In this document: positions 1 to 64,000 of the stretch, in pieces
How positions within the stretch are numbered: the first letter of the stretch is position 1
Layout of the letters: every line of letters begins with the position of its first letter
NCBI GenBank assembly: GCA_036351775.1
Contig: JAZBPX010000064.1
Coordinates: 247,241-311,240 of the forward strand
DNA length: 64,000 nucleotides
Source: Pacificimonas sp.
GTDB lineage: Bacteria; Pseudomonadota; Alphaproteobacteria; Sphingomonadales; Sphingomonadaceae
Direction of reading: 5' to 3'
The notes under the pieces: model-generated
The model's input: the letters and a program-made list of their open reading frames with translations, nothing else
Told to the model about the DNA's origin: nothing
Database searches by the model: none
Program-made: the position numbers and the translations under genes

Positions 1-761
<761 letters not shown>

Positions 762-834
762 CGCCACCCTTGTCGGCAATGGCGCGGCTTGCCAATCATC
801 TGGCGGCCGCGCCCATCCTGAAGGAGATTTCGTC

Positions 835-1524
835 ATGCGCCTCGTAACCGCCCTCGCCGCTTCGGCGATCTTCGCCATCCCCGTCGCCGCCTACCAGGTC
901 GCCGGTACAGGCTCAGACGAAGCCGCGGCCACCCAGCTTGCGCCGATGGTGATGACCACCCCGCCCGCCCCCGAGGCCTTCGGAAAGCGCGACACATCCA
1001 CTGTCGAGGCCGGAACCTACACTGTGGATACTGGACATACGACGGTCACCTTCACCGTCGATCACCTCGGCTTCTCTTCCTACACTGGCCAGTTCGGCGA
1101 CCCGACCGGCACGCTGACGCTCGACCCGGCAAACCCCGCCGCCGCGAGCGTCGAGGTCACCTTTCCCATCAGCGGCGTCTCGACGACCAGCGACCAGCTC
1201 GACCAGCACCTGATGAGCGCCGACTTCTTCACGGCCGAAGAGCACCCCAACGCGACCTTCACGTCCACCGACATCGTCGTCGAGGGCCAGAACGCCGCCA
1301 TTCGCGGGGACCTGACCATGAACGGCCAGACCAATTCCGTCGTGCTGCAGACGCAGTTCTACGGTGCCGGTGTCAGCGGCATGTCGAACAAGCTGAACAT
1401 CGGCTTCCGCGCCGTGACGACGATCGATCGCAGCGACTGGGGCATCGACTATGCGATCCCGATGGTCTCTGACGAGGTGCTGCTGGTCATCGACGCCGCC
1501 TTCATCCTCGACGACGAAGGCTGA
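835..1524 (+). CDS. YceI-like (polyisoprenoid-binding) family periplasmic protein
   Basis: ATG 835 is preceded by AAGGAG at 821-826. The N-terminus is signal-like (MRLVTALAASAIFAIPVAA). YceI-type pattern: YTVDTGHTTVTFTVDHLGFSSYTGQF ... DLTMNGQT. Confidence 0.85.
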   Translation: MRLVTALAASAIFAIPVAAYQVAGTGSDEAAATQLAPMVMTTPPAPEAFGKRDTSTVEAGTYTVDTGHTTVTFTVDHLGFSSYTGQFGDPTGTLTLDPANPAAASVEVTFPISGVSTTSDQLDQHLMSADFFTAEEHPNATFTSTDIVVEGQNAAIRGDLTMNGQTNSVVLQTQFYGAGVSGMSNKLNIGFRAVTTIDRSDWGIDYAIPMVSDEVLLVIDAAFILDDEG

Positions 1525-1545
1525 GCCCCAACTCCGCCGCCGCCG

Positions 1546-2094
1546 CTACTCCGCCGCCTGTACCTGCGCCTGCGCGGCGGGGTGCGGCTGCACCATCGCG
1601 GGCGGCGGCGAGGGTTTGAATTCCGTCTCCTCAAGCGCCGCCAGCGCCCGCTCCCGGTCCTCCGCCGTAAACGTCCCCGTCGTCAGGCAGAACTCCACCA
1701 TGTTGCCATTGGGGTCGCGCGTATAGACGGAGTGGCACCAGTTATGGTCGATCTCCAGAACGTCGAGCCCGGCCGCGTTCCACATCGCCCGCTTCTCGTC
1801 CAGCGCCCCCCGGCTGTCGACGTCGAAGCTGAAGTGGTTCGTCCCGTTCGGCAGGTTCGCCGCCTTGTTCAGGTCGAACTCATGGGCTCCTTGCGTGGCG
1901 GTATCGTGCAGTTCCCAGAAGGCGATGAACTTCGTGTCGTCGCCGTCCATCCGGTAAAAGAAATGCTTGCCCCAGCCCCCTTCCGGGATCGGCGCGATTT
2001 CCACCTTCACCAGTTCGAACCCGCACACGCCCTCGTAAAAGTCGTGCGTTGCCTTCATGTCCTTCGCGGCCAGCGCGAGATGGTGATAGCCCAT
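1546..2094 (-). CDS. VOC (glyoxalase/bleomycin-resistance/dioxygenase) family protein
   Basis: The N-terminus MGYHHLALAAKDMKATHDFYEGVCGFELV is a typical VOC beta-alpha-beta module. ATG at 2094; coding-type GC3 bias. Confidence 0.8.
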   Translation of the reverse strand: MGYHHLALAAKDMKATHDFYEGVCGFELVKVEIAPIPEGGWGKHFFYRMDGDDTKFIAFWELHDTATQGAHEFDLNKAANLPNGTNHFSFDVDSRGALDEKRAMWNAAGLDVLEIDHNWCHSVYTRDPNGNMVEFCLTTGTFTAEDRERALAALEETEFKPSPPPAMVQPHPAAQAQVQAAE

Positions 2095-2096
2095 GG

Positions 2097-2741
2097 TCAG
2101 TCCTCCTTCCGCGCCGCGTCGGCCATCGCCATGACGTCGGCGTCATAGTCGCCCGGTGCGGGCACCTCGACGATGCGCTCGTCGACATCGTCATATTCCA
2201 GGCGCAGCGCCCGGCTCATGATCGCATGCATCATATAGGTGCAGGTGATGTATGTCAGTTCGAGGATTTCCTCGTCCGACAGCTCCTCGCGCATCGCATC
2301 GAAGATTTCCTCGGTCACCCGCCCCCGCTGCAGCACCAGCGCATCGGTATAGGCCAGCACCGCGCGTTCGATGGGCGAGAAACAGTCGGCGATCTGCCAG
2401 GCAGGAATGGCCTTGATCTGCTCCTCGGTAAAGCCGACCCCGCGCATCGCCTTGCAATGCTGCGAGAAGACGAACCGAGAGCCGACTGCAAAGCCTGCCC
2501 GCGTCTGCCCCAGCTCGCGCAGCTGCGGGTCGATCTGGCGGTTTTCGGACCGGTAGAAGCCGAACCCGTCCGTCGTGTGCTTGAAGGCGTCGGGAACGAT
2601 ATTGAACACCGTCCACCAGTTGCCCGGCGTACCCGTCGCGGTGCCAGGCTCCTTCACCGGGTCGCGGCCCTCGAACAGCATCTGGAATACGCGCGCGGCA
2701 TATTCGTCGGCAGGCTTTCCGGCTTCTTTCAGTCGCGGCAT
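2097..2741 (-). CDS. carboxymuconolactone decarboxylase (AhpD-like) family protein
   Basis: 214-aa ORF with ATG at 2741, sitting 2 nt upstream of the VOC gene (operon-like). Helical AhpD/CMD-like core: RAGFAVGSRFVFSQHCKAMRGVGFTEEQI. Confidence 0.65.
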   Translation of the reverse strand: MPRLKEAGKPADEYAARVFQMLFEGRDPVKEPGTATGTPGNWWTVFNIVPDAFKHTTDGFGFYRSENRQIDPQLRELGQTRAGFAVGSRFVFSQHCKAMRGVGFTEEQIKAIPAWQIADCFSPIERAVLAYTDALVLQRGRVTEEIFDAMREELSDEEILELTYITCTYMMHAIMSRALRLEYDDVDERIVEVPAPGDYDADVMAMADAARKED

Positions 2742-2848
2742 GGTGGTCTCCCGTGGTGCGTCGAAGCGAGACTATGCAGTGTGCTGCCCGGCGCTACTGT
2801 CGGAAATAGGTGGGCGGACCGGAGGAGCGCTCTAGGTCGTGCTCTATC

Positions 2849-2948
2849 TGTCATCCTGAACTTGTTTCAGGACCCACGCCATTTCGTTGCCGACGGCGGC
2901 CGCGAAGCCGGGGTCACGGCGTGGGTCCTGACGTCCGTCAGGATGACA
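2849..2948. repeat. MITE/REP-like palindromic element, family 1 (GTCAYCCTGAAC..TTTCAGGRYCCA)
   Basis: The left arm tgtcatcctgaacttgtttcaggacccacgcc (2849-2880) is an inverted repeat of the right arm ggcgtgggtcctgacgtccgtcaggatgaca (2918-2948). Each arm contains its own small hairpin. Related copies lie at 55958-56111 and 57411-57888. Confidence 0.85.
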
Positions 2949-3005
2949 GGGTGGGGAATGGGAGCGGGTATTAGCAGGCCGCCCCCTGTCAATGGATGCT
3001 CGCCT

Positions 3006-4010
3006 TCACCCCACAAACTCCACGGCCGCGCCGGTTTCCACCGCGTCGGCCAGTTCACGCGCGTCCCAGTTGGTCAGGCGCACACAGCCATGGCTGGCCG
3101 TCTTCCCGATCAGCGCCGGGTCGGGCGTCCCGTGGATGCCGTAGGTGTCCTTCGACAGATCGATCCACACCCCGCCGACGGGATTGTTCGGCCCCGCCGC
3201 GATCTGCAGCGCCTCGTCGCCGCCCCAGTCATTCGTGTCGGGGTTGAAGGTATAGGTCGCCTCCGGCGCGACCGCGCGCACGGTCATCTCGCCCGACGGG
3301 CTCGGCATCTCGCTGGAGCCCACCGTTGCCGGGTAACGCGCCACCAGCGTGTCCCCGGAATAGGCGCGCAGGGCATTCTCGCTCTTGCTGATGACGATAC
3401 GGTCGACCGTCCGGTCCAGCTTCGCGGGTCCGGCGCGGACCACTAGCACCGGGTCGCCAGCGTTGACGCTCTCCCAGTCGACATCGGGGTTCATCGCGCG
3501 CAGCAGGTCGATGTCCATGTGATAGCGCTCGGCCAGCAGTTCATCGAGGCCCTCATAGCCCAGATGGTCCGCCTCCGCCTGTTCCGCCATGCCGGACGGC
3601 ACAGGCTGGAAGGATTTCGACCGGTCACGTTCCTTGATCTGCACCGCGCGGATGTAGCGGCCGCCATGGGCATCGCGCAGGGCCTTCACGACGGCGGACC
3701 CGGCCTTGCCATCGACGGTCATGCCGTTCGCCCTTTGAAAGGCGCGGATGGCCGCCTCCGTATTGCCGCCGCCGCGCCCGTCGATCACGCCTGGCGAAAA
3801 GCCCGCCCGGTCCAGCATGATCTGGACGGCGAGACCGCGGCGGGTTCGGCCGTCGGCGAACACCTGGTCGGACAGGCTGGTCTGTCCGTCATTTTGGATG
3901 AGCGCCGCTGCCTCGCTGTTCGCATCCTGCGCTGCGGCGGTCGGCGGCATGGCGGCTAGCCCGATGGTGGCGGCGGCGGCGGTCAGGATCGTACTTAGCG
4001 GTCTGGTCAT
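3006..4010 (-). CDS. L,D-transpeptidase (YkuD/ErfK family) with peptidoglycan-binding domain
   Basis: Catalytic motif IHGTPDPALIGKTASHGCVRL near the C-terminus. PG_binding_1-like segment: GVIDGRGGGNTEAAIRAFQRANGMTVDGKAG. Signal-like N-terminus. Confidence 0.9.
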   Translation of the reverse strand: MTRPLSTILTAAAATIGLAAMPPTAAAQDANSEAAALIQNDGQTSLSDQVFADGRTRRGLAVQIMLDRAGFSPGVIDGRGGGNTEAAIRAFQRANGMTVDGKAGSAVVKALRDAHGGRYIRAVQIKERDRSKSFQPVPSGMAEQAEADHLGYEGLDELLAERYHMDIDLLRAMNPDVDWESVNAGDPVLVVRAGPAKLDRTVDRIVISKSENALRAYSGDTLVARYPATVGSSEMPSPSGEMTVRAVAPEATYTFNPDTNDWGGDEALQIAAGPNNPVGGVWIDLSKDTYGIHGTPDPALIGKTASHGCVRLTNWDARELADAVETGAAVEFVG

Positions 4011-4223
4011 AGCGGTTTGGCCCTACTGGTCTGTTTTGAAAGGATCCCTCTCCCAACCCTCCATCGCTGGCCGCCGTTCCACTGGCGGCGCAGGCAGCAC
4101 AGTTCGGCGGGAAACCGGTCGGAAACGCTTCACAAAGCAGCCGGCAAGCGCCATTTGCATCCGCTAACGTGAACCACAGTGCGGCCCCGGCAGGCTGCTG
4201 GACCCGATTTTCTGAAACCGACC

Positions 4224-5156
4224 ATGTCTACGACCGCAACCGCACAAGCGGCTGACCTACCGGCTGGGCTTCCTGCCGACCTGCCATCGCTGGAGCCGAC
4301 CGGCGGCGGCTGGCAGCGCTGGGCGACCATTGCGATGTCGGTCGCGATCCTTGGTATTGTCCTCTGGGAACTCTACCAGTACGGCCCCGGCGTCCTGTCG
4401 GCCAGTCTGCCCACCAGTCCCGGTTTCTACATCGCCATCTTCGCCGCCTACATGACGCAGCCGGTGTTCGACTGGCTGATCTTCCGCCGCCTCTGGAACC
4501 TTCCCGGCGCCGGCATTGTCCCCCTCATCAAGAAGCGCGTCGCAAACGACGTCCTCGTGAATTATTCGGGGGAGGCCTATTTCTACCTGTGGGCGCGGCA
4601 ACGGACGAAGCTGACGTCGGCCCCGTTCGGCACCGTCAAGGACGTCTCGATCATGTCCGCCTTTGCGGGCAACGTCATGACGCTCGCGCTTCTCGCCATC
4701 GCCTGGCCCGTGGCGGAGGGGATCGACCTTGGCATCCCGCGCCAGCCGATCCTTCTCGGCGGGTCCGTGGTCATCATCACCAGCCTCGTCATCCTCGGCT
4801 TCTCGAAGAAGATCTTCTTCCTGCCGTTCGCCCGATTGCGGGAGGTGTTTGGCATCCACATGGTGCGGCTCGTTCTCTCCACCGTTCTGATGGCGGTCGC
4901 CTGGTATTTCGCCATGCCCAGCGTGCCGATCGAATATTGGGTGCTGTTCGGCGCGCTTCGCCTCCTGATCGGCCGCCTGCCTTTCATCCCGTCGAAGGAT
5001 CTGCTGTTCGCCGCCGTCGTCCTCGTGCTGGCCGAAAGCGGCTCGCAGCTTGAAGCGGTGCTGGCGCTCAGCGCCGGGGCGATCATCGCGATCAACCTCG
5101 TCTTCGGCCTCGTCCTGTTTGCCGCCACCCTGTTCAGCCGCCGGGAAGCCGCGTAA
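4224..5156 (+). CDS. polytopic inner-membrane protein of unknown function (possibly UPF0104/lysyl-PG-synthase-TM-like)
   Basis: Several hydrophobic helices are visible in the translation. ATG 4224 (GTG 4179 is also possible). The gene ends 12 nt before the glycosyltransferase gene. Confidence 0.55.
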   Translation: MSTTATAQAADLPAGLPADLPSLEPTGGGWQRWATIAMSVAILGIVLWELYQYGPGVLSASLPTSPGFYIAIFAAYMTQPVFDWLIFRRLWNLPGAGIVPLIKKRVANDVLVNYSGEAYFYLWARQRTKLTSAPFGTVKDVSIMSAFAGNVMTLALLAIAWPVAEGIDLGIPRQPILLGGSVVIITSLVILGFSKKIFFLPFARLREVFGIHMVRLVLSTVLMAVAWYFAMPSVPIEYWVLFGALRLLIGRLPFIPSKDLLFAAVVLVLAESGSQLEAVLALSAGAIIAINLVFGLVLFAATLFSRREAA

Positions 5157-5168
5157 ACGCCTGCGCCC

Positions 5169-6353
5169 ATGCGCATCGCCGACGTTTGCGAGTTCTACGC
5201 GCCGAAGGGCGGCGGGGTGAAGACCTACGTCCACACCCGCTGGAAGGCCGCAGCCGCCGCCGGTGAAGAGGTGTTCGTCATCGCGCCTGCGCCCCATGAC
5301 AAGGTGACCGAAGTCGATGGCGGCGCACTCGTCGAGGTGAAGGCACCCGTTCACTTCGCGGACCCGAAATATCACATGTTCTGGGACGTCAAACCCGTCC
5401 ACGAAGCGCTCGACCGCATCGCGCCTGCGCTCCTGGAGGTGTCCTCGCCCTGGCGCGGGCTGACGGTCGGCATACGCTATCCGCGGCCCATTCCGCGCAC
5501 CATGTTCATGCACGAGGAGCCCATCGAGAAATGGGCCTATGGCCTCTTCGACCGCTTTCTCAGCCATGAGAGGATCGACCGCACGGTGGCGGGCTGGCTG
5601 TGGCGGCGAATGCGCGCGCGCTATGACAAGGCCGACGCGGTCATCTGCGCCTCCGACGCTGTCACCGAGTTCCTCCGCGGCCAGGGCATCGAGCGCATTC
5701 ACACCATCCCCATGGGCGTGGAGGCGGGCGCCTTCTCACCCGCAAACCGCTCGGAACGCATCCGAAACGACCTCCTCGCCCGCATGGACCTTCCCCCCGA
5801 GGCAACCCTCGTCATAGGAGTCGGCCGCCACAACCGGGAGAAGCGCTGGCCAACCGTCATCCGCGCCATCGAACGCATCGGAATCGACCATCCCGTCGGA
5901 CTTCTCATGCTGGGCACCGGACCCGAGACCGCGAAGCTCGAAAAGCTCAGGAACGGCAACCCCCACATCCTGATGCTGGAGCCCGTTCATGACCGCAAAA
6001 AATACGCCCAGCTTCTCGCCAGCGCCGACCTGATGATTTCCGCCGGGATCGAAACCTTCGGCCTTGCCGCCGCCGAAGCCATAGCCAGCGGCCTGCCCAT
6101 CGTCGCCGAGGCCGGCGGCGCGGTATCCACCTTCTGCAAGCCTGCCTTCAGCGCCTTCTACGACCAGGTCGATCCGGAACATGTCGCCTTCGCGCTCGCC
6201 CGCATGCTGAAGCATCTGCCCGCCGCCCGCGCCGCCGCCGCGGCCGCCGCGCCTGAAACCCGCCATCTCGCAGATCATTTCGAGGAAATTTTCGCCCTCT
6301 ATCACCGGCTGGCTGACGAAGGCCCAACGCGCGGGCACGTCCCCTTCCCCTGA
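5169..6353 (+). CDS. glycosyltransferase, GT4/group-1 type
   Basis: N-terminus MRIADVCEFYAPKGGGVKTYV. C-terminal GT-B motif ETFGLAAAEAIASGLPIVA (the E-x7-E region). Confidence 0.85.
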   Translation: MRIADVCEFYAPKGGGVKTYVHTRWKAAAAAGEEVFVIAPAPHDKVTEVDGGALVEVKAPVHFADPKYHMFWDVKPVHEALDRIAPALLEVSSPWRGLTVGIRYPRPIPRTMFMHEEPIEKWAYGLFDRFLSHERIDRTVAGWLWRRMRARYDKADAVICASDAVTEFLRGQGIERIHTIPMGVEAGAFSPANRSERIRNDLLARMDLPPEATLVIGVGRHNREKRWPTVIRAIERIGIDHPVGLLMLGTGPETAKLEKLRNGNPHILMLEPVHDRKKYAQLLASADLMISAGIETFGLAAAEAIASGLPIVAEAGGAVSTFCKPAFSAFYDQVDPEHVAFALARMLKHLPAARAAAAAAAPETRHLADHFEEIFALYHRLADEGPTRGHVPFP

Positions 6354-6409
6354 GACATTTCGCGATTGGTAAGACCTCGCCCGCTAGGTAAGCATGATCT
6401 GAATTCTGC

Positions 6410-7843
6410 ATGCTATTCCGAGGACAAAAATCCATGAACGCCCCCGTCGATCCCGCTGAGTTCCGCACCGATGACGGTTCGACTTACGAGGAGCGCTTCG
6501 CCCGCCTGAAGCATCCGACGTTCGAACAGCTGATGCACCTGCCGAACAGCGGCACGCCGACCCTGTGGGAGAAAATTCAGAACACCCGCCGTTTCCTGTT
6601 CGACACGCTCGGCCTGATGCAGGATCGGCGCGACCAGATGGGCGATGTCTATGTCAACGTGAACATCGGCGGTGTCGGCGTGAACCTGATCGGCGCGGAC
6701 GCCAACGAAATGCTGCTGATGAACCGGGACAAGACCTTTTCCTCCGAACAGGGCTGGATGCCGGTTCTTGAAAAGCTGTTTCCGCACGGCCTGATGCTGC
6801 AGGATTTTGAGCAGCACCGCGCGCACCGGAAGATTCTCTCCGTCGCTTTCAAGCCGAAGCCGATGCAGAACTATTTGGGCCAGTTGCAGGAGGGCATTCG
6901 GCGCGGACTGAAAGAGTGGCCGGAACAGCTGAAGCTTTACCCCGCCGTAAAGCAGCTGACACTCGACCTCGCCGCGCCCTCCTTCCTTGGCATTCCGTGG
7001 GGGCCGGAGGCGGACCGCATTAACACCGCCTTTGTCGATATGGTGCAGGCGTCCGTGACCCCCATTCGCAAGCCGCTGCCCTTCACGCAGATGCGCCGCG
7101 GGGTAAAGGGCCGCGGCTATCTGAACGAGTATTTCGGCCGCGAGATTCCGAAGCGGCGCGGTTCGGATGCCGAGGACATCTTCACGCAGGTCGTGAATGC
7201 GGAGGGTGAGGACGGGCAGCTGCTGACCGATCAGGAAATCATCGACCACATGAACTTCCTAATGATGGCGGCGCACGACACCATCACGTCGTCGTTGTCT
7301 TCAACCGTCTTCTACCTCGGCAAGAACCCGGAATGGCAGGACAAGGTGCGCGACGAGGCACTGTCTATTCGCGCCGAGCATGGCGAGACCATCCCCTATG
7401 CCGCGCTGAACGATTTCGAGATCGCGGAGATGGCGTTCAAGGAAGCCATGCGCCTGCGCCCGCCGGTGCCGTTCATCCCGCGCCGCGCGCTTCGCGATTT
7501 CACCTATCGCAACCACGTTATCCCGGCCGGTTCGCCGGTCAGCATCATCCCTATGATGGTGCACCGCGACCCGGATATCTGGGACGAGCCGGAGGCGTTC
7601 GATCCCTCCCGCTTCACACGGGAAAACGAGAAGCAGCGGCACAAGCACGCCTATGTCCCGTTCGGCGGCGGCGCGCACATGTGCCTCGGCCTGCACTTTG
7701 CCTACATGCAGATGAAGGCGTTCATTTTCGAACTGCTCGCCACGCGCCGGATCGAGTATCCCGAGAGCTATGAGCCGAAATGGCAAATGGTGCCCATTCC
7801 GCGGCCCCGCGATAACCTGCCGACGCGGCTTCCCCGCCTCTGA
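6410..7843 (+). CDS. cytochrome P450
   Basis: Heme-thiolate loop FGGGAHMCLGLHFA, I-helix MMAAHDTITSS, ExxR (EAMRLRPP). Alternative ATG at 6434. Confidence 0.95.
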   Translation: MLFRGQKSMNAPVDPAEFRTDDGSTYEERFARLKHPTFEQLMHLPNSGTPTLWEKIQNTRRFLFDTLGLMQDRRDQMGDVYVNVNIGGVGVNLIGADANEMLLMNRDKTFSSEQGWMPVLEKLFPHGLMLQDFEQHRAHRKILSVAFKPKPMQNYLGQLQEGIRRGLKEWPEQLKLYPAVKQLTLDLAAPSFLGIPWGPEADRINTAFVDMVQASVTPIRKPLPFTQMRRGVKGRGYLNEYFGREIPKRRGSDAEDIFTQVVNAEGEDGQLLTDQEIIDHMNFLMMAAHDTITSSLSSTVFYLGKNPEWQDKVRDEALSIRAEHGETIPYAALNDFEIAEMAFKEAMRLRPPVPFIPRRALRDFTYRNHVIPAGSPVSIIPMMVHRDPDIWDEPEAFDPSRFTRENEKQRHKHAYVPFGGGAHMCLGLHFAYMQMKAFIFELLATRRIEYPESYEPKWQMVPIPRPRDNLPTRLPRL

Positions 7844-7912
7844 GAGCAGCGGCCTGTGTTCGGCAGCCGACGGGGATGACTATCGGCTCGGATTGCGTCA
7901 GAGCGCTCCGCA

Positions 7913-8923
7913 ATGATGAAGAAACTTCTGATCGCACTTGGTGTCGTCGCAGGCGCCCTCCTCATCCTGTTCCTGATCTTCAGGAACCCGGATACCGACG
8001 CTGCCGAAATGCGCGCGAAATATACGAGCGAGGCCAGTCGGTTTATCACCGCCGAACCCGGGCTCGACATTCATGTTCGCGATGAAGGGCCGCGCGGGGC
8101 GCCGGTCCTGCTGCTTGCCCACGGGGCCTCGGCAAGTCTTCATACATGGGAGCCGTGGGTAGAGGAACTGTCGGACGACTACCGCATCGTCAGCTACGAC
8201 CAGCCGGGCCATGGCCTGACCGGGCCGCATCCGCGCCGCTGCTATTCAGACGTCTGCATGGTCGCCGCTGCCCACGCCGTCGCCGAAGCGCTCGACCTTA
8301 ATGAGTTCGTCATCGGCGGCAATTCGATGGGGGGATGGCTGGCCTGGAACTACGCGCTTCGCCACCCCGACCGGGTCGCTGGGATGGTGCTGGTCGATGC
8401 GGCGGGAATCACCGTCGAAGAAGACGATGAAGACGGCCTGCCCATCGGCTTCCGCATCCTGGCGATGCCGGGCGTCAACCAGTTGGCCACGCAGATCACG
8501 CCGCGGTCCATGATCGAGACGTCGCTGCGCCAGACCGTTGTCGACCAGGACCGCGTTTCAGAGGCCGAGATCGACCGCTACTGGGAGTTGCTGCGCTATC
8601 CGGGAAACCGACAGGCGACCCTAGACCGGTTCAGCGCCCCACGCGGCGAAGAAGCAACGGCGGAGCGGATGGCAACCCTGACCATGCCAACGCTGATCCA
8701 GTGGGGCACGGAAGATACGCTGATCCCGGTTGCGGTCGGCGAGGCATTCGACGAGCGCCTGCCGAATAGCGAACTGATCATCTACGAGAATGTCGGCCAT
8801 ATTCCGCAGGAGGAAATGGCGGAGCGGTCGGCCGCCGACGTCCGCGCTTTCCTGCAGCGCGTCTACGCTCCGCCAGAACCCTATCTGCCCCCACCGATCC
8901 CGGAAGCGGAACCCGCCGAGTGA
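7913..8923 (+). CDS. alpha/beta-fold hydrolase with N-terminal membrane anchor
   Basis: Nucleophile elbow GGNSMGGW, HG oxyanion region LLLAHGASAS, C-terminal His region NVGHIPQEE. Confidence 0.85.
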   Translation: MMKKLLIALGVVAGALLILFLIFRNPDTDAAEMRAKYTSEASRFITAEPGLDIHVRDEGPRGAPVLLLAHGASASLHTWEPWVEELSDDYRIVSYDQPGHGLTGPHPRRCYSDVCMVAAAHAVAEALDLNEFVIGGNSMGGWLAWNYALRHPDRVAGMVLVDAAGITVEEDDEDGLPIGFRILAMPGVNQLATQITPRSMIETSLRQTVVDQDRVSEAEIDRYWELLRYPGNRQATLDRFSAPRGEEATAERMATLTMPTLIQWGTEDTLIPVAVGEAFDERLPNSELIIYENVGHIPQEEMAERSAADVRAFLQRVYAPPEPYLPPPIPEAEPAE

Positions 8924-8966
8924 CAGCCGTTACCACGACTGGGGATTAACTGCGCTTCGGCCGTGA

Positions 8967-8985
8967 CCTAGGGTCCGAACCCTAG
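8967..8985. repeat. short CTAG-containing palindrome (cctagggtccgaaccctag)
   Basis: Stem TAGGGT/ACCCTA with loop CCGA. The same 17-mer recurs at 42938-42954. Here its right half supplies the TAG stop of the minus-strand gene 8982..9245. Confidence 0.6.
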
Positions 8986-9245
8986 TTGACGAAGTCGCCG
9001 ATGTCCTGACCGTAAACGCGAAAGCTGGTCATGGTCTGGGTTTCCTTCAGATGCGGTACGCGGTGCAGGCGGTCCTGCACGAAGTCGCTGATCGATTGCA
9101 GGTCGTCGAAGTTGACCTTGATCAGCAGGTCGTATTCGCCCGTGACCGAATACACCTCGCTGACATCCTCCAGCTCGGCAACCTTCTCACCGACCCCCTC
9201 GGCATGGCCGAGGTCGCATTTGGCGAGGATGAACAGGCGGTACAT
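8982..9245 (-). CDS. stand-alone Lrp/AsnC-type ligand-binding (RAM) domain protein, no HTH
   Basis: 87 aa: MYRLFILAKCDLGHAEGVGEKVAELEDVSEVYSVTGEYDLLIKV... matches the AsnC_trans_reg beta-alpha-beta-beta-alpha-beta pattern. Confidence 0.7.
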   Translation of the reverse strand: MYRLFILAKCDLGHAEGVGEKVAELEDVSEVYSVTGEYDLLIKVNFDDLQSISDFVQDRLHRVPHLKETQTMTSFRVYGQDIGDFVN

Positions 9246-9282
9246 CGACGAACTCCCGTGACGGCGTCCCGGTGCGGGAAAA

Positions 9283-9359
9283 TGGTCGGAGAGAGAGGAT
9301 TCGAACCTCCGGCCCCTGCCTCCCGAAGACAGTGCTCTACCAGGCTGAGCTACTCTCCG
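9283..9359 (-). tRNA. tRNA-Pro (anticodon CGG)
   Basis: The reverse complement CGGAGAG TA GCTC AGCCTGGTA GAGC A CTGTC TTCGGGA GGCAG GGGCC GGAGG TTCGAAT CCTCT CTCTCCG A CCA folds as a canonical cloverleaf. CCA is encoded. Confidence 0.95.
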
Positions 9360-9435
9360 ACGCTCTCAGCGAGCGGCGCGTATAGCGGCGGTACCGCGCG
9401 GCGGCAAGCGCAGCGTGAGTGCCGTTTGGCGCGGC

Positions 9436-9630
9436 TCAGTAGTAGCGGAACGGGTCGGCCGCCCTGCCCTTGCCCCGACGTTCGATCTTGCCCTGTTCGA
9501 TGAGTTCGCGGCACAGGGCACCGACCCGGTTGGCGTAGCTCTCATCGCCGGTCAGGTCCTGTGCAAGTTCCCGCGCCGTCAGGCCGGGCGAGGCATGGAC
9601 GCGCTCCGCAAGCCGGGTCTTCAGCGTCAT
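9436..9630 (-). CDS. small winged-helix DNA-binding-like protein
   Basis: 64 aa (GLTARELAQDL...ANRVGALCRELIEQGKIERRGKG). Its ATG overlaps the stop of the upstream reductase gene by 4 nt. Confidence 0.5.
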   Translation of the reverse strand: MTLKTRLAERVHASPGLTARELAQDLTGDESYANRVGALCRELIEQGKIERRGKGRAADPFRYY

Positions 9631-10928
9631 GATCGTATGGCCGCCATCATGTCGTCGATATCGATGAACTTTTCTCGCGGTGCGCCAATGCGGGCCCGGG
9701 CGACTTCGGCGGCGTCGATCGCCTGCCAGTCCGAAAAGCGCGCGATATCATAGCCGCGCTCGGCAATCAGCGCGTCCAGCCCCTCGCGCCCCGCCTTGCC
9801 CGACGGTACCAGATCGGACTCCAGCAGACCGGCAATGTGATAGCCATCCGGCTTGTTGGTGCCGATGGTCCCGCTCGGCCCGCGCCGCGCCCAGCCCACA
9901 CAGTAGAGGCCCGGCGCAATACGGCCATCTTCATTTTCGAACCGGCCCGCCTTCTCATCATAGGGGACGCCCTCAATGGGAATGGTGCGATAGCCGATCG
10001 CGCTGATGACGAGGCCGCACGAAATGGTTGTCGTCTCTCCGGTGCCCTCCGCGCGGCCATCCGCATTCAGGCGGGTTCGCTCGACCGTAATGCTTTCCAC
10101 GGCTCCATCACCGCTGATTTCGACCGGACGGGAGAAGAAATCGAAACTGACTTCAACGGGTTTATCTTCGCCATTCGCGTGCGTGAACTCGCGCAGAAAG
10201 CCGACGACCTTTCGCATTCCCGGGTCGAGGGCATCATCCTCGGCGGCCGGCGGGAAGTCCGCCGCTTTTGCGGCGGCGCGCGCGCGATCCAAGCGGCCCA
10301 TCTCGCCCAGTTCCTTCGGTGTGAAGCTGACTTGGTGCGGGCCGCGGCGACCGAGAATATGGATGCGCCGGATCGCGCTGCCGGCCAGCCTTTCGGCAGC
10401 ATGCCGCGCAATATCGGAACTGGCGAGTTCGTCTTCGGTTTTCGCGAGGATTCGCGCGCAATCTATGGCCACGTTGCCGTTGCCGATGACAACCGCGGTG
10501 TCATGCGACAGCGGTGGATCAACCGCCGCAAAATCGGGATGCCCATTATACCAGCCGACAAAGCGCGCCGACCCCATCGCGCCGTTCAGGTCTGCACCGG
10601 GAATGGGAAGAATGCGGTCCTCCGGCGCTCCTGTCGCCAGCACCACGGCATCATAGAGCGACAAAAGCTCCGCCATCGATACGCCGCCCATGCCGACCGT
10701 CAGGTTGCCAACGAACCGCACCTCGTTTGTCAGCGCGGTTTTCTCGTAGCGCTTCGAAACCGCCTTCAGCGACTGGTGATCGGGGGCGACGCCAGAGCGG
10801 ATCAGACCAAAGGGCGTCGGCAGCCGGTCGAGAATGTCGATCCGCGCATTGTCGCCGAACGCCTTTTGCGCTGCCTCCGCCGTATAATAACCCGCCGGTC
10901 CCGATCCCACGATGGCGATGTGCAGCAT
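9627..10928 (-). CDS. FprA/adrenodoxin-reductase-type ferredoxin-NADP+ reductase
   Basis: FAD motif IAIVGSGPAGYY and NADP motif VVIGNGNVAIDCARIL. Start taken at the internal ATG 10928 (MLHIAIVGSG); the ORF extends to 10988. Confidence 0.85.
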   Translation of the reverse strand: MLHIAIVGSGPAGYYTAEAAQKAFGDNARIDILDRLPTPFGLIRSGVAPDHQSLKAVSKRYEKTALTNEVRFVGNLTVGMGGVSMAELLSLYDAVVLATGAPEDRILPIPGADLNGAMGSARFVGWYNGHPDFAAVDPPLSHDTAVVIGNGNVAIDCARILAKTEDELASSDIARHAAERLAGSAIRRIHILGRRGPHQVSFTPKELGEMGRLDRARAAAKAADFPPAAEDDALDPGMRKVVGFLREFTHANGEDKPVEVSFDFFSRPVEISGDGAVESITVERTRLNADGRAEGTGETTTISCGLVISAIGYRTIPIEGVPYDEKAGRFENEDGRIAPGLYCVGWARRGPSGTIGTNKPDGYHIAGLLESDLVPSGKAGREGLDALIAERGYDIARFSDWQAIDAAEVARARIGAPREKFIDIDDMMAAIRS

Positions 10929-11133
10929 CCACGCCTCCCCCTTTGTTCTGCCGAATGCTAGGGCGACCATCCCGGACAGTAAATGCAAGAAGGACCGCGC
11001 GATGAAGGCGATACTTACAGCGATGCTGTTGCTTCAGATTGGCGAAGGGCCAACGCCGCCGCCCTCCAGCAGCGCGATTCTCGAAAGCGAAGAAACGCGG
11101 TGGCTACCCATCCGCTAGTCCGAACTTCTTTAC

Positions 11134-11880
11134 ATGGACATTGCCGGTGACCGCGTCGTCATCCGCCTCGCCGACTGGTTCGCGCCGCAAAACACCGCCA
11201 ACATCCGCGCGCTCGTTCGTGCCGGCTATTTCGACGGCGGCGTGATCAACCGCAGCCAGGAAAATTACGTCGTTCAGTGGGCCGGCCGACCGGGTGCGGA
11301 CCGCGGGACCGCGCGTGAAACCGTCCGAGGCGAACTCGGCGTCGATCCCAGCCTGCACCGCCGCGCCTTTGCGCCCATCCCCTTCGGCGATCCCTATGCA
11401 CCGAGCGTGGGCACCGTTGACGGGTTCCCCGTTGCCAAGGACGGCGAAAGCCTCTGGATGACGCACTGTTACGGCATGGTCGGGGTCGGGCGCGGTGACG
11501 AGATCGACGGCGCGGACGGCAGCGAGCTTTACGTCGTCATCGGTCAGGCGCCGCGTCACCTCGACCGCAACATCACGCTGGTCGGCCGCTTGGTTGAGGG
11601 CATGGAGCATCTGACGACCCTACCGCGCGGCACCGGGCCGCTGGGTTTCTATGTTACGGATGGCAAAAAGCCGCCGATTACCGCGATCCGTAACGGCACG
11701 GATGTGCCTGCCGCCGAGCAGGTCTCCCTCGAAATCATGGACATGACGACGGCAATGGGCCGCGAGTGGGTGCAGGCCCGCGCGAACCGCACGCGCGATG
11801 GCTGGTTCAGCTACAGCCACGGCGCCATCGACCTCTGCAATCTACCCGTTCCCGTTCGCGAGGCACCAGAGCAAGACTAG
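11134..11880 (+). CDS. cyclophilin-type peptidyl-prolyl isomerase, apparently severed from its leader by an in-frame TAG at 11116
   Basis: The GYFDGGVINRSQENYVVQWAG core is present. The upstream ORF from ATG 11002 (MKAILTAMLLLQ...) is in the same frame and ends at TAG 11116-11118, 5 codons before ATG 11134. Confidence 0.75.
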   Translation: MDIAGDRVVIRLADWFAPQNTANIRALVRAGYFDGGVINRSQENYVVQWAGRPGADRGTARETVRGELGVDPSLHRRAFAPIPFGDPYAPSVGTVDGFPVAKDGESLWMTHCYGMVGVGRGDEIDGADGSELYVVIGQAPRHLDRNITLVGRLVEGMEHLTTLPRGTGPLGFYVTDGKKPPITAIRNGTDVPAAEQVSLEIMDMTTAMGREWVQARANRTRDGWFSYSHGAIDLCNLPVPVREAPEQD

Positions 11881-11917
11881 GCACCTGGTTTTCTCTCCGG
11901 ACGAAAAGGGCGGCACC

Positions 11918-12826
11918 ATGGACTACACCGACATCAAATATGAGGTTGAGGACGGGGTCGCGCTTCTGACGCTTTACCGCCCGAAGGCCATGAACGCCTT
12001 CACCGGCGAAATGATGTTTCAGATGATCGATGCCTTCGACCGCGCTGACGCGGATGACGATGTTCGCGCCGTCATCGTCACCGGTGACGGCGAGCGCGCC
12101 TTCTGCGCCGGTGCCGATCTGTCGGCTGGCGCGAAGACGTTCGACTATGACGCGCGCGACGACCGGCCGGACCGCAAGGGATCGCCTGTGAACGACGATG
12201 GGTCGATCGACTATGGCCACGACGCCGTCCGCGATGGCGGCGGCCGCCTGACCCTACGTATCTTCGAGAGCAAGAAGCCCGTGATCGCCGCCGTAAACGG
12301 CGCGGCCGTCGGCGTGGGCGTCACGATGCAGCTGCCCATGGACATTCGCATCGCTAGCGACAACGCCCGCTTCGGCTTTGTCTTTGCCCGCCGCGGGATC
12401 GTGCCGGAGGCGGCATCGAGCTGGTTCCTGCCGCGCATCGTTGGCATCTCGAAGGCGCTGGAATGGTGCTATTCCGGCAAGGTCTTTTCCGCGCAGGAGG
12501 CCCTCGACGGGGGTCTCGTCAGCGAGGTTGTGCCGCAGGATCAGCTTCTGGCCCGCGCCAGGGAAATCGCGCGGGAGATCGCCGACCACACCGCGCCGGT
12601 TTCAATCACGCTCACCCGTCACATGATGTGGCGTATGCTTGGCGCCGATCACCCAATGGAAGCGCACAAGGTCGACAGCCGCGCCATCTACACCCGCGGC
12701 CGAACCGAGGACGCGAAGGAGGGGGTGGTCAGCTTCCTTGAAAAGCGACCCCCGAACTATCCCGTCAAGGTTTCGAACGGGATGCCCGACTTCTTCCCCT
12801 GGTGGGACGATCCCGAGTACAAGTAG
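11918..12826 (+). CDS. enoyl-CoA hydratase/isomerase (crotonase) family protein
   Basis: LTLYRPKAMNAF, oxyanion-hole motif FCAGADL, AAVNGAAVGVG. Start taken at the internal ATG 11918. Confidence 0.9.
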   Translation: MDYTDIKYEVEDGVALLTLYRPKAMNAFTGEMMFQMIDAFDRADADDDVRAVIVTGDGERAFCAGADLSAGAKTFDYDARDDRPDRKGSPVNDDGSIDYGHDAVRDGGGRLTLRIFESKKPVIAAVNGAAVGVGVTMQLPMDIRIASDNARFGFVFARRGIVPEAASSWFLPRIVGISKALEWCYSGKVFSAQEALDGGLVSEVVPQDQLLARAREIAREIADHTAPVSITLTRHMMWRMLGADHPMEAHKVDSRAIYTRGRTEDAKEGVVSFLEKRPPNYPVKVSNGMPDFFPWWDDPEYK

Positions 12827-12892
12827 CGCGTGGCGGAACGTCGCAGCCGCTCGCGCGCTTCCCTAATCACGGGATGGTGATGGGCAACGCGC

Positions 12893-14341
12893 ATGGAACT
12901 TGAGGAAGGCCGGAATGTCTGGCGCGTGGCACGGGCCGACAGGTTCGCCCTGATCGTCGATGCGAAGGATTATTTTCTCCACGCCGAGACGGTGATGTCA
13001 TCGGCGAAGCATGAACTGCTGATGATCGGCTGGGACGTGGACCCGCGTATTGCGCTCCGGCCCGCAGAAACGCCCGGTGAAGACGAGGCAAAGCTCGGTC
13101 ATTTCGTTCGCAACCTTGTGCGTGACACCGCCTCCTTGAGCATCTGGATCCTCAGGTGGCGCGGCGGCGCGATTGCAGCCCTCTTTCGCGGCTGGTCGCT
13201 ATTCTGGATGATCCGGTGGTGGATGCAGAAGCGTTTGCATCTAAAAATGGACGGCGCGCATCCGCTTGGCGCGACTCATCACCAGAAGATCATCGTTGCG
13301 GACGACAGCTTCGCCTTCTGCGGGGGGATCGACATGACGGAGGGGCGCTGGGACACGCGCGAGCACCGGGAAGGTGATCCGCGCCGTCATGCGCCGGGCG
13401 GCGGTACCCTGTCGCCGTGGCACGATGCGACCGCAGCAATGACTGGTCCGGCCGCACGGGCGCTCGGTGGTCTCGCGCGGTCGCGGTGGCAGCGCGCCGG
13501 TGCGAAAGCGCCTCCCCAACCAGAAGAGACGCCGCTACCCTGGCCCGAAGACCTGCCGTTTCAGTTTGAAGACATTGATGTTGGAATCGCGCGCACCTAC
13601 GGCGAGATCGACGATCATGAACCCGTGCGGGAGATCAGGCAGCTTTACATCGACATGATCGCCTCCGCAGAGACCTACATCTATGCCGAAAGCCAGTATT
13701 TCGCTTCCCGCGTGATCGCCGAAGCGATCCACAAGCGCCTTCAGGAGGACAATCCGCCCGATATCGTTCTCATAAACCCGCAAAGCGCAGAGGGGTGGCT
13801 GGAACCCATCGCGATGGACAGCGCCCGCAACCGGCTGATGGGTGCGCTCGGCTATCTCGATCACGCTCGGACCTTTCGCATGTATCATCCGTTCAATGCC
13901 GGCGGCGAAGCGATTTACGTTCATGCCAAGATCATGGTGGTTGACGACCGCATCCTTCGCGTCGGCTCCTCGAACCTCAACAACCGCTCGATGACCCTCG
14001 ACAGCGAATGCGATGTCGTCATCAACGTGAAAAACGATGCAGACCGCGCGGACGAGCACCGCGCCGCCATTCGCGCCATCGTTACGGACCTTCTCGCCGA
14101 GCATCTGGATGTGGAAGAAGATGCTGTCTCGGACAAATGGTCGGAATGCGGCTCTTTGGTGCAGACCGTCGAAAGCCTTCGCGGAACCGGGCGGACGCTG
14201 AAACCTTATGAGCGACCGGAGCTTGACGGCATCGAGAAGGCCGTTGCCGATACGGAAATCCTCGATCCGGAGGGCGCCGACGACCTGTTCGAACCGCAAA
14301 CCCGCAGCGGCCTGTTTCGCGGCCGCCTCCAGCGGCGCTAG
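12893..14341 (+). CDS. phospholipase D / cardiolipin-synthase-like protein with two HKD motifs
   Basis: HKD motifs HHQKIIVADD...GGIDMT and HAKIMVVDD...GSSNLNNRS. Confidence 0.9.
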   Translation: MELEEGRNVWRVARADRFALIVDAKDYFLHAETVMSSAKHELLMIGWDVDPRIALRPAETPGEDEAKLGHFVRNLVRDTASLSIWILRWRGGAIAALFRGWSLFWMIRWWMQKRLHLKMDGAHPLGATHHQKIIVADDSFAFCGGIDMTEGRWDTREHREGDPRRHAPGGGTLSPWHDATAAMTGPAARALGGLARSRWQRAGAKAPPQPEETPLPWPEDLPFQFEDIDVGIARTYGEIDDHEPVREIRQLYIDMIASAETYIYAESQYFASRVIAEAIHKRLQEDNPPDIVLINPQSAEGWLEPIAMDSARNRLMGALGYLDHARTFRMYHPFNAGGEAIYVHAKIMVVDDRILRVGSSNLNNRSMTLDSECDVVINVKNDADRADEHRAAIRAIVTDLLAEHLDVEEDAVSDKWSECGSLVQTVESLRGTGRTLKPYERPELDGIEKAVADTEILDPEGADDLFEPQTRSGLFRGRLQRR

Positions 14342-15324
14342 GCGGCGGTGCTGCCCAGGTGGTCAAGCCAGGCTAGCAGATAGCTGTTTACCGTCTCGGG
14401 CGCTTCCTGCTGCGTCCAATGGCCAACCCCCTCGATCATGTGAAGGCCGCGAAGGTCCGGCAGCAGCGCGTGCAGGCGCTCCTTCCACTTTGCCCCGCCA
14501 AGCATCGTCGCCGGATCCTTGGTCCCCGAGATAAATAGCGATGGCTGCGTGATGACATGGCTCTCTAATCGGCGCAGCATGTCCCAGTCGCGCCTGCGGT
14601 TGCGATAGCGGTTCAGCGGTCCGCGAAAGCCCGATCGCGCAAACGCGGCGGCATAATGCGCGACATCGTCTTGATCGAGCCAGGGCAAAGGCATTGGCGG
14701 TTCCGGCAGCCCCTTCAGCAGGCCATCACCCGGCTTCTTGTCGTTCGGCCAGGTCCCGGGCGGAGCATCGCCCGAAATCGCATAGTAAAATTTGCGGATG
14801 ACGGCCGCAGGGTCGGCTTCCAACTCCGCCTCTGCGACGCCCTCATTCTGAAAATCCTCGATATAGAAATAGCGGTCCTTCTCCGTGAACATCTCCCGGT
14901 GCACCTCGTCCGGCGCGCGGTTCCCTGGTGCAGCGTGGGGAACGGAGAGGCCCGCTACCGCGCGAAACCGGCCTGGATGCAGCAGCCCCGAGGTCCACGC
15001 AATCGGTGCGCCCCAGTCATGTCCGACAACAACCGAGGGGCGATCCGGGGAAAGCTGCGCCGCGAGTGCGGCCATGTCGCCAGCAAGCGCTTCCAAAGCG
15101 TAGGCCTCAACCTCGGCTGGCCTGGACGAACCGCCATAGCCCCGCACGTCGGGTGCCACCGCACGGTACCCCGCTTCGGCAAGAACAGGTAGCTGATGCC
15201 GCCAGCTATACCACCCTTCCGGAAATCCATGTACCAGCAGCGCCAGCGGCGCATCTGCCGCACCGTCCGCCGCGTAGTGCAGCCTAATGCCGCCGCCGAC
15301 ATCCGCTTCACTAAACGCGGTCAA
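14338..15324 (-). CDS. alpha/beta hydrolase, epoxide-hydrolase-like
   Basis: HGFPEGWYSWRHQ (HGxP), nucleophile GHDWGA, C-terminal GVGHWTQQE. A TTG start at 15324 overlaps the upstream stop (TTGA). Confidence 0.85.
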   Translation of the reverse strand: MTAFSEADVGGGIRLHYAADGAADAPLALLVHGFPEGWYSWRHQLPVLAEAGYRAVAPDVRGYGGSSRPAEVEAYALEALAGDMAALAAQLSPDRPSVVVGHDWGAPIAWTSGLLHPGRFRAVAGLSVPHAAPGNRAPDEVHREMFTEKDRYFYIEDFQNEGVAEAELEADPAAVIRKFYYAISGDAPPGTWPNDKKPGDGLLKGLPEPPMPLPWLDQDDVAHYAAAFARSGFRGPLNRYRNRRRDWDMLRRLESHVITQPSLFISGTKDPATMLGGAKWKERLHALLPDLRGLHMIEGVGHWTQQEAPETVNSYLLAWLDHLGSTAA

Positions 15325-16538
15325 ATGACCCCCTCGGTTCGCGCTGCCTCAAGCTCGGCTGCCGTCCAGCCCAGCTCGCTGCCGTAAATCTCTTCGTTAT
15401 GCTGACCGGGCGTCGCGGGCGCTGGCCTGCGGATTCCAGACGGCGTTTTCGACAGTTTCGGGAACGCGTTCTGCATCTTGAGCGGTCCGCGCGTTTGAGT
15501 CTCGACTTCGACAATCGCGCCGCGCGCTGCGAACTGCGGATCGTCCATCATGTCCGCCGCCGTGTAGACCCGCCCCGCCGGGATCGAGTGTTCGATCATC
15601 AGGGCATCGACTTCCGCGACGGTCTTACCTCCTGTCCAGTCGTTGATCCGGGCGTCCAGTTCGGCCTGGTTCCGGCCGCGCGCCAGATGGGTTGCATAGC
15701 GCGGGTCATCGGCGAGCTGGGGCTGGTCCATCGCCGCCGCCAGACGCTTGAAGATAGCATCCTGGTTCGCGCCGATCATGAACGGGCCGTCGCGGCAGGA
15801 ATAGACGTTCGACGGCGCGATCCCGGGCAGGATCGAACCCGACCGTTCCCGCACGACGCCGCTTCGGTCATATTCCGGAACCAGCCCCTCCATGACCTGC
15901 AGCACCGCCTCGTAAAGGGCCATGTCGACGACCTGTCCAACGCCGGTCCGGTCCCGATGATGCAGCGCGGCGAGTATGCCCATGCAGCCGTAGCTGGCAC
16001 ACAGCGTGTCGCCGATGGAGACGCCCATGCGCGCGGGCGGGCGGTCCAGATCGCCGACAATGTAGCGCCAACCACCCATCGCCTCGCCGATCCCGCCAAA
16101 GCCAGCCCGGTCCGCATAGGGACCGTCCTGCCCGTAGCCGGACATGCGCGCGATGATCAGGCCGGGATTGCGGGCATGCAGATCTTCTGGAGACAGACCC
16201 CAGCGCTCCAGGGTGCCGGGCTTGAAATTCTCGACGAGAATATCCGCCGTTTTGAGAAGGTGCCGGACGATCGCCTGTCCTTCTGGTACCCGCAGGTTGG
16301 CGGTTACCGAGCGTTTGTTTCGCGCGATGACCTCCCACTGTACCTTTTCCTCGCCCTGCCCCCACAGGCGCATCGGATCGCCGGCACCAGGTGGTTCCAC
16401 CTTCACGACATCAGCGCCCATATCGCCGAGCAGCTGGCCGCAGAACGGTCCCGCGATCAGCTGGCCCATCTCGATTACGCGGAGGCCGGCCAGCGCGCCA
16501 TTACCGGTTGCAACGCCGGGATGTTCAGAAGTCACCAT
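15321..16538 (-). CDS. family III CoA-transferase (CaiB/BaiF type)
   Basis: N-terminal LAGLRVIEMGQLIAGPFCGQLLGDMGADVVKVEPP is the signature region of the family. Confidence 0.85.
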   Translation of the reverse strand: MVTSEHPGVATGNGALAGLRVIEMGQLIAGPFCGQLLGDMGADVVKVEPPGAGDPMRLWGQGEEKVQWEVIARNKRSVTANLRVPEGQAIVRHLLKTADILVENFKPGTLERWGLSPEDLHARNPGLIIARMSGYGQDGPYADRAGFGGIGEAMGGWRYIVGDLDRPPARMGVSIGDTLCASYGCMGILAALHHRDRTGVGQVVDMALYEAVLQVMEGLVPEYDRSGVVRERSGSILPGIAPSNVYSCRDGPFMIGANQDAIFKRLAAAMDQPQLADDPRYATHLARGRNQAELDARINDWTGGKTVAEVDALMIEHSIPAGRVYTAADMMDDPQFAARGAIVEVETQTRGPLKMQNAFPKLSKTPSGIRRPAPATPGQHNEEIYGSELGWTAAELEAARTEGVI

Positions 16539-16640
16539 AAACGGCGACCATAGCCAACAGGTCCCGCCGCGAAACTAGCGGACTACGCAGCGCTCAACTG
16601 GGCAGCCGCCATCCGGGCAACCGCTATCCGGAACCGAAAA

Positions 16641-16716
16641 TGGTGAGCCCTGCAGGGGTCGAACCTGCGACCTACTGATTAAAAGTCAGTTGCTCTACCG
16701 ACTGAGCTAAGGGCCC
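16641..16716 (-). tRNA. tRNA-Lys (anticodon UUU)
   Basis: The reverse complement GGGCCCT TA GCTC AGTCGGTA GAGC A ACTGA CTTTTAA TCAGT AGGTC GCAGG TTCGACC CCTGC AGGGCTC A CCA folds as a cloverleaf. Confidence 0.95.
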
Positions 16717-16783
16717 ACATGCCGCGCGGGATGCGGGTGAGCGGGCTAGCTAGTGCGCCGCTGCGCCCCGGTCAACGCGGTCG

Positions 16784-17308
16784 TCAACGAAGGCTTTGAC
16801 GCGGCGCACGATGCCGCACCCACATTTGCTGGATCGTCAACCCGAATACAGGATGTCGCCAATTCGCCGCGACCGTTACGGCAGGCCTAAGCACGAAGGC
16901 GCGGCGATGCATGTCCGGATGCGGCAGGATTAAGCCCGATCGAACACCGCCAGACCTCTCCTTACGCCAGCCAAACCGACCCGGCAGAACCTGCTGCTCA
17001 TAAGCGATCAGATCCAGATCGAGCACGCGGTCCCCCCAGCGCCGCCAGCGTTTTCGCCCGAAAGCCCGCTCAATATGATGCAGGGTCTCAAGCAGGGCTT
17101 CGGGTTGCAGCGCGGTCTCAACCGCGGCGACGGCATTGGCATAGCGGCGCGTGCCGGGTCCGATCGGTTCGGTTACGCAGACCGGCGACAAACGGCTAAC
17201 GTGAACATGGCGCGTTTCCAGAGCAGCGACAGCCGCGGTCAGAACCTTCCGCGGCGGTCCATATTCGCCGTGCGGCCGGTTCGATCCAAGCGCGATCAGG
17301 ATGGTCAT
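16784..17308 (-). CDS. folK: 2-amino-4-hydroxy-6-hydroxymethyldihydropteridine pyrophosphokinase
   Basis: MTILIALGSN..., LDLDLI, LPHPDMHRRAFVLRP are typical HPPK motifs. Confidence 0.85.
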   Translation of the reverse strand: MTILIALGSNRPHGEYGPPRKVLTAAVAALETRHVHVSRLSPVCVTEPIGPGTRRYANAVAAVETALQPEALLETLHHIERAFGRKRWRRWGDRVLDLDLIAYEQQVLPGRFGWRKERSGGVRSGLILPHPDMHRRAFVLRPAVTVAANWRHPVFGLTIQQMWVRHRAPRQSLR

Positions 17309-17337
17309 GCCTGCTACCTACGCGCTAAGGCCCGGCC

Positions 17338-17985
17338 ATGCCCAGCCTCTCCGACGTTCCGCAGCCACCTGCCGACTGCCCCCTCTGCCCCCGCCTGGTC
17401 GCATTCCGGCATGAGATGCGCGCCGCGCACGCCGACTGGCACAACAATCCGGTCAAGGGCTGGGGCGATCCGGATGCGTGGCTGTGTATCGTCGGCCTCG
17501 CGCCGGGGATGCGCGGAGCGAATGCGACCGGGCGGCCCTTTACTGGTGACTGGGCCGGCGACCTGCTGTTTGCAACGCTTAGCGAGTTCGGACTGACCGA
17601 AGGCACCTACGATGCGCGTCCCGACGACGGCTTTTCGCTGAGCGGTGCCTATATTTCGAACGCTGTGCGCTGCCTGCCGCCGCAGAACAAGCCGACGCCC
17701 AGCGAGATCGCGACGTGCCGCCCCTTTCTGGTTGCACAGCTCGCTGCGCTGTCGAAGGTTCGCGTGCTGATCGCGCTTGGCAAGATCGCGCATGACAGCG
17801 CTCTGAAGACCTATGGCCTGACACTCTCGCATCACAAGTTCGCGCACGGCGCCCAGCATGATCTGCCGGACGGACGGGTGATGATCGATAGCTACCATTG
17901 CAGCCGCTACAACACGAACACGGGCCGCCTGACCGCGTCAATGTTCGCCGACGTCTTCCGGGCCGCGCAGCGGGTATGCGCCTAG
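17338..17985 (+). CDS. uracil-DNA glycosylase, family 4/5 (Fe-S type)
   Basis: CPLCPRL cysteine motif; GLAPGMRGANATGRPFTGD active-site motif; HCSRYN near the C-terminus. Confidence 0.85.
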   Translation: MPSLSDVPQPPADCPLCPRLVAFRHEMRAAHADWHNNPVKGWGDPDAWLCIVGLAPGMRGANATGRPFTGDWAGDLLFATLSEFGLTEGTYDARPDDGFSLSGAYISNAVRCLPPQNKPTPSEIATCRPFLVAQLAALSKVRVLIALGKIAHDSALKTYGLTLSHHKFAHGAQHDLPDGRVMIDSYHCSRYNTNTGRLTASMFADVFRAAQRVCA

Positions 17986-18917
17986 GGTTCCAGCACGACC
18001 CGCCCGACCACCTGCCGCTCCTCCATCAGGCGAAAGGCTTCGCGCCATTCGGACAGCGGCAGCACACGGTCGACATGGGGCTGAACCTTTTCGGCCAGCG
18101 CGATTTCGCCGAGTTCGATCCTGTCTTCGCGGCCATGCTGCGGAAAGCGGCGGCTATATTCGCCGGCGCGGACGCCGATGATCTGCAGCCCTTTGATCAG
18201 CGGGTAGTTGATCTTCATGTCGGGGATCGTGCCGGACGCGAAGCCGACAATCAGCACGCGGCCGAAATAACGGGTGCAGCGCAGGCTCTCGCCAAACACA
18301 TCGCCGCCGACCGGATCGTAGACGACATGCACGCCGCCGCCGGTGATGTCCTTGACCTGCTCGCGAAAGCCCTTGCCGATGTTGAGGACGGCATCGGGGG
18401 CGTAGAAGTCCTGGATCCGGGCCAGCTTCTCGTCGGAGCTGGATGTCGCGATAACCCGCGCGCCCATCTGCTTGCCGAGGTCGACGGCGGCGGCGCCGAC
18501 ACCGGCGGTTGCGCCGTGGACCAGCAGCCACTCGCCGGGTTTCAGATGGGCGTGACGTTTCAGGGCGACCAGCGCGGTCAGGTAGGGCTGGCCGAAGGCG
18601 GCGGCCTGGGCGAACGACCAGCCCTCGGGCTTCGGCGAGATTGCGCTTTCCGGAACCGCGATCTCCTCGGCGAAAGCGCCGCGCGCCATGCCCCACACTG
18701 GTTCGCCGGTGTCCATTCGTTCGCCGGCGAAATCGCTGCCGAGGATGAAGGGCAGGTCCGGTTTGTGCTGATGACCGCCCCGGGTTTGCAGCATGTCGAC
18801 GAAGTTCACCGCTGCTGCCTTCACGCGAATTTTCACTTCACCTTGCGGGCGCTCGGAATCGGTCAGGGCAACGCCGGAATAGTCTGAGGAGAGGTCGGAG
18901 AGGAGGATAGATTTCAT
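17982..18917 (-). CDS. NADPH:quinone oxidoreductase / zeta-crystallin-type MDR
   Basis: Rossmann motif VHGATAGVGAAAVDLGK and an MDR N-terminal domain. Start at the internal ATG 18917. Confidence 0.85.
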   Translation of the reverse strand: MKSILLSDLSSDYSGVALTDSERPQGEVKIRVKAAAVNFVDMLQTRGGHQHKPDLPFILGSDFAGERMDTGEPVWGMARGAFAEEIAVPESAISPKPEGWSFAQAAAFGQPYLTALVALKRHAHLKPGEWLLVHGATAGVGAAAVDLGKQMGARVIATSSSDEKLARIQDFYAPDAVLNIGKGFREQVKDITGGGVHVVYDPVGGDVFGESLRCTRYFGRVLIVGFASGTIPDMKINYPLIKGLQIIGVRAGEYSRRFPQHGREDRIELGEIALAEKVQPHVDRVLPLSEWREAFRLMEERQVVGRVVLEP

Positions 18918-19032
18918 GGTCCGCTCCCTTGCGCGGGGTGTAGGAAATCGCACCTCTCAAAAGTTCTGTTACAGTTTTGTTGCAATCCAGAATTCTTTCT
19001 GTCATAAAAGAGTCACAGAAGGAGAACAGGTC

Positions 19033-19389
19033 ATGAAAACGAACCTGATTATGGGGATTATCGCCCTCTTGCTCGGCACCGCCGCACAGGCCGGCGAAGT
19101 CGGCTATGAGGAAGGATCGCTTGGCTTCGAGCAGATGGTCGCAGGCGACTGGCTGGCCGCCGAGCAGAAGCTGAATGCGAGCGCGGACGAGCTTGGTGCC
19201 GATCCCGCGCGGCTGCTTCAACTTGCCGAGGTGTACCGGGTTACCGGCCGCGAAGGCGATGCCGACGCGCTCTACCGACAGGTGTTGTCGAGCGAGGACA
19301 TGACGCTGGTGCTGGCCGATGGCCGCATCGTCAGCGCGCACAATATCGCGAGCATGCGCCTTTCGACGGAAATGCAGGCCGCGCGCTAA
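19033..19389 (+). CDS. small secreted protein, TPR-like helical
   Basis: Signal peptide MKTNLIMGIIALLLGTAAQA. Start is the internal ATG of ORF 18916..19389. No recognisable catalytic motif. Confidence 0.5.
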   Translation: MKTNLIMGIIALLLGTAAQAGEVGYEEGSLGFEQMVAGDWLAAEQKLNASADELGADPARLLQLAEVYRVTGREGDADALYRQVLSSEDMTLVLADGRIVSAHNIASMRLSTEMQAAR

Positions 19390-19413
19390 TACCGTTTCGG
19401 GGCGTAGCTTTCT

Positions 19414-20145
19414 CTAGAGCGTCAGACGGTAACGGCCCGGTCCTGTCTCGGTGAACCCGTTCGCCAGCAGGGCCGGGCCGTTCGCCTGTTCGACGCCCGT
19501 TATGTCGAGCCAAGCGGTCACAGTGCCCGCCGCCGACAGTTCCACCATCAGCGCGGCGCTGCCCGTCCCCAGCGAGCCGGTAAGCGGCAATTGCGCCTGG
19601 TCCCCCTGACAGGCCAGCGCGCCCTGAAGTGTTGCGGCTGGCAGGCCGAAGGCGCCTGCCGCTGCGGTGAGTGCGTCCGTGTTCGCGGTGCCGCCCGCCT
19701 CCACACACTGGCCGTCCTCAAAGCGAACCGAAACGTCCTGAAGCGTAAGTCGGCCCGCGCCGGGAAAGCCGAGATCGGCGACCGCGATCGACCCTGTGAG
19801 GTCATTCAGGGCATAGCCGCTGCGATAGCCAGTCAGGGCACCGCTGAGGCCGCCCGGTCCTGGATCGTCATCGTCACCGCTGCGGAACCGAAGCTGCGCC
19901 TGCCCGATCAGCAGCCGCCATGTCGAAAGCCGCGCCGCCGGATCGCCGAGCGGCAGGTTGCCGAGCCACGCCTCCCGCATTTGCGCGCTCCAGACCGAAC
20001 CATCGACTTGGCGCGCGCTGAACCCGCGTTCCTGAAAGCCGAGCGCGGACAGGGCCGTCTGCATCGGCAGGAGCGCCGCGATGGCAAAGACCGAGAGCAG
20101 CGTGATCAGCGCCGCGCGCCGAATGTCGAGGCGGAACCGCTTCAT
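19414..20145 (-). CDS. gspN: type II secretion system protein N
   Basis: Last gene of the gsp operon. ATG 20145 (MKRFRLDIRRAALITLLSVFAIAALL, one N-terminal TM) overlaps the gspM stop as ATGA. The upstream part of the 412-aa ORF is Arg/Pro-rich read-through. Confidence 0.7.
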   Translation of the reverse strand: MKRFRLDIRRAALITLLSVFAIAALLPMQTALSALGFQERGFSARQVDGSVWSAQMREAWLGNLPLGDPAARLSTWRLLIGQAQLRFRSGDDDDPGPGGLSGALTGYRSGYALNDLTGSIAVADLGFPGAGRLTLQDVSVRFEDGQCVEAGGTANTDALTAAAGAFGLPAATLQGALACQGDQAQLPLTGSLGTGSAALMVELSAAGTVTAWLDITGVEQANGPALLANGFTETGPGRYRLTL

Positions 20146-20588
20146 TCCGCGCGTGCCACAACAAGGGTCGCCGACAGGGTATCGTCGGCATTGGCGCGAA
20201 TTTCGGCGCTGCGGACGACAACGCCGCTTCGTTCGAGCGCGGACAGCGCTGAGAACAGGATGTCGGCGCGCGCCGCCGGGATGCGCGCGGTCGTGCCATC
20301 CGGCCCCGACTGAAGCTCGGCGGCAAGGCCGAAGCGTTCGAGCGTCGCGCCGACATCGTCCGCGCCGTTCAGGCCGCCGGCACCGAGCCGCCCGAGAAGG
20401 ACATCTGCCTCCGCATAGTCGGTCAGGCGCTCCTGATAGTCGGTGCGCGCCGCCGACCGCCAGTCGAGGACCGGGTCCACGAGCAGCAGCCAGAGAAGCG
20501 CCAACAGGCTGAGCGCGGCGAGGAGCGCAAGGAGGCTGCGCTCTCGCAGGCTGTACCCCTGCCAGCGCACCTTCAGTCCGGCGATCAT
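20142..20588 (-). CDS. gspM: type II secretion system protein M
   Basis: About 148 aa with a single TM (SLLALLAALSLLALLWLLLV). ATGA overlaps with gspL and gspN. Its position follows canonical operon order. Confidence 0.7.
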   Translation of the reverse strand: MIAGLKVRWQGYSLRERSLLALLAALSLLALLWLLLVDPVLDWRSAARTDYQERLTDYAEADVLLGRLGAGGLNGADDVGATLERFGLAAELQSGPDGTTARIPAARADILFSALSALERSGVVVRSAEIRANADDTLSATLVVARAE

Positions 20589-21682
20589 GGCGTGATCTCC
20601 ACGGCGGCGCGGTTGCCCGTCCCCTCGCCGCCCGACACGGGACCGGCGACAAAGCGAAGGCCCGCGGCCTCTACCCCGGCGCGCAGGGCCTCCGGATCCG
20701 CGCCCGGCGCGACAGCCAGCTCGGCCATTAGCCGCCCGCCCTGCCAGTCCAGGCTGACGATGGTGAGACCCGCACTGCCGCGGATGCCGGCGGTCAGCGC
20801 CTCGAAAGCAAGCATGAACGCCCCGCCCGCGCCGCGCTCCGCTGCCGCCAGCCGAAGCGCCGGAAGCGCGGCACCGGGCGTCTGCGCGTTCACGCCCGCG
20901 GCCGCCACGGTCTCGGCGATCACCGCCTCGAGCGCGTGCGCCGACCGGTCGTGCCGCCACGCATCGAAAAGCGCGGACAGCCACAGGGCAACCAGAGCGA
21001 GACCGACCAGCAGCGCAGTCCGCCGCGTGGTTCCCTGTCCGGCCGCAGGCTGTGCGGCGGCAAAATCCCCCTGCAGAAGGTTGAGCGCTGGCGTTTCGCT
21101 TTCGGCCAGTTGCATCTGGCGAATATCGGCTGCGCTGAGGTGCCGGACTGCAGCGCCGCCGATCACCGCCTTCGCCAGGGCCGGATCGGCGGCAAAGGCT
21201 TCATCCGGCCCGCGGGCAAGGATGTCGCCAAAGGTGCCCGGACCGCTGACGAAGCCATCGATCGGCGCGGTCAGCAGCACCGGCTCCGGCACCATCACAG
21301 TCGGCGTTATGCGAAGCCGCGCGCAGGCCCCCAGCCAGTCGGTCATGACGTCCCGGTCGACCAGAGCGACGAGGCGGTTTCCGCCCTCCTCAGCGGTTTC
21401 GCTCACCGCGACATGAGCCGCGCCGCTGCCCGCCGCGAGGGTATCCGCAAGCGCGAGGCGGGCCGCCGTCCGCGCCTGCGCCGCCGTACCGTCCAGCGCC
21501 TGCCCGTGCACCGGCGCCGACTGGCCCGGGACCGCGACAACGACAAAGTCTTCCGGATCGTGCGGCGGATCGCCGTCACTGTGCCACGCACCCTCCGCCG
21601 CCAGCAGGCCGTCTGCGCCGATCCGCGTGAACCGCACCTCGTCAGCCCCGTCACCCAGCCAGTAGAGGGTGCGGCCGGTCAT
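20585..21682 (-). CDS. gspL: type II secretion system protein L
   Basis: 365 aa with a central TM (TALLVGLALVALWLSALF), lying between gspK and gspM. ATGA overlaps on both sides. Confidence 0.7.
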   Translation of the reverse strand: MTGRTLYWLGDGADEVRFTRIGADGLLAAEGAWHSDGDPPHDPEDFVVVAVPGQSAPVHGQALDGTAAQARTAARLALADTLAAGSGAAHVAVSETAEEGGNRLVALVDRDVMTDWLGACARLRITPTVMVPEPVLLTAPIDGFVSGPGTFGDILARGPDEAFAADPALAKAVIGGAAVRHLSAADIRQMQLAESETPALNLLQGDFAAAQPAAGQGTTRRTALLVGLALVALWLSALFDAWRHDRSAHALEAVIAETVAAAGVNAQTPGAALPALRLAAAERGAGGAFMLAFEALTAGIRGSAGLTIVSLDWQGGRLMAELAVAPGADPEALRAGVEAAGLRFVAGPVSGGEGTGNRAAVEITP

Positions 21683-22680
21683 GCGCCGCCCCAGCGCCGC
21701 TGAAGCAGCTGCGGCCCGCGCTCGCCCAGCCGGATCAGCACGCTTTCCTGCGCCAGGAAACCGCCCTCATCGACGTCGATGTCGGCGCGGAACAAGTCGC
21801 TGTCCATCGCGATCTGATACTGCGCGCGGGCACCCGGCTGCGCGCCGATGGCGAGCGCGGCGCTCCAGAAGTCGGCGCGGCTGTCCCAGCCCGCAGGCGG
21901 CCGGCGCGCGATCAGGCCGCGGGCGGCCGTTACGCTGAAATTGCGCGGGACCAGCATGCCGAGAAGCGGCGCGTCCTCGTCCGTCAGCGTGTTCACATTG
22001 ATGGCCTGCATGTCGGTGGTGGGCAGCGCGCAGAGGAAGGGTTCGATGAGCGCATAGTCTTCCGCCGACCAGTTGGCGACCGCCGTCAGCTCCGCCGGGG
22101 ACGCGACGAGGCCGTTTGGCGTTCGGAAACCCGCATAGGCGCCGTCCTCCGCGCCGCCGCCCTGCGGGAAGGTGTCGCTGTCGATCCAGTCGACGAGCGC
22201 CATCGCCATTGCGTTCGCGCGGGTAAGCGCGATGCCGACGCCCTGCGCCAGGCCGGTGAACTGCTGCACCGCCTGCGGCCGAATGCGGAGCGCGCCGCCG
22301 GGGGTGCCTGCGACGACCGCGTTGACGTTGAAGCAGTGGGAGGCGTCGCTGATCCGGACGCTGATGAAGCCGCCGGCGGTGGGGACGGTCAGCGGTTCGT
22401 CGGCCCAGCCGCCCGCGAGCGTCAGGACGCCGTCCGCCTGGCTGGTCAGGCTTTCGATGCGCTCTGCCGCGACCAGCGCCGCGCCGCGCGCATAGTGATG
22501 CGCCTGCGCCGCCGCGCGGCCATTTCCAGCGAGGGCAAGCGAGCGGTTCATCGTCTCCAGCGTCACGGCGGTCAGCGCGCCCATCACGCCGACGAGCATC
22601 AGGACGGTAAGGAGCGCCATGCCGCGTTCGCTGCGGGGGATGGTGCGGTTGGGGGCGGGAATGGGTAGGCGCACGGTCAC
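21679..22680 (-). CDS. gspK: type II secretion minor pseudopilin K
   Basis: GTG 22680 overlaps the gspJ stop (GTGA). ERGMALLTVLMLVGVMGALTAV is the GspK-type N-terminal helix, followed by a large periplasmic domain. Confidence 0.75.
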   Translation of the reverse strand: MTVRLPIPAPNRTIPRSERGMALLTVLMLVGVMGALTAVTLETMNRSLALAGNGRAAAQAHHYARGAALVAAERIESLTSQADGVLTLAGGWADEPLTVPTAGGFISVRISDASHCFNVNAVVAGTPGGALRIRPQAVQQFTGLAQGVGIALTRANAMAMALVDWIDSDTFPQGGGAEDGAYAGFRTPNGLVASPAELTAVANWSAEDYALIEPFLCALPTTDMQAINVNTLTDEDAPLLGMLVPRNFSVTAARGLIARRPPAGWDSRADFWSAALAIGAQPGARAQYQIAMDSDLFRADIDVDEGGFLAQESVLIRLGERGPQLLQRRWGGA

Positions 22681-23273
22681 TGGCCCGCACCGATCAGGAA
22701 CAGCTGCTCGGTGCGGCCGAGGTTCGGGATATTGAGCGTCAGCCGGAGGGCTTCGGGAAGCGGCGCGTCGGGAGTGATCAGCACCGTTTCGGACCATGCG
22801 CCGTCATAGGCGAAGGCGATCTCGGCCCCGGACGTGCCGGGCAGCATGAGGGCGGCGACCTGCTCTTCGGCGCCGTCGATGTAGCGCGCGCTGCGGCGCT
22901 CGAGGCCGTCCGCGGTCTGGTGCCATTCGACCCAGCTGAGGCCGGGGCGCGCCTCCCCGTCGTCATTGGCGGGGCCGTGGCGGGCGAAGGCGAACAGCGC
23001 GCCGTTTGCGCCTAGTCCGGCTTCTGAACCTGCAGCGATGGCGGGGCGAAGCGTGCCGTCGCGGGCGCGGCTGGGGCGCGGGGCGATCTGGGCGAGGTCG
23101 GCGGCGAGCGCGGCGCGGGTACGCTGGAGCGCGCCGGTTTCGGCGGAGGCGGTCTCAATGCGCTGCGCCGCCTCCACGCTGTTGCCGAGAAGGAGCGCGC
23201 CCGCCGTCGCCAGCATGGCGAAGACGAACAGCGCGACCAGCGTCTCGATAAGGGTGAAGCCGCTCGCCTTCAT
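22677..23273 (-). CDS. gspJ: type II secretion minor pseudopilin J
   Basis: Prepilin-type N-terminus MKASGFTLIETLVALFVFAML. Confidence 0.8.
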   Translation of the reverse strand: MKASGFTLIETLVALFVFAMLATAGALLLGNSVEAAQRIETASAETGALQRTRAALAADLAQIAPRPSRARDGTLRPAIAAGSEAGLGANGALFAFARHGPANDDGEARPGLSWVEWHQTADGLERRSARYIDGAEEQVAALMLPGTSGAEIAFAYDGAWSETVLITPDAPLPEALRLTLNIPNLGRTEQLFLIGAGQ

Positions 23274-23644
23274 GGGACGCGCCGGAAGCCTTCGAGATAC
23301 GCGCGAGCGCCGTCGGCGGATACGGCCTCGACGCGGATCAAGAGGACGCCGCCCACGGCGGTGCGCTCCGCCGTGCGGGTGACGGTCCAGGCGCTGCCGA
23401 GGTTGGTGACGGTTTCGGTGGCGGTGCCGAGGGCGGGCGGCTGCGGCGCGATGGTGGCGGCGATTAGCGCGTTCTCGGCGACGATATCCGCGCGCACCAC
23501 CCGGTCGACGGCGATGGCGGACTGGGCGTGCGCGGTGCCGAGGCGCAGGAGCGCGAGAACGGCAAGGCTGAGGACCGCCATCGCGACCAGCACCTCGACG
23601 AGGGTGAAGCCAGTGTCGCCGCGCTCAGCCCTCGACACGGACAC
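23270..23644 (-). CDS. gspI: type II secretion minor pseudopilin I
   Basis: GTG 23644 (or 23638) gives VSVSRAERGDTGFTLVEVLVAMAVLSLA. The longer 261-aa ORF upstream is Pro/Ser/Ala-rich and overlaps gspH. Confidence 0.75.
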   Translation of the reverse strand: MSVSRAERGDTGFTLVEVLVAMAVLSLAVLALLRLGTAHAQSAIAVDRVVRADIVAENALIAATIAPQPPALGTATETVTNLGSAWTVTRTAERTAVGGVLLIRVEAVSADGARAYLEGFRRVP

Positions 23645-24074
23645 CTCCCGCGGCATCGACGGAGAGGGTCGCAGTGTCATTGGCGGCGCGGAGGCGGAGC
23701 ATCGTGGGCTGGGCAAGGCCGACGGCGTCGAAACGGATGCGGAGGGGGAGGTCCGCGCCGGCGGGGCGGGCTTCGTCCCAGCCCCGGGATTTGAGGGCGC
23801 GGGTGGCGAGCGGCTGCCAGTCGCCGCGCAGGCGCTCCTCGAAGCGGTAGCCGGACTGGTCGACCACGGCCGCCGTTTCCCGCTGCGAGAACAGGGCGTG
23901 GTCGCGGGCGGCGAGGAGACGCGCGCCGAGGCGTTCGGCTTCGGTGCGGGCTTCGTTGCCGCCGCTGCCAAAACCGATGGCGGCAACGGCGGCGGCGAGG
24001 CCGATGATGACGAGCACGACCATGATCTCGACGAGCGTGAAGCCGCCCTCGCCATTTGATCGTGCCCGCCTCAT
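23625..24074 (-). CDS. gspH: type II secretion minor pseudopilin H
   Basis: MRRARSNGEGGFTLVEIMVVLVIIGLAAA prepilin N-terminus. Confidence 0.8.
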   Translation of the reverse strand: MRRARSNGEGGFTLVEIMVVLVIIGLAAAVAAIGFGSGGNEARTEAERLGARLLAARDHALFSQRETAAVVDQSGYRFEERLRGDWQPLATRALKSRGWDEARPAGADLPLRIRFDAVGLAQPTMLRLRAANDTATLSVDAAGGVRVEG

Positions 24075-24079
24075 CTCGG

Positions 24080-24493
24080 TTAGCCGTTCCAGTTGCCGAT
24101 GTCGGCGGCGTCGCCTTCACCGCCCGGCTGGCCGTCCGCACCGAGGGAAAAGACGTCGTATTCGCCGCCGCGCGTGCCGGGGAAGGTGTACTGGTAGGGC
24201 GCGCCCCACGGGTCGTCCGGCAGGCGGCGGAGCGAGCCGTCGGCCTGCAGCACGGCCAGTCCCTCCGCACTGGAGGGGTAGCGGCGGTTGTTGATGCGGT
24301 AGAGCTGCAGCGCCTGGTCGATGACGGCGATATCGGCCTCCGCCTTCTGCCGCTCCGCCGCGCCCTGTGCGGGGAGGACGTTGATGACGACGAAGGTGGT
24401 GAGGAGGCCGATGATGGCGACGACGACCATGATTTCGACGAGGGTGAAGCCCTCCTCCCGCTTTTTCCGCGATTTCATGGCTTTGTGCGACAT
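24080..24493 (-). CDS. gspG: type II secretion major pseudopilin G
   Basis: KREEGFTLVEIMVVVAIIGLL plus the conserved GspG core: DPWGAPYQY...FSLGADGQPGGEG. Confidence 0.92.
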   Translation of the reverse strand: MSHKAMKSRKKREEGFTLVEIMVVVAIIGLLTTFVVINVLPAQGAAERQKAEADIAVIDQALQLYRINNRRYPSSAEGLAVLQADGSLRRLPDDPWGAPYQYTFPGTRGGEYDVFSLGADGQPGGEGDAADIGNWNG

Positions 24494-24504
24494 CGAAGGT
24501 CTCT

Positions 24505-25743
24505 CTAGCTGATGGCGAGGGTGTTGAGCTGCATGATGGGCAGCAGGATGGAGAGGACGATGAGGGCGACGAGGCCGCCCATCAGGACGATGATCGCGGG
24601 TTCGAGGAGGCTGAGCGCGCCGGAGGTGAAGGCGTCGAACTCGCGCTCCATATAGTCGGCGGCGCGGCCGAGCATCACTTCAAGCTGGCCCGACTGTTCG
24701 CCCGATGCCGTCATGTGCACGAGGAGCGGCGGGAAGACCCCGGCGCGGCGCATCGCGCCCGACAGGCTGCCACCCTCATTGACGCTCTCGACGATGCCGA
24801 GCGTCGCCTGGCGCAGCCTGCGGTTGCGGACGGTGCGCGCGGTCACGCTGAGGCCGTCGAGAAGCGGCATGCCGTTCGCTACCACGGTCGAGAGCGTGCG
24901 GGCCAACCGCGCCGCGTTCAGGTCGCGGATCAGACGGCCGAAAAAGGGCAGGCCGAGCATCCAGCTGTCGAAGCGCAGGCGGAAATCCTCGTTCCGAAGC
25001 ATCCGCGCGAAGACCAGCCCGGCAACGGCGAGCCCGACCAGTACCAGAAGACCCCAGTCGGTCATGAAGCTGCTGACGCCGATAACGATGTTGGTGAGGA
25101 GCGGCAGCGTCTGGCCCATGGTGTCGAACTGCTCGACGACCTTTGGCACCACGAACGTCATCAGGCCGATGATGATGAGGAGCGCAACGAGCGCCAGCAT
25201 CGCGGGATAGACGAGCGCGGTGGTGATCTTGCCGCGCACCTCCGCCTGCCGCTCCATCAGATCGGCGAGACGGTTGAGAATCGGCGTCATCGCGCCGGAC
25301 CCCTCGCCTGCCCCGACCATGGCGCGGTAAAGCGGCGGAAAGCTCTTCGGTTCGCGCGACAGAGCGGCGGCAAGGCGCTGCCCCTCGACAACGCCGCCAT
25401 GCACATTGCCGATGATCTGCGCCACGTGGGGCTTTTCGGCCTGCGCGGCGATGGCGCGCAGCGATTCCTCCAGCGGCGAGACCGATACCAAAGTCGCGAG
25501 CTGGCGGGTGAAGAGGGTGAGATCCTTGCTGCCGAGGCGCTTGGCGAACAGCGCCGGGCGGTCGCCGCCCGTTTTCTCCGCCGAGGACGGTGCGGTCGAT
25601 CCGCCCGCCGCCGCGCTGACCTTGACCGGCAGCAGCTTTTTCTGGCGCAGCACTTCGCGCGCACGCAGTTCGGTGGCTGCGCTCAGCCGCCCGCGCTTCT
25701 CCGCGCCGCGTTCGTCGACGGCGAGATACTCAAAGCTCGGCAT
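24505..25743 (-). CDS. gspF: type II secretion inner-membrane platform protein F
   Basis: Internal ATG 25743 gives MPSFEYLAVDERGAEKRG. Two GspF repeats with TM segments follow. Confidence 0.9.
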   Translation of the reverse strand: MPSFEYLAVDERGAEKRGRLSAATELRAREVLRQKKLLPVKVSAAAGGSTAPSSAEKTGGDRPALFAKRLGSKDLTLFTRQLATLVSVSPLEESLRAIAAQAEKPHVAQIIGNVHGGVVEGQRLAAALSREPKSFPPLYRAMVGAGEGSGAMTPILNRLADLMERQAEVRGKITTALVYPAMLALVALLIIIGLMTFVVPKVVEQFDTMGQTLPLLTNIVIGVSSFMTDWGLLVLVGLAVAGLVFARMLRNEDFRLRFDSWMLGLPFFGRLIRDLNAARLARTLSTVVANGMPLLDGLSVTARTVRNRRLRQATLGIVESVNEGGSLSGAMRRAGVFPPLLVHMTASGEQSGQLEVMLGRAADYMEREFDAFTSGALSLLEPAIIVLMGGLVALIVLSILLPIMQLNTLAIS

Positions 25744-27217
25744 CGACCGACAGGTCCTTCCTGAGGATGCGGACGGCCTCTTCGACCGTCGTACGCCCTT
25801 CGGCCACCAGCCGCCGCGCGGACGCCGCCATGCTGGGCGCACCGGCGAAGGCATGGCGGGCAATCGCGCCCTCGTCCGCGCCGGACAGCATCAGTTCGCG
25901 CAGGCCGCCATCGACGCGGATCATCTCGAACACGCCGATGCGGCCCTGGAAGCCGGTCTGGTTGCACTCCGCGCAGCCTTTCGCGGTGTAAATCGGCGTA
26001 CCGGCATCAAGGCGAAGCGGTGCCGCTTCGGCGGCGCTGGCGGGGTGCGGCTCGGCGCAGGCGCGGCAAAGCTGCCGCACCAGCCGCTGCGCCATCACCA
26101 GCCTCAGCGAGGAGGCCATCAGGAACGGCTCGACGCCCAGGTCCTTCAGCCGGGTGATCGCGCCCACGGCATCATTCGTGTGGACCGTCGACAGGACGAG
26201 GTGCCCGGTCAGCGAGGCCTGCACGGCAATCTCCGCGGTCTCGTGATCGCGTATCTCGCCGACCATCACGATGTCCGGATCCTGCCGCAGGATCGCGCGC
26301 AAGCCGCCGGCAAAGGTCATGCCGACCTTCACATTCACCTGCGTCTGGCCGACGCCCTCCATGGCGTATTCGACCGGGTCCTCGACGGTCAGGATATTGC
26401 GCTCGCCGTCGTTCAGCATGCGCAGGCCGGCATAAAGCGACGTGGTCTTGCCGGAGCCGGTCGGGCCGGTGACGAGGATGATGCCGTTGGGTTCGGACAG
26501 CGCCTGCCGGAACACCGCGAGCATGTCGTCCGGCATGCCGAGGTCGGCGGGCGTCAGTTCGGCCTGTTCCTTGTCGAGGATGCGGAGGACCACGCGCTCG
26601 CCGCCGCGCGCGGGCAGGGTCGAGACGCGCACGTCGAGTTCGCGGCCGCCGAGCGCGAGCGACAGGCGCCCGTCCTGCGGCACGCGGCGCTCGGCGATGT
26701 CGAGGCGGGCCATGACCTTGATGCGGCTGGTGACGAGCGGCGCGACCTTCGGCGGCAGGCGGAGGATTTCCTTCAGGACGCCGTCGACGCGCAGGCGTAC
26801 CATCAGCGCACTTTCGAAGGGTTCGATGTGGATGTCGCTGGCGCCGTCGCGGATGGCCTCGGCGAGGATCCCGTTGATGAGCTTGATGACCGGCGCATCG
26901 TCGTTTGTTTCAAGGAGGTCGGCGGCGGCGGGCAGGTCGTCGGCCAACGCGCCGAGATCCCCGGCCTGTGCCAGCTCGCCGGACACCGTGTTGGCATCGA
27001 GCGCGCCGGCGCCGTAGAGTTCGTTCAGACGGGCGTCGAAATCCCTGGCGCTGAGGCGCTCGAAGGCGATGGCGCGGCCAAGCGCGCGGCGGACCTCGAG
27101 GAGGGTTCGCGGGTCAGCATCTTCGCGCAGGCCGATGGGGATCGGACCGCCTTCGCTGGCGGGCAGCGCGACGACGCCGTGCTTCTTCGCGAAAGGATAG
27201 GGAAGGTCCGCCAGCAT
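25730..27217 (-). CDS. gspE: type II secretion ATPase E
   Basis: Walker A GPTGSGKTT, Asp box, Walker B ILRQDPDIVMVGEIRD, tetracysteine CRACAE...CAECN. Confidence 0.95.
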   Translation of the reverse strand: MLADLPYPFAKKHGVVALPASEGGPIPIGLREDADPRTLLEVRRALGRAIAFERLSARDFDARLNELYGAGALDANTVSGELAQAGDLGALADDLPAAADLLETNDDAPVIKLINGILAEAIRDGASDIHIEPFESALMVRLRVDGVLKEILRLPPKVAPLVTSRIKVMARLDIAERRVPQDGRLSLALGGRELDVRVSTLPARGGERVVLRILDKEQAELTPADLGMPDDMLAVFRQALSEPNGIILVTGPTGSGKTTSLYAGLRMLNDGERNILTVEDPVEYAMEGVGQTQVNVKVGMTFAGGLRAILRQDPDIVMVGEIRDHETAEIAVQASLTGHLVLSTVHTNDAVGAITRLKDLGVEPFLMASSLRLVMAQRLVRQLCRACAEPHPASAAEAAPLRLDAGTPIYTAKGCAECNQTGFQGRIGVFEMIRVDGGLRELMLSGADEGAIARHAFAGAPSMAASARRLVAEGRTTVEEAVRILRKDLSVDAEL

Positions 27218-27226
27218 CGGCGCGGC

Positions 27227-29485
27227 CTAATCGGCGACCGGGGGGCTGAGCGGTACGGCGATGGCTGCCGGATAGCCTGACGCCGCGACGCGCCGCCTGA
27301 GGGTCTCGGCGGCGGCCGCACCCTCGACGGGGCCTAGGCGGACGACCGAAAGGCCGTCGCGGACGACGAGCGCGCCGGGCGCGAGTGGTGCGAGTTCGGC
27401 CAGCACGTCGGCGGCTTCGGCGGGGTCGGCGTAGCCTGCGACGTCGACAGCGTAGTCCGCGGTGTCGGCGGGCAGCGCACTCGGCGGGACGGTGTCGAGA
27501 TAGGTCCTGAGGACGCGGTCGAGCGCAGGCTCGGCGTCCGGGTCCTGCGACAGCTGGGCGGCGCGCTGGTAATCGTAGCGCTGGGCCGCGATGGCCTGCG
27601 CGTCGGCACGGTTCGCAATGATGCGCGGGCGGATGAAGACCATCAGGTTGGTCTGCACCTGCTCGCGCGACCGGCTGGTGAACAGTTCGCCGAGGAGGGG
27701 GATGTCGCCGAGCAGCGGGATCTTCTCGATGGTGGCGCGCTCATTCTCGTCGAGGAGACCGCCGAGCGCGACGATATCGCCGTCATCGACCGTGATGGTG
27801 GTCTCGATCTCGCGCGTGTTGAGGACAAGGTCGGCGGACCCGCGCGCGACCGGCCCGGCGATCGAGGACACCTCCTGCTTCAGGAACAGCTTCACCGCGC
27901 CGCCCGCGTTGATCTGGGGCCGCACCTCAAGCTGGATGCCGACCTTCTGCCGCTCGACGGTGCGGAAGGCATTGTCGAAATCGGGGGACAGCGCCTCGCC
28001 GGTGGTGACGGGCACCTCCTGCCCGACGAGGTAGCGCGCCTCCTGGTTGTCCATGGTCATCAGCGACTGGACGCTGAGGACGTTGGAATTCGTGTCGGAC
28101 TTCACCGCGTTCAGGATCGCGCCGAAGATCGTGTCGCCCTCGACGCCGCCAACGCCGAACAGGCCGCCGGTCGCGCCGAGAAGCTGGGCCGCGGCGGCCT
28201 GCTGCAGCGTGTCGGCGAGGTTCGTGGTGCCGGTCTGCGAGATGACCTCGCCGTCGACGGTTATGGTCTGGTTCTCAAGCTGGGTCGCGCCGATCGCGCC
28301 GCCGATGGCGAGCGGGTTGAGGACCGAATTGGAATAGTTGGTGGACGCGAAGGGTACCGTACCGTCGAGGCCCGCGAGCAGGAACTCGACGCCGAGCGCG
28401 CGGGCGGCATTGTCCGAGACTTCGGCGACGATGGCCTCGACGAGGACCTGATCGCGCGGGACATCGAGCTGGCGGAGAACTTCGCCGAGCGTGCGCTGGA
28501 TGTCGGGCGGGGCGGAGATGATGATGGCGTTCGCGCCCTCATAGCGGGCGATGACGGCGCGGGCCGGTTCACCGCCCGCGGGCGTCACTACATTCGCAGC
28601 GCCTGCCGGTTCGCCATCATCCGCCTCGGCAACGACGGTGGCGACGCTGGTGGTCTGGCCGGCAATCTGCTGCAGGACCGGCAGCAGCAGCTCCGCATCG
28701 GCATGTTCGAGATAGTGGACGCGGACGTCGGCGCCGAGGGCGGCGCGGGTGTCGAGTTCGGCGACGAGGCTCGCAAGCTCCGCCACACGCGCCGGATCGC
28801 CGCGCAGGACAAGGGAGTTGGAGCTGTCGACGGGAACCGCGCTGACGTTGCTCTCCCCGCCCGCGCGCGCGATGTCCGCGAGTGCCGCCGCCATCTCCCG
28901 CGCGCCCGCATTGGTCAGCGGCACGAGGCGGAGCGTGCTGTTGTCGCGGTCGAGTTCGCCGATCACGCCGAGGATGCGGGCGAGGTTGTCCTGATAATCG
29001 GCGATCACGAGCGAATCGCCCGTGCCGCTGGCGGTGACCTGGCCCTCACCGCTGACGAGGGGCGCGACGGCCTCGAGCGCCTGGCTGGCGGTGATGCGGT
29101 CGAGCTGGATGACGCGGGTCACGAAGCGCCCGCCGCCGCCAAGCGCGGGCTGGCGCGCCGCCCCGGCCGCCTGCGCGATGCGAAGGCCGCCGCCGCTGAG
29201 CGGGATGGCGACGAGGCCGTTCGCGCGCAGGGTCTCTAGGAACACCTCGAAATATTCGGAGCGGCTAAGCGGCTGTTCGGTGATGACCGATACGGTGCCC
29301 TCAACGCCCGGATCGACGATGATGTTGCGGCCGGTCACGCGCGCCGCATCCTCGATGAAGGCGCGAATGTCGGCGTCGCGCAGGTTCAGATATTGCTGCG
29401 CCAGGCCCGGTGCCGAGAGGCCGACGAGCGCGAACGCGGACAAGAGGGCCATGCCGAGGCGGAGAGGGGCGCGGAACAGGGTCAT
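27227..29485 (-). CDS. gspD: type II secretion secretin D with SPOR-like C-terminal extension
   Basis: Signal peptide, N0-N3 domains (LRDADIRAFIEDAARVTGRNIIVDP) and secretin core (IPLLGDIPLLGELF). An additional ~75-aa C-terminal module is present. Confidence 0.93.
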   Translation of the reverse strand: MTLFRAPLRLGMALLSAFALVGLSAPGLAQQYLNLRDADIRAFIEDAARVTGRNIIVDPGVEGTVSVITEQPLSRSEYFEVFLETLRANGLVAIPLSGGGLRIAQAAGAARQPALGGGGRFVTRVIQLDRITASQALEAVAPLVSGEGQVTASGTGDSLVIADYQDNLARILGVIGELDRDNSTLRLVPLTNAGAREMAAALADIARAGGESNVSAVPVDSSNSLVLRGDPARVAELASLVAELDTRAALGADVRVHYLEHADAELLLPVLQQIAGQTTSVATVVAEADDGEPAGAANVVTPAGGEPARAVIARYEGANAIIISAPPDIQRTLGEVLRQLDVPRDQVLVEAIVAEVSDNAARALGVEFLLAGLDGTVPFASTNYSNSVLNPLAIGGAIGATQLENQTITVDGEVISQTGTTNLADTLQQAAAAQLLGATGGLFGVGGVEGDTIFGAILNAVKSDTNSNVLSVQSLMTMDNQEARYLVGQEVPVTTGEALSPDFDNAFRTVERQKVGIQLEVRPQINAGGAVKLFLKQEVSSIAGPVARGSADLVLNTREIETTITVDDGDIVALGGLLDENERATIEKIPLLGDIPLLGELFTSRSREQVQTNLMVFIRPRIIANRADAQAIAAQRYDYQRAAQLSQDPDAEPALDRVLRTYLDTVPPSALPADTADYAVDVAGYADPAEAADVLAELAPLAPGALVVRDGLSVVRLGPVEGAAAAETLRRRVAASGYPAAIAVPLSPPVAD

Positions 29486-29488
29486 GGC

Positions 29489-30280
29489 CTAGGGCACCCT
29501 TACGGTGAGGGGGACCTGCGTCCCGCGGCGCTCAAGCACCAGCGCCAGTGTGTCGCCGGAGCGGGCCGACGCGAACAGCCGCCGCGCCTCTGCCGGCGTC
29601 GAGACCGTCTGCCCGTTCAGGGAGATCAGCGCATCGCCCGCCTGCAGCCCGCTGCGCCGGAAGATATCGCCGCTGCCGCCCGGCTGCACGATCAGGCCGC
29701 CGCCCTCTCTCACGGACAGGGCAATCTCACGCTCCATCGCGGCGGCCTCATCCCTCTGCGGACCCGTGGAAGGTGAGGCCCCCGACGCGCCGCCGACACG
29801 GACCGCCGGTTCGCTTTCGTCGAGGTAAAGCGCCTCTTCCGCGCCGCCGCGCGCCAGGACGACATGATCGCGCTCGACGCGGAGGAGCGACAGGCCGCGC
29901 AGGATCTCGTCGCCGACGGCATAGCTACGCTGCGGCTGGTCCTCGCCGCCGATGATCGCGGAGCCGCGACCGGTTGCCCGGTCCTCCCGCACGCCGAACA
30001 GGCTGAGGTCGCTCGCCGATACGGCGAGCGCGCCGCCGTTCGACCGGAAACCGAACACGGCATCGAGGCCGGTGAACTGGGTTGCCTGCGCGCCGGGCAC
30101 GGTGACGTTCGCACGCCAGACGCCCAGCGGACCAATGGGCGCGAGCGCAGCCCAGAACAGAGCGGCGATCGCGGCGGCCAGAAGCGCCATCGCCGCCAGT
30201 TCGGCAGCGCTGTAGATGGCGCGCACGCCAAAGCGCCGCTCCGTCTGCCTACTCGCTGTCGTCATGGTCCCCGCCTGCAT
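29489..30280 (-). CDS. gspC: type II secretion protein C (TM + HR domain + PDZ)
   Basis: First gene of the operon, 3 nt upstream of gspD. It has an N-terminal TM, an HR-like LSLFGVREDR...YAVGDEI...LLRVERDHVVL segment, and a C-terminal PDZ-like GLQAGDALISLNGQTV. Confidence 0.8.
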   Translation of the reverse strand: MQAGTMTTASRQTERRFGVRAIYSAAELAAMALLAAAIAALFWAALAPIGPLGVWRANVTVPGAQATQFTGLDAVFGFRSNGGALAVSASDLSLFGVREDRATGRGSAIIGGEDQPQRSYAVGDEILRGLSLLRVERDHVVLARGGAEEALYLDESEPAVRVGGASGASPSTGPQRDEAAAMEREIALSVREGGGLIVQPGGSGDIFRRSGLQAGDALISLNGQTVSTPAEARRLFASARSGDTLALVLERRGTQVPLTVRVP

Positions 30281-30439
30281 GGAAGCCCCAATTCTCTAGG
30301 GTTGCATTATGACAAAGCTGCGACGGGCTAAACCCCTGTTCCCCCTAAGGGCGCGGCGGGCGGTGCCTCGGACGCCGAAGTCCTCCGCTTCGCCAAGCCC
30401 GTTTCCGGTAGCAGACCCGTGCGATATAGGACCGGCGCA

Positions 30440-31135
30440 ATGCCCTGCCCTGCCCGATCCATAACCCTGATGGCCCTTCTGCTGACCGCCTGCAGCGCGG
30501 AGCAGCCGTCGATAATGGCGGAAGGCAGGTCGGCAGACGAACGCGAGGCGGTTTCGGCCGGTTCCGCGGCGGTGCCGGTCGAGGGCGGGGGTGCGCCTGT
30601 CGCGGCAGCCCCCTTCCCCGCCGATATCCGTCTCGTCGGCCTGTCCGGCGGCGGCGCGGACGGCGGCGTTATCCTCGGCATGGGCGAAGAGCGCCAGCGT
30701 TACCTCGCCGTTGGACAGCGCCTGGATGCGGGCTGGGAGCTCTCCCGCATCGACGGCCGGACGGCGATCTTTACCGCGAGCGGTTCGGGCGCGGAGCAGC
30801 GCCTGGACCTGCCGGACAGGGGAACGCGCGAACCCGCAGCCCGGCAGGAATCCCCTTCCGGCTCTGACAGCGATCTGCGCGCCCGCCTGAGGCTTGAGAT
30901 GGAGCCCGCGACGGGCAGCGGCGGCGAGCGAGCACACCGTTTCGCCGGAGAGCCGCCCGCGGCCTTCGCGCGCGCGGGCGTCAAACGGGGCGATATCCTA
31001 ATCAGCTATGACGGCGAATCCTTCGACCGGGGCGAGGATATCGGCGACCTGCTCTTCATCCTGAACGAGCGCGGACGCGTACCCATCCGAATCGAACGCG
31101 ACGGACGCGCGCTGGACCTGACCGTTCGCAACTGA
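30440..31135 (+). CDS. GspC-like lipoprotein (HR-like + PDZ-like modules), divergent from gspC
   Basis: Lipobox LLLTAC. IRLVGLSGGG...RYLAVGQRLDAGWELSRIDGRTAIF parallels the GspC HR domain. C-terminal GVKRGDILISYDGESF...RIERDGRALDLTV is PDZ-like. GTG 30419 is an alternative start. Confidence 0.65.
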   Translation: MPCPARSITLMALLLTACSAEQPSIMAEGRSADEREAVSAGSAAVPVEGGGAPVAAAPFPADIRLVGLSGGGADGGVILGMGEERQRYLAVGQRLDAGWELSRIDGRTAIFTASGSGAEQRLDLPDRGTREPAARQESPSGSDSDLRARLRLEMEPATGSGGERAHRFAGEPPAAFARAGVKRGDILISYDGESFDRGEDIGDLLFILNERGRVPIRIERDGRALDLTVRN

Positions 31136-31349
31136 GCGGCTGGCCGAGCCTGTGGATAACCCGGCCGAATGTGTCGGTTCTGTTTCAGAATGGTTGCGGG
31201 TTGATGAAGATTTGCCCGTTTCGCGCCCGCCCCGCGATTCTGTCACAAAAGTCACATCCGGCCCACCTACCCGGCCCCGGCGTGGCGATGAGGGGCTGTC
31301 CCCTTGTCGGCCGCACGAGATTTTCCGTGATCCCGAAAAGGTGGCCTTC

Positions 31350-32903
31350 ATGTCTTACACCCGTTCACTCCTTCTTCTTGGTTCCGCTGTCGCGCTCGCC
31401 AGCTGCGGTGCCGATGACGTCGCGTCCCCCGGCGGCGGCGTAATCGTCGTCCCGGCCCCGACGCCGACGCCGACCCCCACACCGACCCCGACGCCGACGC
31501 CCACGCCGACCCCCACGCCCACCCCGACGGGCGGCGCTGCGGACAGCTGCCCGACCGGCACCATCGATACGGGTGAAATCCTCGATTACGGCACCGCGTC
31601 CGACACCGACGACGCCCGCGTCTGCCAGCTTTCCGGCACGCTGACCGACAATCTGCGCCTGCGCGCGGTTTCCGGTACCGTCTACTCACTGTCCGGCCGT
31701 GTGCAGATCGGCACCGACGCCGGTCCGACCGACAACCCGACGCCGGGTTCGCAGACGGCGGCCCTGACGATCGATCCGGGCGTCGTGCTGTTCGGCTCCT
31801 CGGGCGCTGACTTCCTGCTCGTTAATCGCGGCTCTCAGCTGTTCGTGAACGGCACCGCGGACCGCCCGGTCATCATGACCTCCCGCTCCAACATGGAGGG
31901 GAACACCACCGCCGATTCCATCGGTCAGTGGGGCGGCGTCGTGATCCTTGGCCGCGCGCCTTTCTCCGACTGCGGCGGTGCCGGCACCGTTGGCGGCAAC
32001 GAGAACTGCACCGGCGCCGTGGAAGGCACCTCCGGCGCGTTCTTTGGCGGCAACCTGCCGGGCGACAGCTCCGGCTCGATCCGCTACCTGCAGGTCCGCT
32101 ATCCGGGCTTCGAAGTCACCGAGGGCAACGAGCTGAACGGCATCACGATGGCAGGCGTCGGTTCAGGCACCACCTTCGAATATGTCCAGATCGCCAACTC
32201 CTCCGATGACGGCCTCGAGAATTTCGGCGGCACGTTCAACGCGAAGTACCTGGCGCTGACCGGCAATGACGATGACAGCTTCGACACCGACTCCGGTTAT
32301 CGCGGTTTCACGCAGTTCGTGGTCATCACCCAGCGCGATGCTGGCGGCGACCGTGCCTGGGAAGCGGACTCCGGCGGTGACGAGAACTTCCTGCCGCGGC
32401 AGTTCTCGCGCCTCGTCAACTTCACCGTGCAGGCGAATGACGGCAACGCCATCCTGCTGCGCGGCGGCGGCGACTACAGCCTGATCAACGGCGTGATCGT
32501 CGGCGACAGCTGCATCGACGTCGACGGCAACACCACGGTCCAGGCCGCGGACGATACGCTGCAGGAGGCCGGCCCGCCGACCTTCGCTTCGGTCGTCCTC
32601 GACTGCGCCGAGCCGTTCTCCGACGATGACGACGGCATCGACGAAAGCGCGCTGTTCCCGACGGACGGCAACAACGTCGTCGACTATGACAACACGCTGA
32701 CCGGCGACTTCGGCCTCGTGAACGGACCCAATGAAGATGCGGTCACGGCGTTCGACGTGACGACGCTCAGCGACTTCCTGACCAGCGTCGATTACATCGG
32801 TGCCGTCGAACAGGGCGCAACGCCTTGGTTCAATGGCTGGACCTGCGACATAGGCGGTGTCGGCTCGTGCGCCGCGCGCCCGCAGACGCAAGCCGACGAC
32901 TAA
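31350..32903 (+). CDS. lipoprotein with (Thr-Pro)12 linker and beta-helix-like body, partner of the downstream TonB-dependent receptor
   Basis: The internal ATG 31350 gives MSYTRSLLLLGSAVALASCG (lipobox). It is followed by the PT repeat and a Gly/Asp/Asn-rich repetitive body (GNELNGITMAGVGSGTTFEYVQIANSSDDGLENFGG). Confidence 0.7.
   Translation: MSYTRSLLLLGSAVALASCGADDVASPGGGVIVVPAPTPTPTPTPTPTPTPTPTPTPTPTGGAADSCPTGTIDTGEILDYGTASDTDDARVCQLSGTLTDNLRLRAVSGTVYSLSGRVQIGTDAGPTDNPTPGSQTAALTIDPGVVLFGSSGADFLLVNRGSQLFVNGTADRPVIMTSRSNMEGNTTADSIGQWGGVVILGRAPFSDCGGAGTVGGNENCTGAVEGTSGAFFGGNLPGDSSGSIRYLQVRYPGFEVTEGNELNGITMAGVGSGTTFEYVQIANSSDDGLENFGGTFNAKYLALTGNDDDSFDTDSGYRGFTQFVVITQRDAGGDRAWEADSGGDENFLPRQFSRLVNFTVQANDGNAILLRGGGDYSLINGVIVGDSCIDVDGNTTVQAADDTLQEAGPPTFASVVLDCAEPFSDDDDGIDESALFPTDGNNVVDYDNTLTGDFGLVNGPNEDAVTAFDVTTLSDFLTSVDYIGAVEQGATPWFNGWTCDIGGVGSCAARPQTQADD
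31458..31529 (+). repeat. imperfect hexanucleotide repeat (CCN-ACN)x12 encoding (Pro-Thr)12
   Basis: Read codon by codon: ccg acg ccg acg ccg acc ccc aca ... ccg acg. Variation is at synonymous third positions only. Confidence 0.95.
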
Positions 32904-32987
32904 GGCCGCTCGCGGTTTGATCAGGGCGGCGGTCTCCTCCGGGTGGCCGCCGCCCTTCTTTCTCTAGCTTCCTGGGAATTCCTAGCG

Positions 32988-35888
32988 ATGACCAAACGAC
33001 TTTCCGCTGCCAGCATCCTGATGCTGACGACAGCCCTTTCGGCGCCCGCCCTTCTCGGCTTCGCGGCCGAGGCGCAGACGCAGTCGACCACGACCGCGAC
33101 GCCCGCTCAGCCGAGCGATGAAAATCTCGAAACGACGATTGAGGATGTCGATACGGTAACGCCCGGTGCGGCGGACGAGGCCCCCGATGCCGCTGATGAT
33201 CTCGGCGAGCCGATCAGTCCGCCGGTCGAGGTGTCCGGACCGACAGGCGGCGGCGATGGCAGCGTCATCGTGATCCAGGGCCGCTTCATTCCGGAGCCGG
33301 TCCGCGCCTCCTCCGAGGTTCTGAACGTCCTTAGCGCCGAGGACATCGCGCGCACGGGCGAGGGCGACATCGCCTCCGCGCTGCAGCGCGTGACGGGCCT
33401 CAGCCTCGTTGGCGGCCGCTTCGTCTATGTGCGCGGCCTTGGTGAGCGCTACTCGCTCGCGCTCCTCAACGGGTCGCCGCTGCCGAGCCCGGAGCCGCTG
33501 CGCCGCGTCGTTCCGCTCGATATTTTTCCAACGAGCGTCATCGCCTCCTCGGTCGTGCAGAAGTCCTATTCCGTCGCCTATCCCGGTGAATTCGGCGGCG
33601 GCGTGATCAACCTGACGACGCCCTCCATCCCCGAAGAGACGTTCCTGACCGTCGGCGGTTCACTCGGCGGCAATTCGCAGACGACGTTCGAGACGGGCTA
33701 TACCTATTTCGGCTCCGACCTCGACTTCCTCGGCTTCGACGACGGGTCGCGCGACATTCCCGTGCCGCTGCAGAACGTCATCGACGGTGTCCTCAACCCC
33801 GAAACGACGGTCACGCCGGCGCAGCTGACATCCGCCACGCTGTCCCTGAACAATGCGTCCACCTCGCTGATCCAGCGCAACAACGACATTCCCATGAACG
33901 GCGCGCTCGACATCAGCTTCGGCACCGCCATCGACATCGGTTCGGACCGCCTCGGCATCATTGCCACGGCGGGCTGGGACAATAGCTGGGAAACGCGCGG
34001 CGGCACGGAGCAGTTCGTCACCGGCGTCAGCCAGGATGCCGACGGCAACCCGGCGCTGATCGCCCGCGACGGCGAGGATTTCCGCTTCCTGGAAACCAAC
34101 AACCGCATCGTCGTGAACGGCCTTCTCGGCCTCGCCTACGAGTTCGGCGAACACAACATCAAGTGGACGAACCTCTATATCCGCGACTCGCTGAAGGAGG
34201 CGCGGATCTCCGTCGGCACCGACGGCGTGCAGGTCGACCCGGACATCGTCGTGAACCGCTCGCAGCTGAACTGGTTCGAGCGCCAGCTGATCGACACGCA
34301 AGTCGTCGCCGAGTTCGAGTTTGACGAGTTCTCCTTCGACGTGCGCGGCACCTATGCGAACACGCAGCGCGAGGCGCCCTATGAGCGGTCCTTCACCTAT
34401 GCGTTCGACGACCGGATCACTGCCAATTTCGATCCGACCACCGTGCCGGAACTGGTCGCACAGGGCATTACCGAGCCGGTGGTCATCGACGGCGTGTTCG
34501 TCAACGACCTGACCTCTCCGGGTCAGGACGCCCGCCTCGCCTTCTCCGACCTGTCAGAGGATATCTATGCGGGCGCTACGGACGTGTCCTACATCCTGCC
34601 GACGGACCGAGAGATCATCCTGTCCGCCGGTGCCGCCTATACCGAGACTCAGCGCGAGTCGGAGCGCTTCGGCTTTCGCTATGTCCGCGGCGCGAATACG
34701 GAGCCGTTCCCGGACACGATCCGCCAGCTTCGTCCCGATTTCCTGCTGTCCGATTTCGTCGTGTCGACCTTCGGCGTGACGCTGCAGCCGACCTTCGCGG
34801 CGAGCCAGGAGGTTGTGCGTTACGAGGCGAGCCTCGAAACGGTCGGCGCCTACGCACAGGTCGAGGCCGAGGTCGCCGACTTCGTCCGCGCCACTGTCGG
34901 CGTCCGTTACGAGGACTCCACGCAGCAGGTCGACGCCTTCGACCTGAACGGCCTCTTGATTCAGACGTCCATCGAGGAGGATTACTTCCTCCCCGCCGGT
35001 ACGCTGACCTGGAACTTCGCCGATGACATGCAGCTGCGCTTCGCCGCGTCGAAGACCATCGCCCGCCCGCAGTTCCGCGAGCTGGCGCCGCAGCAGTTTC
35101 TCGACAACGAATCGAACCGCGTGTTCATCGGCAACCAGTTCCTGGAAGATTCCGAACTGCTGAACTTCGAGGGCCGCTATGAATGGTACCCGGCGCGCAA
35201 CGACCGCGTCAGCTTCGCGGCCTTCTACAAGGAAATCGACAACCCCATCGAGGCGGTCGCCACGGTTCAGGGCCAGACGTTCTTCACCACCTTCTCGAAT
35301 GCGCCGGAAGCAACGCTGTTCGGGATCGAGGCCGAGGTGCAGAAATATTTCCCGCTTTATGACTGGGGCTTCGAGGACGGCTTATTGTCCAGCCGTAACT
35401 TCGTTGTCGTGGCCAACTACACCTACACCGACTCAGAGGTGACTGTGGGTGCGGACGATCAGGTCATCTCCAACGAGACCGGCCAGCCCATCCCGGCCAC
35501 CACCTTCTTCATCGATGGTGAGCCGCTGGTGGGTCAGTCGGACCATCTGGCGAACCTGCAGATCGGCTTCGAGGACGAGGACACGCTGTCACAGCAGACG
35601 ATCCTCCTCAGCTACGCCTCCGAGCGCGTGACTAGCCGCTTCACCGGCGGCCTGCCGGGCGGCGAGCGGGTCGCCATCCCGTTCGTGGAAGATCCCGGCA
35701 TCGACCTCGATATCGTCATCCGCCAGGGCCTTGAACTCGGCGGCGTGAACTTCGAGGCGAAGCTCGAGGCGCGGAACCTGCTTGGTGAAGATTATGAGGA
35801 GTTCCAGGAGCTCGGTGACAGCCGAATCGACCGGAACGTCTTCGAGCGCGGCCAGAGCTACTCCTTCGGTCTCGCCGTTACCTTCTAA
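32988..35888 (+). CDS. TonB-dependent outer-membrane receptor
   Basis: Signal peptide MTKRLSAASILMLTTALSAPALLGFAAEAQ, plug motifs (LSAEDIARTGEGDIASALQRVTGLSL, VYVRGLGERYS) and a terminal aromatic (...GLAVTF). Confidence 0.93.
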   Translation: MTKRLSAASILMLTTALSAPALLGFAAEAQTQSTTTATPAQPSDENLETTIEDVDTVTPGAADEAPDAADDLGEPISPPVEVSGPTGGGDGSVIVIQGRFIPEPVRASSEVLNVLSAEDIARTGEGDIASALQRVTGLSLVGGRFVYVRGLGERYSLALLNGSPLPSPEPLRRVVPLDIFPTSVIASSVVQKSYSVAYPGEFGGGVINLTTPSIPEETFLTVGGSLGGNSQTTFETGYTYFGSDLDFLGFDDGSRDIPVPLQNVIDGVLNPETTVTPAQLTSATLSLNNASTSLIQRNNDIPMNGALDISFGTAIDIGSDRLGIIATAGWDNSWETRGGTEQFVTGVSQDADGNPALIARDGEDFRFLETNNRIVVNGLLGLAYEFGEHNIKWTNLYIRDSLKEARISVGTDGVQVDPDIVVNRSQLNWFERQLIDTQVVAEFEFDEFSFDVRGTYANTQREAPYERSFTYAFDDRITANFDPTTVPELVAQGITEPVVIDGVFVNDLTSPGQDARLAFSDLSEDIYAGATDVSYILPTDREIILSAGAAYTETQRESERFGFRYVRGANTEPFPDTIRQLRPDFLLSDFVVSTFGVTLQPTFAASQEVVRYEASLETVGAYAQVEAEVADFVRATVGVRYEDSTQQVDAFDLNGLLIQTSIEEDYFLPAGTLTWNFADDMQLRFAASKTIARPQFRELAPQQFLDNESNRVFIGNQFLEDSELLNFEGRYEWYPARNDRVSFAAFYKEIDNPIEAVATVQGQTFFTTFSNAPEATLFGIEAEVQKYFPLYDWGFEDGLLSSRNFVVVANYTYTDSEVTVGADDQVISNETGQPIPATTFFIDGEPLVGQSDHLANLQIGFEDEDTLSQQTILLSYASERVTSRFTGGLPGGERVAIPFVEDPGIDLDIVIRQGLELGGVNFEAKLEARNLLGEDYEEFQELGDSRIDRNVFERGQSYSFGLAVTF

Positions 35889-35911
35889 GGACGCCGATCC
35901 TCAAAGGATTT

Positions 35912-35953
35912 GGGGGGGCTGGTACCGGACGGTATCGGCCCCCTTTTCGTTTC
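35912..35953 (+). terminator. rho-independent terminator candidate
   Basis: GGGGGC-TGG-TACCG-GA-CGGTA-TCG-GCCCCC hairpin followed by TTTTCGTTTC, 24 nt after the receptor stop codon. Confidence 0.7.
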
Positions 35954-35982
35954 AAAGTCCTGCTAGACGCCGCGCCCGCCCT

Positions 35983-36186
35983 TCACGCCGCGCAGGTGAT
36001 GCAGCGGGTGGCGGCGGGGTCGAAGCGCAGGCGCTTTTCGGCAATGTCCTCGCCGCAGCTCGAGCAGGTGCCGAACTCGTCCGGATCGGTTTCCAGCCGG
36101 GCAAGGGCCGCCTCCACGCGGCGCAGTTCCACGTCACGCCGCCGCGCCTCGGCCTGACTCATCGCCTGCTGCTGCATTGCATCCAT
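35983..36186 (-). CDS. DksA/TraR-family C4 zinc-finger protein
   Basis: 67 aa with CSSCGEDI...(17 aa)...CITC and an N-terminal coiled segment. Confidence 0.8.
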   Translation of the reverse strand: MDAMQQQAMSQAEARRRDVELRRVEAALARLETDPDEFGTCSSCGEDIAEKRLRFDPAATRCITCAA

Positions 36187-36311
36187 GCGCGACAGGCGGC
36201 CGACCGACTGCTGGTCGAGCGTTACGGGTTTTCGCCCCTCCGCGCTTATGCGGCCAAGGTCGTGCAGTTAGTCGCGTTTCGCCTCAAGCAGCGTGCGCCA
36301 GCCCGCGGGCG

Positions 36312-37505
36312 TCATGGGATCAGGCCCCGCGCCGCCAGGATTTCCGCCTCGCTGAAGGGCTTCGGCTCGTCGCCCGCCTCGCTCGGTACGCCGGTCAAGA
36401 CGTAGGCCACGGCCTCGCCTGCCGCTGCGTCCATCCAGAGGCCGGAGCGGACATGGTAGGCGTCCCCGGCATGGCCGAAACGCACCCGGCCATCGCCGAA
36501 CAGGTCGTTGCCGCACGCGCCGCCGATCTGCTCGACGCCGAGGCCGAAGCAGCGGATGATCGGGTCGCCCGTGGGTTCGGCGGCGAAGAGGAGCAGCCAG
36601 CTTTCGTCGGACAAAAACTCGCTGTCCGGGTCGAGGACTTCCCCGCCGATTCGAGCAAGATCGACCGCGCTCGCCCGCACGCCGCCCTGCGGCGAGAACA
36701 GGGAGCCGTTGGCGCCGGGCCGATAGCCGGACAGGTCGCAGGGTGGCCCCGATTGGCGGTAGACCTGACAAGTGGCCATCCGCTCGGTGAAATCGTCGCG
36801 AAGGCGGGTGCCGTCCGGCGCGCGCAGCTCGACGCCGCGCGCTCTCGTATCGGGGCGGCAGCCGCCCCAATTGAAGCAGATGTCGAGGCCGAGCGGTGTC
36901 ATCACTTCGCGCTGCATGACGGTATCGAAGCGCTCGTTCGTGGCGGCCTCCACGGTGCTGGCGATGACCGCGAAACCGAGATTCGAATATTCGAAGCGTT
37001 CACCGGGCGCCGCGCCGTTCCAGCTCTCCGCGCCCAGGAACGTCGCGAGGTCGGTACCGAGCGGGACGACATAGCCGTTCGCATCGGTCAGCCCGCTGCG
37101 GTGGGACAGCAGGTGGCGCAGCGTGACCGGCTGGCCGGAGGGCGACTGCACGTCCCAGTCGAGCCAGGCGTTCACGTCGCGGTCCAGGTCGAGCGTGCCC
37201 GCCTCCACCAGTCGCAGGACGCCGAGCAGCACGATATATTTGGAGATGGAGGCGATCCGCGCCGGATCCTGCGCCGCGAGCGGACGTCCTGGCTCCGCCA
37301 GCCCCACGGCAGTCGAGGACTTGACGCGCATCGGCACCCCCACCGCGCGCTGATAGGTGCGGAACAGCGGCTGGGTTGCCGCCTCGGGAGCCGTTGCGGG
37401 CTCTGCCTGAACGACGGACCGCTCGATATCGGCGGCGGGCGGCATACAGCCGGCGAGGGCAGCGCCCGCCAGCGCCGCGCCCAGCCCGGCCGCCCGAAGC
37501 CGCAC
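36312..37505 (-). CDS. serine hydrolase, beta-lactamase/PBP4*-like (class C fold)
   Basis: SxxK (IASISKY) and YxN (FEYSNLGF). Lipoprotein or signal-like N-terminus with a GTG start. Confidence 0.8.
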   Translation of the reverse strand: MRLRAAGLGAALAGAALAGCMPPAADIERSVVQAEPATAPEAATQPLFRTYQRAVGVPMRVKSSTAVGLAEPGRPLAAQDPARIASISKYIVLLGVLRLVEAGTLDLDRDVNAWLDWDVQSPSGQPVTLRHLLSHRSGLTDANGYVVPLGTDLATFLGAESWNGAAPGERFEYSNLGFAVIASTVEAATNERFDTVMQREVMTPLGLDICFNWGGCRPDTRARGVELRAPDGTRLRDDFTERMATCQVYRQSGPPCDLSGYRPGANGSLFSPQGGVRASAVDLARIGGEVLDPDSEFLSDESWLLLFAAEPTGDPIIRCFGLGVEQIGGACGNDLFGDGRVRFGHAGDAYHVRSGLWMDAAAGEAVAYVLTGVPSEAGDEPKPFSEAEILAARGLIP

Positions 37506-37510
37506 GCGCC

Positions 37511-38851
37511 TTACTCCGGCTGCAGCAGCTCCAGCGCCGCCGCCGTCATCGCCGCGGCGCCCGTCACCACGGCCGCCTCGCCGTCTACCTTGAACAGCGG
37601 CGAGTGATGGGACGGGACGGGCGGGCCGCCCTCGCGCGCGGCCGTCAGCGCGGTCAGCGGCGTGCCGCCGACGCCGAAGTAGACGCCCGGCACATCGGTG
37701 TTCGGGGCGACGAAATAGGCGAAGTCTTCCGCGCCCATGCCCTGGCGGGGGATTGTTACGATGCTGTCTTCGCCAAAGGCCTCGACAAAGGCGGCGCGCA
37801 CGCGGCTCGCCATTGCGCGGTCATTCACCGTGACAGGGGTCGATGCGGAGCCGACCCGGACAACGGGCAGGTTATCTTCTGGCAGGCCCATGGCGCGGCC
37901 GACATTGAGAGCAATGCGTTCGATGCCGGCCAGCAGGGTTTCGCGCACCGCATTGCTGTCGGAGCGGACGGTCAGCAGCAGCTTCGCCTCATCGGAAATG
38001 ACGTTGTGCCTAAAGCCGGACTGGAAGCTGCCCACTGTGACGACGCCGGGCTGCAGCGGGTCGATCTCCCGCGCCACAAGGGCCTGCAGCGCGACGACGA
38101 TATGGCTGGCGATCAGGACCGGGTCGCGGCCGGTGTGCGGCGCCGCCCCGTGCGCGCCAATGCCGGGCACGGTGATGTCGATGCTGTCCGAACTGGAATA
38201 GGCGATGCCCGGCGCAATCACGACATGCCCGGCGGGGAGGAAGGAGGAGACGTGCCAGGCCAGCGCGACATCAGGCTTCGGGAAGCGTTCGTAAAGGCCG
38301 TCCTCCATCATCGCCTTCGCGCCGCCGATGCGCTCCTCGGCGGGCTGGACGATCAGGACGGCGGTGCCGGACCACTCGTCCTTGCGCGCGGCGAGTGCGT
38401 GCGCCGTCGCGACGAGGCCGGTGATGTGCGTGTCATGTCCGCAGGCGTGCATGACGGGCTTCACGATGCCGTCAATGTCTTCCTGCGTGGCAGTGGAGGC
38501 GTAGGGCAGGCCGCTGTCCTCCTTCACCGGCAAACCGTCCATGTCGGCGCGGAGGAGCACGGTCGGCCCCTCCCCGTTCCGCATGACCGCAACGACGCCC
38601 GTGCCGCCGACGCCCTCCGTCACCTCGGCGCCGGTAGCCCGCAGCTCCTCGGCCATGCGTTTCGCGGTCTCGAACTCGCGAAAGCTCAGTTCCGGGTTCC
38701 GGTGGAAATGGATGAACAGCTCCTCGAGGCCATTGTCCCAGCGGCTCTGCATCTCGGTTTCCAGCGCGCTCTGTGCCATCGCCGGTGCCGCCATCATGGC
38801 CAGCGCCGATGTTGTCGCCGCCAGAGCCATCGTCCTCAAAACACTTTTCAT
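37511..38851 (-). CDS. M20D-family amidohydrolase (hippurate hydrolase/aminoacylase-like), secreted
   Basis: MHACGHDTH metal-binding motif and FHRNPELSF N-terminal motif. Signal peptide from the internal ATG 38851. Confidence 0.85.
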   Translation of the reverse strand: MKSVLRTMALAATTSALAMMAAPAMAQSALETEMQSRWDNGLEELFIHFHRNPELSFREFETAKRMAEELRATGAEVTEGVGGTGVVAVMRNGEGPTVLLRADMDGLPVKEDSGLPYASTATQEDIDGIVKPVMHACGHDTHITGLVATAHALAARKDEWSGTAVLIVQPAEERIGGAKAMMEDGLYERFPKPDVALAWHVSSFLPAGHVVIAPGIAYSSSDSIDITVPGIGAHGAAPHTGRDPVLIASHIVVALQALVAREIDPLQPGVVTVGSFQSGFRHNVISDEAKLLLTVRSDSNAVRETLLAGIERIALNVGRAMGLPEDNLPVVRVGSASTPVTVNDRAMASRVRAAFVEAFGEDSIVTIPRQGMGAEDFAYFVAPNTDVPGVYFGVGGTPLTALTAAREGGPPVPSHHSPLFKVDGEAAVVTGAAAMTAAALELLQPE

Positions 38852-39139
38852 TTTATCGTCACTCCCCCTGCCGGACACCCGGCCCATTCCCATTCCGTAC
38901 GAGCTAGCGCCTGCGACGGGCGGCTGTCCAGCATACAGTCAATCCTGATCGCATCGAGTGATAGGCGTTTTGAATGACGGGAGCGCGATGCTTACTATGG
39001 CGCCTATGACTAATTACCCGGCTCAGTAAGCGCACAGCGACCGCAGCCAAGCTTGGAAACTGTTCCCGGCCGCTCGTCTCTGGCGCCAGTTTTCAGCATC
39101 GGTTCGGCCGATGTCGGGATAACAAGAAGGGAAAGAATC

Positions 39140-39664
39140 ATGACCATCAAGACACTCCTCGCCGCCGCCGCCATCGCCGCCGTTCCCGCCGCTGCGCAGG
39201 CACAGAACATCACCACCGAAGAGGTCGAGGCCATCCAGAAGGTCTGGGGCGAAGGTATCGTCGACATCAGCCGCGTTCACGCCCAGGGCGGCGACTATGA
39301 GGCGCGCGCCCGCGCCCACCTGAACGATCTTTACGCCTATGATATGGGTACGGTCCTGTTCAAGCCGACCCTGGCCACCGAGGACCAGTTCCGCGGCACC
39401 TATGACGAGGCGCTCAGCTATTTCGTGAAGGGCATGCGCGCCGAGGATACCGGTTTCGCCATCAGCGGCTGGACCGATGTGCGCTGGGAAAACGAAGGCG
39501 TGATCACCGACGACGACAACGCCATGGCCATGGGCAACTACTATTTCACAGGCCCGGACGGCAACGAGACGAAGGTCGAGTACACCTTCGGCTATGTCCG
39601 TGACGAAGACGGCGACCTGAAGATCAACGTTCACCACAGCTCGGTGCCCTACTCGCCCTCCTGA
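39140..39664 (+). CDS. secreted protein of unknown function (possibly NTF2/SnoaL-like fold)
   Basis: Internal ATG 39140 preceded by AAGGGAAAG. Signal peptide MTIKTLLAAAAIAAVPAAAQA. No catalytic motif recognised. Confidence 0.6.
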   Translation: MTIKTLLAAAAIAAVPAAAQAQNITTEEVEAIQKVWGEGIVDISRVHAQGGDYEARARAHLNDLYAYDMGTVLFKPTLATEDQFRGTYDEALSYFVKGMRAEDTGFAISGWTDVRWENEGVITDDDNAMAMGNYYFTGPDGNETKVEYTFGYVRDEDGDLKINVHHSSVPYSPS

Positions 39665-39692
39665 GGCGCGGAACCCAGACTTGAAAATCGGA

Positions 39693-39732
39693 GGAGGTCG
39701 GCGGTCATTCGTCGGCCTCCCCTTTTCATTTC
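39693..39732 (+). terminator. rho-independent terminator candidate
   Basis: GGAGGTCGGC...GTCGGCCTCC hairpin (with G-U pairs) followed by CCTTTTCATTTC, 29 nt after the stop at 39664. Confidence 0.5.
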
Positions 39733-39771
39733 AGCGCTTTCCGTACTGGGCAGCGGCGGTGTCCTGCCCGC

Positions 39772-40242
39772 TCAGCAGTCGCCGATGCGCGTGCCGGTCG
39801 ATTCCGCGTGGATGGTCATGGAACCCATCGGCCCGTCCGCCATCGTGATCTTCGACCGGGTGGTGTAGGTCGTATCAGTATAGCGGCCGGTCATGTCCAT
39901 GCGGCCCGTGCCGCCCTGCGGAAAGTTGCAGACCGCGACGGCATCCAGCGTGCCGCCCGACATGTCGAAGCGCTCATATTCGCAGGCGCTCTCGCTCGAT
40001 TTGACCAGCATTTCCGGCGCATTCTCGATATCCTCCGCGGTCACGCACTGCTGGTGATCCTGGCCCGGCTGGCTCATGATCTGGTTCTTGATCATGTCCA
40101 ACATGGCCGCGGGGATCGCATCGGACGAGAAAGCGACGTCGGTCGTCTTCCCCTTCACCTCCCACAGGCCCGGATTGGGCGTCGCGAAGGCAGCTTCGGG
40201 CAGCGCGGCCAGTGCGGCACCCAGAAACAGTTTGCGGTTCAT
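39772..40242 (-). CDS. secreted protein, DUF3617-like (tentative)
   Basis: The internal ATG 40242 gives MNRKLFLGAALAALPEAAFA followed by the PGLWEV motif. Four Cys residues. Confidence 0.55.
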   Translation of the reverse strand: MNRKLFLGAALAALPEAAFATPNPGLWEVKGKTTDVAFSSDAIPAAMLDMIKNQIMSQPGQDHQQCVTAEDIENAPEMLVKSSESACEYERFDMSGGTLDAVAVCNFPQGGTGRMDMTGRYTDTTYTTRSKITMADGPMGSMTIHAESTGTRIGDC

Positions 40243-40407
40243 CGGTAATCCCTTCCCTCTTGATCCGGCCGCGACCTTTGCCGCCAGTTTCCGCAAAGTC
40301 CAGACACGCGCAGGCAAGGGAGCGAAAACGGGAACCGCGCTATTTTGCGGGAAACTTCGCCGGGCCTTCGACGTTCTAGTGACTGTCTTCGAAGAGGAAT
40401 TCCGCCC

Positions 40408-40662
40408 ATGTCCTTCGTCCAGCTCGATCCGCCCGTGCCCCTGCATGTCATCGACCGCGGCGACGGCATCGCCTTTGCCGTCATTGATTACGGGCCAGAA
40501 TATAACCTGATCTGGGTGACGGCCATCGACGGCACGGGCGAGATCTGGTGCGCGCCGAACCCGCAGGTCCGCATGCAGGAAAACTGGACCCTGGGGCGCG
40601 GCAAGTCCGCGCCGGCGCGCGCGCCGGAGGAACCCTCGGCTAAAGCGAACGGCGCCGACTAA
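40408..40662 (+). CDS. small hypothetical protein
   Basis: 84 aa from the internal ATG 40408 (MSFVQLDPPVPLHVIDRGDGIAFAVIDYGPEYNLIWV...). Coding-like codon bias; no motif recognised. Confidence 0.45.
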   Translation: MSFVQLDPPVPLHVIDRGDGIAFAVIDYGPEYNLIWVTAIDGTGEIWCAPNPQVRMQENWTLGRGKSAPARAPEEPSAKANGAD

Positions 40663-40732
40663 CGACTTATTCTCTTAAGGGGAGGCACCCGATCTTCTGG
40701 ACGCAGACCCCGCCCGCGCCCATATCCCCCGC

Positions 40733-42940
40733 ATGGCAGAAATCGCGATCCGTACGAGCGTCTCCGACCCGGAGAACGCCGATGTCTTCAAGCCCCATCG
40801 CCCCGACCGCCCGGAGAAGTCTGAGGGCGGCAAGGCGTTCGAACTCGTTTCAGACTATGAACCGGCGGGCGACCAGCCGCAGGCGATCAGGGAACTGGTC
40901 GAGGGGATCGGCGAGGAGGAGGAGCAGAGCCAGGTGCTGCTGGGCGTCACAGGCTCCGGCAAGACCTTCACCATGGCGCAGATCGTGCAGGAATTGCAGC
41001 GCCCAACGCTGGTCCTTGCCCACAACAAGATCCTCGCCGCACAGCTTTATGGCGAGTTCAAGCAGTTCTTTCCGAATAACGCGGTCGAATATTTCGTCAG
41101 CTATTACGACTATTACCAGCCGGAGGCCTATGTCCCGCGCTCCGACACCTATATCGAGAAGGAATCCTCGATCAACGAGGCCATCGACCGGATGCGCCAC
41201 TCCGCCACCCGCTCGCTTTTGGAGCGAGACGACGTCCTGATCGTCGCATCGGTGTCGTGCCTCTACGGCATCGGGTCGGTCGAGACCTATTCGGCCATGA
41301 CGTTCAAGCTGAAGAAGGGCGAGAGCGTCGACAGCCGGGAGGTGATCCGCAAGCTCGTCGCGCTTCAGTACAAGCGCAACGATATGAACTTCGTGCGAGG
41401 ATCGTTCCGGGTGCGCGGCGACACGCTGGAACTCTACCCCTCCCACCTCGAGGACATGGCGTGGCGCATCAGCCTGTTCGGTGACGAGATCGAGGAAATC
41501 GCCGAGTTCGACCCGCTGACCGGCGAAACCGGCGCGAAGCTGAATGCGGTGAAGATCTACGCCAATTCGCACTATGTGACGCCCGGTCCGACGATGAAGC
41601 AGGCGACCAAGGCCATCAAGCATGAGCTGGCCGAGCGGCTGAAGGAGTTCGAGGCGGAGGGGAAGCTGCTGGAGGCGCAGCGCCTGCAGCAGCGCACCGA
41701 GTTCGACCTCGAAATGATCGCCGCCACCGGCAGCTGCGCGGGCATCGAGAATTACAGCCGCTTCCTGACCGGCCGCCTGCCCGGCGAACCGCCGCCCACG
41801 CTGTTCGAATATCTACCCGAAAACGCGCTGCTCTTCATCGACGAAAGCCATCAGACCGTGCCGCAGATCGGCGCCATGAGCCGGGGCGATTTCCGCCGCA
41901 AGCTGACGCTGGCCGAATATGGTTTCCGGCTGCCGTCCTGCATCGACAACCGCCCGCTGAAGTTCGAGGAATGGGACGCGATGCGGCCGCAGACGACCTT
42001 CGTCTCCGCAACGCCCGGCAAGTGGGAGCTGGAACAGACGGGCGGCGTCTTTACCGAGCAGGTCATCCGGCCAACCGGGCTGATCGATCCCCCAGTCGAA
42101 ATTCGCCCGGTGGAAAGCCAGGTCGACGATCTGATCGGGGAGCTGCGCGATACGGCGGCCAAGGGCTATCGCAGCCTCGTCACGACGCTGACGAAGCGCA
42201 TGGCCGAGGACCTGACCGAGTTCCTGCACGAGGCGGGGATCAAGGTGCGCTACATGCACTCCGACGTCGAAACGCTGGAACGAATCGAGCTGGTGCGCGA
42301 CCTGCGTCTCGGCGTTTACGATGTGCTCGTTGGCATCAACCTCCTTCGCGAGGGGCTGGACATTCCAGAGACGGGGCTTGTCGCCATATTGGACGCGGAC
42401 AAGGAGGGGTTCCTGCGCTCCGAAACCTCGCTGATCCAGACCATCGGCCGCGCCGCGCGGAACGTCGATGGGCGCGTCATCCTCTATGCCGACACCATCA
42501 CCGGCTCCATCGAGCGCGCGCTGACCGAAACCGATCGCCGCCGCGCCAAGCAGGTCGCCTATAACGAGGAGCACGGCATCACGCCGACGACCATCGCCAA
42601 GCGGGTCGGCGACATCATCGCGATGGCCGATCCGAAGGGCGACCGTAGTGGCAAGGCCAAGGGCATGCCGGGCGAGCGAAAGGACGCCGCCCCGGGCGCC
42701 GGTCACAACCTGCAGGCCTATATCAAGGAGCTGGAGGAGAAGATGAAAACCGCCGCCGCGGACCTCGAATTCGAAACCGCCGCCCGCATCCGCGACGAAA
42801 TCCGCCAGCTCGAGGCCGACGACCTCGGCCTGCCCGCCGACCAGCAGGTCGCAAGACCCGTGGGCCGCTCACAGGAAGGCCGACCGGGGACGCGGAAGGA
42901 CCGGTTCGGGCGGACGGGCAAGCGGAAGATGGGGATTTAG
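40733..42940 (+). CDS. uvrB: excinuclease ABC subunit B
   Basis: Walker [13 protein letters not shown], helicase motifs ([13 protein letters not shown]) and the C-terminal UVR domain ([17 protein letters not shown]). Confidence 0.97.
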
Positions 42941-42954
42941 GGTCCGAACCCTAG
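42938..42954. repeat. second copy of the CTAG palindrome (tagggtccgaaccctag)
   Basis: Identical 17-mer to 8969-8985. Here its left TAG is the uvrB stop codon. Confidence 0.6.
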
Positions 42955-42959
42955 TCGAC

Positions 42960-43538
42960 CTATTCTGAGGCGAGCCCTGCGATCTCTGCGGCGATATGGA
43001 GGTTCGCGACGCTGAGGCCCCGTGCGATCGAGCTGCAGTTCGTCATGCCTGCCGCGGCAAGGAGGGTTCGCCGGATCGCGACCGGACGAGGGACGCTGCC
43101 CGGATTGGTAAGGATCAGGTCGAGCTCGATGTCAAAACGCGCCTCGCTGGCAAACGTCGCCGTCGAATAGGAACGGGCGAGCGTGCGAACATCCACTATG
43201 TCCAGCACTCTGGCATCCGGCGCCGGTTGCAGCGATCCGTCCCGGTCAGCTGCCCGCAAATAGGCTTTGACGGGCGCAGCGAGCAGGCTCTGAAACGTGC
43301 CGACGCTGCACGACAGGTTCAGCAGCTTGACTTCGTGGTCGAGCTGCTCCTCGCCAACAAGAACGAAGTCAGCTGGTCCCGGCGCGGGAAGCGGCGGCGG
43401 CGCGTCCATCCGGCTGTCCTGCGCCGCCGCCTCGATATCCGTCCGGCTGAGGTCGTCAGAGCCGATCAGCGGCCCGGCATCGGGTACGGTGCACGCCGCG
43501 AGCATCATGAGTGCGGCCGACGCAGGCCGCAGCCTCAT
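42960..43538 (-). CDS. lipoprotein of unknown function
   Basis: Lipobox MMLAAC. Its ATG overlaps the stop of the upstream lipoprotein gene by 4 nt. Confidence 0.55.
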   Translation of the reverse strand: MRLRPASAALMMLAACTVPDAGPLIGSDDLSRTDIEAAAQDSRMDAPPPLPAPGPADFVLVGEEQLDHEVKLLNLSCSVGTFQSLLAAPVKAYLRAADRDGSLQPAPDARVLDIVDVRTLARSYSTATFASEARFDIELDLILTNPGSVPRPVAIRRTLLAAAGMTNCSSIARGLSVANLHIAAEIAGLASE

Positions 43539-44134
43539 TCCGCTTCCGTCAGCAGCTGGTCGGCAACGTGCGCCGCGAACTCGGCCGATAGCCGCTCGCG
43601 TATGCCGGACCCGCGCATTGCAATGCCCAGAAGGCCTGCATTGTTGTTGGTGGTATCGACGTAGAACTCGGACAGCTTCTGATTGTCGGCCGCATCGTAG
43701 ACAGTAACCAGTCCGGACAGCTGGTCGCTGTCACCCGCCAACCACATCATCGCCGCGTTCGCCGTCTTCAGCGTGTCGATATCGACGGCAACACGGACCT
43801 TCTCGGCACCCGTCACGCCCTTCTCACGCAGCACATCCTCCATCACGTAACCGAACATCACCGTGAACGGCAGGGTTTCGTAATGCTCTTCGACCGGCTT
43901 TGCGGCACCGCCCTGATAGGGAGCAAGGCCTTCGTTCAACCGCGTCTGCGCAGCTTTCTCGTCAAACGCGACCATGCGTTCGGCGGCGCTTTCGGAAAGC
44001 GCAACGTCGATGTCCACCACTTCGACATTGCCGCGCTGGACGGGAGCCAGGGGCTGCACGACCTCGACCGGGTTCGCCGCGCAGGCGGTCATCATCAGGG
44101 CGAGGCCCATGACACTAAGAATTCGAAGGTTCAT
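43535..44134 (-). CDS. lipoprotein of unknown function
   Basis: The internal ATG 44134 gives MNLRILSVMGLALMMTAC (lipobox). The longer ORF upstream runs through the AT-rich intergenic DNA. Confidence 0.6.
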   Translation of the reverse strand: MNLRILSVMGLALMMTACAANPVEVVQPLAPVQRGNVEVVDIDVALSESAAERMVAFDEKAAQTRLNEGLAPYQGGAAKPVEEHYETLPFTVMFGYVMEDVLREKGVTGAEKVRVAVDIDTLKTANAAMMWLAGDSDQLSGLVTVYDAADNQKLSEFYVDTTNNNAGLLGIAMRGSGIRERLSAEFAAHVADQLLTEAE

Positions 44135-44189
44135 GAACGTTTCTATCTTCACTATGGGATGAAAGGCTGGCTCCCCTACTGAGAAATCA

Positions 44190-44218
44190 TTGCCGGTCAA
44201 GTTATTTCGTTTTATTAA
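44190..44218 (+). promoter_or_regulatory. sigma-70-like promoter candidate inside the AT-rich island
   Basis: TTGCCG (44190-44195), a 17-nt spacer, then TATTAA (44213-44218), about 115 nt upstream of the S10 peptidase ATG. Pattern match only. Confidence 0.25.
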
Positions 44219-44331
44219 CAGAGATTTATACTTAATTTGTTCACCTTGGGTTAACCAAATTAATTCGCGGGCCTGCGACCGGGTCGTCGCAGAGGTTTGA
44301 CCGGTGGGGTTGCGCACTGCAGAGAGCGCGT

Positions 44332-45840
44332 ATGAAACGAATATTTGCTGCGTTTGCGGCCATCGCTCTTGTCCTGTCACCGAGTGCGGCGCTGGCTGCA
44401 GATGACGACAAGGGGGTGACGGCACCGGCACCTGAAATCGAGCCGCAGGTTCGGACCCGCGATCTGTCCGGCGTCTTCGGCGGGCAGCGGGTGGATTACC
44501 GGGCGACCATCGCGGACACGATCCTGACCGGTGATGACGGCGCGCAGGAAGCGGTGATCGTCACCACCAGCTATGTGAAGCGGCCGCTCGATCCGTCGCG
44601 GCCCGTCTTCTTCCTGTTCAATGGCGGGCCGGGGTCGGGCTCGGTGTGGCTGCAGATGGGCGCGTTCGGGCCCAAGCGCGTGGATATTCCCGGCGATGCG
44701 CGCGACGACGGCGCGCCGCCCTATCCGCTCCTCGACAATCCGGACAGCCTGCTCGATGTGGCCGACCTCGTCTTCATCGACCCGCCCGGCACCGGTTTCA
44801 GCTATCTGACCGAGGCGGCGGACAAGGGGGATTATTACGGCGTCACGCCCGATGCGAAAGCGGTGGCGACCGTCATCCGCCGCTGGCTGAACGACAATGG
44901 CCGCTGGAACAGTCCGAAATTCCTCGGCGGCGAGAGCTATGGCACCACCCGCACCGCCGCCGTCGTCAACCAGCTGGAGGGCGGCACCTATAACGATGTC
45001 GGGCTGAACGGCCTCATCCTCATCTCGACCGTGCTCGACTTCGCGCTGGACGAGACGGTGCCCGGCAACGAGCTGCCCTATATCAGCTTCCTGCCGTCCA
45101 TGGCCGCTGCCGCGCTCTATCACGGAAAGGCAGAGGCGGCGTCGAAGGAAGCCTTCATCCAGGAGGCGCGCGACTATGCCATCGGCCCCTACGCCTCTGC
45201 GCTGCTGAAGGGACAGAACCTGCCCGCCGCCGAACGCGCCGCCGTCCGCCGCGAACTCGCCCGCTTCACCGGCCTGTCAGAGGAATTCCTGGAGCGCGCG
45301 GACCTCCGCGTCTCCACCGGCCGCTTCTACAAGGAGCTGCTGCGCGACCGCGGCCTTACCATCGGGCGGCTCGACGCGCGCTATACGGGCACGGATTTCG
45401 ACAGTGCGGGCGAATATGTCGACAACGACCCCAGCTTCTACGGCATCGACGCGGGCTATACCGCCGCCATCAACACGTGGGCGCGCCAGGCGCTGGGCTA
45501 TGAGACGGACCGCGAATATCAATCGATCGGGCGCGAGCCGGGACAGAACTGGGACTGGTCGCTAGATGACATTCGCCAGAGCCAGTTCTACTTCAACGTC
45601 GCCCCCTATATCGGCCGGGCCCTGAGGGAAAACAGCGGCCTCGCCGTCCTCAACGCGCAGGGCTATTATGATTTCGCGACGCCCTTCTTCGCGGCGGAAT
45701 ATTCGCTCAGCCGCACCGGCATCCCGCAGGACCGCATCACCTACACCTATTATGACAGCGGCCACATGATGTATGTGCGGCAGGAGGACCGGCAGGCGCT
45801 GTCCCGCGACGTCCGCGCCTTCATCCGCCGCCAGCAATAG
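44332..45840 (+). CDS. serine carboxypeptidase, S10 family, secreted
   Basis: Signal peptide MKRIFAAFAAIALVLSPSAALA. Catalytic serine motif GGESYGTTR. FLFNGGPGSGS oxyanion region. Confidence 0.85.
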   Translation: MKRIFAAFAAIALVLSPSAALAADDDKGVTAPAPEIEPQVRTRDLSGVFGGQRVDYRATIADTILTGDDGAQEAVIVTTSYVKRPLDPSRPVFFLFNGGPGSGSVWLQMGAFGPKRVDIPGDARDDGAPPYPLLDNPDSLLDVADLVFIDPPGTGFSYLTEAADKGDYYGVTPDAKAVATVIRRWLNDNGRWNSPKFLGGESYGTTRTAAVVNQLEGGTYNDVGLNGLILISTVLDFALDETVPGNELPYISFLPSMAAAALYHGKAEAASKEAFIQEARDYAIGPYASALLKGQNLPAAERAAVRRELARFTGLSEEFLERADLRVSTGRFYKELLRDRGLTIGRLDARYTGTDFDSAGEYVDNDPSFYGIDAGYTAAINTWARQALGYETDREYQSIGREPGQNWDWSLDDIRQSQFYFNVAPYIGRALRENSGLAVLNAQGYYDFATPFFAAEYSLSRTGIPQDRITYTYYDSGHMMYVRQEDRQALSRDVRAFIRRQQ

Positions 45841-46026
45841 GCGGCGGACAGGACAGACTGGGCGATCGCTATCGCCGTGAGGAAACCGACCCCGCCGAAC
45901 ATCCGTTTCCTGTCCACCTCGCCATAAATCCCCCTGTGCGCACCGTTTCGTTGCTGGCTAGCCATTCCGGCCATTGATGGACGGCGCAGCGGTATCTAAC
46001 CCTGCGGGAAGAACAGGGAGAGCAGC

Positions 46027-47118
46027 ATGGCCGAGCGCGTTTACGGAACCCGGACCCTTATCGACCGCGGCGACATTACCGCCATGCGCACCGACGATGC
46101 CGGCGATCCGCCCGCTCCGGAAAAGGGCCAGGCCCTCTTCCGCATCCAGCGTGTTGCCATCACCGCCAACAATGTGACCTATGCCGCCTTCGGAGAGCAG
46201 ATGGGCTATTGGCGGTTCTTTCCCGCCCCGGACGGTTCCGGGATCCTGCCGGTCTGGGGCTATGCTGAATGTACCGCGTCAAAGGCGAAGGGCCTGTCGA
46301 AGGGCGACCGCTTCTACGGCTACTGGCCGCTCGCCGAATATCTGCTGTGCGAGACGGACCGCGTCGATTCGACCGGCTTCGTCGATCCGTCCGAGCACCG
46401 GCAGGGCCTCGCCGATGTTTACAACCGCTACGAACGCCGCCCGAAGGATGGCGAGCGGATGGACGAGGTCATCGAATCGCTGCTGCGCCCGCTTTGGGTC
46501 ACCGGCTGGCTGATCGGCCGCTCCCTGACCAGCGCCAGCGATTTCGGCGCGGAGCAGATCGTCATGTCGTCGGCATCCTCGAAGACCGGTTATTCCTGCG
46601 CGTGGGAACTGGCGCGCCGCGAGCCGGACGAGGCGGTCGAGACGATCGGCCTGACCTCGCCCGGGAATCTTGCCTACACGCAATCGCTCGGCCTCTACGA
46701 CCGCGTCGTCGCCTATAATGACCTCGAAAGTCTCTCCGCCGACAGGCCCACGGTTTATGTCGATTTCGCGGGCAGCACGGACCTCCGCGCCCGCGTTCAC
46801 ACGCATTTCGGCAGCCGCCTCGGTCGCTCCATCGCCGTCGGCGCAACGCAGTGGGAAGAGATGGACCAGAGCAGGACCGTGCCGCCGCCGGAAGCAAAGA
46901 TGTTCTTCGCGCCCGACGTCATCAAGGACCAGATGCAGACCCATGGCCGGGACGCCTTTGCCCGCGTGAACGCCGCTGCATGGGCCGACTTTGCCGAATG
47001 GGTGCGCCCGCATATCGACCTGCGCACGCTAGGTTCGCTGACGGAAGCAGCGGACGCCTATCGCGGCCTTGCCACCGGCACGCTCGGCGGCGCGGCGGGC
47101 ATCATCGCGGAATATTGA
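46027..47118 (+). CDS. DUF2855-family (MDR-like) protein
   Basis: FRIQRVAITANNVTYAAFGEQMGYWRFFP...GDRFYGYWPLAEYL matches my recollection of the DUF2855 family. RBS GGGAGAG upstream. Confidence 0.65.
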   Translation: MAERVYGTRTLIDRGDITAMRTDDAGDPPAPEKGQALFRIQRVAITANNVTYAAFGEQMGYWRFFPAPDGSGILPVWGYAECTASKAKGLSKGDRFYGYWPLAEYLLCETDRVDSTGFVDPSEHRQGLADVYNRYERRPKDGERMDEVIESLLRPLWVTGWLIGRSLTSASDFGAEQIVMSSASSKTGYSCAWELARREPDEAVETIGLTSPGNLAYTQSLGLYDRVVAYNDLESLSADRPTVYVDFAGSTDLRARVHTHFGSRLGRSIAVGATQWEEMDQSRTVPPPEAKMFFAPDVIKDQMQTHGRDAFARVNAAAWADFAEWVRPHIDLRTLGSLTEAADAYRGLATGTLGGAAGIIAEY

Positions 47119-47162
47119 GGGGGCCAGCGACGCTACCGCTACCGCCACCACCGCCCTTCCTA

Positions 47163-47251
47163 GTCATCCCAGCGCAGGCTGGGATCCATGCTGGGATGGT
47201 CCCGCCGGGTTCCACCTCTACAGCGTGGATCCCAGCCTGCGCTGGGATGAC
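47163..47251. repeat. MITE/REP-like palindromic element, family 2 (GTCATCCCAGCGCAGGCTGGGATCC)
   Basis: The left arm 47163-47187 is the exact reverse complement of the right arm 47227-47251. Each arm holds a CCCAGC/GCTGGG mini-hairpin. The element lies between two convergent genes. Confidence 0.85.
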
Positions 47252-47305
47252 TAATTCCTGGGATGGCTTAACCAGTCAGTCTCCAGACACCGAACCGGCC
47301 GCGCC

Positions 47306-47956
47306 CTAGCTCGTCGGGGGTTCCGTCAGACCGCGCTCTTCCATTCGCTGGCGATAGGACCGCTGATAATCCTCGATCTGCGCGAAATGCTCCTGGAAGA
47401 TCTGCTCCATTTCCACGAGCGCGGGCAGCGCATAGCCCTCCAGCCCCTCCACCGACAGATCGAGCGCCGCGTTCAGGTGCCGACGGGCGGCCGGGCAGAA
47501 GATCGCCAGCGTCGTGGGCTGCGCGAAGTGATTGTAGAGCGAGGTCATGTGGCTGTCGCGAATGCGCGAACCGGCAGCGCCATGTTCGCGCAGAAACTTC
47601 TGCTCGATCGCGCGGTTCGCCTCACGCAGCGGCTGCGCGAACGTCTTGATGAACTCGTTATATTGCGACGCCAGGTCATAGCCCGGCATGTTGCGGCAGC
47701 TGAGCGCCGCGACATTCAGCGCGGCCCGGAAATGAAACAGCTGTTCGAGCGGTCCGATCTCCGAATTCGGCGTCTGGTAGCTGCCGTCCGCCAGTTTTGG
47801 CGGCAGGTCCATGTTGAAATAATGCGGGTCGGGCGGCTCCAGCGCCTGCACCACCGGAGGCGGCGGCGGCGGGGGCGGCGGCGGTGCTGGCGGCTCCGGG
47901 GCGGCACAGGCGGCCAGCATTGTCAGGGACAAAATGGTCGGCAGACCCCAGCGCAT
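47306..47956 (-). CDS. lipoprotein with a Pro10 tract
   Basis: Lipobox LTMLAAC followed by APEPPAPPPPPPPPPPVV. The C-terminal ~170 aa are helical and of unknown function. Confidence 0.6.
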   Translation of the reverse strand: MRWGLPTILSLTMLAACAAPEPPAPPPPPPPPPPVVQALEPPDPHYFNMDLPPKLADGSYQTPNSEIGPLEQLFHFRAALNVAALSCRNMPGYDLASQYNEFIKTFAQPLREANRAIEQKFLREHGAAGSRIRDSHMTSLYNHFAQPTTLAIFCPAARRHLNAALDLSVEGLEGYALPALVEMEQIFQEHFAQIEDYQRSYRQRMEERGLTEPPTS

Positions 47957-48140
47957 CGACTTCTCCTCTTACGCGCGCCCATATCACTCCAGCGCGGCAT
48001 CAGTCCGGCCCCCCGGATATTTCCGGAGCCTTTTCAGCATCGCCGTGATTACGCAAGGCTGAACCCACAGGGGCTGCGGTGCATTCACCCTGTAGTCGGA
48101 CCAATAACGGACCCGGCGCCTCCGCAAAGGGCAACACGCG

Positions 48141-49886
48141 ATGCAGTCTTATTTCCCCGGCCTGTCCCGCCTGAAGGGCTATGGCGGTAAGGATGCAGCC
48201 GCCGACCTCGTTGCCGGGCTGATCCTTGCCGTGCTGCTCGTCCCGCAGGCGATGGCCTACGCCCGGCTCGCCGGACTGCCGCCAGAGGCGGGACTGTATA
48301 CCGCGATGGCCCCGGCGCTGATCTATGCCTTTCTCGGCACCAGCAGCTACGTGTCCATCGGGCCGGTCGCGCTGGCCTCGATCCTCGCGGGGGAGGCGGC
48401 GGCGAACTCCGGCCTGCCGCTTCTGGAAGGCGCGGCGATCATTGCCGTCCAGACCGGTATCCTCCTCGCGCTGCTCGGCATTTTCCGCATGGGCCGCCTC
48501 GTCAATTTCGTGTCGGAGCCTGCGCTTCTCGGCTTCCTCGCCGCCATCGCGGTCCTGATCGGGCTCAGCCAGCTGGGCGCGCTTCTCGGCGTCGATGCGG
48601 AGCGCGGCGGCACGCTGATGGCGATGCTCGACGGCCTTCTGCCGGTCATCGGCAACATCAGCGTGACGACGGTCCTGATCGGGCTCGGCGCGCTGGCGCT
48701 GCTGCTGCTCGCGGACCGCTTCGCGCCGCCGATCCTGTGGAAGCTTGGTGTGCATCCCCCCTGGCGCACGGCCATCGCGAAGTCCCTGCCGCTGCTGATC
48801 CTGGTTCTCGCCGCCATCGCCGCGCTTGCCCTGCCCGGCGTGACGACGATCGACCAGCCGCCGTCGGGCCTGCCGCCCCTCACCTTTCCGGCCTTCGACA
48901 GCGCGGTCTGGCTGGCCCTCCTGCCCGACAGTGCGATCATTGCCGTCATCATCTTCGTCACCGGTACGGCGGTCGCGAAGTCGCTCGCCGGCCGCAACCG
49001 GCAGGCGCTCGACAGCAGCCAGGAATCGATCGCGCTCGGCGCGGCCAGCGTCGCGGCGGGCATGACCGGCGGCTATGTCCCGGGTGTCAGCCTGTCCCGC
49101 TCCGCGCTCGTTTATGACAGCGGCGCGCGCACGCCGTTCGCAAGCGCCGTCGCCGCGGCCATCGTGCTGCTGGTGCTGCTGCTCCTGTCAAAGCCGCTCA
49201 GCTACCTGCCGGAGGCGGCGCTGGCGGCGCTCGTCATGGCGGCGGTTTCCGGCCTCGTGCGCTGGGGCGAGATCGTCACCGTCGCGCGCCATTCGAAGCG
49301 GGAGGCGGTGGTCATTGCCATCGCGTTCTTCGCCACCCTCGCGCTCGGCATCCAGTGGGGCCTGATCCTTGGGGCAGCCAGCGGCATCGCGCTCTACCTC
49401 TGGTCGTCCAGCCTACCCCGGATCACGCGCCTCGGTTACGAGGAGGAGGCGGACCATTACCGCTCCGTCGACCGCGATGAGGTGGAGATCGATTCGCTGC
49501 CGGTGCTCGTCCTTCGCATCGACAGGTCGCTCTTCTTCGGCAATGTCGCGCGCGCCGAGGATGAGCTGCTCGGCCTGATCGCCCGTCACGAGGATGTGCG
49601 CTGCCTGCTGATCGACATGAAGGGCGTGAACGAGATCGACGCTAGCGGCCTTGCCATGCTCGAACGGCTCGTCGACAATGCTGAGGACAAGGACCTGCGC
49701 GTCGGCTTTGCGGTCGTGAAGAAGCCTCTTCTCGTCCCCCTGCAACGCAGCAAGCTGCTGCGCTTCTCGCCGGTCTATGAAGACGTCGAGGTCGGCGTCG
49801 AGGAGATGAAGAAGGCCTGCGGTGACGACGACGCCCGGCCGCGCCGCGACGCCCTCTTGGCCAGCGACCGCGCGGTGAACGGCTAG
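48141..49886 (+). CDS. SulP-family sulfate/anion permease with C-terminal STAS domain
   Basis: N-terminal SulP signature (DLVAGLILAVLLVPQAMAYARLAGLPPEAGLY), about 11 TM segments and a STAS-like tail (LVLRIDRSLFFGN...DASGLAMLE). Confidence 0.9.
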   Translation: MQSYFPGLSRLKGYGGKDAAADLVAGLILAVLLVPQAMAYARLAGLPPEAGLYTAMAPALIYAFLGTSSYVSIGPVALASILAGEAAANSGLPLLEGAAIIAVQTGILLALLGIFRMGRLVNFVSEPALLGFLAAIAVLIGLSQLGALLGVDAERGGTLMAMLDGLLPVIGNISVTTVLIGLGALALLLLADRFAPPILWKLGVHPPWRTAIAKSLPLLILVLAAIAALALPGVTTIDQPPSGLPPLTFPAFDSAVWLALLPDSAIIAVIIFVTGTAVAKSLAGRNRQALDSSQESIALGAASVAAGMTGGYVPGVSLSRSALVYDSGARTPFASAVAAAIVLLVLLLLSKPLSYLPEAALAALVMAAVSGLVRWGEIVTVARHSKREAVVIAIAFFATLALGIQWGLILGAASGIALYLWSSSLPRITRLGYEEEADHYRSVDRDEVEIDSLPVLVLRIDRSLFFGNVARAEDELLGLIARHEDVRCLLIDMKGVNEIDASGLAMLERLVDNAEDKDLRVGFAVVKKPLLVPLQRSKLLRFSPVYEDVEVGVEEMKKACGDDDARPRRDALLASDRAVNG

Positions 49887-50266
49887 CGGGGGATTATGTC
49901 CTGCGCCTGCCGGTCCGCAAGGCATTGCGGCACGGCCTGGCGTCCCCGCGCCGCGGCGTCATCCAGCCCTTCCGCATCGAGTGCGCCGAACACCTCCTCT
50001 GCAGAAGCCGGGACCAGCATGCACGCATAGCCTGCCGGACAGTCGGCGCGGGCTCTCGTATAGTCGCTGAACCAGGCGGCACTGCCGATGGCATCGCGTG
50101 TCTTCGCAGGAACGGGCGCCATGATCTCGTCCGTAATGCAGGCGGCAGCCAGCGTTGTCAGTCCGGCATCGGTCAGACGAAGGTTCAGCTTGTTGTAGGG
50201 ACCGGGCAGGCAGGCCGCCGCAGCAAGGCCGCCAATGACTAGCAGCATGATCCCGGATCGTTTCAT
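49883..50266 (-). CDS. small lipoprotein of unknown function
   Basis: The internal ATG 50266 gives MKRSGIMLLVIGGLAAAAC. Several Cys residues. It converges on SulP with a 4-nt overlap. Confidence 0.5.
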   Translation of the reverse strand: MKRSGIMLLVIGGLAAAACLPGPYNKLNLRLTDAGLTTLAAACITDEIMAPVPAKTRDAIGSAAWFSDYTRARADCPAGYACMLVPASAEEVFGALDAEGLDDAAARGRQAVPQCLADRQAQDIIPR

Positions 50267-50577
50267 GCCTGCCCTTCCGCCGCTTTGCGCGCCCGCCGCC
50301 ATGCCAGCGACCGGGCGTTATATGCGGGCAGGTCCAGCGTCCCCGCGGCAAAGCCCTTCGCGATGCTCACCGCTTCCGCCTGTCTGTCCGTTGGTATGGA
50401 CCGGTAGGCCGGGCGCTCCTTTACATGATCGTACCACACGCCGCCGAACACCGCGTCGAGGGCCACACGCTGGAAACAATGATCGAACCGGATCGGCCAG
50501 CCCCGTACGGCCGCAAGCCCCGGCAGGACATCGCGCGTCAGGCGCAGCCAGTCCTGCTCCAGGTCTTTACGCGTCAT
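50263..50577 (-). CDS. conserved hypothetical protein (WPIRFDHCFQRV motif)
   Basis: ATG 50577 (MTRKDLEQDW...); TTG 50589 is also possible. It is divergent from crtZ with a ~70-nt spacer. I recall this motif from a widespread uncharacterised family but cannot name the family. Confidence 0.55.
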   Translation of the reverse strand: MTRKDLEQDWLRLTRDVLPGLAAVRGWPIRFDHCFQRVALDAVFGGVWYDHVKERPAYRSIPTDRQAEAVSIAKGFAAGTLDLPAYNARSLAWRRARKAAEGQA

Positions 50578-50645
50578 CGACGCGCACAACGTGCCGCGGC
50601 GCCTTTGGGGTGCACGGCGCGGCCCGCGCTGCTATATTAAAGCTC

Positions 50646-51164
50646 ATGTCTATCTGGCTTGGTCTTCTCATCACGCTCGGCACGGTGGTCTTCATGGAGG
50701 GCTTTGCCTACGCCATGCACCGCTGGATCATGCACGGATTCCTGTGGTCACTGCACAAGTCGCACCATGAACCGCGTGAGGGGATCTGGGAACGCAATGA
50801 CTGGTTCGGCGTCGTCTTCGCCCTGCCCTCCGTCGCGCTGATCTTCGCCGGATCGCAGACCAGCGCATGGGTGGGCCTTGCGTGGATCGGTCTCGGCATT
50901 GCTATTTACGGCGCGATCTATTTCATCTTCCACGACTGGCTGGTGCATGAGCGCATCCCCAGCCGCTACGTCCCGAAATCGCGCTACATGAAGCGCATCG
51001 TGCAGGCGCATAAGCTGCACCATGTCGTGAACACGAAGGCGGGCACCGTCAGCTTCGGCTTCCTGTGGGCACCGCCGGTGAAAACGCTGAAGGCGCAGCT
51101 CGCCGCGAACCAGGAGGCGGGGGAAGCGGGCCTTCGCGTTCCGCGCGGCTCCCGCGCCGTTTGA
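50646..51164 (+). CDS. crtZ: beta-carotene 3-hydroxylase
   Basis: The internal ATG 50646 gives a 172-aa protein with His boxes HRWIMH, HKSHHEP, HDWLVHE and HKLHH. Confidence 0.92.
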   Translation: MSIWLGLLITLGTVVFMEGFAYAMHRWIMHGFLWSLHKSHHEPREGIWERNDWFGVVFALPSVALIFAGSQTSAWVGLAWIGLGIAIYGAIYFIFHDWLVHERIPSRYVPKSRYMKRIVQAHKLHHVVNTKAGTVSFGFLWAPPVKTLKAQLAANQEAGEAGLRVPRGSRAV

Positions 51165-51268
51165 GCCGCCCGTCCGACCGCCTTCCGGTACAGGGGGCGA
51201 ACCAGATCCTGCCGGCCCTGTGGGCGCGCGGTCTCGCGCCGCCGCCGATAACCACGCCCGAACAGTTG

Positions 51269-52405
51269 ATGACGGAGGCCGCGGACAAGACGGGCCTCGA
51301 TGATTTCGGCGACGAGACTTTTCGCGAGGGGCTGTCTGTCCTTTGCGAGGCGCAGCGGGCCGAGGCCGAGCTGACCCCGCTGGGCGAGGTCGTGACGCAT
51401 GGCGGGCTGGTCCGCGCCCTGTCGCAGCGCCTGACCGCGGTCGAATGGTGGAAGCGGCACCCCGAGATTCTCGACTATCCCATCGTACGGCCGATCATCG
51501 TCCTTGGCGGGATGCGGTCCGGCACGACCCGGCTCCAGCGCCTGCTCGCGACCGATCCGCGCCTGCAGGCCACCCGGTTTTTCGAGGGGAACACCCCCGC
51601 CCCGCCGCTGTCGATGCGGCCCGGCGATTTCGACCGTCGGCGCCTGACCGCGCAGGCCGCCTGCGTGGCCACGGACATTCTTTCGCCTGCCTTTCGCAAG
51701 ATCCATCCCACCAGTCCGATGGCCGCCGATGAAGAGCTGCCGATGCTGGAACTCAGCCTGTCCGGCGCGCAGATCGAGGCGCAGCGCCGCGTACCGAGCT
51801 TCCGCGCCTGGGCGGAGCGCACGTCGCAGCATCACGCCTACCGCTTCCTGAAACCGCTGCTGCAGCTTCAGGGCTGGCTGCGTCAGTCGGACCCCGCCCG
51901 CCCCTGGGTGCTGAAGACACCGCAATATATGCAGGATCTGGACGCGCTGCTTGACGTCTTCCCGGACGCGCGCATCGTGGCGATCCACCGGGAGCCGGGG
52001 GCGCAGGTCGCCTCCTCCGCGTCGCTGGTCTGGACGCTGATCGGGGCGCTTTCCGATACGGTGACGAAGGACTGGTGCGGCCAGGAGTGGCTGCACAAGA
52101 CCGCCTACCGCGAACGCACCGCGGCCGCCGTTCGCGCGGCAAACCCGCAGGTGCCGGCCATCGATGTCAGCTTCGCGGATATGAACCGGAATGCCCTTCT
52201 CGTGATGCGGCAGGTCTATGCCTTCATCGGCCTCACCTGGTCGGCGGATGTGGAAGCGCGGATGCAGGCCTGGCTCTCCGCGTCAAAGCGGCGCGGCGAA
52301 CATCGCGGCCACCGCTACTCGCTGGAGGAGTTCGGCCTCGCCGAAGCGGACATCACCCGCGCTTTTGCCAGCGCCCCGGCTGTTCCTGTACCAGCGCTGT
52401 CCTGA
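51269..52405 (+). CDS. PAPS-dependent sulfotransferase-family protein (candidate carotenoid sulfotransferase)
   Basis: 5'-PSB loop VLGGMRSGTTRLQRLL and 3'-PB-like IVAIHREPGAQVASS. Start is ATG 51269, or alternatively TTG 51161, which overlaps the crtZ stop. Confidence 0.8.
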   Translation: MTEAADKTGLDDFGDETFREGLSVLCEAQRAEAELTPLGEVVTHGGLVRALSQRLTAVEWWKRHPEILDYPIVRPIIVLGGMRSGTTRLQRLLATDPRLQATRFFEGNTPAPPLSMRPGDFDRRRLTAQAACVATDILSPAFRKIHPTSPMAADEELPMLELSLSGAQIEAQRRVPSFRAWAERTSQHHAYRFLKPLLQLQGWLRQSDPARPWVLKTPQYMQDLDALLDVFPDARIVAIHREPGAQVASSASLVWTLIGALSDTVTKDWCGQEWLHKTAYRERTAAAVRAANPQVPAIDVSFADMNRNALLVMRQVYAFIGLTWSADVEARMQAWLSASKRRGEHRGHRYSLEEFGLAEADITRAFASAPAVPVPALS

Positions 52406-53139
52406 GCGCGCCCTCCGAGCCTGCGCGTCGGCAGCCGCCACCACGGTTCGCCGGGATACAGGTGATGCTCGTGGTGGAACCCGCCGAAGTGAAAGCAGCT
52501 GAGCAGTGACAGCCAGGTCGGCTGCGCCGTCGACCGCGCGCGGTGCCGGTCCGCAAAGCCCGTCTCGCTGTGGCGGTGCGGCAGGTACGTGCCGAAGGTG
52601 AAAAGCTGGAGGAGCGCCAGCAGCGCAGGCACCGCCCAGAAAACGACGATGTTCAGAAGGTGCGCGCCCAGCAGTAGGTAAAGCGTCGCCGCCACCGTGA
52701 TCCGCGCAAGCTGGCCATGGGTATAATAGCGCGTGAAGAAGCGCAGCAGCCACGGCGCGAAATCACGCGGCCGCTCGGCGTGAAAGTCGGGATCGTCTGC
52801 TGTCCCGACATGGCTGTGGTGGCGGTAATGCGCCGGCTTCATCCGGTCATAGTCAAGGCCGGCATAGATCATCAGTGCGGCTTGTCCCACGCGCTCCTGC
52901 ACCTGCGGCAGGCGCGGTGCGAGCGAGCCGTGCATCGCGTCGTGCGCGGTGATGAACAGGCCGGTCGACAGCCAGGCCTGCGCAAGGATCAGAAGCCCCG
53001 CCGACCAGAGCGGCTCCGTGCCCAGGTCGATGAAGAAAATCCCGTAGACGTGCAGCGCGGTCCACGCCGCGAAGATGCCCACCGCGATGGCTAGGCCGAT
53101 GACCGTCTGGCGGGTCCGGGAGGACACGGCGCCGCTCAA
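52315..53139 (-). CDS. crtW: beta-carotene 4-ketolase
   Basis: His boxes HDAMHG, HYRHHSH and HHEHHL followed by PWWRLP. A TTG start at 53139 overlaps the crtB stop (TTGA); GTG 53127 is an alternative. Confidence 0.9.
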   Translation of the reverse strand: MSGAVSSRTRQTVIGLAIAVGIFAAWTALHVYGIFFIDLGTEPLWSAGLLILAQAWLSTGLFITAHDAMHGSLAPRLPQVQERVGQAALMIYAGLDYDRMKPAHYRHHSHVGTADDPDFHAERPRDFAPWLLRFFTRYYTHGQLARITVAATLYLLLGAHLLNIVVFWAVPALLALLQLFTFGTYLPHRHSETGFADRHRARSTAQPTWLSLLSCFHFGGFHHEHHLYPGEPWWRLPTRRLGGRAQDSAGTGTAGALAKARVMSASARPNSSSE

Positions 53140-54143
53140 ACCCTCTGGCGGTCCAGCACCGCCATCATCGGCTCCGGTTCCCGCCAGCTATCGGCAGGGT
53201 CATAGGTCCACAGATCGCCCCGAGCGCTCGAGGTGAACTCGGCAGGCCCCGCCGCCTTCACGTCCTTCCGCGCCGCCGCCAGCATGCGCAGCTTCTCCAG
53301 CTTCGTCGTATACTGCCGCTCGTCCCAGGCATCCGGCCCCGCCGCACGGACCTTTTCGCCGATCGCGCGGTACACCTTCTCCGCCGTCAGGACGGCCCAG
53401 GCCGCGCGCGGCGGCAGATAGGCTGCCCCCTCGCTGGCGCTGGCATAGTATCGGTCGGCAAGGGTCAGCATCTTCTCGGCAACGCGGGTCAGCGCAAATC
53501 GGTTCTCTGGCCGGGCATGATCGCCCGGCGCGATGTCTTCCCCTACCAGCCATTCGGTCGGCAGGTAGCAGCGGTCGTTCGCCGCATCCTCGACAATGTC
53601 GCGGCAGATGTTGGTCAGCTGGAAGGCGAGGCCGAGGTCCGCCGCGCGCGTCATCAGCGCCTCGTCCTCTGGCGACACGCCCATCACGACCGCCATCATG
53701 CGCCCGACAACGCCCGCGACATGCTCGCAATAATCGAGCGTATCCTCGATTCGCGTATAGCGCCGGTCATAGGCGTCCATCGCGAAGCCCTTCAGGTGCC
53801 GCATCGGCAGGTCGTGCGCCATCCCCGTTTCCGCCGCCACGAGGCCGATGGCCGCGAACGCGCCGGTTTCGCTGGCGGGATCGGCCAGTCCGCGCCGCGT
53901 CCGTTCCCGCAGCTCGGCGAGCCGCGCCAGCACCGCCTCCTCGCTTTCGACCGCCGCGCCCAGCGGCACGCCGCGGCGGCCGCCCTCCTGCCCGTCCACC
54001 ACATCGTCGCAATGGCGGCACCACGCATAAAGCAGCCGCACGCGGCGCTTCGTTTCCGCATCGAAGAGGAGCGATGCCAGGGCAAACGACTTCGAACCCT
54101 TCGCGATCGAACGGGCGGCCCATCTGTCGAGATCTGGGGTCAT
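53136..54143 (-). CDS. crtB: phytoene synthase
   Basis: SKSFALASLLF, the Asp-rich motifs YAWCRHCDDVVDG and NICRDIVEDAANDRCYLP, and YCEHVAGVVG. Start at the internal ATG 54143. Confidence 0.93.
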   Translation of the reverse strand: MTPDLDRWAARSIAKGSKSFALASLLFDAETKRRVRLLYAWCRHCDDVVDGQEGGRRGVPLGAAVESEEAVLARLAELRERTRRGLADPASETGAFAAIGLVAAETGMAHDLPMRHLKGFAMDAYDRRYTRIEDTLDYCEHVAGVVGRMMAVVMGVSPEDEALMTRAADLGLAFQLTNICRDIVEDAANDRCYLPTEWLVGEDIAPGDHARPENRFALTRVAEKMLTLADRYYASASEGAAYLPPRAAWAVLTAEKVYRAIGEKVRAAGPDAWDERQYTTKLEKLRMLAAARKDVKAAGPAEFTSSARGDLWTYDPADSWREPEPMMAVLDRQRV

Positions 54144-54204
54144 GCTGGGTGGCACTCTAGCGGGTCGGGAAGGCGGTGGGAATGCAGAGCACCCATCAAG
54201 CGCC

Positions 54205-54304
54205 GTCATTCCCGCGCACGCGGGAAACCAGTCCGCCATTCCGCCCGTTCTAGGCTCGGCTTCGCCATCGCCCGCCTCTGGATTCCCGCGTGCGCGGGAA
54301 TGAC
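54205..54304. repeat. MITE/REP-like palindromic element, family 3 (GTCATTCCCGCGCACGCGGGAAWC)
   Basis: The left arm 54205-54228 is an inverted repeat of the right arm 54280-54304 (ggattcccgcgtgcgcgggaatgac). It lies in the crtI-crtB spacer. Confidence 0.85.
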
Positions 54305-54331
54305 GGCTTGGAGCAGGCTCATACCGCTTCG

Positions 54332-55879
54332 CTACGCCGCCGCGACTACGCCCGAATTGTGACCGATGCCGCCAGTATCGCTCGACCCGGCACCTTCCGT
54401 CCCGGCAAAGTCCGCCAGCATCAGTTTCGCCGTCGCCTTCGCGCTGCCGACGACGCCGGGAATACCTGCACCGGGATGCGTGCCTGCACCCGTAAAGTAG
54501 AGGTTCGACACGACGTCATCGCGGTTGTGGACACGGAAATAGGCGCTCTGCCACAGCACCGGTTCCAGACTGAAGGCGCTGCCCTGATGCGCGTTCAGCT
54601 CGCGCTTGAAATCGAGCGGCGAGAAGTGATGCCGCACCTCGATATTCTCGCGCAGGCCGGGCAGCAGATGCTCTTCCAGATAGTCGATGATCTTGTCGCC
54701 ATAGCCCTCGGCAACCTCGTCCCAGTTGCCCTCGAACTTGCCCATGTGCGGCACGGGAGCGAGGACATAGAAGGTCGAGCAGCCCTCCGGCGAAAGGTCC
54801 GGATCGGTGGCGGTCGGGTGGTGCAGGTACAGACTGAAATCCTCCGGCAGCGCCTTCGCCCCGTAAATCTCGTCCAAGAGACCCTTGTAGCGGTTCGCGA
54901 GGAGGATGTTGTGGTGCGGCACGTCCGGATAGGTCTTCTTCACACCGAAATAGAGGACGAACAGGCTGGGCGAGAAACTGCGCCGCGCCAGCGCCTTCGC
55001 CGCCTTCTTCCCGCGCGGATGATCCTTCAGGAGGTCGGCATAGGTGTGAACGATGTCGCCGTTCGATCCGATGCCGTCGACCCGCATCCGCGTGCCGTCC
55101 TGCAGCACGACCGCGCTGACGGAATCGCCCTCCGTCTCGATCCGTTCCACGCCGTTGCCGACGATCAGCGTGCCGCCAAGATCCTCGAACAGGCTGGCGA
55201 GCGCGCGCACCAGCGCATGCGTCCCGCCCTTCGGGAACCACACGCCGCCCTCCTTCTCCAGCTTGTGAATGAGCGCATAGATCGCGCTGGTCTTGTAGGG
55301 ATTGCCGCCAACCAGCAGCGTATGAAAGCTGAACGCCTGCCGCAGCCGGTCGTCCTTTATGTAGCGCGAAACCATCGCATAGACGCTGCGAAACGCCTCG
55401 TAGCGCATCAGGGCGGGGGCGGCGGAAATCATCGACTTGAAGTCCAGGAACGCCTCGGTCCCCAGCTTCTCATACCCCTCCCGGTACACATGCCCGGCAT
55501 AGTCGAGGAAGCGCTTGTAACCCTCGACATCCGCCGGGTTCAGCTTCTCGATTTCGGGAAACAGGACGCTCTCGTCGTTCGTGTAGTCGAACGTCGTCCC
55601 GTCCTCCCAGAACAGCCGGTAGAAGGGCTGGACCGGCACCAGATCAACATAATCCTCGATCCGGCGCCCGGAGAGGGCAAACAGCTCCTCAAGGCAGGGC
55701 GGATCGGTGATGACCGTCGGCCCGGCGTCGAAGGTGTACCCCTCCCGCTCCCAGACATAAGCGCGGCCGCCGATCTTGTCGCGCGCCTCGATCAGCGTGA
55801 CGTCGTGCCCCGCCGATTGCAGCCGCACGCTGAGCGCCAAGCCGCCAAAGCCCGCGCCGATTACCGCCAGTTTCGCCAA
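54332..55879 (-). CDS. crtI: phytoene desaturase
   Basis: FAD fold AVIGAGFGGLALSVRL, FDAGPTVITDP and C-terminal FTGAGTHPGAGIPGV. The start codon at 55879 is TTG. Confidence 0.95.
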   Translation of the reverse strand: MAKLAVIGAGFGGLALSVRLQSAGHDVTLIEARDKIGGRAYVWEREGYTFDAGPTVITDPPCLEELFALSGRRIEDYVDLVPVQPFYRLFWEDGTTFDYTNDESVLFPEIEKLNPADVEGYKRFLDYAGHVYREGYEKLGTEAFLDFKSMISAAPALMRYEAFRSVYAMVSRYIKDDRLRQAFSFHTLLVGGNPYKTSAIYALIHKLEKEGGVWFPKGGTHALVRALASLFEDLGGTLIVGNGVERIETEGDSVSAVVLQDGTRMRVDGIGSNGDIVHTYADLLKDHPRGKKAAKALARRSFSPSLFVLYFGVKKTYPDVPHHNILLANRYKGLLDEIYGAKALPEDFSLYLHHPTATDPDLSPEGCSTFYVLAPVPHMGKFEGNWDEVAEGYGDKIIDYLEEHLLPGLRENIEVRHHFSPLDFKRELNAHQGSAFSLEPVLWQSAYFRVHNRDDVVSNLYFTGAGTHPGAGIPGVVGSAKATAKLMLADFAGTEGAGSSDTGGIGHNSGVVAAA

Positions 55880-55957
55880 AGAACTTTCCTCCAGAACCAG
55901 TACCTGTCACCGCGAACCGCCTGCCGCGGCCCGTCACCTGCATCGCCAGACCGGGCG

Positions 55958-56111
55958 CTGGATGCTGAAACCAGTTCAGCATGACGGGGGTGCCAAAGCG
56001 CCCCTGCACCCGTCGGCCGTTACCCGGCCGCCATCCGGCCCCCCATCCGGCCGCCATTATGTCGTGGGCAGCAACAAAAGCCCGTCACCCTGAACTCGTT
56101 TCAGGGTCCAG
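55958..56111. repeat. family-1 element pair in the crtY-crtI spacer (inverted orientation, ~98-nt spacer)
   Basis: ctggatgctgaaaccagttcagcatgac (55958-55985) faces gtcaccctgaactcgtttcagggtccag (56084-56111). The flanks cgggcgctgg / ccagcgcccg extend the pairing. Confidence 0.85.
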
Positions 56112-56144
56112 CGCCCGGTGCCGCTCCCACCACTCGGTCCTCGT

Positions 56145-57335
56145 CTACCCTTTCGCGCGCCACCTCGGCCGCCAGCTGATCTTCGGTACCGAGCGCGCCA
56201 GCACACCCAGCGCTTTCCCGATCGGCACCGGCGGCTTTCCGGACAGGACCCGCGCTATGTCCGCCGCCGTCGACTTGCCCGCGTAGAAGCGCTCAACCAG
56301 TCCTTCGTCCAGTGCGTAAAAGTGTTGCAGCGTGCGGTAACGGGTCTCCGGCGTCGCCGCCTCGAACATCATGCGGTTGAGCAGGCGGTAAAAACCGCGC
56401 TCGTTCCACTTCTCGATGCTGTGCTCGCGCAGCGCCTCTTCCAGCGGCCCCGAATCCAGCCGCACCTGCGACTTGATGACGTCGGCGGTGTCGACCGCGT
56501 CCGGCCAGCTATAGCCCGTGATCGGGTGGAACAGCGCGCCCGCCATCCCGGCTTTTGGCACGGGCGGACCATCGGCCAGGAACGCCTCGATATCGCCGCC
56601 GAGCGCGATGGGAAGGACGCCGGTTTCAATGCGGTCCTCCTCATAGGGGCCGATATCCATGTCCGCGATGTAACTGCGGATACGGTTCAGGACTTCCTGC
56701 TCATAAATCTCCGGACCATCGGAGTAATAGGTGTCCTCGACCAGCAGCCGGGTTTCGGAGAAGGGCAGGACATAGACGAAGCGGTAGCCGTCCAGCTGCG
56801 GCACGCTCGCATCCATGACGACCGGCTTGGTGCGCCCGTGCGGCACCTTCGTCTCGATCTCCAGCCCGACGAACTTCTGGTAGGCGAGGTTCAGGTGCTT
56901 CGACGACGAATGCCCGCGGCAGTCGATCACCGCGCCCGCCTCCAGCACCTGCCCGTCCGCCAGCCGCACCATCTTCGGCAGCACCTTTTCGATGGTGCGC
57001 CCGGTGATGATCGCCCCCTGCGGCAACCGTTCGCGCACCGCCCTGTCGAGCGAGGCCGACCGCACGCTGGCATAGGGCGTCGAGAGCTCGCGCTCGTAGT
57101 TCGGGAACTTGACCTTGTAGCCGCCCTCCCAGCGGTGATCCTGCAGCTCGCGCGTCCACATAAGCTGCGGGCCGCGCACGTCGGTGGCGAAGCTCGACCA
57201 GATCTTGTCGCCGCCCAGCGTCTCGCCGCTCTCGACAATGGCCACCGAAACCCCGGGCCGCGTATCCGCCAGCCGCATCGCGATCAGCCCGGCCGCCAGC
57301 CCGCCGCCGGCAAGTATGATATCGAAATCAGACAT
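56145..57335 (-). CDS. crtY: lycopene beta-cyclase
   Basis: FAD motif DIILAGGGLAAGLIAMRL, FVGLE, and PFSETRLLVEDTYYSD, typical of bacterial CrtY. Confidence 0.9.
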   Translation of the reverse strand: MSDFDIILAGGGLAAGLIAMRLADTRPGVSVAIVESGETLGGDKIWSSFATDVRGPQLMWTRELQDHRWEGGYKVKFPNYERELSTPYASVRSASLDRAVRERLPQGAIITGRTIEKVLPKMVRLADGQVLEAGAVIDCRGHSSSKHLNLAYQKFVGLEIETKVPHGRTKPVVMDASVPQLDGYRFVYVLPFSETRLLVEDTYYSDGPEIYEQEVLNRIRSYIADMDIGPYEEDRIETGVLPIALGGDIEAFLADGPPVPKAGMAGALFHPITGYSWPDAVDTADVIKSQVRLDSGPLEEALREHSIEKWNERGFYRLLNRMMFEAATPETRYRTLQHFYALDEGLVERFYAGKSTAADIARVLSGKPPVPIGKALGVLARSVPKISWRPRWRAKG

Positions 57336-57410
57336 GGGTTGCGCTCCTTTCTCCCCTGATCGTCACGTCACCGCCGCGACATCTGTTCGTCCGAACCATT
57401 TCAGTGGAAA

Positions 57411-57888
57411 CTGGATGCTGAAACAAGTTCAGCATGACGGATGGGTGAAATGTCCGCCAGCCTGACCCCGACCCGTCATCCTGAACTCTTTTCAAGGTCC
57501 AGCGTCCGGCACCGCGCGGCCAGCCCTTCCCGGAAGCCCGTCGCCCTGAACTCGTTTCAGGGTCCAGTGACCGATGCGACGCCGCCAGTCCTTCCCAAAG
57601 CTCGTCACCCCGAAAACGCTCGGGTTCGTCCACCTCACAGCCTCACCGAAAACTGGATGCTGAAACGAGTTCAGCATGACGGCGAGGCGAACCGTTCACG
57701 GGACAATCTAAAGGAAGCTCGTCACCCTGAACTCGTTTCAGGGTCCAGCGCCCGAGACGACGCCGCCAGTCCTTCCCGAAGCCCGTCACCCTGAACTTGT
57801 TTCAGGGTCCAGTGGCATGAGCGGCATCTGGAGCGTGTTCCAGCCAGGCACCAACGGAAACTGGATCCTGAAACGAGTTCAGGATGAC
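57411..57888. repeat. composite array of eight family-1 hairpin units in the crtY / crtG-like divergent spacer
   Basis: Units start at 57411(A), 57475(B), 57540(B), 57604(B, degenerate), 57653(A), 57721(B), 57785(B) and 57861(A). A is the inverse orientation of B. B units are spaced 64-65 nt apart with conserved inter-unit sequence. Confidence 0.9.
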
Positions 57889-57919
57889 GGGTCCGGGCAG
57901 AGCCTGCTAGGGATACGCC

Positions 57920-58741
57920 ATGTCCTACGCCGCCGCCGCCCTGTTCCTGACCGTCGTGATCGCCCTGCGGTACGCGGCGGTCAGCGGGCTGTTCGCGGCC
58001 GTGACGGCGCGGGCGCGGCCCGGGCTTTACGCCGCTAAGCGCTCTCGCAAGCAGCAGCGGATGGAACGGCGCTGGTCGCTGATCGCCGCGGTCATCTACG
58101 CATTGCCCGCCGCCGCCGTGCTCGTCCTGTTCCAGCGCGGCGGGACGGCGATCTACACCGATGTCGCCGCCTATCCGCTGTGGCTCATCCCCCTGAGCAT
58201 CGCCGCCTACCTGTTCCTGCACGACACCTGGTTCTACTGGACCCATCGCTGGATGCATCACCGGCGGCTGTTTCCGGTCATGCACAAGGTTCATCATGAC
58301 AGCCGCCCGCCAACCGCCTGGGCGGCCATGAGTTTTCACTGGACGGAGAGCCTGTCGGGCGCGGTCCTGATCCCGGCGCTAGCGCTGTTCATCCCCATTC
58401 ATATCGGCGCACTGGCCCTCGTGCTCGCCGTCATGACGATCTTCGGCACCACCAATCATCTGGGCTGGGAGATTTTTCCGAAGCGCCTCGTTCATGGTAT
58501 GTTTGGAAAGGTCGTGATAACCGCGTCACATCATCACAGGCATCACAAGGATTATGCCTGCAATTTCGGACTCTATTTTCGGTTCTGGGACCGAATCATG
58601 GGGACCGACCGAGGGCTGGCAAAGGATTTCGGCAGTGGGGAAGCACAGGCGCGCGCGCGCAGCATCGGTCGGGGCACTGGCCGCGCTGCCGCTGATGGCG
58701 ATGGGAACGGCGACGCCGGTCCCCTCCACCCCGCAGAGTGA
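57920..58741 (+). CDS. fatty-acid hydroxylase/sterol desaturase superfamily protein, candidate carotenoid 2,2'-beta-ring hydroxylase (CrtG-like)
   Basis: His boxes HDTWFYWTHRWMHH, HKVHHDS and HHHRHH. About 4 TM helices. Located next to crtY. The assignment to CrtG rests on context and family only. Confidence 0.65.
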   Translation: MSYAAAALFLTVVIALRYAAVSGLFAAVTARARPGLYAAKRSRKQQRMERRWSLIAAVIYALPAAAVLVLFQRGGTAIYTDVAAYPLWLIPLSIAAYLFLHDTWFYWTHRWMHHRRLFPVMHKVHHDSRPPTAWAAMSFHWTESLSGAVLIPALALFIPIHIGALALVLAVMTIFGTTNHLGWEIFPKRLVHGMFGKVVITASHHHRHHKDYACNFGLYFRFWDRIMGTDRGLAKDFGSGEAQARARSIGRGTGRAAADGDGNGDAGPLHPAE

Positions 58742-59147
58742 CATTGCCGGACGAATGGCGGACTCCGGCGCCCCGGCGACGCTGCACCTGACTCTCGAAG
58801 GCCTCCGCAAGCCGCGCGGCACTGTCCGCGTGTGCCTGTGGTCGCATGGCGATGGCTTTCCCGACTGCAAGAAGGGCGCGGGCGTCGTTAAAATCCATGC
58901 GCCGGTCGAGGGTGACCGCGTCGATTTGGACGTCGCCGCCCTGCCACCCGGCGATTACGGCGTGTCTGTGATCCACGATGAGAACGACAACCGAAAGCTC
59001 GACAAGAGCTTCATCGGCCTGCCCATGGAGGGCGTCGGCTTCTCCAACAACGCGTCTGCGGCTTTCGGCCCGCCTAAGTTCAAGCGCGTCCGGTTTGCCG
59101 TTGCCGGTGATACCACGCAGACGATCAAGCTGAAATACTACCTTTAG
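58635..59147 (+). CDS. DUF2141-like secreted protein
   Basis: GTG 58635 gives a signal-like N-terminus (GKHRRARAASVGALAALPLMAMG). The core GTVRVCLW...YGVSVIHDENDNRKLDKSFIGLPMEGVGFSNN matches my recollection of DUF2141. Confidence 0.6.
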   Translation: MGKHRRARAASVGALAALPLMAMGTATPVPSTPQSDIAGRMADSGAPATLHLTLEGLRKPRGTVRVCLWSHGDGFPDCKKGAGVVKIHAPVEGDRVDLDVAALPPGDYGVSVIHDENDNRKLDKSFIGLPMEGVGFSNNASAAFGPPKFKRVRFAVAGDTTQTIKLKYYL

Positions 59148-59171
59148 CGGCTGGCCGGATGGCCATCCGCG

Positions 59172-60068
59172 CTAGTCGCCGAACGCCGAGCTACGAAGCG
59201 CCCGCACCGCCTGTTTGGGATCGGTCAGCGCGCCGGGCGCGCGAACAAAGACGCTCAGCCCCTGATCCGCGGACAGCCGCCGGATGCGCGCCCGTTCCTC
59301 CCGTTTCAGCCGCTTGATGGTCAGCCGGTCGTCTGCATCCAGGTCGCGGGCAAAGGCCGTCTCTGCCAGCGACAGCGCCTTCAGCTTCTCCTTCGCCACC
59401 GCCAGGTCGCTCGCCAGCGTCGTATTGCCGCCATGGATGCGCGCATGGGCGTGGATGTGCGGGTCATGCACCGCCGAACCGAGCAGGCTGAGCGCGATCA
59501 TGTGAAAGCGGTCCTCGCTCGTCGCCAGTCCGGAGAAGAACAGCCCGGCCCGGATCGCATCCGCGCGCCGCACCAGCGTCGTCTCCATCGACACGCACAG
59601 GCCGGGCAGGAACGCCTTGTGCAGCCCGCGCTCAATCACCGTCGGTTCGTCGCTGGCGGGCGAAAACAGCGCCGCGAAGGTCGACCGGTCGAGATAGGTC
59701 TCCGTTTCCGGCCCGTCTTGGAACAGGCGCACCGCATCGCCGAACGCCATCACATGATCGCCAAGGATCGCCTCGAGCCGTTCCAGATGATCCGGCATCC
59801 AAAGATCGTCGGCATCCAGCCAGGCAATTCGCTCGCCCGTCGCCGCCGCGACGCACGCATTGCGCGCGCCCGAAATGCCGCGATTCGCTTGGCGGATCAG
59901 GCGCACGGGATAGCGCGCGGCAATCTCCGCGGTGTCATCGGTCGATCCATCATCCACGACCACGATCTCGTCGGGCGGCCGCGTCTGCCCCAGCGCACTC
60001 TCCAGCGCCTCGGCCAGAAAGGGGGCAGCGTTGTAAGCGGGGATCAGGCAGCTAATGGTCATAGCCAT
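59172..60068 (-). CDS. glycosyltransferase family 2
   Basis: SCLIPAYNAAPFL, VVDDGSTDDT and LDADDLW (DxD) motifs. Confidence 0.85.
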   Translation of the reverse strand: MAMTISCLIPAYNAAPFLAEALESALGQTRPPDEIVVVDDGSTDDTAEIAARYPVRLIRQANRGISGARNACVAAATGERIAWLDADDLWMPDHLERLEAILGDHVMAFGDAVRLFQDGPETETYLDRSTFAALFSPASDEPTVIERGLHKAFLPGLCVSMETTLVRRADAIRAGLFFSGLATSEDRFHMIALSLLGSAVHDPHIHAHARIHGGNTTLASDLAVAKEKLKALSLAETAFARDLDADDRLTIKRLKREERARIRRLSADQGLSVFVRAPGALTDPKQAVRALRSSAFGD

Positions 60069-60149
60069 TTGCTATCCACCCGACGGGCTCCTTCCGGTCA
60101 ACGAACGATTGACGAAGGCCTGCGCGGCCATCAATCTTGTCGTCAGCAA

Positions 60150-60252
60150 TTGTTCCCAGGGGTGCCGGCGTTTTTCGGCTGAGATCGCGCTGCCTTCGCG
60201 CGGAACCCTTCGAACCTGAACCGGGTCGTGCCGGCGTAGGGATGGAGAACTT
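60150..60252 (+). promoter_or_regulatory. TPP (THI-box) riboswitch
   Basis: CAGGGGTGCCGG...GGCTGAGA...AACCCTTCGAACCTGAACCGGGT.GTGCCGGCGTAGGGA matches the conserved TPP aptamer cores. It lies directly upstream of thiC. Confidence 0.85.
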
Positions 60253-60290
60253 CACTGCGCGCATCCCGCGCCGTCCGCGTCCCCCTTTGA

Positions 60291-62180
<1,890 letters not shown>

Positions 62181-62184
62181 CGCC

Positions 62185-62619
62185 ATGTCCGCCGCCCGCA
62201 CCGACACGGCCCCGGCGACGTCGGACGGCCCCGACACCCCAGCCTCCCGGGCGCAAGCACAGGATGGCGGGCGCGCCGCCCCCGCCCTGCCGCTCGATGA
62301 GGAGCAGGAGCGCCACCGCCGCCGCCTGCCGCGCGTCGGCCTGGTCCTGACGGCCATCTATGTCGCGGGCCTGGTCGTCTACCTGGTGGTGCAGGGCCAG
62401 AACCCCGCCGATCTGGCGCTGAACGAACTCGGCGATTTTCTCGGCGGCGTGTCCAGCCCGCTAGCCTTCCTCTGGCTCGTCCTCGGCTTCTTCCAGCAGA
62501 GCCGCGAGATCAAACTCAGCGGCCGCGCCCTCGAACTCCAAGCCCGAGAAATGCGCCGCAGCGTGGACGAGCATAGGCGGCTGGCATCAGACGGTAGCCC
62601 GAAAGTCAGCGACGGATAA
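62185..62619 (+). CDS. small membrane protein of unknown function, tightly linked to thiC
   Basis: The ATG lies 4 nt after the thiC stop. It has a disordered N-terminus, two hydrophobic helices (VGLVLTAIYVAGLVVYLVV, SSPLAFLWLVLGFF) and a charged helical tail. Confidence 0.5.
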   Translation: MSAARTDTAPATSDGPDTPASRAQAQDGGRAAPALPLDEEQERHRRRLPRVGLVLTAIYVAGLVVYLVVQGQNPADLALNELGDFLGGVSSPLAFLWLVLGFFQQSREIKLSGRALELQAREMRRSVDEHRRLASDGSPKVSDG

Positions 62620-62647
62620 CGCTTGAACCCAAATCGGACGACGTGAC

Positions 62648-63322
62648 CTAACGGTCGTCGTAACCCCATACAGGGGGCGGTGTGGGAACGGGATTTGTCA
62701 AATCGAAGCGGACGCGGAACAGGCGGCCGCTTGGGCGGGCCAATTCATAGACGAAAGTCTCGCCGAGGATGATCTCCATCGCCCACACATTCTCGGTCGA
62801 TGCGGAGAGACCTTCGCGCTGGAACAAAGCCACTGAAAAGGCACCGACGGGAAACTCCTGACGGATCGCCGTAGCCGCCGATACACTGGGGCGAGCAATT
62901 GGTCCAGCCACCGTATCGCCGCCATATTGCGTGACCGCGTCCTCCGATCCGTCCTCATGACGGTGATCATGTTTCAGGCGCAGCCCGCCCGCGTCCGTGC
63001 GCGTCAGCACCCAAGTTCGTGACCTGTCTTCGCCCACATGCAGAGGAATGCGCACCGCGTCATAGCTGCAGTCACGAACGTGCATAACGACCGGTTGGGT
63101 CGTCCAGGGCGAATTCGGGTCGGCAGGCGTCCCGTCTGCCTCCCGGTCCACCTCAACCTCGCCGGCAAACGCCAGACCGCAGAGCGCAGAGAGAGTCGAT
63201 AGGAACTCGTCAGTCCGATCGGCCTGATCGGCGCGATCGTCCGACATCGGACCCAGGCCCGCCATCGATGCGCAGCCGGACAGCAATAATGTGACGGCAA
63301 GGGCCTGCAGGTTCGTTTTCAT
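62648..63322 (-). CDS. lipoprotein of unknown function
   Basis: The internal ATG 63322 gives MKTNLQALAVTLLLSGC (lipobox). No motif recognised. Confidence 0.55.
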   Translation of the reverse strand: MKTNLQALAVTLLLSGCASMAGLGPMSDDRADQADRTDEFLSTLSALCGLAFAGEVEVDREADGTPADPNSPWTTQPVVMHVRDCSYDAVRIPLHVGEDRSRTWVLTRTDAGGLRLKHDHRHEDGSEDAVTQYGGDTVAGPIARPSVSAATAIRQEFPVGAFSVALFQREGLSASTENVWAMEIILGETFVYELARPSGRLFRVRFDLTNPVPTPPPVWGYDDR

Positions 63323-63404
63323 CTGCGCGACCTTAATGAAGGCCTCGCCGCTCGCAAGCGACCGCAGGCGAAGTCCGCGATCCGATGCGTGGACGGGTAA
63401 GCAA

Positions 63405-63812
63405 CTAGGCCGCCAAACGCTCCTCGCATCTCCTGACTTGCGTCGTAATCGCCGCCCGCAGATCCTGAGGCTTGTCACCTGCCAGCACCTCGATCCAGCC
63501 GATTCCAGCTCTTCGCAGAGCCTCCCGCTTGACCGCGTCGCGGGCTGCAGCGTCCTTCTGATAGTGGCCGCTGCCCTGATATTCCAGCGCAGCAACTGGC
63601 CGCCAATTTTCATCGACGACGATCAGGTCGCAGCGCTTTGCATTGACTGCCAAATAAGCGCTCTTGCACGGCGACTGCACCGCTTCGCCAAGCGCGACCT
63701 GCGGGCAGACGCGCCAGCCCGGTGCGATTTCCGCCAGTACCGCTTCGGCCTCCGCCGCGACTCGCGCCTCTCGCTTCGAGAGCAGCGGCTGGGAGGCAAA
63801 CTGCGATTGCAT
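63405..63812 (-). CDS. DUF2726-like (restriction-endonuclease-fold) protein
   Basis: PQVALGEAV...KRCDLIVVDENWRPVAALEYQGSGHY...RDAVKREALRRAGIGWIEV resembles the DUF2726 core. The start is uncertain: ATG 63812, with the ORF open to 63995 near the window edge. Confidence 0.5.
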   Translation of the reverse strand: MQSQFASQPLLSKREARVAAEAEAVLAEIAPGWRVCPQVALGEAVQSPCKSAYLAVNAKRCDLIVVDENWRPVAALEYQGSGHYQKDAAARDAVKREALRRAGIGWIEVLAGDKPQDLRAAITTQVRRCEERLAA

Positions 63813-64000
63813 GACCTTTTCTAATTGCTCGGTAGCCGAGCGCTTGCCACCAGAGGTTCTGTTAACCGGGTTATGATCCCGTCCCGGCTTCCTTTCGCCA
63901 GTGACTGTCCGTGATCGGCCATTCAACCTCGGCACGGTCCGTAGCCGCTTTCGTTTGGGAAAGATGACGCTCGAGAACGTGCCGAAGATCATCACTCCGA

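Follow-up and report, generated by a model that had tools for sequence, protein, structure and literature searches.

Sulfated carotenoids have been known from the Sphingomonadales for decades, and the carotenoid gene cluster of a Pacificimonas genome raises the question of whether a sulfotransferase gene lodged within it encodes the enzyme that makes them. Production of carotenoid 3-sulfates has been reported for E. flavus KJ5, a cell-free extract of which turns zeaxanthin into sulfated products (PMC6627997). The same 2019 paper states that the gene for carotenoid sulfation "remains unexplored", and our literature search found no assignment there or in later work, in agreement with the original prediction for this locus. 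A 2018 order-wide survey of crt genes in Sphingomonadales lists zero sulfotransferases (PMC5989583). The Pacificimonas source is a marine sphingomonad, for whose genus no documentation of pigments was found in the literature searched.

The window refers here to the whole 64,000-nucleotide stretch of DNA that was analysed. Positions 50646-58741 contain crtZ, the gene for a 414-aa Sulfotransfer_3 protein (ST), crtW, crtB, crtI, crtY, and a gene for a crtG-type hydroxylase (Table 1); the genes, positions, and motifs originally proposed were all confirmed in the sequence. CrtZ had no Pfam match, even at E ≤ 10, and is 80% identical to the CrtZ ortholog of P. flava, which matches PF04116. The best NCBIfam match of CrtW was the CrtW model NF045690 (E = 3.1e-67; 226.6 bits, under the 350-bit equivalog cut-off). 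The likely start of crtB gives a 335-aa product, with the gene ending at position 54143; a 335-aa gene call was found in locus L085.

Table 1. The carotenoid cluster and adjoining genes, in window coordinates
Gene	Product	Coordinates	Strand	Evidence
SulP gene	SulP-family sulfate permease with STAS domain	48141..49886	+	Pfam Sulfate_transp E = 8.3e-83, plus STAS
crtZ	Beta-carotene 3,3'-hydroxylase	50646..51164	+	His motifs HKSHHEP, HDWLVHE, HKLHH
ST	Predicted Stf1-type sulfotransferase	51161..52405	+	414 aa, TTG start; PF13469
crtW	Beta-carotene 4-ketolase	52315..53139	-	HDAMHG, HYRHHSH, HHEHH; Pfam FA_desaturase E = 5.5e-24
crtB	Phytoene synthase	53136..54239	-	Pfam SQS_PSY E = 2.9e-63; NF042419 E = 6.6e-100
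crtI	Phytoene desaturase	54332..55879	-	TIGR02734, 673.5 bits (cut-off 238)
crtY	Lycopene beta-cyclase	56145..57335	-	TIGR01789, 408 bits (cut-off 215)
crtG-type	Putative carotenoid 2,2'-beta-ring hydroxylase	57920..58741	+	PF04116 (FA_hydroxylase) E = 2.9e-28
DUF2141 gene	DUF2141 protein, conserved crtG partner	58554..59147	+	PF09912 E = 4.8e-31

The third hydroxylase had been described as CrtG-like, and its family and synteny make a crtG-type assignment probable. Its gene is divergent from crtY-crtI-crtB, like the proven crtG of S. elodea (PMC3324416), and is paired with a DUF2141 gene, as is crtG in Qipengyuania (PMC9241875). The DUF2141 gene, called in another assembly as a 150-aa product (~58695-59147 in window coordinates), also follows the crtG homolog in loci L001, L005-L007, L029, L041, L043, L047, L059, and L081, the homologs carrying only "sterol desaturase family" as a database name. 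Upstream of crtZ, the SulP permease (TIGR00815; 342 bits, under the 380-bit cut-off) may supply sulfate for PAPS, a weak link to the pathway: it adjoins the crt cluster in the window and, with 58% identity, at the P. flava locus, and in none of the other Pacificimonas loci. Among the window open reading frames scanned, neither crtE (GGPP synthase) nor the ATP-sulfurylase and APS-kinase genes for PAPS synthesis were found, and the description of the locus as a self-contained module was consequently abandoned.

The ST frame is open from 51065 to 52405 on the forward strand. Translation starts at TTG 51161 rather than at ATG 51269, since the latter would leave out a conserved N-terminal segment (R-x-A-N...L-W-x-x-G-L-x-P-P); thus, of the range of 378 to 414 aa first proposed, the longer product was retained and the 378-aa product discarded. 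The NCBI annotation (P0001) is the identical 414-aa protein, and the protein is the same in two assemblies. As anticipated, ST matched PF13469 (E = 2.5e-29; 103.5 bits versus a 27-bit cut-off), and the family profile aligned over the full length of Stf1 from M. tuberculosis (PDB 2zq5; E = 5.4e-68) and Stf9 from M. avium (PDB 2z6v; E = 1.9e-54). An AF2 model (pLDDT 92.2) was matched by Foldseek to the same two proteins, with TM-scores of 0.84 and 0.82, respectively. Alignment of 24 sequences (44-68% identity; numbering of the 378-aa form, +36 for the 414-aa protein) revealed ~50 invariant columns that include every PAPS-binding position. Both motifs originally quoted fall on such columns: G80, M82, R83, S84, G85, T87, and R88 in the 5'-PSB loop (GMRSGTTR), and R241 and S249, 8 residues apart, in the 3'-PB segment (HR...S). 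E106, E155/E156, K216, and H348-R349-Y350 are also invariant. All database names for the orthologous group are generic. On these family, motif, and fold features, ST is a bona fide member of the PAPS-type sulfotransferase family and would use PAPS as the sulfate donor.

ST is linked to crtZ much more closely than the original prediction described, since the ST start overlaps the crtZ stop by 4 nt (TTGA). A 4-nt start/stop overlap was present in 10 of the 13 ST/crtZ junctions examined. Where crtZ precedes ST, the ST start lies on the crtZ stop as NTGA in nine of ten loci, comprising the window, Pacificimonas genome loci L001, L005, and L009, MAG L007, Sphingosinicella loci L043, L047, and L059, and the metagenome-assembled chromosome L081. 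In the reverse order, the two genes overlap as ATGA in L006 and are separated by 16 nt in L029 and by 7 nt in L041. A third arrangement has a convergent crtW between the two genes (ST→ ←crtW crtZ→). In the window, ST and crtW are likewise convergent, their 3' ends sharing 91 nt. Among the species-representative genome loci, 12 of 80 have crt genes flanking ST, as do 13 of 80 metagenome loci, and in all of these ST adjoins crtZ or is separated from it by crtW alone. ST identity in this set goes as low as 42%, and the outer flanks vary. The association tracks crtZ and not crtW, which is missing from the clusters of the Sphingosinicella loci, Polymorphobacter arshaanensis, and Sphingomonas deserti. 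The pairing recurs across several Sphingomonadales lineages. Pacificimonas, Polymorphobacter, and Sphingosinicella form a single clade (PMC12210278); most crt-linked lineages come from one part of the order, so that independent support amounts to perhaps 3 to 5 lineages and not 25 loci.

Recurrence of crtZ-ST adjacency in three gene orders bore out one part of the expected synteny. On the other hand, ~84% of the 160 related loci had no crt gene in their flanks (which spanned as much as 10 kb in the genome loci and 6 kb in the metagenome loci), an outcome that the original prediction had named as counting against itself. Many of these relatives lie among housekeeping genes or beside a TonB-dependent receptor, the neighbors in Erythrobacteraceae being serS, surE, a K+ channel gene, and rimO. 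The ortholog of Q. flava (= E. flavus; P0136, 41% identity over 391 aa, E = 5e-88) adjoins serS and surE, contrary to the expectation that a known producer would carry it inside the crt cluster. The ST group is apparently near-universal among the Sphingomonadales genera sampled, in some of which carotenoid sulfates are unreported. Sphingomonas and Novosphingobium have relatives with 42-48% identity, and the sole pigment of this type reported for these genera is unsulfated nostoxanthin, from analyses restricted to lipophilic extracts (PMC10734531, PMC3324416). A neighbor-joining tree of the 80 genome-locus relatives branched broadly by taxonomy, a pattern that points to vertical inheritance of a single ortholog in each genome and away from a mixture of many unrelated paralogs. 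The prevalence of non-crt contexts limits the confidence that can be placed in a carotenoid role.

These contexts, the breadth of the group, and the non-carotenoid acceptors of Stf-type enzymes with assigned roles, such as Stf3 acting on hydroxylated menaquinone-9, would all fit an enzyme that sulfates some other molecule widespread in Sphingomonadales, hydrophobic or part of the envelope (for example a sphingolipid, hopanoid, quinone, or polysaccharide precursor), and that came to lie next to crtZ in some lineages by chance in the history of gene order. We consider this possible but rather unlikely, because the 4-nt overlap is kept in both Pacificimonas and Sphingosinicella, the pair is also adjacent in reversed order (ATGA or gaps of 7-16 nt), and accidental adjacency would not outlast three rearrangements, one of them with crtW interposed, as ST identity drops to 42%. 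Moreover, crtZ, crtW, crtG, and crtE are usually dispersed in Sphingomonadales (PMC9241875, PMC3324416), and unlinked ST orthologs, being uninformative for this reason, were not taken as refuting a carotenoid role.

Two further readings concern the catalytic outcome. Retinol dehydratase and the sulfotransferase domains of CurM and OLS use PAPS for sulfation that creates a leaving group, and ST could in principle sulfate the 3-OH transiently, elimination then yielding a didehydro or anhydro ring and an unsulfated final pigment. The Foldseek matches to retinol dehydratase (1fmj and 1x8j) and to the domains of CurM and OLS (4gbm and 4gox) were distant and weak (TM-scores of 0.3-0.37 versus 0.84 for Stf1) and show only that the fold permits such chemistry. 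The CurM and OLS domains act with a thioesterase partner, whereas the cluster encodes no thioesterase-type or other elimination partner. The products documented in the order are stable carotenoid 3-sulfates (PMC6627997), making this reading improbable. That ST is a decaying or non-catalytic remnant without a pigment role could be argued from its unconserved C-terminal tail, which overlaps crtW, but is scarcely credible for an intact frame that retains the invariant PAPS-binding positions across relatives of 44-68% identity, gives a confident model, and is identical in two assemblies.

Comparison with known systems bears on the type of reaction. Stf1 and Stf9 share with ST a length of ~380-415 aa, the R-x-G-T-T 5'-PSB and H-R...S 3'-PB motifs, and 30% and 26% identity, respectively, in structural alignment; they belong to another phylum and have P-S-H after the L-K strand where ST has P-Q-Y/H. 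Their PDB entries are named only "putative uncharacterized protein" and are therefore uninformative on substrate, and we know of no link of the mycobacterial genes to carotenoid genes. In M. tuberculosis, Stf3 sulfates the isoprenoid lipid menaquinone-9 once hydroxylated by Cyp128, the two genes forming one operon (PMC7404182). The resemblance is one of logic, a hydroxylase providing the OH that an operon-linked PAPS sulfotransferase esterifies (PMC7404182, PMC7081687); the hydroxylase is a P450 there and a di-iron membrane protein in Pacificimonas, and the acceptor is a quinone side chain instead of the proposed carotenoid ring. A further comparison is the activity of E. flavus KJ5, from the same order, with zeaxanthin, caloxanthin, and nostoxanthin as acceptors, which require CrtZ and CrtG (PMC6627997). 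The species, as sampled in the Q. flava locus, has the 41%-identical ortholog, located by serS and surE and not in a crt cluster as in Pacificimonas. Clusters with the glycosyltransferase gene crtX similarly combine crt genes with one making a hydroxylated end group polar, by transfer of a sugar rather than sulfate and with an unrelated fold.

Together, these results lead us to regard ST as a well-supported, unproven candidate xanthophyll 3-O-sulfotransferase, with a probability of about 0.6. In the proposed pathway, CrtB, CrtI, and CrtY would lead to beta-carotene, CrtZ would supply the 3-OH as the sulfate acceptor, and CrtW and CrtG would add the 4-keto and 2-OH groups. ST, as a cytoplasmic PAPS-dependent enzyme of the Stf1 type, would transfer sulfate from PAPS to the 3(3')-OH of the carotenoid beta-ring, giving polar sulfates of the erythroxanthin, caloxanthin, nostoxanthin, or 4-ketonostoxanthin type. 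At the operon level crtZ and ST are coupled, sharing a transcript and linked in translation, and the hydroxylase and the sulfotransferase would therefore be produced together. ST is thus the best available candidate for the enzyme behind the sulfated carotenoids of these bacteria.

Searches with protein family profiles and the listing of open reading frames (ORFs) recovered every gene named in the original prediction (see the table). The window belongs to a metagenome-assembled genome (MAG) of Pacificimonas sp. The ORF encoding the candidate carotenoid sulfotransferase, designated ST, is 100% identical in product to a Pacificimonas sp. protein deposited at NCBI (P0001). The gene set of the window corresponds to "group II" of a 2018 survey of carotenogenesis across the Sphingomonadales, for which erythroxanthin-type pigments were predicted (PMC5989583).

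Features of the window referred to in the text
Feature	Position	Strand	Evidence or remark
GT4 glycosyltransferase gene	5169-6353	+	flanks the P450 gene
Cytochrome P450 gene	6410-7843	+	E=3.6e-57
alpha/beta-hydrolase gene	7913-8923	+	flanks the P450 gene
G+C-rich block	~20500-30300	-	70-72% G+C vs ~64% elsewhere
REP/MITE-like repeats	47161-47253
216-aa ORF	47306-47956	-	proline-rich, lipoprotein-like
SulP/STAS sulfate permease	48141-49886	+	upstream of the crt cluster
Small ORF	49883-50302	-	between SulP and crtZ; no Pfam match
Small ORF	50263-50589	-	between SulP and crtZ; no Pfam match
crtZ	50646-51164	+	His motifs
ST	51161-52405	+	PF13469, E=2.5e-29, 103.5 bits (cut-off 27)
crtW	52315-53139	-	FA_desaturase; CrtW (NF045690) best NCBIfam match, 226.6 bits (equivalog cut-off 350)
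crtB	53136-54239	-	SQS_PSY, E=2.9e-63
REP/MITE-like repeats	54202-54307		crtB-crtI gap
crtI	54332-55879	-	TIGR02734, 673 bits
REP/MITE-like repeats	55950-56120		crtI-crtY gap
crtY	56145-57335	-	TIGR01789, 408 bits
REP/MITE-like repeats	57410-57897		crtY-crtG gap
FA_hydroxylase (crtG-type)	57920-58741	+	PF04116, E=2.9e-28
DUF2141	58554-59147	+	PF09912
Family-2 glycosyltransferase gene	59172-60068	-	between the crtG-DUF2141 pair and thiC
TPP riboswitch	60148-60259	+	RF00059, 77.9 bits; upstream of thiC
thiC	60309-62180

Three of the carotenoid assignments deserve comment. The crtW ORF scores below the equivalog cut-off of NF045690, although this model is covered end to end and leads the other NCBIfam matches by 190 bits; since all three histidine motifs are kept as well, we treat the product as a putative divergent CrtW. 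The Pfam search with the window CrtZ gave no match even at E<=10, whereas the P. flava ortholog, which is 80% identical, matches PF04116 (FA_hydroxylase) at 46 bits. All three histidine motifs are intact in the window CrtZ, which reads H-D-W-L-V-H where H-D-G-L-V-H is usual, and the absent match is probably due to filtering or bias, not to a loss of function. Homologs of the third hydroxylase are labelled just "sterol desaturase family" in the databases. The gene is divergent from crtY, as is the proven crtG of Sphingomonas elodea, which occupies the same position beside crtY-crtI-crtB (PMC3324416), and DUF2141, the hallmark partner of crtG in Qipengyuania (PMC9241875), lies directly downstream. 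On the basis of family membership, position and partner gene, we therefore accept this ORF as CrtG, the carotenoid 2,2'-beta-ring hydroxylase.

ST and crtW are convergent, with a 3'-terminal overlap of 91 nt in the window (52315-52405), 109 nt in P. flava (locus L001) and 55 nt in the related locus L003, the overlapping C-terminal tails of both proteins being poorly conserved. A promoter and terminator scan of positions 49800-53300 revealed nothing exceeding the shuffled expectation. The crt intergenic gaps are crowded with short palindromic REP/MITE-like repeats. The repeat unit CCGTCACCCTGAACTCGTTTCAGGGTCCAG is present in at least 9 copies, in both orientations, and a second type of hairpin, GTCATTCCCGCGCACGCGGGAA, also occurs; some apparent ORFs, with peptides like IPACAGMT and LKRVQHDG, are artifacts of these repeats. 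In L085, an assembly encoding an identical ST protein, the crtY-crtG distance is 59 nt longer, suggesting that the number of repeat copies differs.

The prediction that the ORF wedged between crtZ and crtW encodes a sulfotransferase was borne out by a PF13469 (Sulfotransfer_3) match far above threshold and spanning profile positions 1 to 215 of 216. Two alternative starts were considered and rejected: the conserved N-terminal segment of the relatives lies upstream of ATG 51269 (378 aa), and this segment begins between 51161 and 51269, downstream of GTG 51065 (446 aa). The true start is thus TTG 51161, giving the 414-aa protein also called by NCBI. A profile built from 24 relatives matched Stf1 of Mycobacterium tuberculosis (2zq5; E=5.4e-68) and Stf9 of Mycobacterium avium (2z6v; E=1.9e-54) end to end, profile positions 34-403 corresponding to Stf1 residues 12-382 and including the N-terminal helical segment that precedes the 5'-phosphosulfate-binding (PSB) loop. 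The AlphaFold2 model (pLDDT 92.2, pTM 0.91) superposed on Stf1 and Stf9 with TM-scores of 0.84 and 0.82, and Foldseek aligned 369 columns with structures of this type (TM-scores of 0.84 and 0.87); tyrosylprotein sulfotransferases, the CurM/OLS sulfotransferase domains, Stf0 and cytosolic SULTs were much weaker Foldseek matches. Stf1 and Stf9 were deposited in the PDB merely as "putative uncharacterized protein". No second ST paralog was found in the window.

Both PAPS-binding motifs quoted in the original prediction were confirmed and proved invariant across 24 aligned sequences (residues are numbered from the 378-aa form; add 36 for the 414-aa protein). The 5'-phosphosulfate loop, GGMRSGTTR, in which G80, M82, R83, S84, G85, T87 and R88 are invariant, follows a modeled strand (residues 76-79) and aligns with GLVRTGTT of Stf1. 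The 3'-phosphate site, IVAIHREPGAQVASS, contains the invariant residues R241 and S249, 8 residues apart, in a modeled strand (235-240) followed by a helix (243-258), and aligns with THRPVETIMAS of Stf1. The acidic residues E106 and E155/E156 are likewise invariant in the alignment, and one of them is probably the catalytic base; E106 is located 23 residues past the PSB arginine, a spacing that we take to resemble that of the catalytic Glu of TPST. Together, the family match, the fold model and the invariant motifs indicate that ST is an intact and probably active PAPS sulfotransferase of the Stf1 type.

In order to define its genomic context, 160 loci encoding relatives of ST were collected, 80 from bacterial genomes (one per species) and 80 from metagenomes, the latter with a seed sequence from a different lineage, and the flanks (up to 10 and 6 kb, respectively) were searched with the Crt proteins of the window. 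Genes of the crt type flank ST in 12 of the 80 genome loci and 13 of the 80 metagenome loci. In all 25, ST adjoins crtZ directly or with crtW alone between them. The order is crtZ→ST in Pacificimonas and Sphingosinicella, ST→crtZ in Polymorphobacter arshaanensis, Sphingomonas deserti and its metagenomic relatives and several MAGs, and ST→ ←crtW crtZ→ in three loci (L027, L117 and L119). The TTG start of ST overlaps the TGA stop of crtZ by 4 nt (TTGA) in the window, and an overlap of the NTGA form is found in 9 of the 10 crtZ→ST loci, the window included; the reversed junction consists of an ATGA overlap or a gap of 7 to 16 nt. The partner of ST is crtZ rather than crtW; the clusters of the Sphingosinicella loci, P. 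arshaanensis and S. deserti contain no crtW. Conservation of the crtZ-ST pair through three rearrangements, at ST identities that drop to 42% among the crt-linked loci, is good evidence at the level of gene order that the pairing reflects a functional link. The 3-OH introduced by CrtZ is precisely the group that bears the sulfate ester in known carotenoid sulfates (PMC6627997).

Independence among the crt-linked lineages is incomplete, since Pacificimonas, Polymorphobacter and Sphingosinicella belong to a single clade (PMC12210278). The 216-aa ORF upstream of crtZ-ST is conserved in loci of the Pacificimonas type (L001/L004, L005 and L007) and of the Sphingosinicella type (L043, L047, L059 and L081), indicating that both contexts were probably inherited from one ancestral arrangement. 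A DUF2855 gene is also found near crtZ-ST in the window, in L007 and in three of the Sphingosinicella-type loci (L047, L059 and L081).

No crt gene was detected in the searched flanks of the remaining loci (~84% of the 160; <=10 kb for genomes and <=6 kb for metagenomes), so that the orthologs are mostly in non-carotenoid contexts, which the original prediction had named as refuting it. We do not read this unlinked majority as a refutation, because crtE, crtG, crtZ and crtW are typically dispersed in these genomes (PMC9241875) and because the hypothesis leads one to expect an ST ortholog in species known as producers, as is observed. The crtZ of S. elodea is itself located outside the crt cluster (PMC3324416). 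An ST ortholog is present, at the species level, in Q. flava (= E. flavus), from which the sulfates of zeaxanthin, caloxanthin and nostoxanthin have been characterized (PMC6627997); the protein (P0136) is 41% identical to ST (E=5e-88). Orthologs are also present in Sphingomonas and Novosphingobium, for which the reported pigment is unsulfated nostoxanthin only, from lipophilic extracts. A neighbor-joining tree built from the relatives at the 80 genome loci follows taxonomy in broad outline, suggesting one ST ortholog per genome across the Sphingomonadales. On two metagenome contigs (L152:1760-7606 and L162:898-6812), two tandem and more distant paralogs, which share 30-36% identity with the window ST, adjoin a CrtI-like FAD oxidoreductase that is 24-25% identical to CrtI; these paralogs may represent a different sulfation system.

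The original prediction also described the locus as a self-contained carotenoid-sulfate module, which our analysis does not support: no GGPP synthase (crtE), ATP sulfurylase, APS kinase or sulfatase was found by Pfam searches among ~40 ORFs of the window, all outside the ~20.5-30.3 kb block. The SulP permease was rejected as a module member, as the window and P. flava are the only cases in which it is adjacent to the crt cluster, and its link to the module is suggestive at most. Of the two small ORFs between SulP and crtZ, just the one nearer to crtZ is conserved by tblastn, in three related loci, namely, those of P. pallii and of two MAGs (one from Pacificimonas, the other unclassified). The family-2 glycosyltransferase gene, which is missing from the corresponding position in P. 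flava, could be an extra carotenoid-tailoring gene or an unrelated insertion. Elsewhere in the window, the P450, GT4 and hydrolase genes form a trio unrelated to the crt cluster, and the ORFs of the G+C-rich block resemble a type II secretion operon, with a pseudopilin-like N terminus and a 752-aa protein of secretin size.

We propose, with a probability of about 0.6, that ST is a xanthophyll sulfotransferase. CrtB, CrtI and CrtY would produce beta-carotene, the rings of which would be decorated by CrtZ, CrtW and CrtG; ST, translated in step with CrtZ, would then sulfate the 3(3')-OH with PAPS supplied by genes located elsewhere in the genome, and the end products would be polar carotenoid sulfates. 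In mechanism, the nearest precedent comes from M. tuberculosis and its Cyp128-Stf3 operon, in which a hydroxylase and then a sulfotransferase act on the isoprenoid menaquinone-9 (PMC7404182).

As in this precedent, the acceptor of ST might be a lipid other than a carotenoid, and the neighbors of the unlinked orthologs bear on this point. They include serS, surE, a K+ channel gene and rimO in the Erythrobacteraceae (Q. flava included), pntAB and a beta-lactamase-like gene in the Sandaracinobacter group and a gene for a TonB-dependent receptor in Citromicrobium. Clustering of ~1,100 flanking ORFs returned lineage-specific, mostly housekeeping neighbors and none common to the order, and we rejected the idea of a conserved non-crt neighbor hinting at another substrate. 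It is much less likely that the sulfate serves as a leaving group, in which case the final pigment would carry no sulfate. That the protein is inactive is very unlikely, being at odds with the invariant PAPS motifs. Xanthophyll sulfation is the reading that we prefer to these three. Its extension to the whole ~400-aa Stf1-like orthologous group across the sampled Sphingomonadales, as the missing xanthophyll 3-O-sulfotransferase, is a tentative proposal that we consider possible but rather doubtful.

Carotenoid sulfates, namely, those of erythroxanthin, caloxanthin, nostoxanthin and zeaxanthin, have long been known in Erythrobacter-type bacteria. Carotenoid-sulfating activity was demonstrated in cell extracts in 2019, in a study of strain KJ5 stating that the genes for this reaction "remain unexplored" (PMC6627997), and the 2018 survey mentions no sulfotransferase (PMC5989583). 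We found no gene assigned to carotenoid sulfation in the full-text literature (subscription-only papers lie outside this coverage), and within that scope the sulfation gene is indeed unassigned, as originally supposed. The fold and the chemistry of ST are conventional; what is new is the class of substrate put forward, the fusion with crtZ in one operon and a way to assign an orphan activity. A single clonable candidate, translationally fused to crtZ and with an ortholog in a producer species, turns an open question into a one-construct experiment. If confirmed, the sulfation step would join the toolbox of carotenoid pathway engineering; the commercial use of astaxanthin is limited by poor water solubility (PMC13023446). 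Confirmation would also give the bacterial sulfotransferases of the Stf1/Stf9 branch what is, as far as we are aware, their first assigned substrate, and it would supply a genomic marker by which polar carotenoids could be predicted in marine Sphingomonadales and in aerobic anoxygenic phototrophs. Were the assignment to hold for the whole orthologous group, the crtZ-fused copies of Pacificimonas and Sphingosinicella would disclose the function of the unlinked copies of the Erythrobacteraceae, Sphingomonas and Novosphingobium. Polar carotenoid sulfates, which may have been overlooked because pigment studies rely on lipophilic extracts, would then be far commoner in the Sphingomonadales than the few reports indicate.
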